The position numbers and the translations under genes were made by a program. A stretch of DNA of 64,000 nt. Source: Octopus sinensis. Lineage: Eukaryota. The stretch lies in NCBI RefSeq assembly GCF_006345805.1, contig NW_021831287.1, positions 62,001 to 126,000 of the forward strand, read 5' to 3'. This document shows, in pieces, positions 1 to 64,000 of this stretch. Position 1 is the stretch's first letter. Each line of letters begins with the position of its first letter. The notes beneath the pieces were generated by a model that saw nothing but the letters and a program-made list of their open reading frames with translations, was not told the origin of the DNA and ran no database searches.

Positions 1-80
1 CCAACAAGGCAACTCTCCTGGTGGAGGAGACACCACACAGCGCCCCCGTCTATCAGTGGAATTTTATTAGGAAAAAATGA
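1..80 (+). CDS. UTP11: 3' end of UTP11-like U3 snoRNP protein (partial)
   Basis: Frame from nt 3 reads NKATLLVEETTHSAPVYQWNFIRKK* (TGA 78-80), resembling the UTP11 C-terminus (ETxxSxxIYxxxxxRKR). Only the last 25 codons are in the window. Confidence 0.55.
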   Translation, partial: NKATLLVEETPHSAPVYQWNFIRKK

Positions 81-144
81 ATTATTATGTTTTGTTAAAA
101 GAAAATTAAATATTAATAATAGTCTATAATTGTAGTTGATCAAT

Positions 145-1829
145 ATGGAGAAAGCCGAGTATCCTCCGGAAGTATGAGTATTGTGTATAGTTAGTCGCCC
201 GACGGGAATGTGGAGTACAAGGTAGTCCTCAGGCACACCCCCAGCGAATGATAGTCCACCCTCCCGACGACCGACTGGAACACCTGCTGACCCAAATGAA
301 GTACCGTCTCGACCAAGGGAGTGGCCATGCCATCTACCTCCTGGGAGTGAACGACGATGGGTCAGTGGCCAACATTGACCAATCCCAACTACAACAGTCG
401 TGTGCCACAGTCATAGAAATGGCCAACAAGTGTGACGTGCGAGTGACGTACTCAGATTAGGGGCAAGGACACAGGTCAAGACATGTCCCCACAATGTCCT
501 CGAAGTGTGCATGTTCCAGGACTGGTCGGAGGCTGCCTCGGTTGCTGAATGTGCCCCACTTGGTAGAGACCGGAAGTGCGGGTGGCAGTAATCGGCAAGT
601 CGTATGCAGGCAAGTCCTCGTTGGTGGGAGTTATGAGTTGTGGACGACTCGACAATGGGAGGGGCCTGGCCAGACTGTCCATGCTCAGTCACTTCCACGA
701 ACTGGACTCAGGCATGACTTCCACCACAGCCCCCGTCACCCTCGGCTTCCACACCTCCGAACAAGTCCCCTTCTCTCCACAATCCCCCAACATGTCCCCC
801 ACAACTGAACTATTCAGTCAGTCCGACAGAATGGTCACCCTCATTGATTTGCCTGGCAATCACCGTTATGTCCGCACTGCCCTCCGAGGACTCACCGGCT
901 ACCACCCCGACGTGGGTCTGGTCGTGGTATCCGAGGACCACAGGACTGGTCTGCCTGTCCACGTCCAAATTGGAGTGCTTCTGGGCATGGGAGTGCGCAT
1001 AGTCGTGGTCATCAACAAGATTGATATGCTCAGTCCTGACACTCAGGCAGTCACCGATATGTTAGGAGTGCTCGCCTCTCTCGGACTGAATGGATGGGAG
1101 GTGACCCACTCCTCTCAGTTGGACACATTCTTTGAGGGTGACCAGTCGGGTGTGCCTGTCATCCCCCTCTCGTCCTACACGGGCACCAACCTCCACCTCC
1201 TCCTTCACTACATGGCTCTCCTCAGACCCCCCATCCACCACTATTCCCACCACGTCGAATTGAGAATAGTCAAAGTCTTTCGGGGCAACAAATTGATTGT
1301 GGGGGGCACTCTCCGTCGGTATATCTCCCACGTGATGTTAGGGGTGTCCTCTCCGTGGGGCAACAGTTGCATGTGGGTCCCTTTGAGGACGGGATATTTC
1401 ACTCAGTCGTGGTCGACAGTCTCCACCGGTGGAAAGTGCCCTGCAATACTCTCACCTCGGTGAAATCCTGCGTTTCAGTGGCTTTGGTGTGTTCCGACAC
1501 GTTTATTCCACGGGCGGTGAGTGTTCTGTCCTCAGTGGCAGGGTCAGGTTTGTGTGGACAATCCTTCGGGGATGTTGAATTCGCGGAGTTTTTGGGGGAG
1601 GGTGTCGTACATTGACTGTCCTTGCATTAAGTGTGGGGACATGACGACCGTGTATATGGAGGGGATTCGAGTGAGTGCCGTCGTGGCTGTATTCCCTGGA
1701 TGGCTAGTCTAGTCTGTCGAGGGGAATGTCTGTCTCTTCCAATTGAACCAGTTCGAGGCATTCCGGACTGGCTCGACATTTCTATTGGTGGATGATCAAC
1801 ACACAGCACACGGAGTGGTCTTGGCATAA
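145..1829 (+). CDS. GTPBP1/GTPBP2-like translational GTPase
   Basis: Spliced model MEKAEYPPE|SPDGNVEYK|RMIVHPPDDRLEHLLTQMKYRL matches the PPE..GNVEYK..RxEHLxTQMK motif. G1 GKSYAGKS, DLPG and NKID are present. GT-AG introns include 172-194, 222-244, 430-455 and 541-566. Ends TAHGVVLA* at 1829. Confidence 0.9.
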
Positions 1830-1847
1830 TTACTCATATTTATATAA

Positions 1848-2268
1848 TTATTTGTTATTTGTTAGAAATATTTCCAACTGGTCAACCACACGGACTAATT
1901 GTTTTCTACTGTGACTATAAAAGGATACAGTGAGAGAGCGAGCGTGTTCATTTCGTCCAGTCTGAGGGAGTGGGTATCGGCCATGACGACTGTCATAGAC
2001 TGGAATGATTAGATTGTGTACATTCATTAATTCGGTCATGACAAGGGAGTGGGCCACCATCTGGTCGTCCATTGCAGAGATATAGCCTGTCAGCCATGTG
2101 GCAAACTATAAGTCAATGACTACTCCTCACGTCGTTTCTGTTAGTATTGAAGCGGGTGGTAATGCTGGCCAGATCAGAGTCAATGGAGGAACAGACCTGC
2201 AGAGATTTGTTGATGGCTTCACTCAGGTGTTGGGGGAATTCAATGTCAGAATTATTGTATTCACCCAT
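1848..2268 (-). CDS. Hypothetical ~116-aa coiled-coil protein, weak BLOC-1 subunit 4 (Cappuccino) resemblance
   Basis: ATG at 2268; three GT-AG introns (25, 22, 23 nt) give MGEYNNSDIEFPQHL...LKQLVRVVDQLEIFLTNNK*. The C-terminal VDQLEIFL resembles BLOC1S4 IDRLEAFV. The gene model is more secure than the family call. Confidence 0.5.
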
Positions 2269-2320
2269 CACTAAACTAATTATTTAAATAATATTTATTA
2301 AATAAATAAACAATTTTATA

Positions 2321-3194
2321 ATGGGCGACTACATCAATGAAGTTCTTTTTGTAGTTAACGGAGTGCCAATGCGATTCTGCATGCGGCCATGTGAAGAGAA
2401 GGCACACGTGCGGGCACTAATCGAGACATATGGAGGGGAGTTGGTGTCCAATTCACTGCCCGACTCCATCAGACTCGACCTCCCCAACTGCCCCTTCCAT
2501 GCCAACTCGGAGACCATCTCGACTGATTACATCACCGAATGCATTCGAACAGACCAAGTGCTGGAGGACTTTCGGTGAGAGTAGTGAGTGACTGAGCAGA
2601 CTGGTGAACTGTCCGGGGAGAGAAAGGGTGGCCAAAGGGTAGTGTGTTGTCACATGTCAGTCGACTGGCCTACTCCACCAGTCAATAATCCACATCTACC
2701 AGAACAGACTGGTTGGGCGGATGAGGGGTCTGAAGGTGTGGAGGGACATGGTGAAGGTGTGTTGGCTGTGTAATGCAGGTCACCCCCCACTCCGCAGAGT
2801 CCATGCGACACCGTTTTCTTCACGTGATTTGTCCCCGCATATTCTTATATAATATCCCCATGGAGTGGAAGATGTATTTAAGTTCCTCAATCGTTGTTCT
2901 CTTGCTTAATGTTTAGTCCAGTCCATCGGAAATGTACACTGCCAGGACATCGTTGGACAGCACATTGAAATGTTGGTTATTTGGCTTATTCTAGTCCACT
3001 CTCCTATTTCTGATGACGAGTCCACTGAGTTGTGTCGGATAAGACAACATATCGACATTGGTCGGGCTTGTTTAGTGTAGACTATTGCACACGTTTTGGA
3101 AGTCGCTGTTGCCCAGGTCATCGACCGGCTGTATTCCTGTGGTGGAAATTTCCTACAAACTTATCAATATTTTTTGTCAAAGGGTTCTTCTTAG
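2321..3194 (+). CDS. TERF2IP: Telomere protein Rap1 / TERF2IP-like (BRCT-Myb-RCT)
   Basis: N-terminal BRCT (LFVVNGVPMRFCMRP..LIETYGG..ISTDYITECI), Myb (GLKVWRDMVK|VTPHSAESMRHRFLHVI) and an RCT-like C-terminus (TIAHVLEVAVAQVIDRLYSCGGNF). The junction at about 2630-2690 is ambiguous. Confidence 0.8.
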
Positions 3195-3335
3195 TTTTGT
3201 GATTTGTTTGTTTTTTGCCTGCCCTTAGTACTTTTAAAAAGCGCGTTTTTTAACTGAGGGCAACCACCGAATACTTTCAACTAATTATTATTTGCTTTAA
3301 ATAAATTTATTATTAATGTTTCATGTGGGAAATAA

Positions 3336-5357
3336 ATGACAAAAAGATTTATTAGCCAAACTTGTTCATCACCAAACATAAGTTTAAATTACTTCAGAAG
3401 TGCATTGTCAGTGGCTAACCCTAACATAGAACTAACCGCAGGTCTGTGAGTTACCCCAATTCATCAGGCGAAAAGGGCAGGTCTGTCCTTCTGTGGACCA
3501 ACTGTCTCATGGTCTCCCCCATCGGCCAATGGAAACTGTATTCCTACCAAGTCGGTCCGTCCACTGACCTTGCCCCCATTTCGAGCAGCATTTACGACGG
3601 ATTCAACTATATCTTCTCAAAGGAGGGGGAGTTGCGAGTAATCACGTGCTGACATACTTAGATGAAGGGGGGAATGTTGTCGGGGGAGTCCGTGCCCTAT
3701 CGGAGTCCTCTCACAATGTACTTGCTCTCCCTTCTCCTCAAACGGTGACTTATTGTCCTTATTGTAGACATTTGAAGGAAGCAGGACTGTTGTGTTGTGG
3801 AAACGAGTTCTACGACTCCTCTGGGTTGTGTTGATGTGATGACTGTAGGAGTGGAGTGGCCTTGGGCATTCGGGACGGGGAAGAGGGCTATTATTTGGTG
3901 GCATCCCCCAAACAAAGAGGGAGGGGTGAGGGGTCTTGGTTGGAATACCTCAACTCATTCCACCGCCGACATCTCCAGCACGTATTCAGGGAATGGAGTC
4001 TGGTAGTAGCCAAGCCGAGTGTAGTGAAGGGCCGACGACTGAGTGTGACTCCGCGGACTGTAAGGAACTGTTGATATGGCAGTACTCCTCTGGACGTGCC
4101 CCTCTCCACTATGTGTTAATATACCCCGATAGTCATGCCGAGTCAATATTCACCTTCATGGACAAACTCCGTGAATATGTGGGGACTCAGTTTGGGTGTG
4201 TTCTCGAAAGAGTGTCCTTGTATGTTTGATATGTCCAATGCAGGGTCGGGGTGGACGGAGTGTCCATCGGGGAGTATGTGAGTGCTCTGCAGGACAGTCC
4301 CCCCGCGGATATCCTCATGTGTGTATTCCCCAAGTTCAGTGACCGGGGGTACTGTCAAGTCAAATGGGAGACCTGTGTAGCTCTGGGAGGTACTCATTGG
4401 TGGGATGGTCAGTCAACAGCCAAGTGATCAGACTAAGGACTATTCGGAGAGTGCTCAGTGGGGATCTCTCCATGCAGTCACTCGCCCGACAAGTATTGGC
4501 TAAATGTGGTCGTCTCCACACACCCGTCACATTTCCCCCCAGTGTGGCCAGGGGGATGAAGGGGGACTGCATGTTGGTGGGGATGGACACCTTCCACCAC
4601 TACGCCATGTCCTTGCCGAGTGTCACTGCTGTTGTCTCCTCACTTGGGTCTGTCTTTGGTCACAAAGTCCCACTCTTCCATAACCAAGTCGAGTTTGTGG
4701 AGACTGGGAAGGAAATAGACGAACATGCATTCAGACATGTGTTGAGTGAGTGTGTCATTTGAGAGGACAGACTGTCTCCGTGCCTGGCAGTCCGTCAATG
4801 GTCGTCTCCCTTCCACCGTGGTCATTTTCCGTGACGGAATCGGGGATGAAATGTTGGAACAAGTTCTGTCGGTGGAAGTGTCGCAAGTGAGGGAGGCCAT
4901 CTCCTGTGGTGCCCAACAGGCCGGGACTGTCCCCCCCAGACTGTCCTTCATCGTAGTCAACAAGCGAGTGAGTAATTTGGTGTACCCCGTCAAGTCCCGG
5001 TTGGTGGGGACTGTGGTCGACTCGGTGGTGACGCGGTGTAATCGGTCAGTGTTGTGAGTCATGCCAGATTTGACTATTTCATGTCTTCCTGTGATTTTGG
5101 TGAACAGTCTGGTGGGATGTTGACTTATTACAACGTGTTGGTGAATGAGGACGTTTTGTCCCCTGATTTGTGTCAGTATTTGTCGTTCGGACTTACTCAG
5201 ACGTATGCTGTCTTTCCAGTTTGTTTTTTTTGTTTTTTGTCAGCAATCCACTGTCCCCTCCGTCTGCTTGTATGCCCATAAACTGGCCAGTCTGACTGGG
5301 AAGTATTTGCTCGATGACATTCACCCCTCATTTAATCGAGGACTCTTTTATTTATAG
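3336..5357 (+). CDS. PIWI-clade Argonaute lacking the PAZ domain (at most ~593 aa)
   Basis: Ten GT-AG introns of 23-26 nt. N domain GEKGRSVLLWTN..QWKLYSYQV; MID GYCQVK..NSQV..LAKCG; PIWI MLVGMD, RDG, YAHKLA and the C-terminal LFYL* typical of the Piwi clade. Confidence 0.92.
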
Positions 5358-5888
5358 ATTGCTGTCTAATAAATGTGTACTTGCTTTCTCCTTTGCTAAG
5401 TCGACTAATCAGATTGTGGTTCTCTTATCTCCATTTAATAAATTACAAGCCAGTTTTTGAACATTCGACCTCATTTTTCCATCCTGGCCATTTCTTGCAG
5501 GCATTTTTTAATTTTTAAAGCTTTGTTGAAAGTCATTTTTGTCAGTCCATTTCTGTTCATATAATTTTATCACAGCACTCTGAATACACGCCTATTCCTT
5601 TTACAATTCTGAATTAATGATAATTCACTATAAAACATGTTGTATTTGTGCATCTTTTTCACTCGTTTAGTAATCCTAACATCAGTTAAAGTTCATTTTT
5701 ATTATCAAAAATTATCGAAAACACAAATATATTGTGGCATTCCTTGCTAAATTAGAACAAGTACACTTGGCCTCGGACTTATGTTTTTGGTGAAATTTTA
5801 TATAAATAAATTATTTTACAAACTAAAAATATTAGTTAATTTATTTAAATAATAATAACCGAATAAAATAATTAAGCAGCTTACGAAC

Positions 5889-6546
5889 ATGTCCGACTCT
5901 GATTCCGACACGGAAACTGTTCCACAAACTAACACAAAATCTATCGACGAAATAATGGCAATGGACGCAGAAGACGAGTCCCTCAATCGGTACAAACAGC
6001 AACTGCTCGGCGAAGGGAATGTGGTCCTCTGTATGTCTGTGACTCACTACTCTAGTCGAGGACGACCCTCGCAAGTTTGTCCCCTCCTCTGTGGAATTAC
6101 ACATCGGGGACGTCGTTCACAAAGACTTTACCATTTCAGGTAGGAGCATAGTATGAGTGTAGGGGACACGGCAAAGGCCTCCAAAACCATTCCGGCCGCG
6201 GAAGGGTCGAATGCGCGGTTGGTGATAAATGGGAACATCCAGCGGGACATTATGGTGGGGGTGAGGAGCAAGTGCAAAATCACCAAGCGAATGGGCGGGA
6301 TCAACACATTCCGTTGGTTCCCTCACTCACAGTAGACACGACACTCAAGACATTCCACGGAACATTCGCCCCGCGGAGGGATATGATTTCATTTGCCTCG
6401 GACGAAGTGGAGGTGGGGATGTGGTGACATTGCAGTTGCCTACGGGGATGACGGGGCGAGGGGATTACAAGTGTGTCGGCCAATTGTACGGTGATGGGGT
6501 AGTTCTCATAAAGATCGAATGGTTCCTCAAGATTGGAAAGGCTTAG
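5889..6546 (+). CDS. ARHGDI: Rho GDP-dissociation inhibitor
   Basis: KSIDEIMAMDAEDESLNRYKQQLLG matches the RhoGDI regulatory arm; DDPRKFV, GTFAPR, LPTGMTGRGDY and IEWFLKI follow. Four 23-25 nt introns. Confidence 0.9.
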
Positions 6547-6852
6547 TTCATTTAATCTTGTTTACATGGAGTGTTCTCTTCTTAAATTAATTATAACCAG
6601 ATTAAGGATGTTGCATAATTAGATTCCCTATTCCGCATCATCGAGCAACCTATTTTCCTGCTGTACGCACATTGTTCGCAAATCTAGGTGTGCTATCCTG
6701 TTCTTATTCATTCTAATATCAAATGCTCCTGCCAAAAGGAGTATTTGTCTAATACGTTTTCTCAAATGAGAACTAAGGAATGGGAAATTAGTTTAAACAA
6801 AATAGATTAATGAACTATCAACGTCAATAGACAAGAAATAACAAAGATAGAA

Positions 6853-9800
6853 CTAAGACTGCCTCGACTGTTTGTCTACTCCAAGTGATACCAATCATCT
6901 CAACCTATTTTAACTTGCTCAATCTGATCACAAATAGTCTTAAGCTGCTGTTGTTGTTGGGCGTCCAACGTTTGAATCAGTTTGCAGAAATACTGGGAAT
7001 TCCGTTCTCGGAGTGCTGGAATAAAAACAACAAGCAAACATTTAAGGTGATCACTGAACACAATCAATTCGACCATATCATAGTTCTTGTGGTCGATGAA
7101 AGTGATGTACACGTCGTCATATACCCCATTCTCCTCTTCGTCGGACTCGTCACTCTCTCCCAATGAGTGTTCGATCGGCATTCGATTCTCCCCCTCCTCA
7201 TACTCGACACCTTCACTTATAACCACTCACATACTCCCAATCGACGACCCGGTCGATATGCTTTCCGCCTCCTCTTCTTCCTCCGCGGGTCCTGCCATAC
7301 ACAACAATCAATACTCTTGTAGTCCTTCTGGAGTGACAAACAAATGGAGACGGCGAGAGGCATCATCATAGGCATAAACTGCAGGACGGACGGGTCAGAG
7401 GACAAGGACAGTTCGACTATGACCAGAAGGGACAGTTTTAGTTGGTGTCGATTGCTATTATATATACAACTGACTACCATTTATTCCTCATTAAGGTCAT
7501 CCAGTTAGTCAAAATGTCATTGGTGAGTGTGGTCTGATTGGGACAAACCACAGCAGAACACAAATGCACAGCCATACTACAATCAGAGTAGAATGCGGAT
7601 ATGAAGGCCTGCAATGATCAATAAAACACAACCATCCAGCACTGATTTGCAGTAATTGTGTCACTCTGGTTGGTTAAATAGTGTTGGTAGATTGAGTGCA
7701 GAATCAGCCTCATTTGGTCCCCACTCAGCCTCCCCTTGCACGATATGAGCACCACTTCGTATAGTTTAAGTCCCAGAAGCACAGCATCGTAGATTGTGTC
7801 TGTATCCTCATCCCCGGTGGTCATCGCCTTCTCGACAGTGCTCATTATCCTCCCAAAATTGTCCTGTCCACCAATAAACGTGGCAGTATCCACAGTCACG
7901 AAATTGTGGATGAAATCGGCGAGTGCTACAATTAGGACACCTCCCACCCTCAAATGAATAAAATCCCATGTTGGAAGGAAACACTTCGAGGAATCTGTAC
8001 AGATACTTCCAGAAGGACGGATTGACTCGATGGGCAGTGATAGTGCACAACAGCATAGAAAAGTCGTCCCACAATTCTACATTGCCACACAATGCCCACC
8101 AAATAAAAGTTCGTCCACAAAGCACAGACCCAGCACTTGGTCGACCAGGGGCTCCACTTGTTGGAGTATCTGGAATAGAGGACGAGATTAACCTGAATGT
8201 TGCCGTCGATGGATTCCACGATTGTGTCCATTGCACTTATTATTCCCGATATGACGGGAGCGTTGTCTGCCAATTTGTCCGGGTCGTTCTGCGGCACGAG
8301 GGTCATCAGCAGTTGAACCTGCGAATAAGTCCACAAAAGACTGACCGAGTGCTGCAGCAGTTCACAGGCGACAGGGGAAACATGTTCAGAGAACACCTCG
8401 AACATCTTTTCGATGACATAGGGAGTGCGGTGGCAGTTCAATTCCTTAATAAGTGCCATCATTTCTACGATCAGGCAACGCATTACTCTGAGTGAATGGC
8501 TTAATAAACGTGGAGAACGGCTGGAGGGCTACCAATTACAACCAAGGAGTACTTTCTGACTTGGAACATGTCATGAATGAGTCAAACAGCGAAATGGCCT
8601 GGTACTGCACTGGCAACGAATTGTCGTTGAGTATTCCATTTATTATCACCTCCACCACAAAGAGCTCGTTCGACTTTTCCCGAAATGGCACGTCGATGAG
8701 CGTCTCCAGCAACCAGTAGGCCTACGCGTGAATAGAATTCCCTACTCGGTAACGAATAATGGGGTTGTCTGACTTGAGGGCAGGGAATATGAACGACACA
8801 AACAGTTTTTCCATGTCATTCTTATACCCCTCATTCTACAAATTACTCAGCCAGTCACCTTGACGAGACTGGGGGCCACGGAGGCAAGAACTGTAAACGT
8901 GGCATATCTCTGTGGGTCAGGACAGCCTTCCAACAATTGGAGACAGCAGTTGACAATGGTCGAAAGCACCTGAGGACGATGTTTGGCCACTGCTCTGAGG
9001 AAACTGGTCATGGACGCCTCAGGATAGAGAACATAATTCTCCACTGCAAATAATGCCACAACTCAACCGCAATACTCTTCCACAAACCCGAGGGGGTCAT
9101 TCGTGAACTGATCGACCAGTTTATCGTCATAAGCCAACAGGCGAATAAAAATATGTCCCACCACATTCACCAGCTGAGACGACAGGATTTTCCACAAGGA
9201 CAGTTTGGATATACTTACATTACGAATGGACACAACCACAATCGAAGGAAGAGAACAGAGTACTGCACGACATAATCGGAGACTACCAGTCCCTGGGTGA
9301 CTTGGCCAAATAGCGAGAATATACAATTGATGACATCCCCTCCATACTTCCCCACAAACCAGGCTGCGAAGGCATCCTTCGACCTGACCCTTGGAATGAC
9401 GACAGTGACACTCACGAGCGGAATATTTCGTAGAATATTCTTATGGGCCATTTTCTGCTCTTCGACCACACAGTGGGAGTTGCGTCCCCGTCCTGTGGGG
9501 CTGCCTACACATCACCCAAATGTCTCACCGCCGGGACTGGCCGAGTATACAGACGGAGAGAACAGTCCAAAATACTCACCAAATTGGCCTCCCCCAAAAA
9601 ATCCATCAACACGTCTCTCTACGAAATCAAGCATGGACAACAACCCTAATCAGTTCCCTCATTATTTTGTAGCAGACCACAACAATCGAGCAGCTCTCGC
9701 TCGTGTCTAACTGTGAGTACTGAGCAATAATCCCAGCCAATGGGCCAGCAATTGGACGCATTTGACTTATGAATGGATCAGCCTTGTCGGCCGGCTTGTA

Positions 9801-10354
9801 TTTCTGTGACTTGAGCAAAATGAATGCAATATTGATTGCAGGGCCCACTACTGTCTCATTAGCCGAGGTCAGGAGAGTGATGACATGTCCAGGCAGTCCT
9901 CCCAAATAGACGGGGAAGGATCTCTTCATGACAGTGAATATACACTCCAGCAGTTGATTCCTTCAGTCAATATTGTTGAGTCACCTTATTAGGGCCAGTC
10001 GACTGTTCAGGGCTGAGTTGACGAGAGAACATTCTAAAAATTTTTTGTCTTGGACGTCAATGTCGTTTTTGGGCTTGGATTTAGTTCTCATCATTTCGCA
10101 CTCCTTCTCGCTGTCTTCGAACACCCATCGGTCTTTGATCAGATTTTTGAGCATAATGACGGCTGGGAAATGTGCAAATTGTATACACCTGACTGGCGAA
10201 TGTGATCTTCCAGAGAGTCGCAGTCGACTATCTTCATTAGCACTTGAGAGAAATTTGGGCAGTTCTTGATGGAGGCGAGTTTCTTTTCTGCTTCTTTGGT
10301 GAATTCAGGGTTTAGTGTGAGTCGAAACATGTTTACTATGTCCTGCTCGTTCAT
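6853..10354 (-). CDS. IPO7: Importin-7/8
   Basis: Start MNEQDIVNMFRLTLNP..EAEKKL..IRQSG matches the IBN_N domain. Internal IPO7-like blocks (PWSTKCWVC, LRAVAKHRPQVL) and an acidic patch DESDEEE with VIFSDHLKCL are near the end. Many micro-introns; the stop position is inferred through a final 26-nt intron. Confidence 0.88.
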
Positions 10355-10780
10355 CTTCAGCTAATGCAACAATGACAATAGTCGAAAACACGTTATTAAT
10401 ACTTATATTTAAATTTTCACAAAATTAAATTACTAATTAATTTAGGTAATTTGCTACTCTGAGGAATTTATAAACTTCACTTCTTAAACCCACAGTAGCT
10501 TCATTCGTCGCCAGCCATGTGTATTAATCACGTCTATTTGCTGTTCTGAGATTTGTATGTTAAATAATTATTTAGTGACTGCACTACTCCTTCCTGGTGT
10601 ATAGATAGTCGATTACCGCAGATTGGAATATCAAGTCATTTTGCAGTATTCACATTCCTCCCTGGTTTATCGCCGTTTTATCATTAATTAAACCAACTAT
10701 TCCAATTTTCCTTTATACTATTTCATCTTAAACGTTTCCTACCACTTTTTACTTTTAGACTAAGGTTCTTTGAAACTGTT

Positions 10781-11367
10781 AGTCCAAAACATCTTTTATT
10801 TTCCATTAGAAAAAATCAAATTGGCATTGTAAGAGTCACTCCATTGTATGCGTCCAGATGACTCCTGGAGGAAGGTCTGTCGCTATTGCTTGTAGATAAT
10901 GTTTTATAGAATCTTGATAGGTATTTCGGGTCCTGTGTAAAGAGTATGCGTACAAAACGACTTGTAATATCAAACAGGGCAACGACGATTTTGTGGCCAC
11001 TTTCCAAGATGACCCCTCCAAAAGAGCTCGAGTCTTTTAATAGTGTTCTGTCGTTCTGTTTGCAAAGAATTTAGTCAATCTGATTATAAATCGTTAGCAT
11101 TCCAGTCTCCTGTAATGAAGACTAGAAAGGACGATTCCAATTCGAGCAATATTCCCTAGAGCTGCATGTAAAAGACGTCAAGTTCGTCCGAATCTTAGGC
11201 GACCCGTTCATTCTGGAGTGCATATACAAAAAATTATGGAAATGAGGGCCCTCGACGTGCGTTTAACACCTACCCGTATTTGAAAAACGCTGATTCTATC
11301 GGAAACAGTCCAAAACATTTTTATCTTCTATAAGAAAAAATCAAATTGGCATTGTAAGTGTCACTCC
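10781..11367 (+). repeat. ~61-bp imperfect direct repeat (10781-10842 and 11307-11367)
   Basis: Both copies read agtccaaaacat..agaaaaaatcaaattggcattgtaag(a/t)gtcactcc, with a 26-nt identical core, 526 bp apart. Confidence 0.85.
10965..11230 (-). mobile_element. Degenerate non-LTR retrotransposon APE-endonuclease fragment
   Basis: Minus strand reads FVYALQ..DELDVFYMQL*GILLEL..VFITGDWNA and later ESGHKIVVALF, resembling VYAP..DxFYxxL..GDFNA..SDHxxVVA. Contains stop codons. Confidence 0.55.
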
Positions 11368-11750
11368 TGATTGTTTCCGAAAAGTCAAAATGTATTGATT
11401 TCAATGTAATGAATTCCAAATCCCCAGTGTTTTGAGTGACATTAATTTTATACAGTCAATTATTCGTTTCCATATGATTGGCCTGTCAATACTAAACATA
11501 AACGTCGTCAGGACTACTTTTATTACTTGGAGATTACTTTAAATGTGAATCACCTGGTGGGGGTGTCACTATTTTTTTTCAATCTGAACACCATAAAATG
11601 GACTACTTATTCCTCCTTGATTGCGTAATCCCTTCTCAAGATGGGTATTAAATAAAGTATCGATTACGACTAGTAATTATTATCGAATGTCATAGGAACT
11701 AATACAAATCAATAGTAATATATATAGTTTCCGAGGAATCCAGATTTACA

Positions 11751-12726
11751 ATGGGCTTAGGACTTCAAAAGTGTTTTCTCTGTGTAATAAATTTCCCAAC
11801 CTTTGTATAACTGTGTTGTTCTCATCTACAAGCTGGTGGGGGCAGGAATTCTGGGCGTCGGCATATTTTTCATGGTCGGAGATCCCCTAAAAACCGTCTT
11901 GGCACAATACGTTCCTCCAAACAGTTCTGACATTGTCAACATGGTCACCAGCTTCAGATCCTTGTCCATCATCATCTATTTTGCCATTGCTTTGGGATCC
12001 CTACTATTCGTCGCAGGCTTTTGCGGGTGTTGTGGGGCTCTGTCCGAAAATAAATGTCTGCTGATCACTGTCCCATCCCCGACCATATTTTTAGTACTCG
12101 CTTATCGTGACAGTCATTCTGATCATCCTTGTGGGGGCTGCTATCGTCGTGGGAGCTATGCAAAACCAGGTTCGATTCTGAGACTATTCCTCAGGTCTTC
12201 ACAGCTGCCAGACAATTCCTGAAAGACTCCATTTTCGTGCATTACACTGGGAATGCCACTACGAGCGTTTACACTCTCATTTTCGACTCCATTCAATTGC
12301 TGGTTTTATTACCTGGTTGATGTCGCAGTTTCAATGTTGTGGAGTGGGGAATGCGACGGATTATTCTACTCTTCAGAACTGGAACTCTCGGGTGGTCGTA
12401 AATGGAACTCCGGTAGTTCTGCCCTACCCACCAACATGCTGCAAATTCAACGGAAGCATTCTCGACATTAATTCTATCCCTGTGAACACGATTACAAATT
12501 GCTTGGTAACCAATCGATTTAGCAGTCTTTATTCCTACACGAGCGTGGTATGTGCACTCCCTCTCATTGTAGGGATGCTTTGATAAACTTATGATGCTTA
12601 TTAAACCATACATGAACATTCTCTTGGGCGTTATGGGCGGATTGGCCGTGCTACTGGTTGTTTTCCTGACTCACTTTTTAGATCATCGTGGATGTGTGCT
12701 CGTGCTACATCATCAAAAAGAAGTAG
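11751..12726 (+). CDS. Tetraspanin
   Basis: Four hydrophobic segments, intracellular GFCGCCGA, EC2 CCG motif (FQCCG) and PPTCC. Ends CYIIKKK*. Confidence 0.9.
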
Positions 12727-12774
12727 ACTAATACTCATTATTAACCGTTCCTAACTAACAGTCAAATAATTAAA

Positions 12775-15000
12775 TTAGCAGCATTTTCTTTTCTTTGTGC
12801 CTGGTTCATCCCCCAAATTGCACGTCTGAATGTCTTCTTTTAGCAGGAGACACCTTAAGTCACTTCACGCCTCTCACCGCATTAAATACTCGACCGAACT
12901 CTTGACGTTGTAGTCCGTCTTGGCACTCACTTGGAAATAGAACGACCCCGTGTTCTGTGCTAAGGAAAAGGCATTCTTGGTTATTTGTGCTCTCCCATCC
13001 TCGCTCATCAAGTCGCTTTTGTTCCCCACGATTATGAACGTCTTTGCAGTCGAATCCTACATTTATCAGGTCAGTCCAACTTTGGCGCTCTCAATCCACT
13101 GTCGGACATTTCTGAAAGTTTCTTCCCTAGTTATGTCGAACATAATGATCAGAGCATCTGCCCGTCTGAAGTATTGGTTCGTCAGACTTCGAAATCTAAT
13201 TCCCTCTCCAATCGAAATTACTTTTCCTGTCCAGCCGTATCCCACAATTGAAGGTTTACTTCCTGGTCATCGATGGAGATCTTTTTGGTACGAAAGTCAA
13301 TTCCTTGAGATTATTACGACGCCCTAACCGATGGTGGGTGCAAAGGAGTCTTCAAAGTTCCCGTCGCACAGCCTTCGAATAAAACTGCTTTTACCCACGC
13401 CCGAGTCTCCGGCCAGCATTACTTTGTACGTCTTCTCCATTGGGAGATCCTATTTGGGTAGACAAAACAAGTACGTCGTCATTCCTGATTGTAATTGATT
13501 TGCACAATTTACTCCCCAAATCGGGTGCTGTTTGTACAGAGCATTCACTAATATATCCAACATCAAAAATGGACTTTGCACTTTCCAATGGAACGTCACT
13601 AAGCATTAGAAAAGTACTAACCCCTCGAACACATATTTGGACATGAGGGACCCTCTTCTTTCCTGGAAGGACTCTGACCGTGGCATGCAAAACGTCTGGA
13701 ATGTGATACGACATATTACTTCTCCCTCGTCTGTTTGGAGTGAAGGCTAAAATCACTGAATTCAGTCCCACTAAGAAATACATAGTTTCCGTCGCTCGCG
13801 AGATCCGTTCTGTCCAACAACTTTTTGTTCGTATCTCTGTGGGTTACTCAATAGACGTGCCTCAAGACGTCCAGTTGTTCCACCAAGTCCATTCGCTCGA
13901 TGACAATCTTCTCGGACATTCGCAGAGCTGCCCTGACAGTCAATTATTGGCTTGTACTTGGCCCGGTCCTTCTTCTCCACATCTTCCTTCGCCTGCAATT
14001 GTTGAATGTAAATTTGACAGTTCTTCAAATGCTTTTCCGTTTCGATCAATTTGAGATCCAATTGGTCCCTTTCCTGCAATGAAGGTGTCAAAATACCTTT
14101 CTGAGCATATCACTCGTGTAATCGGCATCCCTCGCATATTTGTGCTTGAACTTTGACTCCAACTGCATATTTACATTACTCTCACTTTTATTTGGTTTTG
14201 CAGCAATTCCTGGAGCTCCCGATCTCGTTCAGTCAGTTGGAGAGTGAAGTGTCGTTGGATCATCTCTTTTTCATTTTCTTTCTGTAAAGTGACGTAGCAA
14301 TGCAAAGAACCGCTTTTGATAGTGCTTGGAGCTCATTTTCCATGTTTTCTTCCATCTCACTGTACAGTTGACTGATTTGGGTCTCGTGTTTGAGGATCAG
14401 TCTAACTGTCTTCAACTAACCATACGTGTTCATTTCGGTTTCCATCGTGTCCAACTTTTTTTGAGAAATCTCCAATTTGTGGGAAATTTGACTGACAAAA
14501 AGTTCAAAGTCCGCCAGCATCTGCCCACTGCCGCACCTTCTGAGTTCTTCCCAAATGGTCCGCAGTCTCTCCTTGCTGAACAATAAGCAAAATATTTTAC
14601 TTTCCCAACAAGTCTTTTATTCCCAAGTTCATTAAAGCCTGAGAAAATGTTTTTTGGGTCGCATATTGTCGCTGTCGCTGTTCGGCATTGAGGACAGGCT
14701 TACATTCGAAGGCCTCTGTCCGGGCACATATAAGTTCTGTTTAATACAACAAGACTAACCAAATCCGTTCACAAACTCTTCAATGCTCAACTGAGAATTG
14801 CCATCCACGTCCAGCATTTCAAAAACTCTCTCCAAATGTTCTGCAGGCATGGAAATACTGTCACTGAGACGAAACATGTCTTGTTTGACAATGTATCCTT
14901 TGTTGTCTTTGTCGCATACTGAAAACAGTTCGCATATTTTCTCTTTCAGCAACTCTTTGAAATCTGTAGACTCCATTATTCCATTACTCGACTCTTCCAT
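12775..15000 (-). CDS. Large Rab GTPase: EF-hands + coiled coil + Rab domain (CRACR2A/RASEF family)
   Basis: N-terminal EF-hand pair ([29 protein letters not shown]) and a long coiled coil. Rab motifs [12 protein letters not shown]|[17 protein letters not shown] and SAK; C-terminal KRKCC* prenylation motif. Start approximate. Confidence 0.9.
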
Positions 15001-15139
15001 TTGCACATATTTTGCAATCCATTGATTAATAATCCGTTCTGTCCACAGATGGCATTCTTCGATTGATCATTATACCACTTGGCTTTCTTTTTTTGCCATT
15101 CTTATTTCATAATAAGCCGGGAAACCCACTCTCCTATTC

Positions 15140-15216
15140 GCAGAGTGATGATAACTGTATCGATCAAAACTAAGAAACAGACAAGAATATTTTGAGCACC
15201 ATCTTTCACTGATATA
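15140..15216 (+). ncRNA. Candidate box C/D snoRNA (LSU rRNA guide)
   Basis: GTGATGA at 15145-15151 and CTGA at 15209-15212. The 11 nt CACCATCTTTC just upstream of box D are complementary to conserved LSU GAAAGATGGTG. No good terminal stem. Confidence 0.3.
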
Positions 15217-15579
15217 CACTCCATAAACATTATAGTACTGGATTAAACATCACAAAAGTACTCCAAACACCCCTCAATTCTGTTTCCACAATTCCGAACG
15301 TGCCAACACATGTTCACTATCCAGGTAGGCTAACCGAGATTGACACTCCTGTAGTTAGAATAGACCTGACCTCACACGGAAAGCTATTTTTTGCACAATG
15401 ATACTCCAAACAATTTTTGACCTCAAAAAACTTGAGCATATTTATGCTTTAAACCGATCTTTAAATAATAATATTATAAACTAATTCAATATTTTTAAAT
15501 ATTTATATAAAATAAATAAATTTAGACGTGGCCCCAAAATTCTGTTTAGAGTTTTATTCCGGAAAACAATTTAGACAAA

Positions 15580-17550
15580 ATGGAAACCAATGACGGATCT
15601 GCAATTGTCTATTTTTCTCTCACCGTGATGTTGGTATTGCTAATTCCATCAACCTACTACCTCATTCAATCATATCTGAAACCACGTTATCTCAACCTGA
15701 CTATTTACAGAACAAAATACCCGAAAACATGCCTGCAATTGTACTCCCTGTCTTAAAAAACAGTCATTCTGCCGACCATCGTCCTCAAAAAGTCACAAAA
15801 TGTGAAATATGCCAGAAATATCTCCAGGGCTTTATTAATAGTATTGGGATGGGTTGTGTTCTCCTGGATGTGTCTCTCAGTGTCCCCCACAGACAAGTCC
15901 CCCCACTCATTCGACCCCTTCGCCATTCTGGGAGTGGACGTGGTGAGTCCCCCTCCCCATCCTAGGGCTCTTCCGTGGCGGAAATAAAGGACCAGTACCG
16001 TCGACTGAGCAAAAAATTCCACCCTGACCGAGGAGGGGACGCCCAAACATTTATGAGCATCACAAAGGCCTACCAGACGTACCCTCCCCTCTCACCCCAG
16101 TCTGATGAAACCAGAAATGAAGGAGAATTGGGAGATGTACGGCAACCCCGATGGGCCAGGGGAGGTCACATTCGGGACAGTCCTCCCTGAGTGGGTCACT
16201 CGGCAGGAGAATAGGAAATATGTAAGTTGGGGGGTGGATTGTAGATATTCCTGTTGTATTTGTGTCTGGTGGTGTCCGTGGTCCCGTTGATTCTGATGTA
16301 TTCGCGGAATAAGTGCAGTGACGGAGTGATGGACGACACACGCAGACTGATGGGATATTTCTTCCATAAACACTCCGACATGACCGTGGAAAGTACTTGT
16401 TTGCCTCATTCAGGACTCCTTATTTGTCTTTCTGGGTCATTCGAGTTCCACGGACTCCCTCGAAGGACGAGTGATGCAGAGGACATGCCTCGACTACTCA
16501 AACTTGTCCCCACGGCGGGGACTCGGCAGGGGGAGAACATCCTCAACCAGCCTTTCAGTATCAAAGTCCGTACTCTCCTTTACTCTCATTTGGAGAGGAT
16601 TGATTTGAGTAGTACTGCTATGTTGGGAGGTGGGGATATGTGCTATGTGTAGATCAACGAATTGTCCTTACGACGTGTCCTCTGCTTGTTTTGGAACTGA
16701 GTAATGTGTTCAGTAATTTCGTGTCGATGGCTCACGGGGGACATGGTTGAGTGCTGTAATGTTCCCAGTCACCCACGAACCATCCATTCAGACACTCGAG
16801 AATATTATTCGTCTGTCTGTCCATTTAGTCCAGGCACTCCCTCTCGATGATTTGTCTCCTTTCCTTCAATTGCCCTACCTCGACCAGTCCAGTGTCCGCA
16901 GGGTGGTGGGAAGGAAGGTGACCTCTCTTTTTTATTGTTAGAAAATGGGTGTCCGTTCTCTGTCTGATCTGGCCAATGTGCCCAACTTATCCACATGTCT
17001 GTCCTTCCTGTCCGACCAGGAGTTGTGTGTTCTCAAGAGTGTTCTCTTCTCTCTCCCCGTCCTTGAGTTGTCTAGTAATATATATGGTTAGTTGTGTGGC
17101 AGTCATGTGTAGTGGCTGAGGACGAGAAGGAGGAGAGGACAATCACTCCCCTCTCGATTGTGACCTTTGCCATCACACTCGTCCGTAGTCCACTTGGAGA
17201 GGACACCCAACCCACCCACATTGTGCACTGTCCTTATTTCCCCAAAGAGGTGTGTGAGTCGTGGGCTGTGTATGTGTCGTGTGGGAGGAGTTTGGTGACT
17301 CAATGCGTGTTGGTGGCCGATTTGGTGGATCACAAGACGGTTGAGTGGCATCGTCCATCTAATAGGTTCAACTAAAAATGACTGCTCCTGTGAAGACGGG
17401 GACATATGTCTACTCGGTGTGTGTTCGGTCAATGTGTTATGCCGGCTTGGATGTGTGTCAGTCCGTCCAGGTTGTCGATTGGTGTTAGTTCAGATGGTTG
17501 TGTCAGGCTGTCCTCCCGAATTGAGTGATGTTGAGGAAAGTGATTATTAA
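15580..17550 (+). CDS. SEC63: Translocon protein SEC63
   Basis: N-terminal TM (AIVYFFSTVMLVLLIPSTYY), CNCTPC, J domain DPFAILGV..YRRLSKKFHPDRGG, NWEMYGNPDGPG and Sec63/Brl blocks (LPFLQLPYL, HCPYFP). Confidence 0.92.
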
Positions 17551-17578
17551 CATTGTTTTTCATAAAAAGAAAGAAGTG

Positions 17579-18721
17579 TTAGCAGGCGCTTCTCCTTTTG
17601 ATGATTTCCCCCGCACTCCTGCAGGCATACTCCACACACACCTCCAACGACCGACCACCCGACAGTCCGTATAAGAACCCTTTGGTGGTCACGGCACTAC
17701 AACCCCCCATGAAGGCGTCTCCTGCCCCGTTTGTGTTGACGATTTCGGTCTGGTTGATGGAAGGAGGGCTATATCGGACAATCTCCCCCTCTGAAGTGTC
17801 AGGGGGGAAAGAACTGTGGAATATGGTGATCTTGTTAGGCCCGTCGGTGATTACCACCGTCCTCTGTCTCGATTTATTTAGTTTGGGGAGGAGGGCCATA
17901 GTCCGAGCAATCTCAGTCACGTCCTCAAAGAAAATGCCCAGATTAAATGAGTCGACAAATGCCTCGCATTCCTTAAATAAATAAGCCTAAATACTTGTAA
18001 ATTGCCGAAACAGACGTCGACTTTGGGGAATAACTCCCTTTGCTGGACACATGCCGAGACGGAAATGAATTCTGCTCCCAGATTGTAGCAGAATATTTTG
18101 CCGAATTCAACAGCGTGGTCTGCCATGATTGTTATGGCCTCGGCAGTTTTGAGCAGGTCGTAGCCCTGTTGTAACACATCTGGTCTTACTGTTGTATAGA
18201 ATAGACCACTGTTGAACAATTGCTCCATTACTTGTGGCTGCATTACATATTCCGTGGACAGCATATCCCCAGCTCCCCCGCGAGTCACCATCGACCTGGA
18301 TTAGCCACAGTCACCCACCTGTCCAGTCCACTGATAAGCACAGCACAGCTACCAGTGGGAGTTCCATCAGTGGCCACATCGAGGTAGCTTTTTATGTTCG
18401 ACTTGGTAATAAAACGTCTCAATTTTTGTCCCATCAAATCGTCCCCCACACAGGAGATGTAGGACACTTCTCCCGATGACAGGCCTTTGAGAACGGCAGA
18501 AGTGTTGAACCCCGAGCCTCCTGGAGAGAGTGTCACGTCCTCTGCTGTCATTAGAGCGTCAAATCTGAGTTTTGAGAGAGAAAGAACAGTTCGTCGTGGA
18601 ATGGCAGGGAGCGAATTGCTCCGTCGGGTTTGAGTCCAAATTGGGCTACGAAAGTGGGAGTGACATCGGCGACAATGTCCATGAGGATGGCTCCCATGCC
18701 GACACATGCAATATGGCACAT
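17579..18721 (-). CDS. ADK: Adenosine kinase (PfkB family)
   Basis: CVGMGAILMDI, PGGSGFNT, SCVGDDLMG, TGSCAVLI, VCFGN, RTVVIT and NTNGAGDAFMGG signatures. Confidence 0.92.
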
Positions 18722-18883
18722 ATCAGTTACGCTTTAGAGTAGTCATTAATAATGACCTACATGTCGGACTTGACCCAATATTTATGTCGAACCGTTTCTC
18801 TCATTTAATTGATATATTTTAATTGGTTTTAATAATTGGCTTCATATAAGAAACACAAATTAAGTTCAAATCCATTTATTTCC

Positions 18884-19956
18884 ATGTTTCCCAACGTTCC
18901 AGATTTGTCCGAAATAATATTCAGTCGTAACTCCCTTATCCTCTACGCCATCTGCCTCTTTTTCTCCATCGTCAGATCATATGCTGTCGGGTTGTCTTAC
19001 AAGTCAGGGAGTGACCGCCTGGACGGAAAAACCGTCATAATCACGGGGGGACTGACAGGAATTGGTAGGTCGTCCACAATCAAACTCGCCAACTTGGGGG
19101 CACGTGTTGTCGTCGGTGCCAGAAATCTTTCTGCACGTGCAAGCGAGATTGCCTCAATAAAGGAAATGTGTGACCCCAAAAATCTCAGATTCCTGGAATT
19201 GGATGTTTCCTCTTTCCAAAGCATTCGCGACTTTGTCCAGATTTTTAAGGAAGAGGAGAACGGACTCGACATTCTAATCAACAACGCGGGAATAATGTGT
19301 CACCCCGAGTCCCAGTCCGTCGACGGAATTGAACTTCACATGGCAACCAACTTTCTGGGTTCTATCGAGCTTATAAAATCTCAGGTCCCGTGCTTCTGAC
19401 AAAACTTGTGATGGAGGCAATTCGACCTGGTGGAAAGATCGTTAATCTGGTTTCCAGTGCAATGTCCATTGTCTCGGTTGACCCCGAGGACATTGAGAAT
19501 TCCACGGCCGAGTACGACCCTGGGAATGCTTTTGCACGGAGCAAACTATTTCTGACTATTTACAGTCGATTCCTGGCCGAGCAAGTCGACGGTGTCTGTC
19601 TTTGCTGATTTTTACAGGCAAGACATTCACAGTCAACTGTCTGCACCCGGGGGTCGTTCTTACGGGAATTCATAGGAATCTGACATTTCGCAAAAATTGG
19701 TTCGTTAGGATTTCGACCTACCCGATCTGCTGGCTTCTCATGAAATATCCGAACCAGGCCTCCGAGGCGGTCGCCATGTTGGCCGCAAGTCCAGAATTCG
19801 AAGGGAAGACGGGGATTTACATTTCGTAATTCATTCCCTTAATTTCTAAGAGGTTGCAACAGAGCCGAGTTCCCTGAGGAGACTTCCGGAGAGGAAGCCC
19901 GCATTGCCGTCTGCGATTATGCTGACAAAATACTCAGCAATTATTTGATTGATTAA
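18884..19956 (+). CDS. Retinol dehydrogenase 12/13/14-like short-chain dehydrogenase
   Basis: N-terminal membrane anchor, GKTVIITGGLTGIG, LDILINNAG, VNLVSS and LHPGVVLT. The YxxxK motif reads FARSK. Confidence 0.88.
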
Positions 19957-19969
19957 ATTTAGTTGCTTG

Positions 19970-20303
19970 TTATAAACTAATGGTTGCATTTTTACAATCG
20001 TTTGATGGTTTGAGAAGAAACCATAATTCATCAATTTCAATTACTGCACTATTACTGACCGCAATTGTCTCCTCTCGGTCCTTTAGTTGTTTCCTTGATG
20101 AGATTCGACGTTCACCGCAGTGATGGACGGTTTAAGAGACTGGTGTCAGGCCGCGCCATGACTAGGCAGATAAGGTCTAACTGACAAAATTTAAGTGAGA
20201 AATAGCGGAATACTGCCAAACATATTAAGCTTATTCCCGTCGTGATTAAGAACAGAAATAAAAAGAAATTGATTAATTTGGAAATGAATAAACTATATAT
20301 CAT
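19970..20303 (-). CDS. Hypothetical small single-pass membrane protein
   Basis: ATG at 20303 followed by hydrophobic FFLFLFLITTGISLICLAVF. Plausible 24-nt and 22-nt GT-AG introns extend it to TAA at 19970. No recognised family. Confidence 0.4.
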
Positions 20304-20339
20304 TTATATTGTCGTGGCACTTGTAGTTGTGATAAACCA

Positions 20340-21288
20340 ATGGATGAACTGATTAACAAGTTTAAATATAAAAATATAAAATTCACTCAGCGTACCCGAC
20401 AATCACCCTCAACGTGATCCTTCCCCGGGGAGGTTCTTAGCCTTCATGACAGCCTTCTTGGTCGGGCAGATCCTCATCGTGGAATGGAAGCGGAGGTGGT
20501 TCCACTCATACCAAGTCTCCTCAGTGGTCAAACTCCTTAGATAACCACCCTAATCCTCGTCTGGCTGTTTCCTCCAATTCTATTCTTCAAAAACTACATC
20601 TTCCTCTTCTTCTGGAGTATCTTCTCTCTGTGGATGACCATGCTGTACTTCTTCACACTCTCCCGACGAGTGTCCCCCTCCACCCCCCGCCTGATCTACG
20701 GGGGACTCAACGTGGCCTTCAAGACCCTCGGACTCATGTCGGGGACAGCCATGATCGTGTTCTTCTTTACTTTCTGTGCCATCCCCTTCCTCAAGGAAAC
20801 CGTCTCGCAACCCCTGGTGGTGACGGCCGTCCAAATTATGTTCTACGGATGTTACTTTGGACTGCTTTCCCGCGACTTTGGTGACATATTCCTCCAACGA
20901 ATGGCTGTCCACATCGGGGTACCCTCTTTCCACCCATTCCTAGTACGTTTGCGACGACGGGGGTCTCCCAGTGCGGAATTTAGAGGGAGGGCAGTGTGCC
21001 ATTTGTGGAGTAATAATTGACTCAACCATCAGTGGGGAGTCCGCGATATCCCTCAATTGTGGACACGTCTTCCACGAGTTGTGTATTCGTGGGTGGTGTA
21101 TCATCGGCAAAAAGCATACATGTCCTTACTGTCGAGAACATGTCAATCTGAGACAAGTCTTTAAAAGTCCGTGGGAGCAGTTTGAAATAGCCTTTGCGGA
21201 CATTCTGGATTTTATGAGATATGTGCTTGGATGGCTGCCCTGTCTTTGTGGACTGACTATCGTTATTATCACCCTTTTTAAACTTTAA
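20340..21288 (+). CDS. RNF121: RING finger protein 121/175
   Basis: GQILIVEWKRRW, TPRLIY, FYGCYFGLLSRDF and RING-H2 CAICG..LNCGHVFHELCIRGWCIIGKKHTCPYCRE..PWE. Start inferred through a 31-nt first intron. Confidence 0.9.
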
Positions 21289-21315
21289 ATAATGTTAGTC
21301 GATTAGTAAGGGGAG

Positions 21316-23049
<1,734 letters not shown>

Positions 23050-23601
23050 TTCCAATTTAATCTTTATTGAGATGTACTAAATATAGAACAAACCACCAGA
23101 TATTAATAATTATTTACGTTTATAAATATTCGCAATATATATGCCGCATAATTTTCATTTATATATTCGAAATTTATTTGTTTAAACCGTTTCTTGTCAA
23201 ATCAAGTTCTCTTTTTTCCCTAATTAAATCAATTGCCTATCAACCACATCGATTGGGGGTTGCCCCACCCTCGTCGTCCCACATGGCGTGATTGTCATTA
23301 CTAATATCTATTCTTGTTTTAACATCTTTCACGATGACTTTTCCAGATGAAATGAGTTTATTCTTCTCCGAATTGCCGTAGTAAAGACATTGGTCTGTCC
23401 ACAATTTTGGAAAGACCAAACATCAAAGCGCCGAATTTTGTAAAAAATATAAATCTTTGAACTTTCAAAGGACAAAAAGTCCCTTAATTAATTTAATCAG
23501 TAAATAATAAAGCATTATTGTCTGGTTATACAGTCAATTAGGTTTGTGGACAGTGGTCTCCACTTTTATTATCGACTTGAGAACATTAAATATGAGTTTG
23601 T

Positions 23602-24446
23602 TCACTTTGACCTTATTTCGTCCCCCGAGGGAACACACTCTGCATCCACAAGTTGGTAATTCACTGGAAACTCCTAAAAGTGAATGTCCTCAAACTGCCT
23701 TGATTCCTCCAGAGAAGGGGATTTCGCTTTTCTTGCTGCATAGACTGCAAAGGACAATCCAATAAGTCCGTGCCAGTGACACTCTCACACACATCTCGCA
23801 CATGCAATCCCCGCAGTACAGCGTTCGGGGTTTCCTCGTCCCGTTGTCGTAACTGCCATCATTCGGGGATACTACCATTTCCTACATTTGGGACATTTTG
23901 TGTCCCCCCGGTCGACATTTTGAGCTTTGACGATCTCCATTGAACTTGTGGACATTTCAGGTTCTTCCATTCGATGATTGACTGCCAGAATATCTTTAGA
24001 AATGGCCTCATAGAGTCTTTCATCGGGCGTGGTCGTATCTGTGGTAGATGTGAACAAAGGACTCAGCAGTTTTCTTTTGCTGAAAGTAAGCATTCTGTGT
24101 ATTAAAGATCTGCCTGGTAATACTGCACTCACTTTCGTTGTTTTATTTCCACTTTCAGTTTGGGGATGTCCTTAAATTTGATTTTAGACGTCCTTTCTGA
24201 TTTGTCTTCTCCCACTAGCAGGTCTCCAGAAAGAATAGCAGCAGGCATTTCCTTCATTTCACTTTGGGTACTAAACTCCCTGCATGCTGATAACCCCGTT
24301 TCGGCGGAGACAAATGATCCTTGTGACTTATTTTCTTGGTCAATGGAGGATAATTGCTGGACAATTTGATGGCAGATTTCATGCAACTCGGCAACCCTCA
24401 GTGCCATCTGATTTATCAATCCGCGGATAGTTTGATCATCAACCAT
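23602..24446 (-). CDS. Coiled-coil protein with C-terminal RING-like finger
   Basis: After splicing: CPKCRKCYDNGTRKPRTLYCGDCMCEMCV..LCSLC..FPVNYQL, the RING-HC/TRIM-like spacing with Asp at the His position. Confidence 0.7.
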
Positions 24447-24581
24447 ATTGGAGTGTCATTCTATAAATGGCGCAATCTGTGTTATTTGTCACCTAATGGA
24501 TTATCAATTCCCCTAATTGAGTGACGGAGAATATTATTGATCCTCCCTCCTCAATCAATGGGGTATTCCCCACTAAGAGTA

Positions 24582-27500
24582 TCAACACAAGTCCTCAATC
24601 TCATCAAATACATCTTCGTCCACACCCCCAACACCCACTTCTCGTCTAATCCTGTCCAACATATCCCGACTGACGTACTCGCTCACCCTCCTCCCCAATT
24701 CCCTCTCCAACACAGCCACATGTTCATAGGCCTTCCTCCAGTCCTCGAAGGAGTAGTACAATCCACATAAATAAGCACGGACATGAACAGTACGGACTGC
24801 CCGGTCTATTCCAGGCTCCTCTAACAGTTGCCGACACTTCTGTTCTTCTTCCCCCTTCATTCTGCCCCCCACAACTCCATCAAACACACTCGCCAATCTG
24901 ATCCTTTCACGTAAATCAGCAATGTTCTCGTCGTAGTTCTCCCTCTCTTCCATCTTCTCTTGCAAATTCCCGCCCAAACCAATTCGATCTCCAAAATGTG
25001 GGCTCATCTGGGGGCCTCGCTTAGGAATGTCAGCAGAATTAGCCTTTTGGTAGTACCCGATGGCCTCACCCCAGGCCAATGTGGCCTTGTTGTAATCTCG
25101 ATACTCATCAATCTCCAATTGGGCACATGCACAGTAAAAATTGGCAATCAAATGATGTGCTTTGGCCTTCGAATAAAGTCTCAGAATCTCCTTCATCAAA
25201 CTGGGTGTTTCACTCCAATTTAAAGACTGAAGATAATTTCCCGCCATTATGTATAATTGAGGGTCACGTGATAGGTTTGCCACTCTAAGCACTCTTTCCG
25301 TGTCTCCTCCTCTTATTAGAGCCTTCAGAGCATTCTCTGTCTGCCCGGAGAGAGTGTACAGTCGACTGGCCACTTCATATTGGCCATTATTCATGCAATT
25401 TAAAGCCAAAGAAGAAATTGTGCTCTCATGCAAAGAGGACCTCTTCTGAGTTTCCAACTTTGACAGAATTTTAAAAGATAGTTGAGGAGTCAGCACTATT
25501 TTGTGAGTATTGCACAGTTCGAGGGCATCACAGGGTTGTCCGGAGTTTATTAGGACAGTGATTGCCTTTTCAATGTGCCCTTTATTAACAAAGTACTCCG
25601 CACAGTAAGACACCATCTCAGGATCAGTACTATTCACTGACTTTCCAACAGGATCCCCATCCTATAAAAATATAATAAGCATCACTAAAATGTTAATATT
25701 TTTCGCGCTATCGTTTAAATAATTTATTACACATGCGGTTAGCCGGTTTAAAAATAAAAAATACAGTGTCCAAAGCAAAGCTGTCGGCGAGTTCTTGAAA
25801 GGAAGTAAGATGGTCAATATGGAGGGCCAGCTCGAATGCTTTCGACAAGTCCCCAATCTGAATACATGCACTGTCAACCAACCTGCTGATACAACGTGAT
25901 TGCCCTTTCCTCCATTCCAGGAATATCCTTCAATTCGAGTGCTACTTTCCGTGCCTCCCCTGGGAGTGCCTTCCCAGCCAGAATTGCCATCTCCGAATAA
26001 GACTGACTGGCCTACTGGACTGACCACACTACGACTGCCCTCAGCAGACGGATTGCCTTGGAATAACACTCTCCTTTCTTGTAGTACTCGATTGCTCTCC
26101 CAATCTCCCCCTCGTTTTCATAGTACTTCCCAATGTAGATGTAACACACTGGGTGACCACATTTGTCACTCATCTCCAATGCCTGAAGGTTAAGGATAGT
26201 CCAACCTCCTCTATTCTGTTGCACTGACACAGTACTGACACAGCTGACTCAATGTCACCAATGGCCGTCAATAAGGATATTCCCGCTTTTACTTTCTTAC
26301 AATTTATTAATACATTTGCCAACGACTTTTTCATTTTACTAAATAATTAAAATAATAAAAAACATATTATTCCCCTGTTCTATTTTTTGCCTTAAAATAG
26401 GCAGGGAACTCTCATCTGGCTTGAACCACAAATTATTCACTTCCAGACCACCCGCCCCATCGCATAATTCGGGCCAGTAATTAAGCATATTCTCCACTTC
26501 CTTCGAGCCTTCCAAGTGCTTTGCCCTTCGAAGCCTAATTACTGCTTCCTGCATTTTGTGAGACTCCTGGGCGACTTGCAAAGCCTAATATTGATAATTA
26601 CAAATTACTTTTCCCCAGTCTCCCGAACATTGATATAACTCGGTCAGCTTGGACCCTGCCAGCAGATCAGAGAACTACCAAATATGCCAACAATATACCT
26701 CCTCTCCCACACACCCTGCCAAAACTCCCAGGATGACGTCATCAGACTCGTTCTTTACTGCCCTGTAGGCTAACAGAGAACACGTGTCCTCTAATTTGGC
26801 GAGGCAGGTGAGACAGAGCTTGATTTTTCTGTATTTGACACACAATTTGGCCATCTTCTTCCAAACCACCTTCCTTCAATTAAAATACAATTCCCCACTC
26901 TGTCACATGTCCTATAGACTTGACAGCCTCCTCCAAACTGCCAGTCGTAGACAGATAGGCAAATTCCATCATGTCAGAATGTTCTATAACATGCAACAAC
27001 AAAGCCACTTAATTTTCCCTCCAAATTTCGAAAAGTATGGACAACCAAATCCGAAGACACGTGATCAAATCCCAGGGAATTAGTCTACCATTCACATATA
27101 AAAACAAACTTGGCTAACAAAATAGACAGAAAGGAGAGACATCCCCGCCAGCAGCCTAAACGTGGAGGGAGCTGCCAATGTCTCAACCAAGAGCAATCCT
27201 TTGGGCGAACAGGCAAGGATAGCCAGACCATATATGTTCTAGAATATTCGAGAACATTCTACATTGTTTTTGGATTGACAGACAATAAATCGACTGTCAT
27301 CCTCATCCCAGGCGTGTCTCGTCGCACAGCACTGCAAGGATTTGACTTGTTTGGTCACCACATCCACAACAAATAAGCGGGAATCCACTTGTCCTCTGAT
27401 CTGTTAATAGAACACCCACAAACAACATTCTTAACAAGGAGAGACACATAATTCCCCCCAGAATTGCACTTTACATCCACAAACTCCCCAAAGTCCTCCA

Positions 27501-29313
27501 CGAACTCATTCACAGAGAGTGCACTCACTGCCTCCCCGGGTGGTCTATCTGTTTGTGTGGAGGACAACCTTCCATCACACTTGTATAAATAGATCATCCC
27601 ACAACTCGTCTCCACCAGTAGGTTAGTCCTCACTTTACTCATCTTTGTCGGCCTTCCCCTCATGCTTACACACTCACTACTCCCTTTTCGGTGTCCCTGG
27701 GGTTTAATCCACTGATAGCAGTCACCTTCAAGTCCAGGATGACCACTGATTTCCCCTCAATGTAATAAATGTGGTCTTTTATAAGACAAATGTGGTCTGC
27801 CAGGCAGTCGAGCATGTCTACATAGTGAGCATCACCATTTTCGATTTTAAGAATGATTATTTTATATCCATTCCAACAGATTAAATAGTTCTGGGTGATT
27901 TATTATTTTAGTGTGGCTAACCTCACTCATCGACATTCCAATGGCGGTAAAATTCATCTCAATGAAAAATGATTGATCTTTGTTGGTGAAAAAGTACTTT
28001 TGTGAGTCAGTCTGGACTATCATCGCCTCTCCGTCCTTATCCAACATTATGCCCTGTTTTTTGAGAATAGTACACGTAGAAGAAGATGTAATAAACAGAC
28101 CATCACTGCCCCACTACACCCATTACTATTATTTATTACTTTAATAAATTTAAAATCACCCCCGATTGTGGTGGTGTATTTTATTTGGTGTCCCAGTCGT
28201 GGTTCTGTGCTCAACCTGAATATAAACACACGACCCTCCGTCGTACACACACCCAAATACCCTTAAATTCAACCACCAATTAATACTTTTTTGGCGGGAA
28301 AATTCCATTGCTTTAATATGGAAATTTCCAGAACATTCTTGTTGTAGATCAATGACATAGTTGTCCTCCATTTGCAAGTCGCAGATTCTGAGGGACTAAT
28401 AAGGCAGGACTGACCGAATTAGGTTGTTTCCATCAGAAATGCCCACAAATCTGCTCTCAGCCAGAAAGAGGCAGGGATTGTCCACATTCCCACTCAGTTT
28501 GAGCTGTCCTGTTTATGTGGAGACAACCTTTCTGGTTTCGACAAACGGAGTCTTGTCAGTGTGCCAGTGGATGAGAAGGGACCTCGTAATGCTGATGAGC
28601 ACTTGCTGTCCTTCCAAGTGGTAGAGACCGATTACGTAATCATTGACTTCAAAGCACTTCCGGAAACCACGGAATTCCGTGATTGAGTTGATGTGGCCTT
28701 TTTTGAGACTTTAAGGATACCATTTTCGAGAGCAATGAAGAGGGAAGGGTCAGTGGTCTGGGAAGAGGAGGGGACTCGGAGTGCCAAGAGCATTGGCTTG
28801 GAGTCGAATTTGTAGGAATCACGAAGAAGGGGACCGTCCTCTTGCCCACATTGACATATATGAACATAAAAATCCTAACATTTTATTTAATTAATATAAA
28901 TTAATAATTAAATAATTTGTATTAAATTAATATATACTTTTGTAAAAATAACGATATTATTTCCATCAAAATAAATTTGTTCTGGCCTGGACTCGAGAGT
29001 GACTTTCTGTCCGACAAGCAGTACCTCTTGGTCACTGACGTTGTACAGTCCCACTGAAAAGTCATCCGAGACGAGGATTATTTTTGAGTTTTGAGGACAC
29101 CAAGAAGCCAGAACACAACTGGCACTGTCATTTATTACAATTTCTTGTCCAAAATTGCCCTACAATGGTATTTGATGAGACTTGATTGTTCGACAGACGC
29201 ACTGAGAAAGAATTAGGAGTGTTGGATATTATCGCCGTCTGTCGGAGGTTTGGGTGTGGTAAAATTAGTTGTTGTTTCCCAAGTGGTAACTCCTGAGTGA
29301 TGTAGGTAGACAT
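24582..29313 (-). CDS. IFT140: Intraflagellar transport protein 140
   Basis: Start MSTYITQELPL..SWCPQNSKIILV aligns with the IFT140 N-terminal WD40. VWKKMAKLCVKYRKIKLCLTCL, YIMAGNYLQSLNW and CAQLEIDEYRDYNKA are IFT140 TPR blocks. Two longer AT-rich introns: 28875-28937 and 25662-25763. Confidence 0.93.
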
Positions 29314-29523
29314 TTAAATTTGTGTTGCTTAGATATTCTTTTATTCAAAACTGGTTAGCATTCATAAAATGAAATTTTTAATACGAAATTAATAATTATT
29401 ATATAATTCCTTTTTCTGATTACAATTTTATTTTTTAAAATACAAGTAAAATGATTAATAAAAGTTCACTGAAATTCGATACTCAGGAATGAAAACTAAT
29501 TTTCGAATGAGTCAAATTTATTC

Positions 29524-32500
29524 TTATTTGTTACATGAGCCGAATTCTGAACATATTTGCATAATATAAACCACATCCGACGACTTCACATTCGAGGCTC
29601 TCCTCAAATAATTAATGGGGACGTACCCCACCACTTGCTTGGACTCGGCCAGGCAAAATCCGTACTGATTTGGAGAGCCTTTGACGACCACGACTTGTCC
29701 CCTTTTCATTTGAAGTTGTTTGCCCTGCCAATGACTCAATCCACCCACCATGTTGGCCGTGACGTTGATTGCGGAGACTGGATCATAATCCAGAATGGCC
29801 ACATAGTGGTTGTCACTGCTGGGAGTCAGGCTGCTTTTCCCCCCCTTTTTAGTCTGGATTTGCTTTATTTTTTCGATATCTGTGATCTCCTGCACGACAT
29901 TGCTCGGGACATAGCCAAAGCGACCGCGACACTCCCCCTGATAGAACCCATCTGAGTCAATTTCCCCATAAACCTATCAAATACACTCAAAAACTCCACT
30001 TTGATAACATCATCCTTCATAAATGCTATTTCCTCGTCAATTATGTCCTGATTGGGGGACATTTTGTGGGGGTCGTAGGTGTAGAGGGCCAGAAAATACC
30101 GAATCTGGAAATCATTTGGCGAATCACCTTAATTTTGTTTTGTTGGGTCGCCAGATTCTCCGAATACTCAGAAAAGTCACTCAAAAACTGATTTCCTCTG
30201 CCCTTTATGTCTGAATCTGAAGTCTCCACTATTCTGGGCTGCTTTATCATAGGCACAGCAGTCTGCTTAGTTTTTAAAAGCTTTGTGTCTTCCTTAAGAA
30301 CACTCTCCTCTGTGGATTCAGAGATCTACAATATGTCGGATGGAGACCTGGAAAACATCCCAAATAAGTTTTTTGGTGACTTCGAATGGTTCACTGTCGG
30401 CAGTTTCTGTTCCGTCGTAACTCATAGTCCGGATGGTGGCTTTCCTGGCCATTCCCTTCCTCAAACAGCAGGCAGGAAGAATAACATAATCGCCTGTAAT
30501 AAACCACTCTCTCACATCACTTTTTGGTCCCGATATTTTTTTGACCAATTCTCCGTCGACGTAGAAGGCGTACCCCTTTGGTCCACACACCGAGTCTTTT
30601 TCGGGGGGAGGTCGCCAACTCACGAGGAGACTGCCCAACTGGGGACCCGGCTCAATCACCAAGCCCGTGGGAATGTTAAAAGCACCAGGAATAACAGAAA
30701 TATCAAACATGGCTCAGTCGTGCGGAATAACGTTGTTTCTGAGTCGCTGGTGATTCGCTGCTTTTTCTGGGAGTCGATAAACACGGCGGTCAGTCTGAGT
30801 TTGTACTCTGTGAGGGGATGGAGGTGGGAAATAGTAGCCCGGACTATCCCCGACTTGACGAAGCCATGTCCGAATCGTCAATATACACAATGTGATGACA
30901 GTTGCTGTTCCCCGGTAGCCAACTCACCGTCACCGAATACCCCGTCACATGTTCTACTCGCACATTGGAGGGGGAGGAGGATGCCCCTGCAATGTGTGTA
31001 GGAAGTCAACCTCGGCCAATCAGGAGAGTGCACTGAGCAGGGTCGGACTGAGTGTACAAGTCCATTCTGTTCACTACGCTTATTCTCGATAACTAAAAGT
31101 GGAGTCACAATCCAACCTCCTCGTACTCAATGTCCTCCAAAATGTGCTTTGGCTTGTTGGTTCCTGAGATTGATGCCATTTTTATGCCATTGAAATAAAT
31201 GTCGAAGAATTGGTTGTCGTTGGGGGATTTTAGTGAGGGTGGAGACGTCCAGGATATGAGCAGTCCTTTGTTGAATTCTCTCTCCACTTTTAATTTCATT
31301 GGTGGTAGGACGACCCCACGTGACACATCCCTCTCCACAACACTACTTTGTTGAGTCTATACATTCATCACCAACCACTACCTCACTGCCCTCTCTTCTC
31401 CTTTCTCTCAAATCTGCTTATTACCACAAAACTAAAACCACATTCGTCTGTTTGAGTCTGTCCAGTGGTCGTGTGGATCTCAGTTTGTGTAGTCCCCACA
31501 TAACACGTCCGTCTGACCACCTCCCTTTGGAGAGACAAGTCTCCTTTATTACTGTTCATTTGTTCCTCTAACGAATTTATTTTGGCCTCAAAATTCTGAA
31601 TTTGTTGACGTGAAATTACTATTTTTTGACTGTCCAAATGTGAGTTCAATTCTTTGATTGAAATTATTTTTTGCCTCAATTCATTCTGAAGGGCACGGTT
31701 CTCCTCCTTCAATTCCTCAATGATCTGCCCTTCAGTCACAAACTATACTTTATCGTCTCTCTTGTTTACAATCTGGGGAACTCGGAGTGAACTGTCGGCA
31801 CATTCTTTACTCAGTCGTTCGTTCTCTTCCTTGACCTGCCAATACTCCAAAAGACACACCAATTGTATCCGCTTCTCTAAATGCTCAATCTTGGACTTTT
31901 GCTGAGTAGTCAGCACTTTTAGTTCGTTATTGTTTTTAGTCAGACGCTCATTTTCCCGTGTCTGTGAAATGTCACGACAAACTACATTTTCAGCCACTTG
32001 ATTTGCGAGATGTGTAAATCTGCTTAACTCAGCTCTGAGGGCTGCATTGGTCTCGTCCAGTGCCCTCGTCCGGTCCCTTTCCAAGTCGTACTGAGCCTTC
32101 ATTCGGTGGTTCTCTCGTTGCATATAAGCAATCTATGGACACATTATGCCTCCGAACTAATACACCAGCACTACTGCCCTATAAACCTCTCTTATGCGTA
32201 TTATTAAATGTGTTATTGTTTAAATTGATTAGCAATATCGCGCTAGTCGATAATGCGTGCTTAGTCCCTCGGGCATACCGTGTTGTGCTTACTCTCAATT
32301 TCCTCAGTCAGCAGAGTTATCTTTGTCAGGTTTTCTGCCAGTTCTTGTCGTAGGAATTTCTCCACATCATTTTTGGAATTCCGAAAAAACGAAATGCCAC
32401 CGAGTCTCTAAGGATTTGTTCATTCTATATATACAAATACCTTACATCCATACATTGCAGTCTCAGATGTTCTATCACCTTTTCCTGCTGGTCTCTTTTT

Positions 32501-32649
32501 CTTTCGCTCTGTTTATATTTCTCACTCAAAATGTCGAGTTGTCGCGTTTTTACCAACAGTTTTTTCTCCTATTGGATTCTACAATTTGTACTCACTAAAA
32601 TCCTTATTTTTGTGCTCTGGTTATCTTTTGAGGGCTCTATATTGTCCAT
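29524..32649 (-). CDS. RIMBP2: RIMS-binding protein-like (coiled coil, FN3 repeats, two SH3)
   Basis: SH3 FLALYTYDPHKMSPNQD..EEIAF..K|VYGKIDSDGFYQGECRGRFGYVPSNVV, terminal SH3 YVAILDYDP..GYVPINY, and FN3 starts PPMKLKVE..LLISW and PTGLVIEPGPQLGSLLVSWRPP. The 5' end is approximate and could extend toward 32940. Confidence 0.88.
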
Positions 32650-33067
32650 TTTGTAGTCCGATTAAGCACAGCCAATTAAACCCGAATTGAGCACATTTTG
32701 CTTTAAAAAGCACTCACACTTGCAATCAATGTACACATTTTGCCATCTGTGCCTCCTTCTCCGATCAATATGGCAATCAATTATTCAATTAACACTTGAA
32801 ATGGGCAACTTAATTGTGTTGTTCGACATTAAGTTCGATTTTCATCACTCTTTGTTGGACACTCGTCATGGATCGATGACAAATTGGAGGATTATCATTT
32901 ATTCTGATCGTCTCCCACATGTCAAATATAAGAGGACGCCATAATTGGAGAGGGACCTTCAGACTTGAAAAATTAATTTATTTTAATTCTTATCTTATGA
33001 ATTTAATTCTGATTTAAAACTTCAAATTAATCTGATTAAACGCGAAATTTTTCTTCAACTTCTACTC

Positions 33068-34000
33068 CAGCAGTTCTCAATCGTGGTCCCCAGGAATTTT
33101 GAAAAAATTAAAATATATTATATTTTAAAGTAATTGTGTAATTAAGTATAAATAAAAAACATTGAAATTAACGTGATTTATTTTCAAGGTTTATCATTCT
33201 AGTTATTGTTAACAAGAATCGTCGTCTTTGGTCAGATTCTTAAGTTCAATTTGGATTTACTAAATTCATTGCCTGAAATAATGAAATAAATGCATGATTT
33301 GCCATATAATTGTGGGAAACAATTCACTGAAACCTTCTCAACTTAGGCGGCACAAAGAGTCTGTACACTCAGAAAATTGTTGCTCACATGAATATCTTAA
33401 ACTCAAAAAAACTAAATTTGATTCACAGCTGAATGGTTTAATAAATCCAAAGATAAACCGAGATTAGAAGCATCCTAAGCGTTAATTTTAATTTGTATCT
33501 AAAAATAGGTCTCAAAGATTATTGCAAAAAAACAAAACTGTACACAATTCTGGGGAAAAGTCAATTAAATCAGCGGCTTTTGAAATGGGTCGAATTTTAT
33601 TTGGTCCAGATGCAGTTAAGGACATACCGTTATTCAACGATTCAATTTCCCATAGAATTTCAGAATTGTCATGTGATATCCTGGAGCAATTAATTAAACG
33701 AATTATTAAAAGTATTAGATAAGCATCCAATTGGAGGAGTCAATTGACATTTCTAACGTCTGTCAGCCTGTCTTCTTTGTTGATGATGTGAATATCATTG
33801 ATGAGTTTTTATTTTGTTTGGAGAGAGTACATTTTTAATATTTTTGACAATTTTATGAAGACGAATAAAATCCAATGGGACAAAGTTGGGAACATTAAGA
33901 TAAACTCTCAACATTGTTTAACAATATGCTTGAAAGAAATGACTTTTCAGAGCTTGGAAGAGGATACCTGTGACAGTCGAGAACGAAAATAAGTTATCTG
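33068..34000 (+). mobile_element. Degenerate hAT (Buster/Charlie-like) DNA transposon
   Basis: hAT-like end CAGCAGTTCTCAA at 33068. Remnants CMICHIIVGNNSLKPSQLRRH, HNSGEKSIK..PLFNDSISHRISEL and IQLEESIDISN..DEFLFC match ZBED5/Buster transposases. Many stops; right end not found. Confidence 0.8.
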
Positions 34001-35803
34001 GACCGCTAGAGAACTTAAATTTGTTATTTTAAAAAATAAACTACTGAAGATTCTTGCACTAATCATTGGATCGGATTTGAGAACTTTTAAATCGATATTT
34101 ATTGAAAAGCAGGAGAGCCTTTAGAACTGGGAGATCAAAAACTGATTTACTAAATGATTACTGTGCTATTTGTAAGAAAATAGTTATCTAACGTATAATC
34201 GACACATCAATGAGTAGTTTCCGTCAAATGCATAAATGCAACAACTCCATTCAGTGACACGTAAAATATTACATCCTCAGAGCAGTAAATGGATGTAACC
34301 TTTGAATCGTAGGCATTCGTTATATTATGGAAATATACTAAGTGAAGGCGTGTAATATGGAGATTTCTTTCTTTTTTTCTGTAATCGAAATAACAAAATC
34401 ACCGAAACCATCAGAATATATACCTAGTTTGGATTAATACGTGCACTCTATTCCTTGCTCCTTGCCCAAGTCCCATTTCATTAATGAACGCAACTGGGTG
34501 TTTATATTGACTGGTACTCAGATGAGAGGTAATGTCTTTCTCGTTTGTGGATGTTGTTTCTTTTTAATTTTCCATATTTCAATTAATCTCAAAATGCTGA
34601 CAATAAAAACTAAAAACCGTTTCAAATAAAAAGCTGTTACCCCACGACCTTATTGTCATTTCAAACATAGAGGATCTTGCTATTATCATTTCGATACATG
34701 AAATCTCTACAAAGCCAAGGGTGGTTTCATTGAACTATACTGATAATTTCTTACTTACTTAACGAATTTTCTATGATTTTTAGTTTAACAAAAAATTTTA
34801 ATGAGAACTTATATGAACTTTCTTGAAAACTGAAAAAAAATGACTTGAAAGGCAATAAACTTACAAATTTTTAATGATTAAAATACCTAGCCTAAGGCTC
34901 ATTCTTTATTTTAACTCTAGTTCTATTGCAAAGCTATATGAACTTCAAGTCAAATATCAGATCTACAACAAAATTTTAGAAAAAAAGCTGCTGTTTTCTT
35001 TGACATTTGATCCATATTTTTCGATTTTATGAAAATAAATCCATTTTCATTTATACTCACAACAAAATAAGCACGCGTGTTAATGTGTTTATTTAATTTT
35101 CGTTTTGATGTTTTAGTACTTTGACTCGTATGAAGACTGTGTGAAACTTTAACATCTGAAATAAACAAACGAATGTCATCTTTCCACCTGCGCTTTCAAA
35201 CCGTGTGCTCTTCCATTACGTCAGAATTCTGAATAGCCTCTATTCTACTATGATTCCTTATATCTAAATATGTCATTTATTTCTTATTTTATTAAATTTT
35301 ACTAGTTATTTTCCGCTTCATTAGTTGCTAAAATACCATTATTACCACATTCTCCTAACTGAATTCTTCGTTTATTGAAGAAGCGTATAGAGAAATAGAT
35401 ATGATTTAGCCTGTGTACAATCAAAGATTCAACCATATAAAAAATCACAATTCAATGTTTTAAGTCTGTATATACGCATTTAAATCGATTTGTAAAATTT
35501 TCAAAAAATCGATTTTTTGAATAAAAAGCTAATTTCTATAATATTAATTTTACTTACAATCACGATTATTAAAGTTCCAACAAAGCGCTTAAAATTGAAG
35601 TTGACGTCGAAAGATGTTAATTTAAAAGGCACTTGGCAATTGATTATGGATCATGAATAACGTCGACCTATGTACTATTTAGTTAGAAAAGTCAAAAAAA
35701 TAAGTCAATTACCAAAGTAATTAATTATGGTTAGCCCAATGAATGAAGGGCGTGTTCATCCATTAAACTGACTATAAAAATGTGAGCAACGCCTAATTGT
35801 CAA

Positions 35804-37011
35804 ATGTCGAAAAGCATCGTGTCTCATGGACCCATGGACCTACGAATTGTATTTTATAATTTTTTAATCCACAAAGGATACGCTTGAAATACCTCAAGTC
35901 CAAGACGACGGTAGATTTGGCAGCTCTGAGTCATAACTAGACGTCCTAATAAATATAAAATCAGTGGGCGTGTGTGGGACGGACATCACAATTTGGAAGA
36001 ACGGAGGACTCGGGGGAGTCAGGAACGTTCGACCTCTCCGCATTGGTCACGAGCCGGCCGGGATTGTTGAGAAGGTTGGCTGCAATGTCAGAAACGTCAA
36101 GCCAGGTGAGTGTTATGGAATATAAAAGGCGACCGAGTGTGCATAGAACCACTCATTGCCTGCGGGGAATGTCGCTTCTGTAAACTGGGACGTGGGAATT
36201 GCTGTTCCAATCAGGGATATTTGGGGGTCCACGACACGGACGGGGCACTGACACAGTACCACACACAGCGAGCCGACTGTTGCTACATGTATGGTTTTCC
36301 AATGAGACCTCAGCCTCCCCGATTCCTTGTCCTTCGACGAGGGAGCGATGGTTCAGCCTCTTTCGATAGCCGTCGGAATTTGCAAACGAGCGGGAATTTC
36401 ATTTGCACAAAAAGTGGTGATTGGTGGGACAGGAGTCATCGGGACATTGTGTATGATGGTTGCCCGGGCCTGTGGGGTTTCGAGGATTTGTGTCACTGGT
36501 TTGGGACTGTGTCATTCATGTAGATATTCTTGAGGATCGAGTCAACTTTGCACTCAAAAAAGGAGCCGATTGTGGCGTGGTTGTCAAAGAAGAGGACAGT
36601 CCAGCAGAAATTACTCAGAAAATAGTTGCCGAATTGGGGGGCATGGCTGACGTGTCTTTGGACTGTTGTGGGGTCTCTTCCAACATTGAGAGCATTCTGC
36701 AGGTAGGACTCAAATGGTTATGACAGGCCACTTTGCCTGGAGGAGTTCTGACGTTGGTGGGGATCTCGACTGGGATTTTATCTGCCAAAAATGTTGTCTT
36801 CAAAAACCTCGACGTTCGGGGATTTTATAAAACATTCAACTGGTAATGTTTTGTGAGGATTGCAAGCTATCCTGAGGCTATTGATCTTATCGAACAGAGA
36901 AAAGTCGACGCAGCTTCAATCATTTCTCACAGAATCCCCTTCGAAGAATATCAGACTGCATTCGACAACATGGTCTCGGGAATAGGAATGAAAAACATAA
37001 TCTACTTTTAA
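35804..37011 (+). CDS. Sorbitol-dehydrogenase-like Zn-dependent MDR
   Basis: VGVCGTD, IGHEPAG, GDRVCIEP, CGECRFCKLGRGNCC, GTGVIG and YPEAIDLI; micro-introns 23-30 nt. Confidence 0.88.
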
Positions 37012-37369
37012 TTGATTAACTATTTCGGATTTGTTAAATTAACCAATTCCCTTGTTATGAACACTTTTATTCCACGGGCATATTTTTTATCTAACGTAAA
37101 TTAAGTATTAATACTTTTCAAAATTATAATAATAATCGGTGAAAAGCCTGTATCTATGAGTCTTATCTGCTCAATTTCAAGAATAATGGAGAAAAATCGT
37201 GTTCAGAAGATTATTTACTCAGAAGATTATTCACTCAGGCTTTTCAAATTAGTTTCGAGAATCAAAATCTGGTCTTTATTTGGCATCGAAAAAATACAGT
37301 TACACACATATCGAAGAAAATAAGTGAGACAAAGAGTGATAGTCTAACATCGGAGTTTGTTCAGACTCA

Positions 37370-37540
37370 GAGTGTCCATTATTTGGATGGTTTTTGACAA
37401 CGATAATGCATATTAAAGAAAAAGAGAATTCTGAAGAGTTTGATTTGAATGCCGATACGCTTGTTTATATCTGAAAGAGTATGTTTGTACCAGGACTTTT
37501 ATATGGATGTGAAAATTATGTTCTCCGACGAAAAACAACG
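37370..37540 (+). mobile_element. Possible highly degraded LINE RT thumb fragment
   Basis: KSMFVPGLLYGCENY resembles KxxxxPxLLYGCExW; WMVFDND lies upstream. Confidence 0.35.
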
Positions 37541-37746
37541 GATTAGTCACATTTTTACTGAGTCGTAGGACAGAGAATAAAGACTTTCAACAATAACAGA
37601 TAATTTGGGGTTTTTGGAAACCGTCAACAATGCGAAGAGGCTTTTTAAGACTCATAAAAAGACTGTGTCCTTATCACATAACTTTTCTTGTTCTTTTGGT
37701 TTTACGTTAAATAAAAACATTGATTCATAATAATATATCTGTTTCT

Positions 37747-38541
37747 ATGAGAACGTTGGTTTCAGACTTGATGAAACGAAAAGATAAAATGGACAAATGT
37801 CTTGATAACATAAACATATCAGTGGTTGAACTACAAGACGACTTGGTACGGATTTGCAAAGAATATTACCCGAAGGACAACCATGAGGGACAGTGCTCTG
37901 AGGCAGAACCCAAAGACTCGATTATAGTTCATTTGCTCCCATACATACAGGAATGTGTTAAAAGTTTTGAGAAGGCCCGGAATCTGCTTAAAAAACACAA
38001 AATCTCAATGCCGGATATCAACAACCAACGTGACCTTCGAGTTGTCATCAAATTAATCAAGTCACTCAACGTAAAGACCAAACTGATAAGGTTTCTGACG
38101 ACAATGTACATCAACACCAAGTCAACCACCAAAAAGATCAGGAAAGTGTTGGGACAAATCACAGAACTCGTGTTTGACCGCCTTGTTCAGTTCGACCGTC
38201 CTAACAACCTTTCTTATTTCAAAAATGTCAACAAACTAACTTCTGAAACCCTCTGTTCAGTCGACGTGGAGCACATTAAAATCAGGAAAGCCATCGAGGG
38301 CACTCTGGAAGGGTCTCCAAGGGCAGAAGAGCCCCTCAAATTTGTTAAAGTGTCGGCGGAGTTGACTAAATCCTCAAAACTGGCCATCATTCGCTTCATT
38401 CCAGAACTCGTAGACGAACTGTTCGAATTGTTCTTGTTGGCCGCCAGGTGGGTGTCTCTGGAAAAAGAGTCCGTCAACAAAATATATGGCCAATTAGAAA
38501 AGGTGGTGGACATGTTAATAGTTTTAGTCTGTTCAGAATGA
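37747..38541 (+). CDS. Hypothetical intronless ~264-aa helical protein (orphan)
   Basis: Uninterrupted 795-nt ORF from ATG in AT-rich flanks; no recognisable motif. Confidence 0.6.
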   Translation: MRTLVSDLMKRKDKMDKCLDNINISVVELQDDLVRICKEYYPKDNHEGQCSEAEPKDSIIVHLLPYIQECVKSFEKARNLLKKHKISMPDINNQRDLRVVIKLIKSLNVKTKLIRFLTTMYINTKSTTKKIRKVLGQITELVFDRLVQFDRPNNLSYFKNVNKLTSETLCSVDVEHIKIRKAIEGTLEGSPRAEEPLKFVKVSAELTKSSKLAIIRFIPELVDELFELFLLAARWVSLEKESVNKIYGQLEKVVDMLIVLVCSE

Positions 38542-39068
38542 AAGTCACAAATGTTTTATAAACGGAAATGGGCGTTCTTTACTTCATTTTTTTGTTCTTA
38601 AAACGTCAGTCGAGAATGTCCAAAATTTGTGCGGAAAATCTGTTTTGTATGTGTCTCCGTCCCTTGTGAGTAAAAGTGCAGTTCTCTATGATCGTTCGCT
38701 CACAAAATAACCTCAAACATATTTTCAAAAAAACCCCAATGACGTCTATAATAAAATGTTGCAAATTTGTATGTAAAGTAACTTTTGTCGTATTAAAAGA
38801 CTGCTAAGAAAGTAAACCTTAGATGTATCTTTTGAGCTATGTTTTCTTTTACTCGATTATAATGTGTTATGATAGATAGTACAGCGTGTTTTTATAAGTT
38901 TTGTCATCTTTCATTGACTAGATGAAAAATGTACTTTGAAAGTTGTGGAAGTAAAGGTTGCCCATGCAATAGTGATCTTGCTTAATCGCTTGAAAACTCG
39001 ATATTTATGACGCCCAAAGTTAATTATCCAAGAATATATAATCTCACAATGCCGAATGAACTGACGGA

Positions 39069-40149
39069 ATGGAAAAGAATATAAAATCAAATATTACCCA
39101 TCCAATTTACCAATTTAATGCCTCCAAACAAGACAGAAATCAAGATAAGTATAACCGTGGCAGTTGTCGCGACTACACGTCCCAGTTACAGAAACAGTAC
39201 AATCTCCTATTGAAGAAACATGCCCTCGCAGAGTGCACAATTGGTACAACCCATCATTCAGTCGCCCAGATTCTCTAAGAATTTCAAATTTGATGCAAAA
39301 AAACGTTTCAGAACCAACAAAAAAACACTTCACCTCTTCATTATATTTAAACAAAACGGATGTGCTCGAATCCGAGGACTTTATTCCCCGAGTACTGCAA
39401 GATCTCGACGAACTACAAAGAAAAGTAAAAAAGTGAAAATATTTTTCAGATCGACAAAAATATTGATTTATTAGAATCCGGGGCTTATCAAAATAGTAGA
39501 GAAGCGCGACATCACATTTCAAAAATTCAAAAAGAATTTGACTTTATAAATAGTCAGTATTTGGAGGCCAAAAAGTCAAGACGACTAGTCTTTGCTACAA
39601 AAAACGTGGACAAAAAAGTGTTCGAAACCTCCACCAAACTCGAAAATATATTTGAACTGGTATTTATTGACGATCAATGGAAGGTCAATACATACGACGA
39701 AACACGACACAAATCAACCTTCCGACTTACCCAAAACACACTCAAAGTACTAATCAAGTACCAAATAGAAGGATTCTCCAGAAGAAAACCTCCAAAGATG
39801 GAATGACCATCATAGGAAAGCGTTCAGACTAAAGCGATCAGATATAAAACGGTAGCGTGATCTAAATTGATGTCAGTATGTCTTCCAATCAGGAATTGGA
39901 GGTTCAGGACAGCGGGCTTTCTTCAATTATGGAGCCTCCCAGCACCGATTATATGGAATCTCCCATTTTTGAACAATCGTCGAATGTTTAGAGTGGACAT
40001 TCAATTTATTTTAGACTAACAGCAAGAAAATCGGTCACTTGTTGAACGAGTTGGTGTTCCAGTCGAGATCACTGGAAAATTTGTCCTTTCGACTGAATAA
40101 CAAAATAATGACCAAATTTGGAAAAGGAAAGAAATTTAGCTGGAAATAA
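39069..40149 (+). CDS. Hypothetical multi-exon protein (orphan)
   Basis: ORF fragments join through GT-AG introns of 22-29 nt (e.g. gtaaaaaagtgaaaatatttttcag, gtactaatcaagtaccaaatag, gtagcgtgatctaaattgatgtcag) ending KKFSWK*. The 5' part is uncertain. Confidence 0.5.
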
Positions 40150-40949
40150 ATTAATTACAATTTTAAGTCATCTTTATTGTTTTTCCACTAAGAAAATTGA
40201 CTCCACAACCCAAAGTGAGTTTTAACCGACAGTGACCTGTGTATTACAGTTGTGTGGTTAATCACTCTAATCAGGCTGAAAATATATTTTTCAGCAGCAA
40301 AAATAATGTTGGAATTCCAGCGTTTAGATTTGATAGTACTGAACTCATTAAACTAACACGAGAACTCAAAATAAGCATTTCAGTAAGAATATAATCAATG
40401 AATTACAAAGTGACTTCATTTTTAGTGTCCATCAAATTAATGCCTATTTTGGAATCCTTATGAATATGCTGGTAGTTTTCAACAGGACAATTTGAGTGTA
40501 ATTAAGCATCCTTTAACCCAGGATTACATAATGTTACTACGTATTCAGCAACTAAATAAAGAACTAGTAAATTTAAAAAGCTTAGATTAGGCCATCGTTT
40601 TGGACATGCAGTATTCCACAGTAAAAATAGACTTTATTGTTCTCTGATTTATGGTGCCAATAATTTTGTTTAATTCACGACAAGAAATTTAGATTAAAAA
40701 ACACAGAAATCCTATTTTTGTAGACTTGAATTGCTAATAAATTTAAGACAGATATGGTCACTTGCACAGAAAGTTGTTACAACATGTTTTGAAAGAATTT
40801 CCCAATGTTTATTGTTTCTTTATAAAGATATCTCCGACATCAACATGGAGGCCGGGATGTGAGATCTGGCTAGTTTGTTTGTTTTATCACCATAAAAATC
40901 TTATTTATTTATTTTTAAATAAATGTTTTTAAATTTATTAAATAGTATA

Positions 40950-41381
40950 ATGTCTTGTGAGCATAAGACTGATGTTATAGACACGTCTTTAAGTAATTCA
41001 GAAAGGAACTATGTACTTGTAAAGAGAGTAGATGAGAAATGCTTAGAAACAAAATGCAACTCGATTTTCAAAGGTATCCTTAACTGGTTGAAAGAAAGAA
41101 CTCAAAAAATGTGTGGAATCATCTTATATATTTACAGACAGATACTTCTGCAGGCCACTCTACAGAAATATTCAGGAATGCCGTCTGAACTGGTTGGATA
41201 TTTCGTTTTATTTTTCAGTAGCAAAGACAAGGAATTAGTCGCCCAGTGCAAGGAAGAATATGTCACTCAAAGAAATAAGAGAAAAATAGCTCAAAATAAA
41301 TTAAGTATTTGTGATTGCTGAATTTTAGACAAAATGAGAGATCGTGTAATTAACGAGTTCGCCACCACATCAACTAACTAA
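40950..41381 (+). CDS. Hypothetical small protein (orphan)
   Basis: ATG 40950; a 24-nt intron before MRDRVINEFATTSTN*; AATAAA about 37 nt after the stop. Confidence 0.5.
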
Positions 41382-41434
41382 TTTTTCCCTCAATTTTTCA
41401 AACATTTTATTATTTTTAATAAATACAAGATGTC

Positions 41435-44310
41435 TTTTTTTTTTTTTTTTTTAAGAAAAGAAAATGGAACAGGAAGTCAGCTACTAGCCGCAGAGAGAAT
41501 AGAGAAACTGTTCCCCCTGAGTACGGCTATTGAGACGCGCTCAAAAAGCCGATTGACCTCGCGGGGGTCGTTTCTAATCCTCCCGAGGTGACGGCCTCTC
41601 TCGGTGAGAAAACGTAGCGTGGCTGGGCCGAATGTGCCTGATGTTTCGACTGAAACAGGCACAAAGAGGAATCTGTCGGCGAGCGAGGCGTACTTGTCTT
41701 TCTTCCGGGTCTCTGCCCTCCTCGCCGCTGTGCCAGCTTCGATCGCGGACGCGAGAAGGCATGTTGACGCAAAAGTGTCAGAGCATGTCGCGTCCCAGAC
41801 GATCGCTTTGCCGCACTTGAACGGGAAGAGCGAGACGCCGTCCGGCCTCTTGCCATCGCCCCTGTTAAGGCCAGAGGGCTCCAGCTGGCACGGGATGCCG
41901 GTTGCCTCGAGCAGACGCTGTATTATGGAATTAAGCTGTCCGTGCCTGGGGAACTTCCCAGGGCATTTGCGGCAGGAGAGCGGGTGTAGACCTTTGCGGT
42001 CTATATGAGCCCCGCAACGGCATTGTGAGGCTGGCAATGTCCAAGCCGAGTCGGAGAGATATTCCGATTCTTAAACAGTCTGGGTCCAGGAAGGTTCCAG
42101 CTGCAGGGGAAGGATAGGCGTTGATCCAGGCGCCAGTCCGTGGAGATGCTCCAGACAACAGACAAGCACGCCGGTGTTGTCTCCGTGAGACAGTAAGTAC
42201 CGGAAAGACTGAGAGCTGCTGATCTCCGTCCATTCGCGCATAAGGCATAGGTCAACGGGAGTTTTTAGTCCGCAATCTGTCCACAACGATGTGCCGTATG
42301 AAAGCTCTGAGTCCGTGAGCGATCCAGAGGGAGAAGGAAGGATCTGGACTACGAGAGGCATGCATCGGTGAGAAGAAGAAAGAAAGCATGGCAAGGAGAG
42401 GACCGAGGGGGCTTGGAATCCGAGACCCCCGTGCCTGATAGGCAGGATAGCCTGTTTCCAGCCCATTTCGTCAAAATGTACGTTTGAGATTTGAACGAGA
42501 GTATTCCTGAGCAGCGAATCGAATTCTCCGACTGCATCCGGGAATCGGAAACAGGGAGAAGTGCGAAGTGCGTACTCCAAACGAGGAAAGGCAAGAAAGT
42601 TCTTCAGTAGGAAGAAAGCCACATGGGCGTCGATGGATTTAAGAGTGTCGAATGATTTTTCCATATTAAGAAGTTTAGCGCGGAGGAAAGATGGGATTCC
42701 GGACGAGAATAGAGGCGTACCGAGAAGAGTAAGTTCTTCGGGCAGAACGGTGCGTATGGCTGGGAGATTATGGTCGAACAGGGCTGGATTTCCAGAGTAA
42801 AGAGTGCATGGTCGTATCCTATATTGAAAATCTCTGATTTTTGTGGGTTTCACGGTAAGGCCTATAGAAGCCAGTATCGGAGCCACATTGTTCAGGTCAT
42901 TTACAACACTATCGGCCGGGCCTCCAATGGAGGCGTCGTCGAGGTACCAGACGTTGAGCTCAGAAGTGCACGAGCGGACCGCTTCATCGATGGCCAGCGA
43001 AAAAGGAGAGGGCCGAGAGGATCGCCCTGTTGTACACGGTGGCGGAAATAATGGTAGAAGAGCGGAGATAAGAAGAGTAGGAGAGCCGTAGCTTTGGTGC
43101 ACGAACCGATAAATGGATGGGCAACGAAGAAAGCAAGATTCCAGCACTGAGTCGCGGCGGACACTGTTAAATGCGTTGTTAATGTCAAACTTGACTAAGA
43201 TTCGGGGATGTAAACTCTCGGTCACAAAGCGTCTGGCGGCATGCACCGCTGCCTCGCAGCCTGAGGAAACCCCAACTCCTAGCTGTAACGGGAGGAAAGC
43301 TTTTGCAAGTTCGGGGAGACCGACCAGCAGGCGAGCTTTGAAGCCAGACGTCGGAAAATGTTCCCGACGGCGATAGGACGAACTCCGCCGTCTTTTTTGG
43401 AAAAAGGAAGCAGATGGGCGGAGAAAATGAGTCCACGAGCGAATGCGGATAAGTTTGAAGATAAAAGGTTGTTGACAAGTTCCGTGATCGAGGTAAGGAG
43501 CAGCGAGCCTGTTGGGCCGATCAAGGGAGAGATGAGGTTGCGAAGGTGACTGGGGCGGAGCCCCTCAATGCCTGCACTGCTGCTAGGTGAAAAAGATTTG
43601 AGAGCGCGGCAGATCGCATCGTTGGTGAGTTTCGGGGGGGAGGGCGTGGAATCGACGGATGGAAAAGGCCTGAGGTCTACAGGGGCGGGAGGGTGTTTGC
43701 ACTTCAAAGTGTTGATAACGTTTTTGGTCGATGGGAGTACTCCGCCATTGGAAACCAGAACTCTCATAGCAGCTCTGGTGTCGCCCTCGATCATTTGGAC
43801 AAGATACGAGGCCCAAGAGAGGCGGTGTCAAAGCCTGAAGTACCGGCGTTTGTACTATCGTCGGGATTGAAGCGCTTTGCGGCTTCGACATGACTGGCAA
43901 GGATCGAGCTTAGAAACTCGTCCTTAGCTGATTGTTCCATAAAGTCCGAGATGTTGTTTTTGACGGATGTGGCGAGAGAGCGATCTGATTTCTCGTGGTC
44001 GTAACTGAGACCTAGTGCAAGAAGAGGAAATAGGAAGATTCTGACCCAGCGGATTTGGATGAAGAGAAAAGGATGTCATTTATTAGAGAGGCCAAAGATT
44101 CGGATGCCAGCGGCCGGGCGGCCTTAGGGATTTTTCCGAGCACAAAGCGGCTGCGGCGGAGCGAGGAAATTGCGAGGAGGACATCTTCTGCGGAGAATTC
44201 GTCCAGGCAAATAGCGTCCGCGGGGGGTTTCCGGGTGGGGATTTTTGGATTTCTGCGAGGCTGAGGTAGGCAAGAGGGGCATAGCCAGCATTTTAGTGCC
44301 ATAGCCTCTT
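41435..44310 (-). mobile_element. 5'-truncated CRE-like non-LTR retrotransposon (RT + restriction-like endonuclease) with poly(A) tail, frameshifted
   Basis: SAGIEGLRPSHL, KKDGGVRPIAVGNIFRRLASK, DINNAFNS, QQGDPLGPLLF, WYLDD, CRCG..HPLSC, KRPDG..WDAT..KKDKY..PVSVETSG. An 18-T run at 41435-41452 lies 24 nt after the stop. GC-rich relative to the flanks. Confidence 0.9.
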
Positions 44311-44516
44311 ATCAAATAAATTAGTCTCTCTATTATATAAATTATCAAACAATAAAAATTAAAACAACAACATATTTTTTAAATACAACTTAAATTAATT
44401 AAAGTTTAAAAAAATAATAAATATTTTAACAATATTGATTCTTGTGGGTTGTTGTTTGTTACGATTAATTTGAACATATAAGCTTAATTTATCCATATAT
44501 ATAATTATTTGTAGAA

Positions 44517-45127
44517 ATGAATTATAATAATCAAAATCCGAACATTCCAAACAGCACTACGCCCCCTCAATTCCCCTTTGTCCCATTTATTCCAGTGGAA
44601 GCAGTGCCACCAATCCTGCCCCACCTCAACAACTACCCTCCTCCCCCCACATTTATCACTAAAAACGAAAATTCAACCAACAAAAAACAAAAACCATTTT
44701 CCCGCAAACACATTCGGTCCTCGGCAGGTCAACAGTGGGAAGATCCGACCCTCCTCGACTGGGAATCACGTTTTTATCCAAAAAGATTTTTTAGACGATT
44801 TCCGCATTTTTTGTGGGGATCTCGGAAATGAGGTGACCGACGAAGTATTGGCACGTGCTTTTGCCAAATATCCTTCACTTTTGCGGACTCGTGTTATCCG
44901 AGACAAGCGGACGAATAAAACGAAGGGATTTGGGTTTGTGAGCTTTAAGAATGCCACGGACTTTACTAAAGCCATGAAGGAAATGAACGGTGGTGTTTGA
45001 GGGGTTATATTTAGGGAAATATGTGGGGAATAGGCCTATTAAGCTTAGGAAGAGTGACTGGAAGGATCGGAATGTGGAGAATGTCCGTAAGAGGGATAGA
45101 GAGAAGAAAAAACTGGGGATTCGATAA
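44517..45127 (+). CDS. RBM42: RNA-binding protein 42
   Basis: RSSAGQQWEDPTLLDW..DDFRIFCGDLGNEVTDEVLARAF..RDKRTNKTKGFGFVSF..KYVGNRPIKLRKSDWKDRN. Confidence 0.95.
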
Positions 45128-45489
45128 TTTTGTGATTAATTTGTTTTTCTAATAAATTGTTGTTCTAATAGTACAGTTGATGATTGTTTTGTCGTCTAAT
45201 CGTAGCACTTTAGGACTGTATGTACACTCCAAATGGCATCAGATTTTATATTTTATGCAATTTTGATTATTTTCATGAATTTTTTAGTCAGTTGATCACA
45301 ACTGTGGGAATTGGACAGTTATAATAAAAATGTTTTAATAAGAAAGGTCTACGGAGAATTACGTATTTTAATTTTGTGTATATTTTCTACAAATATTGCT
45401 AAGAACTGGCTTTAGTTTAGGTAAAAGCCTGCCGTAGTTGCGAAGTATACAAATTAAATTATGACGCATTTTGAGCAAAACTATTTCGA

Positions 45490-47478
45490 ATGAGTAAATT
45501 TTTGTACCCTAAAAGTAGAGTATGTCATTTTCCTCATTCTCTTAACTTACCAAACTGCTCGAATTTCTGCGGAAAGTAATCAGATAACCATGCTTCGGTT
45601 CTTCCCGAAAGTAAAATTTTTAGCACAGTCGAAGAAATAAAACAAAACATTGCAAACCGTTGTGCGGAAAATGAACCGAAGAGCATATACTGGGAGGAGT
45701 ATTATAAGCTGAATCCAAATAATAATTTGAATATACAGGACTTAAACATCACTCTCAGTCCATCGAGCAAATGTTAAGTCGAGTGTGAGTAATTTAGATT
45801 ATTGCTCTTTCGCTCTAATTCATGGGGGATCCTTGTCAGGGACGGATTCCGCTATCGATTACTGTTCGAGTGTTCTCATATTTGGTCTCCAAGCTTTGAT
45901 AAATGTGTCCATTACTTCTCCGCTATATCTGAATATTGACTGTAGATGTTATGGATACAATATTTGGGGACATTGGAAAAAGGAGTCGTGCTCTTCTGTT
46001 ATATCCAACAACCTGTTGACATGTTCGTGTGACAATGTGGGAACCTATGCCCTCATTCGGGTATTTCGGGCACACATTGTAGCCACTAACTGACCGTTTT
46101 AGTGGAGTTTTGGTAGACCAACTCGATCTGTGTGGAATGGACATTGATTGTGCGGCCAAGTTCTCAAAAGAGCAGTACAAGCAAGTTATAACAGGCAGAA
46201 TATATCAGCAACAATTCACAAACCAAATAAACCTCTCTCTGTCCAACTTTGAAAGTAAATTAATGCATTATGTAGCCCAGATAACTGCACTTTGTTAACT
46301 TATACTCTCATTGCCAAGCCTGAAGGAATATACGGCGATATTTTGTTTTGTCTTCTTCACAATGCACATGGAGAACCAGTAAACGCGAGGATTGAGTATC
46401 TCATGAGGGGAAATACGTCTAATACGTATTTGTGTGTTTACTATGAAACGAACATTAATGATTGGTCGACGTCAGGCTGCACAACACTGGTCGACCAAAG
46501 TGGTCTAATTCGCTGCCAATGTACCCACCTGTCTGTGTTTGCTATTTTACTGGTTGGTGTCTGTCTAGAGAGTGATTTAGAATCCGGACGTTGAGAAATA
46601 CCTCCCTCAGTCCCAAGTGGTCGTCATTTCTCTAATCTCCCAAACTGGTCTCTTCTTGTCTGCGATTGTGGAGTACTGCTCAATAGGCCTGATATTTCTC
46701 AACTGGAGGTTTGTAAGCGTCCAGCCCGTTCATAGAAGTGCCAAAAAGTCTGTTACTCAAAAATATTTTCTCCAACTATGTCTGGCACTATATATGCTCA
46801 ATTTTGCATTTATGGGCATTTTTGCTTCCTTTGGAGAGGACAGACTTTCCTGTAGAATAAGTGGAGTAGTCCTTCATTATTTTTTGCTGTCTTCATTTTT
46901 CTGGATGTCTGCTTCGGCTGTGTACCACTACATTATTTTGGTCAAGGTGATTGGAATAAATACGATTTTTCTCAAAAAAGCAATTCCCTGGATTTCCTGG
47001 AGTACAGACTGGTCCTTACGTTTTAGTTTTCCCGACCTTGTTCATCGCACTCGCGTTTATGGTTGATAAGGAGTCCTACAGTCCAAAAAACAACATGTGT
47101 GTCTCAGTAACTAAACTGCAGATGTTGGCTAGAAAGTGGCCCGTTATATGCCTCCGTCTACGCTCCTGTGCTTGCTGTTATTCTGGCAAATTTGTATTTG
47201 TTCATCAAATTGTGTCTGGTTTTCACAAAAGTGTCGTTTAAAAAGAAAGTCAAAATAAAATTGCTGTTTTTGCTGTTTCTTTCTTTTGGTTGACGTTTAT
47301 TTGTCATTGTAGGATTCACGTGGATTGTCGGTTTTATAACTTTGTTCAGTCAAAGTTTTGTTTTTGTTTATTTGTTCTGCTTTCTCAACGCATTTCAGGG
47401 ATTTTTTATCGTGTCTTTACGCTCAGTCGACGACCCGTTTTTGAAAAAAATATTTTGTCGACATTTGTCACTTATTAA
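45490..47478 (+). CDS. Adhesion GPCR (signal peptide, two GPS-like motifs, secretin-type 7TM)
   Basis: ATGA microexon plus a 25-nt intron gives the signal peptide MKYVIFLILLTYQTARISA. GPS CVYYE..WSTSGC..CQCTHLSVFAIL; TM3 CRISGVVLHYFLLSSFFWM. The last exons are approximate. Confidence 0.85.
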
Positions 47479-47842
47479 TCAAACAAACTAATTATAATTC
47501 ACGTGTTTTCTATGTCTTCTCTAGATTAGGCTTCCTTAATTTAAAGGCGTTTTAAAATTTTGATATTATATGATAAAATTATTATTTAATATAACATTTA
47601 TAATTTGTTGTAATTAAATAAAATATAAAACGCGTGTAAAGTTAGTTGTGTTCACCTGAGTCAATTTCTCAACACATGTTTTGAAATGTTACAGTGGTGA
47701 AATATTATAGCATTACATTATGAGAAATGCAACAATTTTATTACTAAATATCCAACTTTTTGTATTTTATAAATCACCATTCCTAACCTCTAATGTGGTA
47801 ATCAGAATTAATTAAAACGTGTTAAATTGAACGTATAAGTGA

Positions 47843-49079
47843 TTATTTGCTAGGCAATTTAATTTGAGAGAGAATTTTGTTTCCTCCACGCTCGAATACA
47901 ACCTGAGCCAATTCACAGGCCATTTCGGCCACGACAGCCATTTCACCCTCGTCGGCCAAAGCGGCGATTGATGTGAAAGCTGACTGATCCACGGAAATGG
48001 TCTTCTTTAAGGAAACTTCCGTGCTTTCTTCGACACTTTCCGACCCATCCAAACTCATTACAATCCCCGTCAAAGATAAATTGTCAATTCCTGCTTTACA
48101 TCGAATACCAACTGGAGCAGAACAGCCAGCTTTCTACAAATATAACCAAACAAATACAAGACGATAGAGAAAGACTCTTTCAGCCAAACACTCTAAAATA
48201 GTCTCTCGGCAATTGATAGGTCTTAACATGTTCAATAAATCGTCATCCCCCCTTCTCAGTTCGACTGCAATGGCTCCTTGTCCCACAGCATAAAAGAGAG
48301 GACTCTCATTCATGTACTGCCAGGGTGATCCTCGAAAGTCTGACCTGTCCAATCAAATGTTCAAGTCCCATTCTTTTTAGACCTGCAGCAGCCATGACCA
48401 AAGCGTCGTAAATCTTTTCAGTTCTGTCCAATTTGGAAAGACGAGTATTCACATTCCCACGCTTAGAAAATAGTCAGAAATAACTCACCACATCCTTTAC
48501 TTCCAAATGAGGAAACATTCTCTTTATTTGGGCAATTCTCCGCAAACTGCTGGTCCCCACAATTCTGGTAAATTAGCAAGAAGGACTACGAATTGGGAGG
48601 CAGTTGAGCAAGATCCTGACAGGGAGTTCCAGAACGGAACACAATCGCATCCCTACGATCTTCCCGACTAGAAAATTAAATTATTAGTCCCCACGGAAGT
48701 ATGCAGCCAATCACGAGTCCTTCCTCGAGAGTTGTGGGCAGATCCTTCATAGAATGGACAGCCATGTCGATTTCATGAGCCAAAAGAGCGTTTTCAATTT
48801 CTTCTGTGAATACTCCTTTTCCTCCGATCTGAGAATTTAAAATAATTTCCGAACACTAGGCAATGATTTGTCCTGATTTTTGTCTCCCAGACTGTCCATG
48901 TGGACTATATAAGGGTAGGGAATGTGACCAACCAATCTCGAGTTCTATGTCTTCAGCAATGGCTAGACTGCGTATGGCATCGATGACTGTGTTGGTTTGG
49001 ATGAGTGCTAACTTGAAATGATATTTTAGTTTACTTGACTTTTTCTAGTCCCAATTCTTATTTTTCGCTTCATAGTCAT
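47843..49079 (-). CDS. HMBS: Hydroxymethylbilane synthase (porphobilinogen deaminase)
   Basis: IRIGTRKSQ|[46 protein letters not shown] and cofactor Cys in KAGCSAPVG. Confidence 0.95.
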
Positions 49080-49416
49080 TTTGTGCTGCTAATATGTTTG
49101 TGGTTAGAAACAAAAATAATTAACATTCATAAATTAGGGGGACTAAACAATTTATTTCATTAAAATATGATAATTATAATTGTAAAAATAATTAAATGGA
49201 ATATAATTTGTACATACGCCACGTTACGAATTTTTCGTCAAATTTACTTTGAAAAATATTTTTTTACATTATGAAATATTTTGTTACAAATTAAAATCGA
49301 ATATTCACAAAATTAAAATTTTTTGACCAGAACAAAAAGTAGTCATTAATTTTTAATTTACGCGTATGCTATCAGTCAATATTCCTTTTCTTCATTTTTA
49401 ACATATACCATCAGGC

Positions 49417-49571
49417 CCCGATTACTGAATCCGAGACCTGGAAAGCAATAAGTGCAGCTAGAAATGCGGCTCCGGGATATGACAAGATCCCTATGTCCTG
49501 CTTTAACCATGCACCAAGCTGTTTGGTGTCTCTGCTCACAAATCTCTTCAATTCCAGCCTTCAGAGAGGGT
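49417..49571 (+). mobile_element. 155-bp LINE RT fragment, same family as 52543-52697
   Basis: Direct alignment to 52543-52697 shows 9 mismatches in 155 nt. Confidence 0.9.
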
Positions 49572-49960
49572 TTATGATCGCTGGTTTCAATTCCACCATA
49601 TGACCTCGAGTTTTTCAGTTGGGCCTTTTGATGCTGCCTGCAAAGAATATAGTCTATCTGGTTATAAATCGGAATGGTATTTCCAAGTTTATCTTTTCTA
49701 AACCCAGTCCAGGTGGTTTTATTCCTTGCCGGGTGCTTGAAACAAGTATTGAATAAGAATAAATTGAACGCCGTGCAAAATTGTAGCATTGATTCTCCGG
49801 GGAGGTTGCGGCGGTTTCTTCCATGAGCTCCAATGCATGTTTCCCCGGGTTTGGCAGTTACAGCCCTAGTGTCCAGTCTCCGGCAACAAACAAGAAGTAA
49901 GAAGCAAAAAGCGAGCTGTATACACTCGTGAGGGTGGAATAAAAGTCGTCCAGTCGGTGA
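49572..49960 (-). mobile_element. RTE-like APE endonuclease fragment
   Basis: IGAHG..RNLPGESMLQFC..LFNTCFKH..TTWTG..NQIDYIL..SRSYGG..SDH. Confidence 0.8.
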
Positions 49961-50028
49961 TGGCTCATGGCACAATGATGATTATTATTTTAACCCAAGA
50001 ATCACCAACAGTTAATTAGGGTAATTAA

Positions 50029-50600
50029 TTAGGTGATTCTAACAATCCTCAAAATCTTTCTCAGTTTTTCCCGATGTTGGACTCTGGACCCAATGCAAGT
50101 GCGGGACGGGCGGGGAGCAGTTTTTGTGAGGAATTGGATTGGGGTGATGTACTTCTGATTGTTGAAGTCTTTTGGCAGGTGGTCTTGTTGGATGGCTAAG
50201 AAACCCTTTCCATCTTTCTTAATAAGTTGGTCAAGCGGAGTTGGGGTAATGTTGTTCAGTTTGGAAATTTTCGTTATGCTAGCCGCATAGTGTAGTCTCA
50301 ATTTTAAGGCGGTTAGACCATGAGAGATTAGAACCCCAAGCGGCACAGGCATAGCCAATTGTTGGTTCGATGAATTGTTTGTAGAGGGTGCCAAGAGCCG
50401 GGAACGGTGTCTTTAGTCCACCAAAAATCGATTTGATTAGTCTAATCTTTCTCTGACTGGATCTGATGGCCTTCTCTAAATGGGCAGTAAAACACATGTG
50501 GGTGTCAAAAGTTACCCCCAGAATTTTAGGGTTCTTCGTGAATGGGATCTTTTCGTTGTCCAGAAAAAGATTCAGATTTTTATATTAATACAATATAAGA
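50029..50600 (-). mobile_element. 3' part of a Jockey/I-like LINE ORF2 (thumb region), frameshifted
   Basis: PKILGVTFDTHMCFTAHL..LYKQFIEPTIGYACAAWG. Confidence 0.75.
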
Positions 50601-51088
50601 AAATCTGAATTGGGGGCAGAAGCGTACTTTTCGTTGTCAACCTTCACACCGTGTCTGTGCTCAATGAACATACTCCCCAACTTCTTTTAAGCATAACCGA
50701 CTGGATTTATTTCCTAGTTCCTACTTCAATGAATGACTGCATAAGAAAATCTAATTAGCCTAATTTAAGTAACAAAATTTAAATCAGGTTAAATTTCATC
50801 TATTTTAATAAAAAACTTTAAAAAAACTAGTCTGTGAAGCTTTATTAGAAACTTCCTCTCGGAATTGATAATTTCCATGGGCCACGAATTAAAACGTATA
50901 AACGTATTTGATTGTTTTGGCCAATTTATAAGTTTAACCTTGTAGTTTTTTCATATCTCGTCTTAGTTTTTATAATTGGTCTGAAAAGCAATAATTTGTA
51001 TTTATTTTTAAATTATATTAACTATCTTATTTTTATTTGAAAACAATAATATAATACCGATTTTGCATTTTAAATAACAAATTTAATA

Positions 51089-51909
51089 ATGGAAACAGCG
51101 ACATTCAAGAAGGGAGTTATAATTTTTTTATCTATATTATTGCTGGTTTTAAATGTTTCTAACTTATTTTAATCATAGTTACTTTCATTGGGATTTATTG
51201 TAATCTCATCTCTATATGGAATAGAGTTTAAATTTTTAAACACTTTTGAAAATAATATCATTCTATATTCACTTCCTATTGGGATAGGTTGCTTATCTGG
51301 AATTTTCATCTTTTTGATTTCAATTAGTGGATTCATATCTATATCCAGAAAAAATAAATGCATTAAAATATTTGTATTCTAATAGATTTTATCTAATTTT
51401 AGTTTATTTTCGGTCTTTTAACCGTCCTGATTCTTTGCTTAGCAATTATTTCGGGGTTGTTAAGCTTTCAGCCTGTAATAAAAATGGGAATTCGTTCATT
51501 CTTCAAGGCTTTAATTGATGATTACGATAAAAACATTAAGTTTATTGACGATCTTCATAAAAAAGTGATTAAATCTTATATTTATCTAATTCTTCGTTAG
51601 CTTAACTGTTGTGGTTATAATAACGGGACTTCACAAGATATACGAATATTGCCAGAGACTTGTCCTAACCATAATTGCGATATATCAAAGGTTTTAGTAT
51701 TTATTTTATTTTAGACTTGTCCGTCAGTTTTATTAAATTATATAAATGAGCTTTTCCTCTACATTTATATAGGAACTGGAACAATGGGTTTTCTAATTGT
51801 AAATACTTTAATTTTTTACTAATAGTTGTTGTCCATTTTTTTCACATTTTACATGTGGAAATTTAAAGATAAAAATATCTTCAAAACACAATCAAAAAGT
51901 ACTAATTGA
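51089..51909 (+). CDS. Divergent, very AT-rich tetraspanin-like protein
   Basis: Four hydrophobic segments, SGFISISRKNKC after TM2, and EC2 LNCCGYNN..LPETCPNHNC. Joined by GT-AG introns of about 25-35 nt. Confidence 0.7.
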
Positions 51910-52308
51910 CATTTTAACCCTTTATTAAATAAATAAACTCATTAACTACTTAGTCTGCTAATTATGTAGTGAATTTTCTGAATAAACTCGACGCTCGATA
52001 AACCTTTCTCTTGTTCATCTTCTCAGTTTGTAAACCTCTGAAAATAATGTTGAGGCTTATTTAAATCTGTCTGGCTGTAAAAAACTATTTTTCAAATTAC
52101 TTTTTGTAAAAATAATCTATATTTCATGTTAAAACAATCGTAAAACTAACTTCATTTTGCTTTTATAGATCTAGAAGTTGTGTGGATTTTAGATACTAAA
52201 AATCAATATGATGTACTTTGTTTTAATAATATCTTTGTGTTTATATATTCAGACTAATTTAACGGGCTAAGTATGAATTTTATTCTTTTTCAAAACCATC
52301 TTTCTACG

Positions 52309-52366
52309 TAGATAGATAGATAGCGTACAGTAAAATTACTGGACAGCGTACAGTAAAATTACTGGA
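52309..52366. repeat. (GATA)n microsatellite followed by a 23-bp-period tandem duplication
   Basis: tagatagatagatag, then agcgtacagtaaaattactgga at 52322-52343 and 52345-52366. Confidence 0.9.
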
Positions 52367-52369
52367 ACC

Positions 52370-53826
52370 GGAACATAGGCGAAAGTTATTCGCCTGAGAC
52401 TTCCTGGAGGTTGCCTGTCGAGCCAGGAGGAGACTACCGAACTCCTCCGCAATCAGCTCGCAGGTGTTTTGGAAGCAGATCCATCTGCCTCCTTTCCTAA
52501 ACCTCCTCCAGCAAATAACTCAGACAGATCGAAACACTGCCACCCGATTACTGAATCCGAGACCTGGGAAGCAATAAGTGCAGGTAGAAATGCGGCCCCG
52601 GGATATGACAAGATCCCTATGTCCTGCTTCAAGCATGCACCAAGCTGTTTGGTGTCTCTGCTCACAAACCTTTTTAATTCCAGCCTCCAGAGAGGGTACG
52701 TCCCAAAATCATGGAAAAAAACTGAAGTTCGAATGGTTCGAAAACCTAAGAAACCTAAAGAGGAAGCCTCGAGCTATAGGCCCATAATCCTAATCTGCTC
52801 TATATCAAAGATAATGGAGAGAATCGTCTACAGAAGGCTAGTACGCCACATAGAAAAGAATTACTGGCTCTCTCACGATCAGTGGGGTTTTCGTCCGGGC
52901 CGGTTCTGTTCTGACTGCATCTATCGACTGAATTCGATAGTATCTAAAGCACGAGACTCTGGCTTATCGACCAGTATTATCTGCTTGGATGTATCGAAGG
53001 GTTTCGACAGTGTCTGTCACTCAGTTTTGCTGGAAAATCTTGTGAATTGCGACATTGATGCGGAAACCCTTGAATGGCTAGCGAACTTCTTGAATGGGAG
53101 GATCTCTTTTGTCAACTATCTTGGCCGAGCCTCGAAAGCCATTCTCCAAAAAGGGGAGTACCTCAGGGTTCAGTCCTAAGCCCGCTACTATTCAACGTAT
53201 ATATGGCAGACTTCCCTAAACCTGTGTTCATCTCAATGAATATGCTCATTTATGCAGATGACGTCATTATCACGGACGAAGCAGCCCTTCCGACGACGTC
53301 AGAAATGAAGCTAAAAATTTACTTAAAACAAATACAACAGTGGATGGCAGTGAAATACTTGACTCTGTCAATCGAGAAATGCACGCTCACTAGAGTGTCG
53401 GCAAAAAGAAGTTCGAAAATGTTACCATATACGATCGAATCCATCAGGAGGACCCACTCGTTTCTGTACCTGGGAGTCCAATTTTCCGAGAACGGAAGGT
53501 GTGAGGAAGATATCATCCTAAAGAAAAAACGGTGCACACAAATGATCAAGTGCCTGATCAAATTCCGCCTACCCCCAGATACTGTGCTATTCATCTTCCG
53601 GGCAGCTATCCTTCCAGTACTGATGTATGGGCTGGAAGGGTGGATTTTGTCCCCCTCCAAGGCAAGAATTATAAAACTGCTGGAGAAAACGAGGAGATTA
53701 GCGCTCAAGGTGGCCTTCGGCGTAAATCTAAGAGAGAAAATACCGAGCTGGCGCGAAGTCTTTCCTATGATTGGCGAGCTTGTTGAAACCCAATTCCAAA
53801 AGTTCCTAGAGAAGAGAAGAAAATAG
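52370..53826 (+). mobile_element. 5'-truncated Jockey/I-like LINE, RT nearly intact (one frameshift near 53150)
   Basis: AAPGYDKIP, KPKKPKEEASSYRPIILI, QWGFRPGR, CLDVSKGFDSVCH, GVPQGSVLSPLLFNVY, YADD, YLGV and PVLMYGLEGW. Confidence 0.92.
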
Positions 53827-54055
53827 CCCCGGACGACCCTGTGTGTAAGGCCACTACTGGCCCTTAATTTCTTTTATGTCCGATATCCCTTTGCAAAATA
53901 AACCCTTATCTATCTATTCCTTTTCTTCGAGAAAGATCCAATTTCTTCGATTAGATTATTTCAAACTCATGTTTTGTACGCATATTCTTCAATGTTAACT
54001 ACCGACTGAATTAAGCTCGTGTAGGTCTTTAAAGACCGATTGAGTCGCAGTACAT

Positions 54056-54174
54056 TCCCAATATTCATAATATATTTAAGTTATATCTAAAAGTAAGCTA
54101 CTAGCTAGTAAGTTTCCCAATATTGATAATATATTTAAGTTATATCTAAAAGTAAGCTACTATCTAGTAAGTTT
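54056..54174. repeat. 59-bp tandem duplication, inverted copy of about 55178-55225
   Basis: tcccaatatt(c/g)ataatatatttaagttatatctaaaagtaagctacta(g/t)ctagtaagttt occurs twice; its reverse complement matches acttttaaatataacttacatatattatcaatattgggaa at about 55181-55220. Confidence 0.9.
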
Positions 54175-54299
54175 CAGCTCGACGTTTTCCGCATGGGGAC
54201 ATTTATTTATTCCTTTAGACATTCCGTTCCATTTATCAAGTTCATTATAGACGATTTCGGGTTGGAAAGTCTGTATTATTACTCTTGATTTGTATACTG

Positions 54300-55540
54300 C
54301 AAGAGGAGAAGGAATATTCTTGTACAATCGGCATTATCATTTATCTTACTTTTTAGCTCAGTATTCCTTTTACATGACTCAATTTGTTGCTAAAAGAGAC
54401 AATCACATTTTCTAGTGTTTTTATAGTCAAAGACTGAGTTTCAGATTAGGGAGAGTTGTTTCCTCTGAGCAACCAGTAAGCAGAATTTCTCTCATCTAGA
54501 TAATAAAGCTCTTCAACAAAATCTGGTTCACCATTGATTCATTTTGCTTTTTCGATAACAGTTTTCTCGCAGGTTCAACATTTGCTTTCCAACGAGTATT
54601 TACATTTCAAATATTTTTCAACAGTTGCCAAATGTGTTTTCTCTAAAAATTGAGAAACTCCTTTTGCAAAAACCACTTCTAAGTTTCAAATCAGAAATAA
54701 ATCCAAAGAAATATTTTCACATAACATAGAAATTGATCGCAATCCCCTTCCAAGTTTGTTACTCGAAGCTCCATTTATTTTGATCGAATTATTTTATTCA
54801 CTATATCAAACTCATGAGGTTCTGCATCAATCAGTCCGACATAGTACAGAGACAGCTCGTGTTCTTTTATAGCTTTAAAGAGGTTCACAGCATTCAATTT
54901 TGTGTTGATCAAATTCTCAATTCGCAGAATTTCGTCTTTTAAAATCCTAATATGAATTTATTTCTTCTCAATTTGTCCAGAAGCTTCTCCCCATACACCT
55001 AGATATTTATATTCTTCACTCTATCAAACAATTTGGTTTCTTTTGACAGTAAAGCAATATTTTGTTGGTGACTTTTCCAAATTTTTCTTATTCCCACAGA
55101 ATCAAAATAGTGATTTATATTTTGCATTATATAAAATCTTCAGTACTAGAAATAAGCTTCAGGTCGTTAGTCGAAAGCTTACTTTTAAATATAACTTACA
55201 TATATTATCAATATTGGGAAACTAACTCTTCTGGTCTTATTTTGCCATGGAGATTTTAGGATAGACAACTGAGTGGATCTACCACCAAGAGCATAGGAGA
55301 TAAACTATCTCCTTGCAGAATTCCTTTTTTGATCCGGACATGCAATTTTAGTTCACCATGAGTTTGACTCTTCAATTTACAATCAATGATATGACAAACT
55401 TTACAATCCAATCAAGAATATCAGATTTTCTAAAACTTAGAGATGGTGTGAGAAGGTCCACAAAATATTCCGTTTAAAATAAAAGCATATCACTTTATGG
55501 GAGCTAACCAATAGTGTACATCTCTGGCCATATGCATCTC
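54300..55540 (-). mobile_element. Degenerate non-LTR RT (R4/RTE-like)
   Basis: Minus strand reads IKKGILQGDSLSPMLL, NDLKLI, EYKYLGV and LGRGLRS, with many stops. Boundaries approximate. Confidence 0.6.
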
Positions 55541-55602
55541 TTTATTGTGATACCAATACTGCACATTCCGTAATTACTTTACTCCTATCCATAATATCCA
55601 CA

Positions 55603-55635
55603 GGTCGTGAGTTCGAATCCCGACGAAAAAAAAAT
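55603..55635 (+). other. tRNA T-arm/B-box-like motif followed by an A-run (possible SINE remnant)
   Basis: GGTCGTGAGTTCGAATCCC then an A-run; no D-arm, anticodon arm or acceptor stem upstream. Confidence 0.3.
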
Positions 55636-55745
55636 TAGAAAAAATTCGCTTTTTCATACTGTTGAATTTTGATAAATTTCAATTTCAACAAAATAAACAT
55701 TTTACTGTCAAAAAATTAAATTAAAAAAAGTAACTAAGTGACTTA

Positions 55746-57299
55746 ATGGAACAAGAGTTCAATGAAATCAAACGAAGGTTGGAAAATATATTGATAGACA
55801 ACCCAAACACGAACGAAGTATTATTAAAGACCGGGAAAGAATTTGAAAACGTTAGTCCGTTCTTTGTAATGTTACATCAGGTCATAGAAAAAACAAAAAA
55901 TCTCAAAGAAATTCTGAGTGTAATCAAATGCGGATACGACGATTTATTCAAACAATTACAGAAAGAAAAAAATAAAATAAAAACTGACAGTTTCAGAAAT
56001 ATGCAAATTCGCTACAACCAAGAAAACATCGAGAATTACACCAGAAACAACGATAGTTTGACAAACAGGTATTTTTTCCAAATAAATCAAGATACAATCA
56101 CTTGAAGAAAACAAATAACAATTTAATAATCGATAATGAGCTCATCGACAATTCAATATTAAAAATCAAAGATAAAATCAAAGAAACGAGAAAGAACCGA
56201 AATTCTCGTCCCAAAATCAACCATCTTTTGGGTTTTCCAATCGAAAAAGAGACAGACGTTGATTATTTAAATGAACAAATCGAATTGATTGGAAAGGAGA
56301 TTTCTACTCTTCAATTAAAGAAAGAACAAGATTACGTAACAAAACAAGAATGGATTGAGGCTGTCGCTTCCTTGACTGAGACGCACAAAAAAAGAGATGA
56401 ATTACTGGGGAGGCACGAAATACTTAAATTCAGCGAGCAAAAATTGACTGACGTTATTCAAACTGCGGAGAAATACATCGAATCGGGATGTCCGTCAAAT
56501 GTAGACATTATTCAAGAATTGTTCAACTCCGTCAAATCCTCCAAACAGATTCCTGAGGGTAAATTCCTTTTAAAACTCTATTTAGTTGAGGTTGATGTAA
56601 AACATGAACAAACACTGGAAAAAATTGAAAAATACACGAAAGAGTTCTGTCATCAATTCGAAGCCCAGAACTACGAACGAGCAGCCCTGATTGCAGTCCA
56701 CTGCCCTTCGGGGATACTCCGAAGCATAAACGTATTGGACAAATTTAGTAAAGGTCACTGGTGTCGACCCGTATTATAGCTAAGAACAAGAAGGCAGTCA
56801 TCGAGTATTGCAATGCTCTCTCAAAAGCGAACTACGGACGATTGAAATGGAATAGAGAACTTTCCGAACAACTCGTGGCGTGTTTATTGGATTACAACGA
56901 ATTGGGTTTACTAAGGGAAATTGTAATGAACAAGAGGTTTATAATTTTGTTGAGTACAGAATGACTATCACCAGCGAGATCTGTCGCAAGTTGGAACTTG
57001 GTAACGTAGACGCCGCTCTCGTCATATTTGCCTACCAGAATCTTCAAAGTCCAAAAGAACTGCTCAGATTTTATATTATTTCCGAAAAGTACTCAGATGC
57101 AGTGTCTGTGCTTCAAAATAATCCATTTTTCGAAGATTCGTGCCTCGAACAAATTGTATCACTAAATGATTCAACTCTAAATAAATTTGTCCATTTTATA
57201 GAAGAGAATTCGTGCTCATTTGTGTTCCCAAACCAGTTTTTCCAAGACCCGAAAACACGTTTGAACAAAACAAAAATTACCAATGTCCCGACAAATTGA
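55746..57299 (+). CDS. CLHC1: Clathrin heavy chain linker domain-containing protein 1-like
   Basis: N-terminal FVMLHQVIEKTKNLKEILSVIKCGYD (TSNAXIP1_N-like) and linker motif YTKEFCHQFEAQNYERAALIAVHCPSGILRS. Confidence 0.75.
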
Positions 57300-57426
57300 C
57301 AATTTACACACTCTTATATATTAAATTCAATTTTATGTCGCAGCATAAAAACAATATTTGTAGAATATGCACCTCTAATGGGCCTACTAATAGTGAAAAC
57401 ATACAAAAGGACAATAATAATCACAA

Positions 57427-59892
57427 TTATGAACACTCCGGACAACTCCAGTCATGTCCAGTGTTTTGCAGTGCTCTCCCGAATGGACAACAACGGTGGA
57501 CGATATTAAAACACATTTTACACCGAATAAATAAGTCGGTCATGAATATTGACTGCCCACAATAATAACACGTCCCAATCAACAACGACATGGGCTCATA
57601 CAGATCTCTCGAAAACAGACTCGAGTGCACTTTCAATGCCACCGGCAATGGCTTTGGCGATACTTCCCTTTTCGGTACTTCCGGAGAACACTGATCAGTC
57701 CACAAAACTCTTCTAGTAACTCTCCCACTCTTTGTGGTGACATTCGCAAACACAATGTCCCGTGGCTCCTCTGTCTTGGGTACCCTCTTCTTGTACTTCC
57801 TTTTCGGGGTCACTTCACATTTAACTTGAGACAAATCCACACAGCTTTCCTCACATTTGGGAATATCAATTATTGAATCTTCTTTTATTATTTCAACAAT
57901 ATTTTTTGCGCGCTTCGTGTACTTTCGTTTGACTCTGACCGGTTCATTTTTTGGTTTCTTTTTGTAAATTCTTTTCACTTTTTCCAGGGCCATGACCGTG
58001 TTTGGTGGAGGCCGACGAATCCTGGCCATTGCCTCCTTCGTCACTGCCTTCTCCACACCCGCCTTAAAGTCCACATTGACATCACAGGAAGAACACCGCC
58101 TAAAGTGAGGACACCAACAGTACCACGTATATCCCATCCCCACTCGAGGAACTGATCCAAGTGGGGGGACCAGGCACGAAATGTGCTGGGATTTCTTGCA
58201 TATTCCACATTTCACCATTAAATGTTGCTGTTCTCGACTACTACAGAACACACACTCCTCAATCTGGGCTTCTGTCGAGTTCCTCAAGTCTCCGTGCTGT
58301 TCTCCCACCACTGGAGACTTTTTATAGCTCAGCTGTGACAGCAAGTCATATTTCCGTTCCAAATCTGCACGTTTTTCTTTGGCTTCCTCCAATTGTTTGG
58401 TGGCCTTAAACTGACCAATCAAACACGACTTGCTCAAACTGGACAATCTGAACCTGCTCCTTCTCTCGGAGGGACTGGTTCTCCTCCTTTAACAGCGATA
58501 GGGAAGTCCTCATCTCACCCATCCGCCTGTCTCTGTCTAACAGTCACAATTGCACTCCAACCAATATAGTAATGCACAAAGGCTGGATTGAAGCCCGGGG
58601 GGATATACCACAACTTGGAAATGTCAAATTCGTTTATGTTTATATTCTGGTGAAATCACGGAATTATAGAGACCGTGTTTATGTTCATGAGCTCTGCCTT
58701 CTTGGTCAATCTGCTTAGGGCTCCTTTGGAGGTCGACAAATCGCGGGAAAATACTCCAAAAAGCCCATCAAGTGACCCACTGATATAAGAATTGGAAATT
58801 TTCTCAAATTTATATTTAAATCTATTTCCCGCCCATTTTAACATTTTTCCGTTATATTTCTAAAAATTACGCGGGAAAATACAGCATGTTTAGGAGAATT
58901 TTTTTCAATTTTATTTTGACTATTTTTAACACCATTTAGGGCGGCAACCCATCTTTTCCGACGGCGGGAAACTTCTTCAGGATCACTATGTTGACCACAA
59001 TAGGCGACGTGGTAATATCCACTACTCGAACCACTTTCCGAGTAATTATTGCACAAATATCCAGACATGAGAGCACTGGGGATTAACCCACGGAATAACA
59101 CCAGGAAACGTGGAAATATGTCCTGCACAGCCCAGACTCGCACTGAATGGTCACTCCAGTCCCAGAATATCTCCAATCCTCACACAGGGAACATTTCTTG
59201 GATTAAATGGACTCCCCACCTTTAAACCGTAGGAGGAATAGTTCATTTCCAGCAGAGAGATTCCATTGACCCCCTCAGTCTCGTCAAAAGCCACCCCCGG
59301 GACCATCAGAGCACAAACAAGGTGAACCCACTGCCCACAAACCGTCTTCTTAAATGCCCCCTCCGAACAAGGACACAAAGCACACACCTAATTAGACCAA
59401 TTGTGTCCTACTGGCTTATCATTGCCCAATAAACAGACTGCACAAAACCAGGGTTCGGTTGAGATTGAGGATTCGACACTCACATCATCACATTGGGAGG
59501 TGTTCTCTGATATTCCATAGCATTCTTCGTGGACTGACACCCCACAGGAGTCACACACCACCACTTCTTCGTTTGAGGCTCTTTTTGTTAGTTTAAATGC
59601 CAAACCGTAGACAAATCATGCAAATTGGAGAAATATTCCGTGATTGGGGTTCTCCGTAGTCTTTTGGGGAGTTATTTATGGGTTTTTGTGGGGGAATTGA
59701 GGTCTCGCTGGACTCATCAGAGGACTCCATGTTGGATGATTCCTTGCACGTGCTGTCACTTTCATCGGATTCTTCTTGGAGTAAGATTTCGGGTATTTTG
59801 TCTCTTTGGACGTGTTTGATTTGACGTTTTCCTGGAGCTCTTTTAATAAAAAGAGACAAATTTTGTTCGGAATTAATATGATTTTCAGTCAT
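57427..59892 (-). CDS. PHF14: PHD finger protein 14
   Basis: CDSCGVSVHEECYG..STEPWFCAVC, CALCP..GAFKKT..WVHLVCALMVPGVAF..EMNYSSYG, YHVAYCGQH, PHD3 CGICKKSQHISCLVPPL and a C-terminal PHD (WSCPEC). Confidence 0.92.
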
Positions 59893-60103
59893 AATTTATT
59901 TAAATATAATTTCTAAGATATAAATATTAAAGTTTTATTACAGAAAATATGTACCCACCACAAAAAATAAACAAATTTTGTGTTAGATAAATTAATTCAT
60001 AAAAAATCACATTTTTAATTATTTAAATTAACAATAATCAACTTTTATTAATTCATAAAACCATTATTTTAGATTGAATATACCCCATTTTATTTGTAAA
60101 ATA

Positions 60104-61384
60104 CAGTCTTCTCTCTATTGCTCGCCATTTTTGGGACCAAGCCAAAATTTGGCGACTAAGAGAAATAATCAATATCCTATTTTTATCAACAAAAAATTTC
60201 TATAATTTTTAACTATCTAAACATTTAAATAAATAGCCGAAACATTTATTTAAAAAAACCAAAATTTTAAGTAAAGTAATCATTTATAGTTTTTTGTATG
60301 ATCTTTTCTCTATATTTTTTGCATTTTTAATAAACTTTCTAGCATATTCACATCAAGATTATCGTCATGTGAAAAATATTTTTTGAGGTCCGAAATACAT
60401 TTTATCGCATCTCGATGTGTAATACAGTTGTTTCTTTCACAATCTTCAGTAATTGAACTGTCTAAAATTGCATTTTCATCGTTATTTTCATAGTTATTGT
60501 TTTGAACAAATTCATGAAGTTCGTCATTTTCAGAGTACGTAAAGTCTATAAACTCCTCCTCTTTTATGGGATCTGTGATCATTAATTTTTCTATAATTTG
60601 TTCGAAATTTTTTATTTTATGGTCTCCCATAATAGGTTCTACAATTCTGTTTTCCCATTTGGCGTGCTGAAAACATTTTGATATTGTATCCACTGACACA
60701 TCTTTCCAGGCTAGATAAGAAAATAAGACTGCATCTTTCAGGGTTAATTTTTTATAGCATTCAATAGTTGCGTCACCGTAGTTTATTTGTTCAATTATAT
60801 GTTTAAATTTAAATTTGTTGAAATGAGATTTGAATGATCTAATGATTCATTGATCCATCGGTTGAAGCACAGTAGTCGTGTTTTTTGGTAATATAAAACT
60901 TCTATCATACTTAATTCGATTGTTATTCTATGCGAAGGACAATGGTCTACAACCAAAAGTATCTTTTTTTGTTTTTGTTTGAGAGTCTTGTTCCAATTAT
61001 ACAACCATTCGTTAAATATTTCCATGTTCATCCAAGCCTTTGAAGAATTCCGGTATTGTAAATATTCATCAACGTTCAAGTTTTTAAAACACCTTGGTTT
61101 CTTAAACTGCCCGATCATCAAAGGGGTTCTTTTATCGGATCCAGTCATATTTTCGCAAAGCATTAATGAAAATCTGAAAATTGGCTAAAAATGTTAAACC
61201 TATCTTTAAGTAATTTTTGTCCTGGTCGGCGTTTCCTGCAGACACTTTTTGATGGAATGGTCTTGTAGAATGGTCTTGAAAAATTATTTTTTTAATAATA
61301 AATTTTAATTTTTTAATACTAAAACGTGGCGAGTTATAGAAATGGCGAGCAATAGAATTGGCGAGCAATAGAGGGTATGTACTG
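60104..61384 (-). mobile_element. Internally deleted Tigger/pogo DNA transposon with TIRs
   Basis: Left end TA|CAGTCTTCTCTCTATTGCTCGCC; right end reverse complement CAGTACATACCCTCTATTGCTCGCC; subterminal ggcgagcaatagaa repeats. DDE_1 remnant NMTGSDK..PLMIG..KPRCFK..KAWMN..ILLVVDHCPSH. Confidence 0.9.
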
Positions 61385-61566
61385 TTAATAAAACTTTGGA
61401 ATTTGAGCTGAAAAATAAATATTAATTCCAATATTTATTAAAACTTCTGTTACTTAAAAATAGTGCTAAATTGTCTCAACTTGTAGAATATCCATAAATC
61501 TTAAAAGAAAACACCGCCAGCTGTTCTCCCCTTTAAATATATTATCATCTCCCACTCGAATACACA

Positions 61567-62516
61567 ATGATTTACTTATTGTTTATTATAGCCATAAACT
61601 CAGTTGTAGGACTAAGTAAGACCATTTAAATTTAAATTCAGAATGCTATCGGGGAATGTGCTATTCACTTGTTTATCGAAAAATGAATTATTTTGACGCC
61701 CAGAATTATTGTAGAGCAAGGAAGGGGGCTTTGGCTGTCATTAACTCTCATGCAATAAGAGTGTATATTACAAGTATATTCGTTATTTACAACAAATAGA
61801 TAATTTTGCTAGAATAGTAGGATTTAATTTTTATTTTGGTCTCAACGACATTGCAAGAGAACGTTATTTTGTAGATTCGTATAATCGTAGACAAGTTTTT
61901 GTGCAATTTATATTTTTTGGTTTATTCCTTTTGGAATCGTGGAGAACCAAATAATCGTAGAAATGAAGACTGCGTTGTGATGTTGCCTAGAAGTGGACGT
62001 TGGAATGACATATCATGCCGCTATAGATTATATTTTTTATGCCAATATCCAGGTTAATACGATTATCTAAATACCTCAGCTGCCCTTTTTACAACAACTG
62101 TGCCACGGGCAACTTCCACTGTTCCACGGACAACTTCTACCGTGCCACGGACGACTTCCACCGTGCCACGAACGACTTCCACCGTTCCACGGACAACTTC
62201 CACTGTTCCACGGACGACTTCTACCGTGCCACGAACAACTTCTACCGTGCCACGGACAACTTCTACCATTCCACGGACGACTTCTACTGTGCCACGGACA
62301 ACTTCCACCGTGCCACGGACAACTTCCACTGTTCCACGGACAACTTCTACCGTGCCACGGACAACTTCCACTGTTCCACGGACGACTTCTACCGTTCCAC
62401 GGACAACTTCTACCGTGCCACGGACGACTTCCTATGTCCAAAGGACGACTTCAACGGCTGCACCTGAAAATAAAGAACTGAACATTCTCTTCAATATATA
62501 CGACTGTAATTGTTAA
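61567..62516 (+). CDS. Secreted C-type lectin with mucin-like Thr-rich tail
   Basis: Signal peptide, CYSL..YFDAQNYC..GALAVI, FGLNDI, WNRGEPNNRRNEDCV..RWNDISC (EPN/WND), then TTSTVPR repeats. One junction needs a non-canonical intron. Confidence 0.85.
62103..62459 (+). repeat. 21-bp coding minisatellite, 17 units (PRTTSTV)
   Basis: Units such as ccacggacaacttccactgtt with synonymous variation; 17 heptads counted in the 62100-62516 ORF. Confidence 0.95.
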
Positions 62517-63090
62517 ATTGTGAATATTAACTACTTACTAATATAACAGTTATAAAAGTATAATATCAAACTAATAAATTGATTTTTGGTTTTGTCAAAA
62601 TGATTTGACTTGAATTTTAAAATCGAATATTTTTGTTGTACTTCATTTGTTTGCCAAATTTTTTTTCGAAAGATGAAAATTCTTTTTAGAATCTGACAAT
62701 ATTGAAGAACATGAAATTTTATCGTTGGTTCATTTAAGTGACGATTTCTTGCAAAAATATACAATTTGGTGCAAAAATCAAACGTTTTAGAAATTTTTTG
62801 CAATCGACAAATAGAGAACTAAATATATAACAGGACTTTATAGGTTGGTTGGAAATCTCCATCTAACATGAGCCCATTTCTCTCTGTTTATACTAGGAAT
62901 AGATTAAAAATACATTTTTAAGGTAATTAGTTATTAACACAGACTTGGCTATCAGGTAAACTCCCAAAAATAGCGATCATAACAATTTTTTGAAAATTAA
63001 TTAAGGTTATTATTAATAGCTTTAAATAATGGGGAAAAAGAATAATTATTTAAAAATAATAAATTATCAGCCACGTGATAACTTGTTGAC

Positions 63091-63861
63091 ATGAACAGTA
63101 ATAAGGTATACCTCGATGTATGGAATATTAGCCTCTAATTGTGGATGCCAGCAATCATATAGAAGGGAGACTCGCGAGTATAATCGCCAAACTACTCCTC
63201 ACAAGTATGAGAGCCCTTTTGATGTCTTTCAGCAAAGAGAGAAGTGGTGGTACTTCGATGTGAGAAACTGATCGTCTCAGGGTCAGAAAGGAAGAACAAA
63301 TGTAGTCCCGACATTTAAATCCTCAGTGAAATTCCAGTCGTATCTCCACAAGAGAACCAACACAAACCCAAAGAAGGGACCACTCCACTTCCGAGCCCCC
63401 GGGGGAATGTTTCGTAAGGCAGTCCGAGGTTGTGAGTGAGCATAACGAGAAGGAATGATCCCCTATCGGACATCCCGCGGATCAGAGGCCTTCTCCCGCT
63501 TGTCCACCTTCGAAGGAGTTCCTCTCCGATTCCAGAGAACAAAGAAAATGGTTTTCCCGCGTGCTGTGAAGGCGGTATGCTTGAAGCCCCACCGCAAGGT
63601 TGGTCATCCCTCTGACGGCAGTTCACCGTGTTGGGGCAAGTGGCCCGTCGATTTGGCTGGAAGAGTGCCGACTTGGTGGAGGAGTTGGAGGACAAGCGCA
63701 GAGCCAATGCCGCCGTCTTCTACGAGCAGAAGAAGGCCAGAAATGTTTAGTCTTGTTTTATGCCCTCCAAGGAACTCAATCGACAGGCGAGGGAGTTGTT
63801 GGACAAGGACAATAATCCACAGTATGAGAAACTAAAGGCCATTATTTCTCTCTACTCCTAA
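63091..63861 (+). CDS. RPL13A: 60S ribosomal protein L13a (uL13)
   Basis: IVDASNHIEGRLASIIAK, VVVLRCEKL, TNTNPKKGPLHFRAP, VRG|MIPYRT, FEGVP and GWK; six introns of 23-28 nt. Confidence 0.96.
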
Positions 63862-64000
63862 TTTACTTCATTTTTGGATGTTTTATTCCTTATTTTATGT
63901 TATTTTTGAAAGAATTGTACTTTTTGATAGTACAAGATAGGAATCTTTGATATTCGCACTGAAATTTTATTTTTGTACAAATTAAAATTAACACTTTTTA

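Follow-up and report, generated by a model that had tools for sequence, protein, structure and literature searches.

We describe a gene, spanning positions 3336-5357 on the + strand of a 64-kb stretch of DNA (the whole stretch analyzed, hereafter the window), whose predicted product is an Argonaute of the PIWI clade without a PAZ domain. The reading that we favor, with moderate confidence, is that of an intact gene for a fast-evolving PIWI-clade protein from which PAZ was lost by a clean internal deletion and which would work as a slicer anchored at the 5' end of its guide. The PAZ domain is considered a hallmark of eukaryotic Argonautes; in piRNA silencing it recognizes the 2'-O-methylated guide 3' end, contributes to determining guide length and shields the guide.

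Joining 11 exons gives a 1782-nt open reading frame (ORF) of 593 aa with zero in-frame stops, running from ATG 3336 to TAG 5355-5357, with a TAA at 3333-3335 shutting the frame immediately 5' of the ATG (Table 1); the sequence itself served to place the start codon, exon 1 and each splice junction. The ten introns measure 23 to 26 nt each, and every one is GT-AG and preserves the frame. This length agrees with the upper limit of about 593 aa given in the original prediction. A path with the fewest introns was considered and rejected, as it calls for biologically implausible introns of 35 to 46 nt, and the model with 23 to 26 nt introns is backed by profile alignments. An alternative frame for exon 3 (LDEGGNVV...) was likewise set aside, given that no GT-AG intron of the needed length class connects it, while the chosen frame fits Piwi N/L1. 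The ORF of exon 2 is matched by a whole-Piwi HMM (E 0.0019), the C terminus encoded in exon 11 ends in the Piwi-type LFYL, and the AATAAA that follows the stop codon is a likely polyadenylation signal.

Table 1. Features of the predicted gene, with positions numbered along the window and the basis for each where given.
Feature	Position	Strand	Basis
Whole coding sequence, predicted PAZ-less Piwi	3336..5357	+	Stop-free ORF; Piwi domain; animal PIWI closest
Exon 1, residues 1-35, short N-terminal tail without RG/RA	3336..3441	+	Start inferred
Exon 2, residues 36-92, N domain begins (GEKGRSVLLWTNC...YSYQV)	3468..3637	+	hhalign to Piwi N/L1
Exon 3, residues 93-120, N domain	3662..3744	+	Frame by intron length; SPLTMYLLSLLLKRHLKEAG hhalign match to Piwi N/L1
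Exon 4, residues 120-139, N/L1 boundary	3768..3824	+	CCGNEFYDSS resembles Piwi IGRNYYD
Exon 5, residues 139-209, L1 remnant, PAZ-loss site and L2, uninterrupted	3849..4059	+	
Residues 142-157 (VALGIRDGEEGYYLVA), sole sequence between N/L1 and L2 anchors	3856..3903	+	hhalign, MAFFT
L2 linker, residues 158-215 (SPKQRGRG...FREWSL...KGRRL)	3904..4100	+	Spans intron 5 (4060-4082)
Exon 6, residues 210-255, MID begins	4083..4219	+	
Exon 7, residues 255-304, MID; Y291 (4350-4352), K295 (4362-4364)	4244..4389	+	5'-phosphate pocket
Exon 8, residues 304-415; Q307 (4421-4423), K334 (4502-4504)	4413..4745	+	
Exon 8 catalytic residues D362 (4586-4588), E404 (4712-4714)	within 4413..4745	+	
Exon 9, residues 415-506, FRDGIGD with catalytic D436 (4833-4835)	4771..5044	+	
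Exon 10, residues 506-556, PIWI domain	5068..5218	+	
Exon 11, residues 557-593 and stop; VPSVCLYAHKLA with catalytic H568 (5277-5279)	5244..5357	+	
Pfam Piwi match, residues 279-576, introns included	4314..5303	+	
AATAAA, 11 nt past the stop codon	5368..5373	+	Read directly

The original prediction had placed a junction at 3912, with L1 running into L2 and no DNA between them. That coordinate is exact: GVALGIRDGEEGYYLVASPK (residues 141-160, 3853-3912) is directly followed by QRGRGEGSWLEYLNSF (3913-3960), both inside the uninterrupted exon 3849-4059. Pfam analysis of the protein, which likewise upheld the predicted lack of PAZ, returned a single match, to Piwi PF02171 (E 1.3e-38), which covers residues 279-576 and scores 133.5 bits where 28.9 is the cut-off; the N-terminal half gave zero matches even at E<=10, the N, L1 and PAZ models all being silent, and in the canonical control Piwi P0013 the same search finds PAZ at E 1.4e-34. 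The N/L1 and L2 segments were assigned by comparison with a profile built from 18 full-length Piwis. Using hhalign, residues 158-593 map onto L2-MID-PIWI (probability 100, E 1.6e-47) and residues 34-141 onto Piwi N/L1 (probability 83-94, E 9e-6 to 1e-7), the latter with a score of 44.2 against 10.8±1.8 (maximum 17.6) for shuffles; L2 (158-215) by itself is weak, 2 of 150 shuffles attaining its score. The first 225 residues alone found no match among PDB sequences, and N/L1 is recovered solely by profile-profile comparison. Between these anchors, 16 residues (142-157) stand in place of the 173 (231-403) that make up the L1 end, PAZ and L2 start of P0013, and a MAFFT alignment leaves all 10 near-invariant Piwi columns of the deleted region gapped in the 593-aa protein. 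Alignment of the protein to a PAZ profile by hhalign scored no better than shuffles. As mapped by these profiles, the domain order is N-L1-[no PAZ]-L2-MID-PIWI.

The residues on which guide binding and slicing would depend are in place, as had been predicted for both the MID Y-K-Q-K set and the D-E-D-H tetrad. The 5'-phosphate pocket residues Y291, K295, Q307 and K334 fall on columns that are at least 90% conserved across the 18 Piwis and match the corresponding motifs of Siwi and MIWI. D362, E404, D436 and H568 align with D670, E708, D740 and H874 of Siwi; in the E404 column, 16 of these 18 proteins carry E and two carry D. Outside the deletion, 35 of 48 near-invariant Piwi columns are kept, all pocket and catalytic residues among them. 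The predicted lack of an RG/RA tail was also borne out, no RG, GR, RA or AR motif being present in residues 1-33, before the N domain, with the start codon placed as above.

Comparison with PDB sequences by phmmer placed animal PIWI chains best (89-109 bits, E 2e-30 to 2e-24), followed by AGO1-4 at 47-60 bits (E 1e-15 for AGO2), and the phylogeny that had been proposed as a check grouped the 593-aa protein with the Piwis: in a neighbor-joining (NJ) tree, the split of this protein and Piwis from AGO-like proteins was recovered in all 100 bootstraps. Both YAHKLA and LFYL are motifs of the Piwi type. These comparisons support a PIWI-clade homolog, nearer to Piwis than to AGO-like proteins. A word-indexed protein search with the full 593-aa sequence gave zero matches; an exhaustive query with exon 9 drew 296 Piwi/Ago relatives, the query's own protein not among them and none closer than 48% identity, and its best short matches were ordinary Piwi fragments. 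Three proteins of about 600 to 650 aa (P0122, P0132 and P0074) were considered as PAZ-less Piwis and rejected, since they are N-terminally truncated fragments in which PAZ is present.

The DNA probably comes from a dicyemid parasite, such as Dicyema japonicum, given the ultra-short introns and the presence of an IFT140 cilium gene within the window. A myxobolid myxozoan, a group that also has ultra-short introns, was judged a less likely source on account of IFT140; myxozoans are not known to have cilia. Many transposon remains had been claimed for the genome, and reverse-transcriptase remnants were indeed found within the window. No second Piwi copy was found in the 64 kb, and neither an Rfam nor a tRNA scan of the window gave a match.

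Under the reading of an intact gene, the deletion would have removed about 155 to 175 residues, comprising the end of L1, the whole of PAZ and the first helix of L2. The MID/PIWI pocket (Y291, K295, Q307, K334 and the C-terminal carboxylate) would anchor a small single-stranded guide RNA by its 5' monophosphate, a nucleic-acid channel would still be shaped by N-L1-L2, and the DEDH center would cleave base-paired target RNA. The guide 3' end would be left unheld by the protein, and therefore guide length and 3'-end protection would have to be set unlike those of canonical piRNAs, which measure 21-35 nt; recognition of 2'-O-methyl through PAZ would be impossible. Docking of Tudor proteins through methyl-arginines appears unlikely because there is no RG/RA tail. 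The sequence shows gene structure, domain content and residue conservation; we infer expression of the gene, RNA binding and slicing by its product, and the consequences for the guide 3' end, and the independence from Hen1 and Tudor put forward in the original prediction is of the same kind. The feasibility of this reading is supported by PAZ-truncated human AGO2 and by PAZ-less prokaryotic Argonautes, both described below, and, if the genome is that of D. japonicum, the gene inventory reported for that species (four Piwi-like, zero Ago-like and only three Tudor genes) speaks for it as well. Extending the mechanism to the lineage, we speculate that dicyemids may silence transposons and genes with PAZ-less PIWI-clade slicers, in a genome with zero reported AGO-clade and almost no Tudor genes. 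Their piRNA-like pathway would then work with a guide 3' end that is neither anchored, nor trimmed to a length defined by PAZ, nor recognized through its 2'-O-methyl group, and retention of the DEDH tetrad would make this viable; we regard this conjecture as quite improbable as it stands.

Another explanation, which we consider unlikely but deserving of weight, is that one among several Piwi-like copies lost PAZ through a deletion and is now drifting as a decaying or neofunctionalised paralog, whether as a young pseudogene or in a non-slicing role such as that of a scaffold or dominant-negative binder. The protein is certainly divergent: it forms a long basal branch in the NJ tree, 13 of the 48 near-invariant positions are altered (for example GGxxW to CGRLHT, NPPPGT to KSRLVGT and QGT to QSGG), and a Piwi MID-PIWI HMM gives it 224 bits, half of the 415-540 bits of canonical Piwis, so that relaxed constraint is possible. 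The protein is also more diverged than the word "streamlined" in the original prediction suggests. Redundancy is also plausible, since Supplementary Table 2 of PMC12147562 lists four Piwi-like genes for D. japonicum (along with zero Ago-like and only three Tudor genes). However, dicyemid proteins are described as fast-evolving in general (PMC6543705), and divergence alone is therefore weak evidence for decay. Moreover, the 1782 nt carry no stop or frameshift, the ten introns have intact splice sites, and every 5'-phosphate-binding and catalytic residue was kept while other positions changed, a pattern that resembles selective retention.

An intact gene is also a better account than two others. 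Loss of PAZ exons through assembly collapse or mis-joining might be imagined, as the draft genome published for the likely source is gapped and consists of 49% repeats (PMC6736024), but such an error would have had to remove some 470 to 520 nt exactly in frame and join the L1 and L2 remnants neatly. The junction lies in-frame within one continuous open exon, there are no runs of N, and the junction has no direct or inverted repeat close by that might drive collapse; we consider an artifact very improbable. In the remaining account, a split Argonaute, a PAZ-like module from a separate gene would act in trans and the guide 3' end would still be held. An archaeal precedent exists in AfAgo, which receives N-L1-L2 in trans (PMC10954474). 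Against it, a six-frame scan of the full 64 kb with a PAZ-region HMM gave no hit (best E 1.3), and Pfam analysis of the upstream 3.3 kb and of the downstream ORFs revealed no PAZ. We know of no eukaryotic split Argonaute, and accord this arrangement the slimmest of chances.

If the favored reading of an intact slicer is correct, nature would have supplied a test of what the MID-PIWI lobe and N-L1-L2 can do alone in an animal, in the form of a PAZ-less PIWI-clade protein that retains its slicer residues. Such a protein would speak to the question of how guides acquire their length and stability when the 3' end is unanchored. It would further provide a concrete case for shrinkage of small-RNA pathways in extremely reduced parasites, and a eukaryotic slicer of 593 residues may be of interest to engineers of compact programmable nucleases. 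If the gene is instead a drifting paralog, it is a mere curiosity of a fast-evolving genome.

The closest known systems are the canonical animal Piwis of the same clade, namely mouse/human PIWIL1 (9s0z), silkworm Siwi (5guh), sponge Piwi-A (7kx7) and Drosophila Piwi (6kr6), with which the protein shares the order of N, L1, L2, MID and PIWI, the Y-K-Q-K and DEDH residues, and the YAHKLA and LFYL motifs. Unlike them, it has neither PAZ nor an RG/RA tail, is 593 aa long rather than about 830 to 980, and is altered at about a quarter of otherwise near-invariant positions. Our literature search found no description of a PAZ-less Piwi gene in any animal, in keeping with the original prediction; its claim that animals offer no precedent is nonetheless softened by a gene model from Trichinella pseudospiralis (KAL1233612.1; P0124), in which ArgoN, ArgoL1, the ArgoL2 end, ArgoMid and Piwi are predicted and PAZ is absent. 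DEDH-type motifs are readable in its sequence, and it is 32% identical to the exon 9 query. Unlike the 593-aa protein, however, it belongs to the AGO clade and is a head-to-tail duplicated predicted model in which exons may have been skipped.

The combination of a missing PAZ with a retained slicer has a laboratory counterpart in PAZ-truncated human AGO2, which according to a review (PMC5084781) still forms RISC if slicer activity is intact. That protein is a construct of the AGO clade, and it fails to mature complexes whose passenger strand is uncleavable. Among eukaryotic parasites, the Leishmania PIWI-tryp protein LinJ.21.0470 also lacks PAZ and keeps DDH; reported to be mitochondrial, it has a mass of about 133 kDa and an extended N-terminal region of unrelated sequence, and stands apart from animal Piwis (PMC3528672). 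In contrast to PIWI-tryp, set apart by that description, the protein reported here has 593 aa and a recognizable Piwi N/L1, and groups with animal Piwis.

In domain organization, N-L1-L2-MID-PIWI without a pocket for the guide 3' end, the protein resembles prokaryotic long-B pAgos that are PAZ-less or bear PAZ*, and the AfAgo-N/AfAgo heterodimer, which bind guide and target and hold 5'-phosphorylated guides in a groove made with N-L1-L2 (PMC10954474). Nothing indicates that the loss of PAZ in the two cases goes back to a shared ancestor. Long-B pAgos are prokaryotic and often associated with an effector, whereas the 593-aa protein is encoded by a spliced eukaryotic gene whose neighbors comprise a GTPase resembling EF-Tu, a weak BRCT match and a tetraspanin. 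In long-B and short pAgos, PIWI is catalytically inactive (PMC10954474), whereas the 593-aa protein carries the full DEDH tetrad. Loss of PAZ thus accompanies a dead PIWI in prokaryotes, the opposite of the pairing proposed here and a point against it, and the gene, if our reading of it is true, would represent a loss of PAZ uncoupled from the loss of catalysis.

On the forward strand, 3336-5357 consists of short open segments that alternate in frame and are parted by GT...AG stretches 23-26 nt long. Excision of ten such introns joins 11 exons into an ORF of 1782 nt (593 codons) with zero internal stops; a TAA lies immediately 5' of the ATG, and AATAAA occurs 11 nt 3' of the stop codon. The final splice model is backed by profile alignments in every exon, with junctions and start codon predicted. 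An automatic fewest-intron path gave an implausible gene and was rejected. An 8-codon upstream ORF (3316-3339, ATG TTT CAT GTG GGA AAT AAA TGA, MFHVGNK*) ends in a stop codon that shares bases with the Piwi ATG (ATGA).

Pfam detects a single domain in the product, Piwi (PF02171, residues 279-576, E 1.3e-38). PAZ is without a Pfam match, as the original prediction expected, and so are Piwi_N, ArgoN and ArgoL1; the positive control P0013, the full-length canonical Piwi used here for residue numbering, gives all three of these and PAZ (E 1.4e-34). Since the protein has no N-terminal Pfam match of any kind, the missing PAZ match alone is not decisive. What decides the matter in the predicted protein is that there is no room between the N/L1 and L2 anchors. 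Full-length canonical Piwis came from an exhaustive HMMER search in which exon 9 (window 4773-5042) was the query, and 18 of them were aligned and used as the source of profiles. In profile-profile comparison, residues 158-593 correspond to P0013 404-850 (probability 100%, E 1.6e-47), from the 'NPERR...WG...GR.L' segment of L2 to the C-terminus, and residues 34-141 to P0013 95-230 (probability 83%, E 9e-6), from the N domain to the 'IGRNYYD' start of L1. The N-terminal part scores 44.2 on the N/L1 sub-profile (150 shuffles: 10.8±1.8, maximum 17.6) and 9.6, under the shuffle mean, on the PAZ-region profile; the L2 piece by itself is modestly above shuffles, its score being reached by 2 of 150. 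Between the anchors stand only residues 142-157 (VALGIRDGEEGYYLVA, nt 3856-3903), 16 residues where P0013 has 173 (231-403), the missing segment taking in the final strands of L1, the PAZ domain and the 'LIPELC..TGL' with which L2 starts. All ten near-invariant Piwi columns of that region are gaps. MAFFT E-INS-i concurs, placing GVALGIRDGEE-GYYLVAS on the 'LWPGF.TSI...E..L.L.ADVS' hairpin of L1. These 16 residues and both anchors lie within or abut a single continuous exon (3849-4059). The claim that PAZ has no place in the spliced protein was borne out, and the L1/L2 junction proposed at 3912/3913 is exact.

A real gene might have lost its PAZ exons when the assembler collapsed the sequence. 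We consider this of low probability: about 0.5 kb would have had to be removed exactly in frame, and the sequence flanking the junction is free of Ns and of direct or inverted repeats. Nor was a PAZ found elsewhere in the window: an HMM built on the columns of P0013 231-403 gave a best E of 1.3 against all six-frame ORFs of at least 15 aa in the 64 kb, Pfam found no PAZ in six frames of 1-3335 or in downstream ORFs, and tblastn detected no further Piwi copy there. A whole-Piwi HMM run on the same six-frame ORFs matched solely the exons of this gene. The PAZ deletion is, in our judgment, highly likely to be real in the organism.

Affiliation with the PIWI clade, a point that had been left to phylogeny, emerges from two comparisons. 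Among PDB chains (phmmer), animal PIWI proteins rank top (PIWIL1 9s0z, E 2.2e-30; Siwi 5guh, E 1.1e-29; sponge, fly and mouse Piwis, 1e-28 to 2e-24), whereas human AGO1-4 match more weakly (1e-15 to 1e-11). Neighbour joining on the MID-PIWI region, a crude method, with 19 Piwis and 9 AGO-like proteins, places the protein among the Piwis in 100/100 bootstraps, on a long basal branch. Its YAHKLA motif and C-terminal LFYL, both of Piwi type, agree with the tree.

At the 58 columns conserved in at least 90% of the 18 Piwis, 35 residues of the protein are kept, 10 are missing, each of them from the deleted region, and 13 are changed, the changes including GGxxW to CGRLHT, NPPPGT to KSRLVGT and QGT..P to QSGGML. 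The 5'-phosphate pocket, in its Piwi form, is kept at Y291 and K295 (GYCQVK), Q307 (NSQV), and Q330 and K334 (LAKCG), so that the Y-K-Q-K set reported earlier stands. Also kept are M357, G360 and D362 (VGMD), R435, D436 and G437 (FRDGIGD), H568 and K569 (YAHKLA) and the C-terminal Leu. The proposed D-E-D-H tetrad is likewise present: D362, E404, D436 and H568 align by phmmer with Siwi 670, 708, 740 and 874, which we take to be the published Siwi DEDH residues; the E404 column holds E in 16 and D in 2 of the 18 Piwis. With a MID-PIWI HMM score of 224 bits (canonical Piwis, 415-540), the predicted protein is strongly diverged, with functional residues selectively kept. No RG/RA motif occurs in the 33 residues that precede the N domain, in line with the tail loss already noted. 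Very probably, the gene as assembled encodes a PIWI-clade Argonaute that has lost the PAZ lobe but retains its slicer residues.

Features of the window, with strand and supporting values
Feature	Position	Strand	Remarks
EF-Tu-type GTP-binding domain ORF	576-1463	+	upstream neighbour; E 1.8e-17
BRCT_2, weak match	~2369-2567	+	upstream neighbour; E 1.8e-4, under Pfam cut-off
Piwi ORF start	ATG 3336	+	inferred from sequence
Piwi introns 1-5	3442-3467, 3638-3661, 3745-3767, 3825-3848, 4060-4082	+	GT...AG
Piwi introns 6-10	4220-4243, 4390-4412, 4746-4770, 5045-5067, 5219-5243	+	GT...AG
Piwi ORF stop	TAG 5355-5357	+	
Tetraspanin	11803-12222	+	E 4e-10
IFT140/IFT172 TPR and IF140 C-terminal TPR domains	24582-25637	-	one long exon; E 2.5e-40
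Reverse-transcriptase (RVT_1) fragment	42071-43246	-	
Reverse-transcriptase (RVT_1) fragments, pair	52469-53179 and 53074-53826	+	overlapping frames
Clathrin heavy-chain linker	56102-56779	+	E 3e-6; 27.6 bits, just under Pfam cut-off of 27.8
PHD-finger protein	57427-58446	-	E 4e-6

RVT_1 fragments at three places agree with the transposon remains described earlier; at 52.5-53.8 kb a single RT domain is split across two overlapping frames, indicating a frameshifted, decayed retroelement. AT-rich stretches (GC 0.29-0.35; 32001-36000, 50001-52000, 60001-62000) alternate with blocks of GC 0.49-0.52 (e.g. 1-2000, 16001-18000, 42001-44000), the 42-44 kb block having a strong GC skew (+0.215) and coinciding with an RT fragment. 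At 62100-62432 a 21-nt unit is repeated in tandem about 16 times (86-89% matches; 63-nt higher-order unit); the array falls within open reading frames of both strands, and may code for a 7-residue repeat.

Among animals, introns of such shortness have been reported only from myxobolid myxozoans and the dicyemid Dicyema japonicum, in each case together with splice signals reduced to GT/AG only (PMC13644364). The window carries the intraflagellar-transport gene IFT140, and the source organism should therefore be ciliated. This favours a dicyemid over a myxozoan source, by the general contrast between ciliated dicyemids and myxozoans. The likely host genome is fast-evolving in general. The D. japonicum genome has 49% repeats, with LINEs mentioned, and a mean intron of 38 bp (PMC6736024). 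Supplementary Table 2 of a comparative study lists for it Tudor genes T0=0, T1=1 and T3=2, four Piwi-like and zero Ago-like genes, at a BUSCO completeness of just 32% (PMC12147562). Given that entry, the PAZ-less gene may already be within the published orthogroup count if D. japonicum is the source; the main text of that study contains no discussion of dicyemid Piwi architecture or PAZ loss. Should the other three copies have PAZ, the present gene may be a derived secondary copy; should they lack it too, PAZ-less Piwis would be what the lineage relies on.

Sequence and profile comparisons support the structural interpretation of the predicted protein, and the predicted function is plausible. 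A 5'-monophosphorylated single-stranded guide would be held by the MID/PIWI pocket and threaded along a channel formed with N-L1-L2, the paired target would be sliced by the DEDH centre, and the guide 3' end would be left unheld. PAZ is the reader of the 2'-O-methyl 3' end in the piRNA pathway, where trimming from the 3' side continues as far as the protein footprint. These roles suggest that guides of the PAZ-less protein may be shorter or less protected and that PAZ-dependent recognition of Hen1 methylation may not be needed; the missing RG tail suggests that Tudor docking is absent. On balance, we judge it somewhat more likely than not that the protein is functional and small-RNA-guided as described.

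Full-text literature searches on dicyemid Piwi, Argonaute or piRNA and on PAZ-lacking proteins brought up no naturally PAZ-less animal Piwi gene. PAZ-lacking PIWIL2-like forms have been reported in human tumour cells, but these are isoforms, not genes. The searches led to work on prokaryotic Argonautes, on PIWI-like proteins of trypanosomatids (PMC3528672), on Dicer and on deletion constructs. The original statement that no PAZ-less Argonaute is known from animals should not be asserted flatly, because a Trichinella pseudospiralis gene model (KAL1233612.1, 1309 aa) also lacks PAZ. It consists of two head-to-tail copies, each with ArgoN, ArgoL1, the end of ArgoL2, ArgoMid and Piwi, and its L1 motif passes directly into the end of L2. 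It shares the PAZ-free architecture but belongs to the AGO clade, and may be either another animal Argonaute without PAZ or an artefact of gene prediction, for instance through skipped exons.

Two precedents make a PAZ-less guided mechanism feasible: PAZ-truncated human AGO2 still forms RISC if slicing is intact, failing where the passenger strand is uncuttable (review, PMC5084781), and PAZ-less long-B prokaryotic Argonautes, as well as the AfAgo-N/AfAgo heterodimer, bind guide and target in a PAZ-free groove (PMC10954474). In those prokaryotic proteins PAZ loss goes with loss of catalysis, whereas the unusual point of the predicted protein is that PAZ is gone and the slicer tetrad retained.
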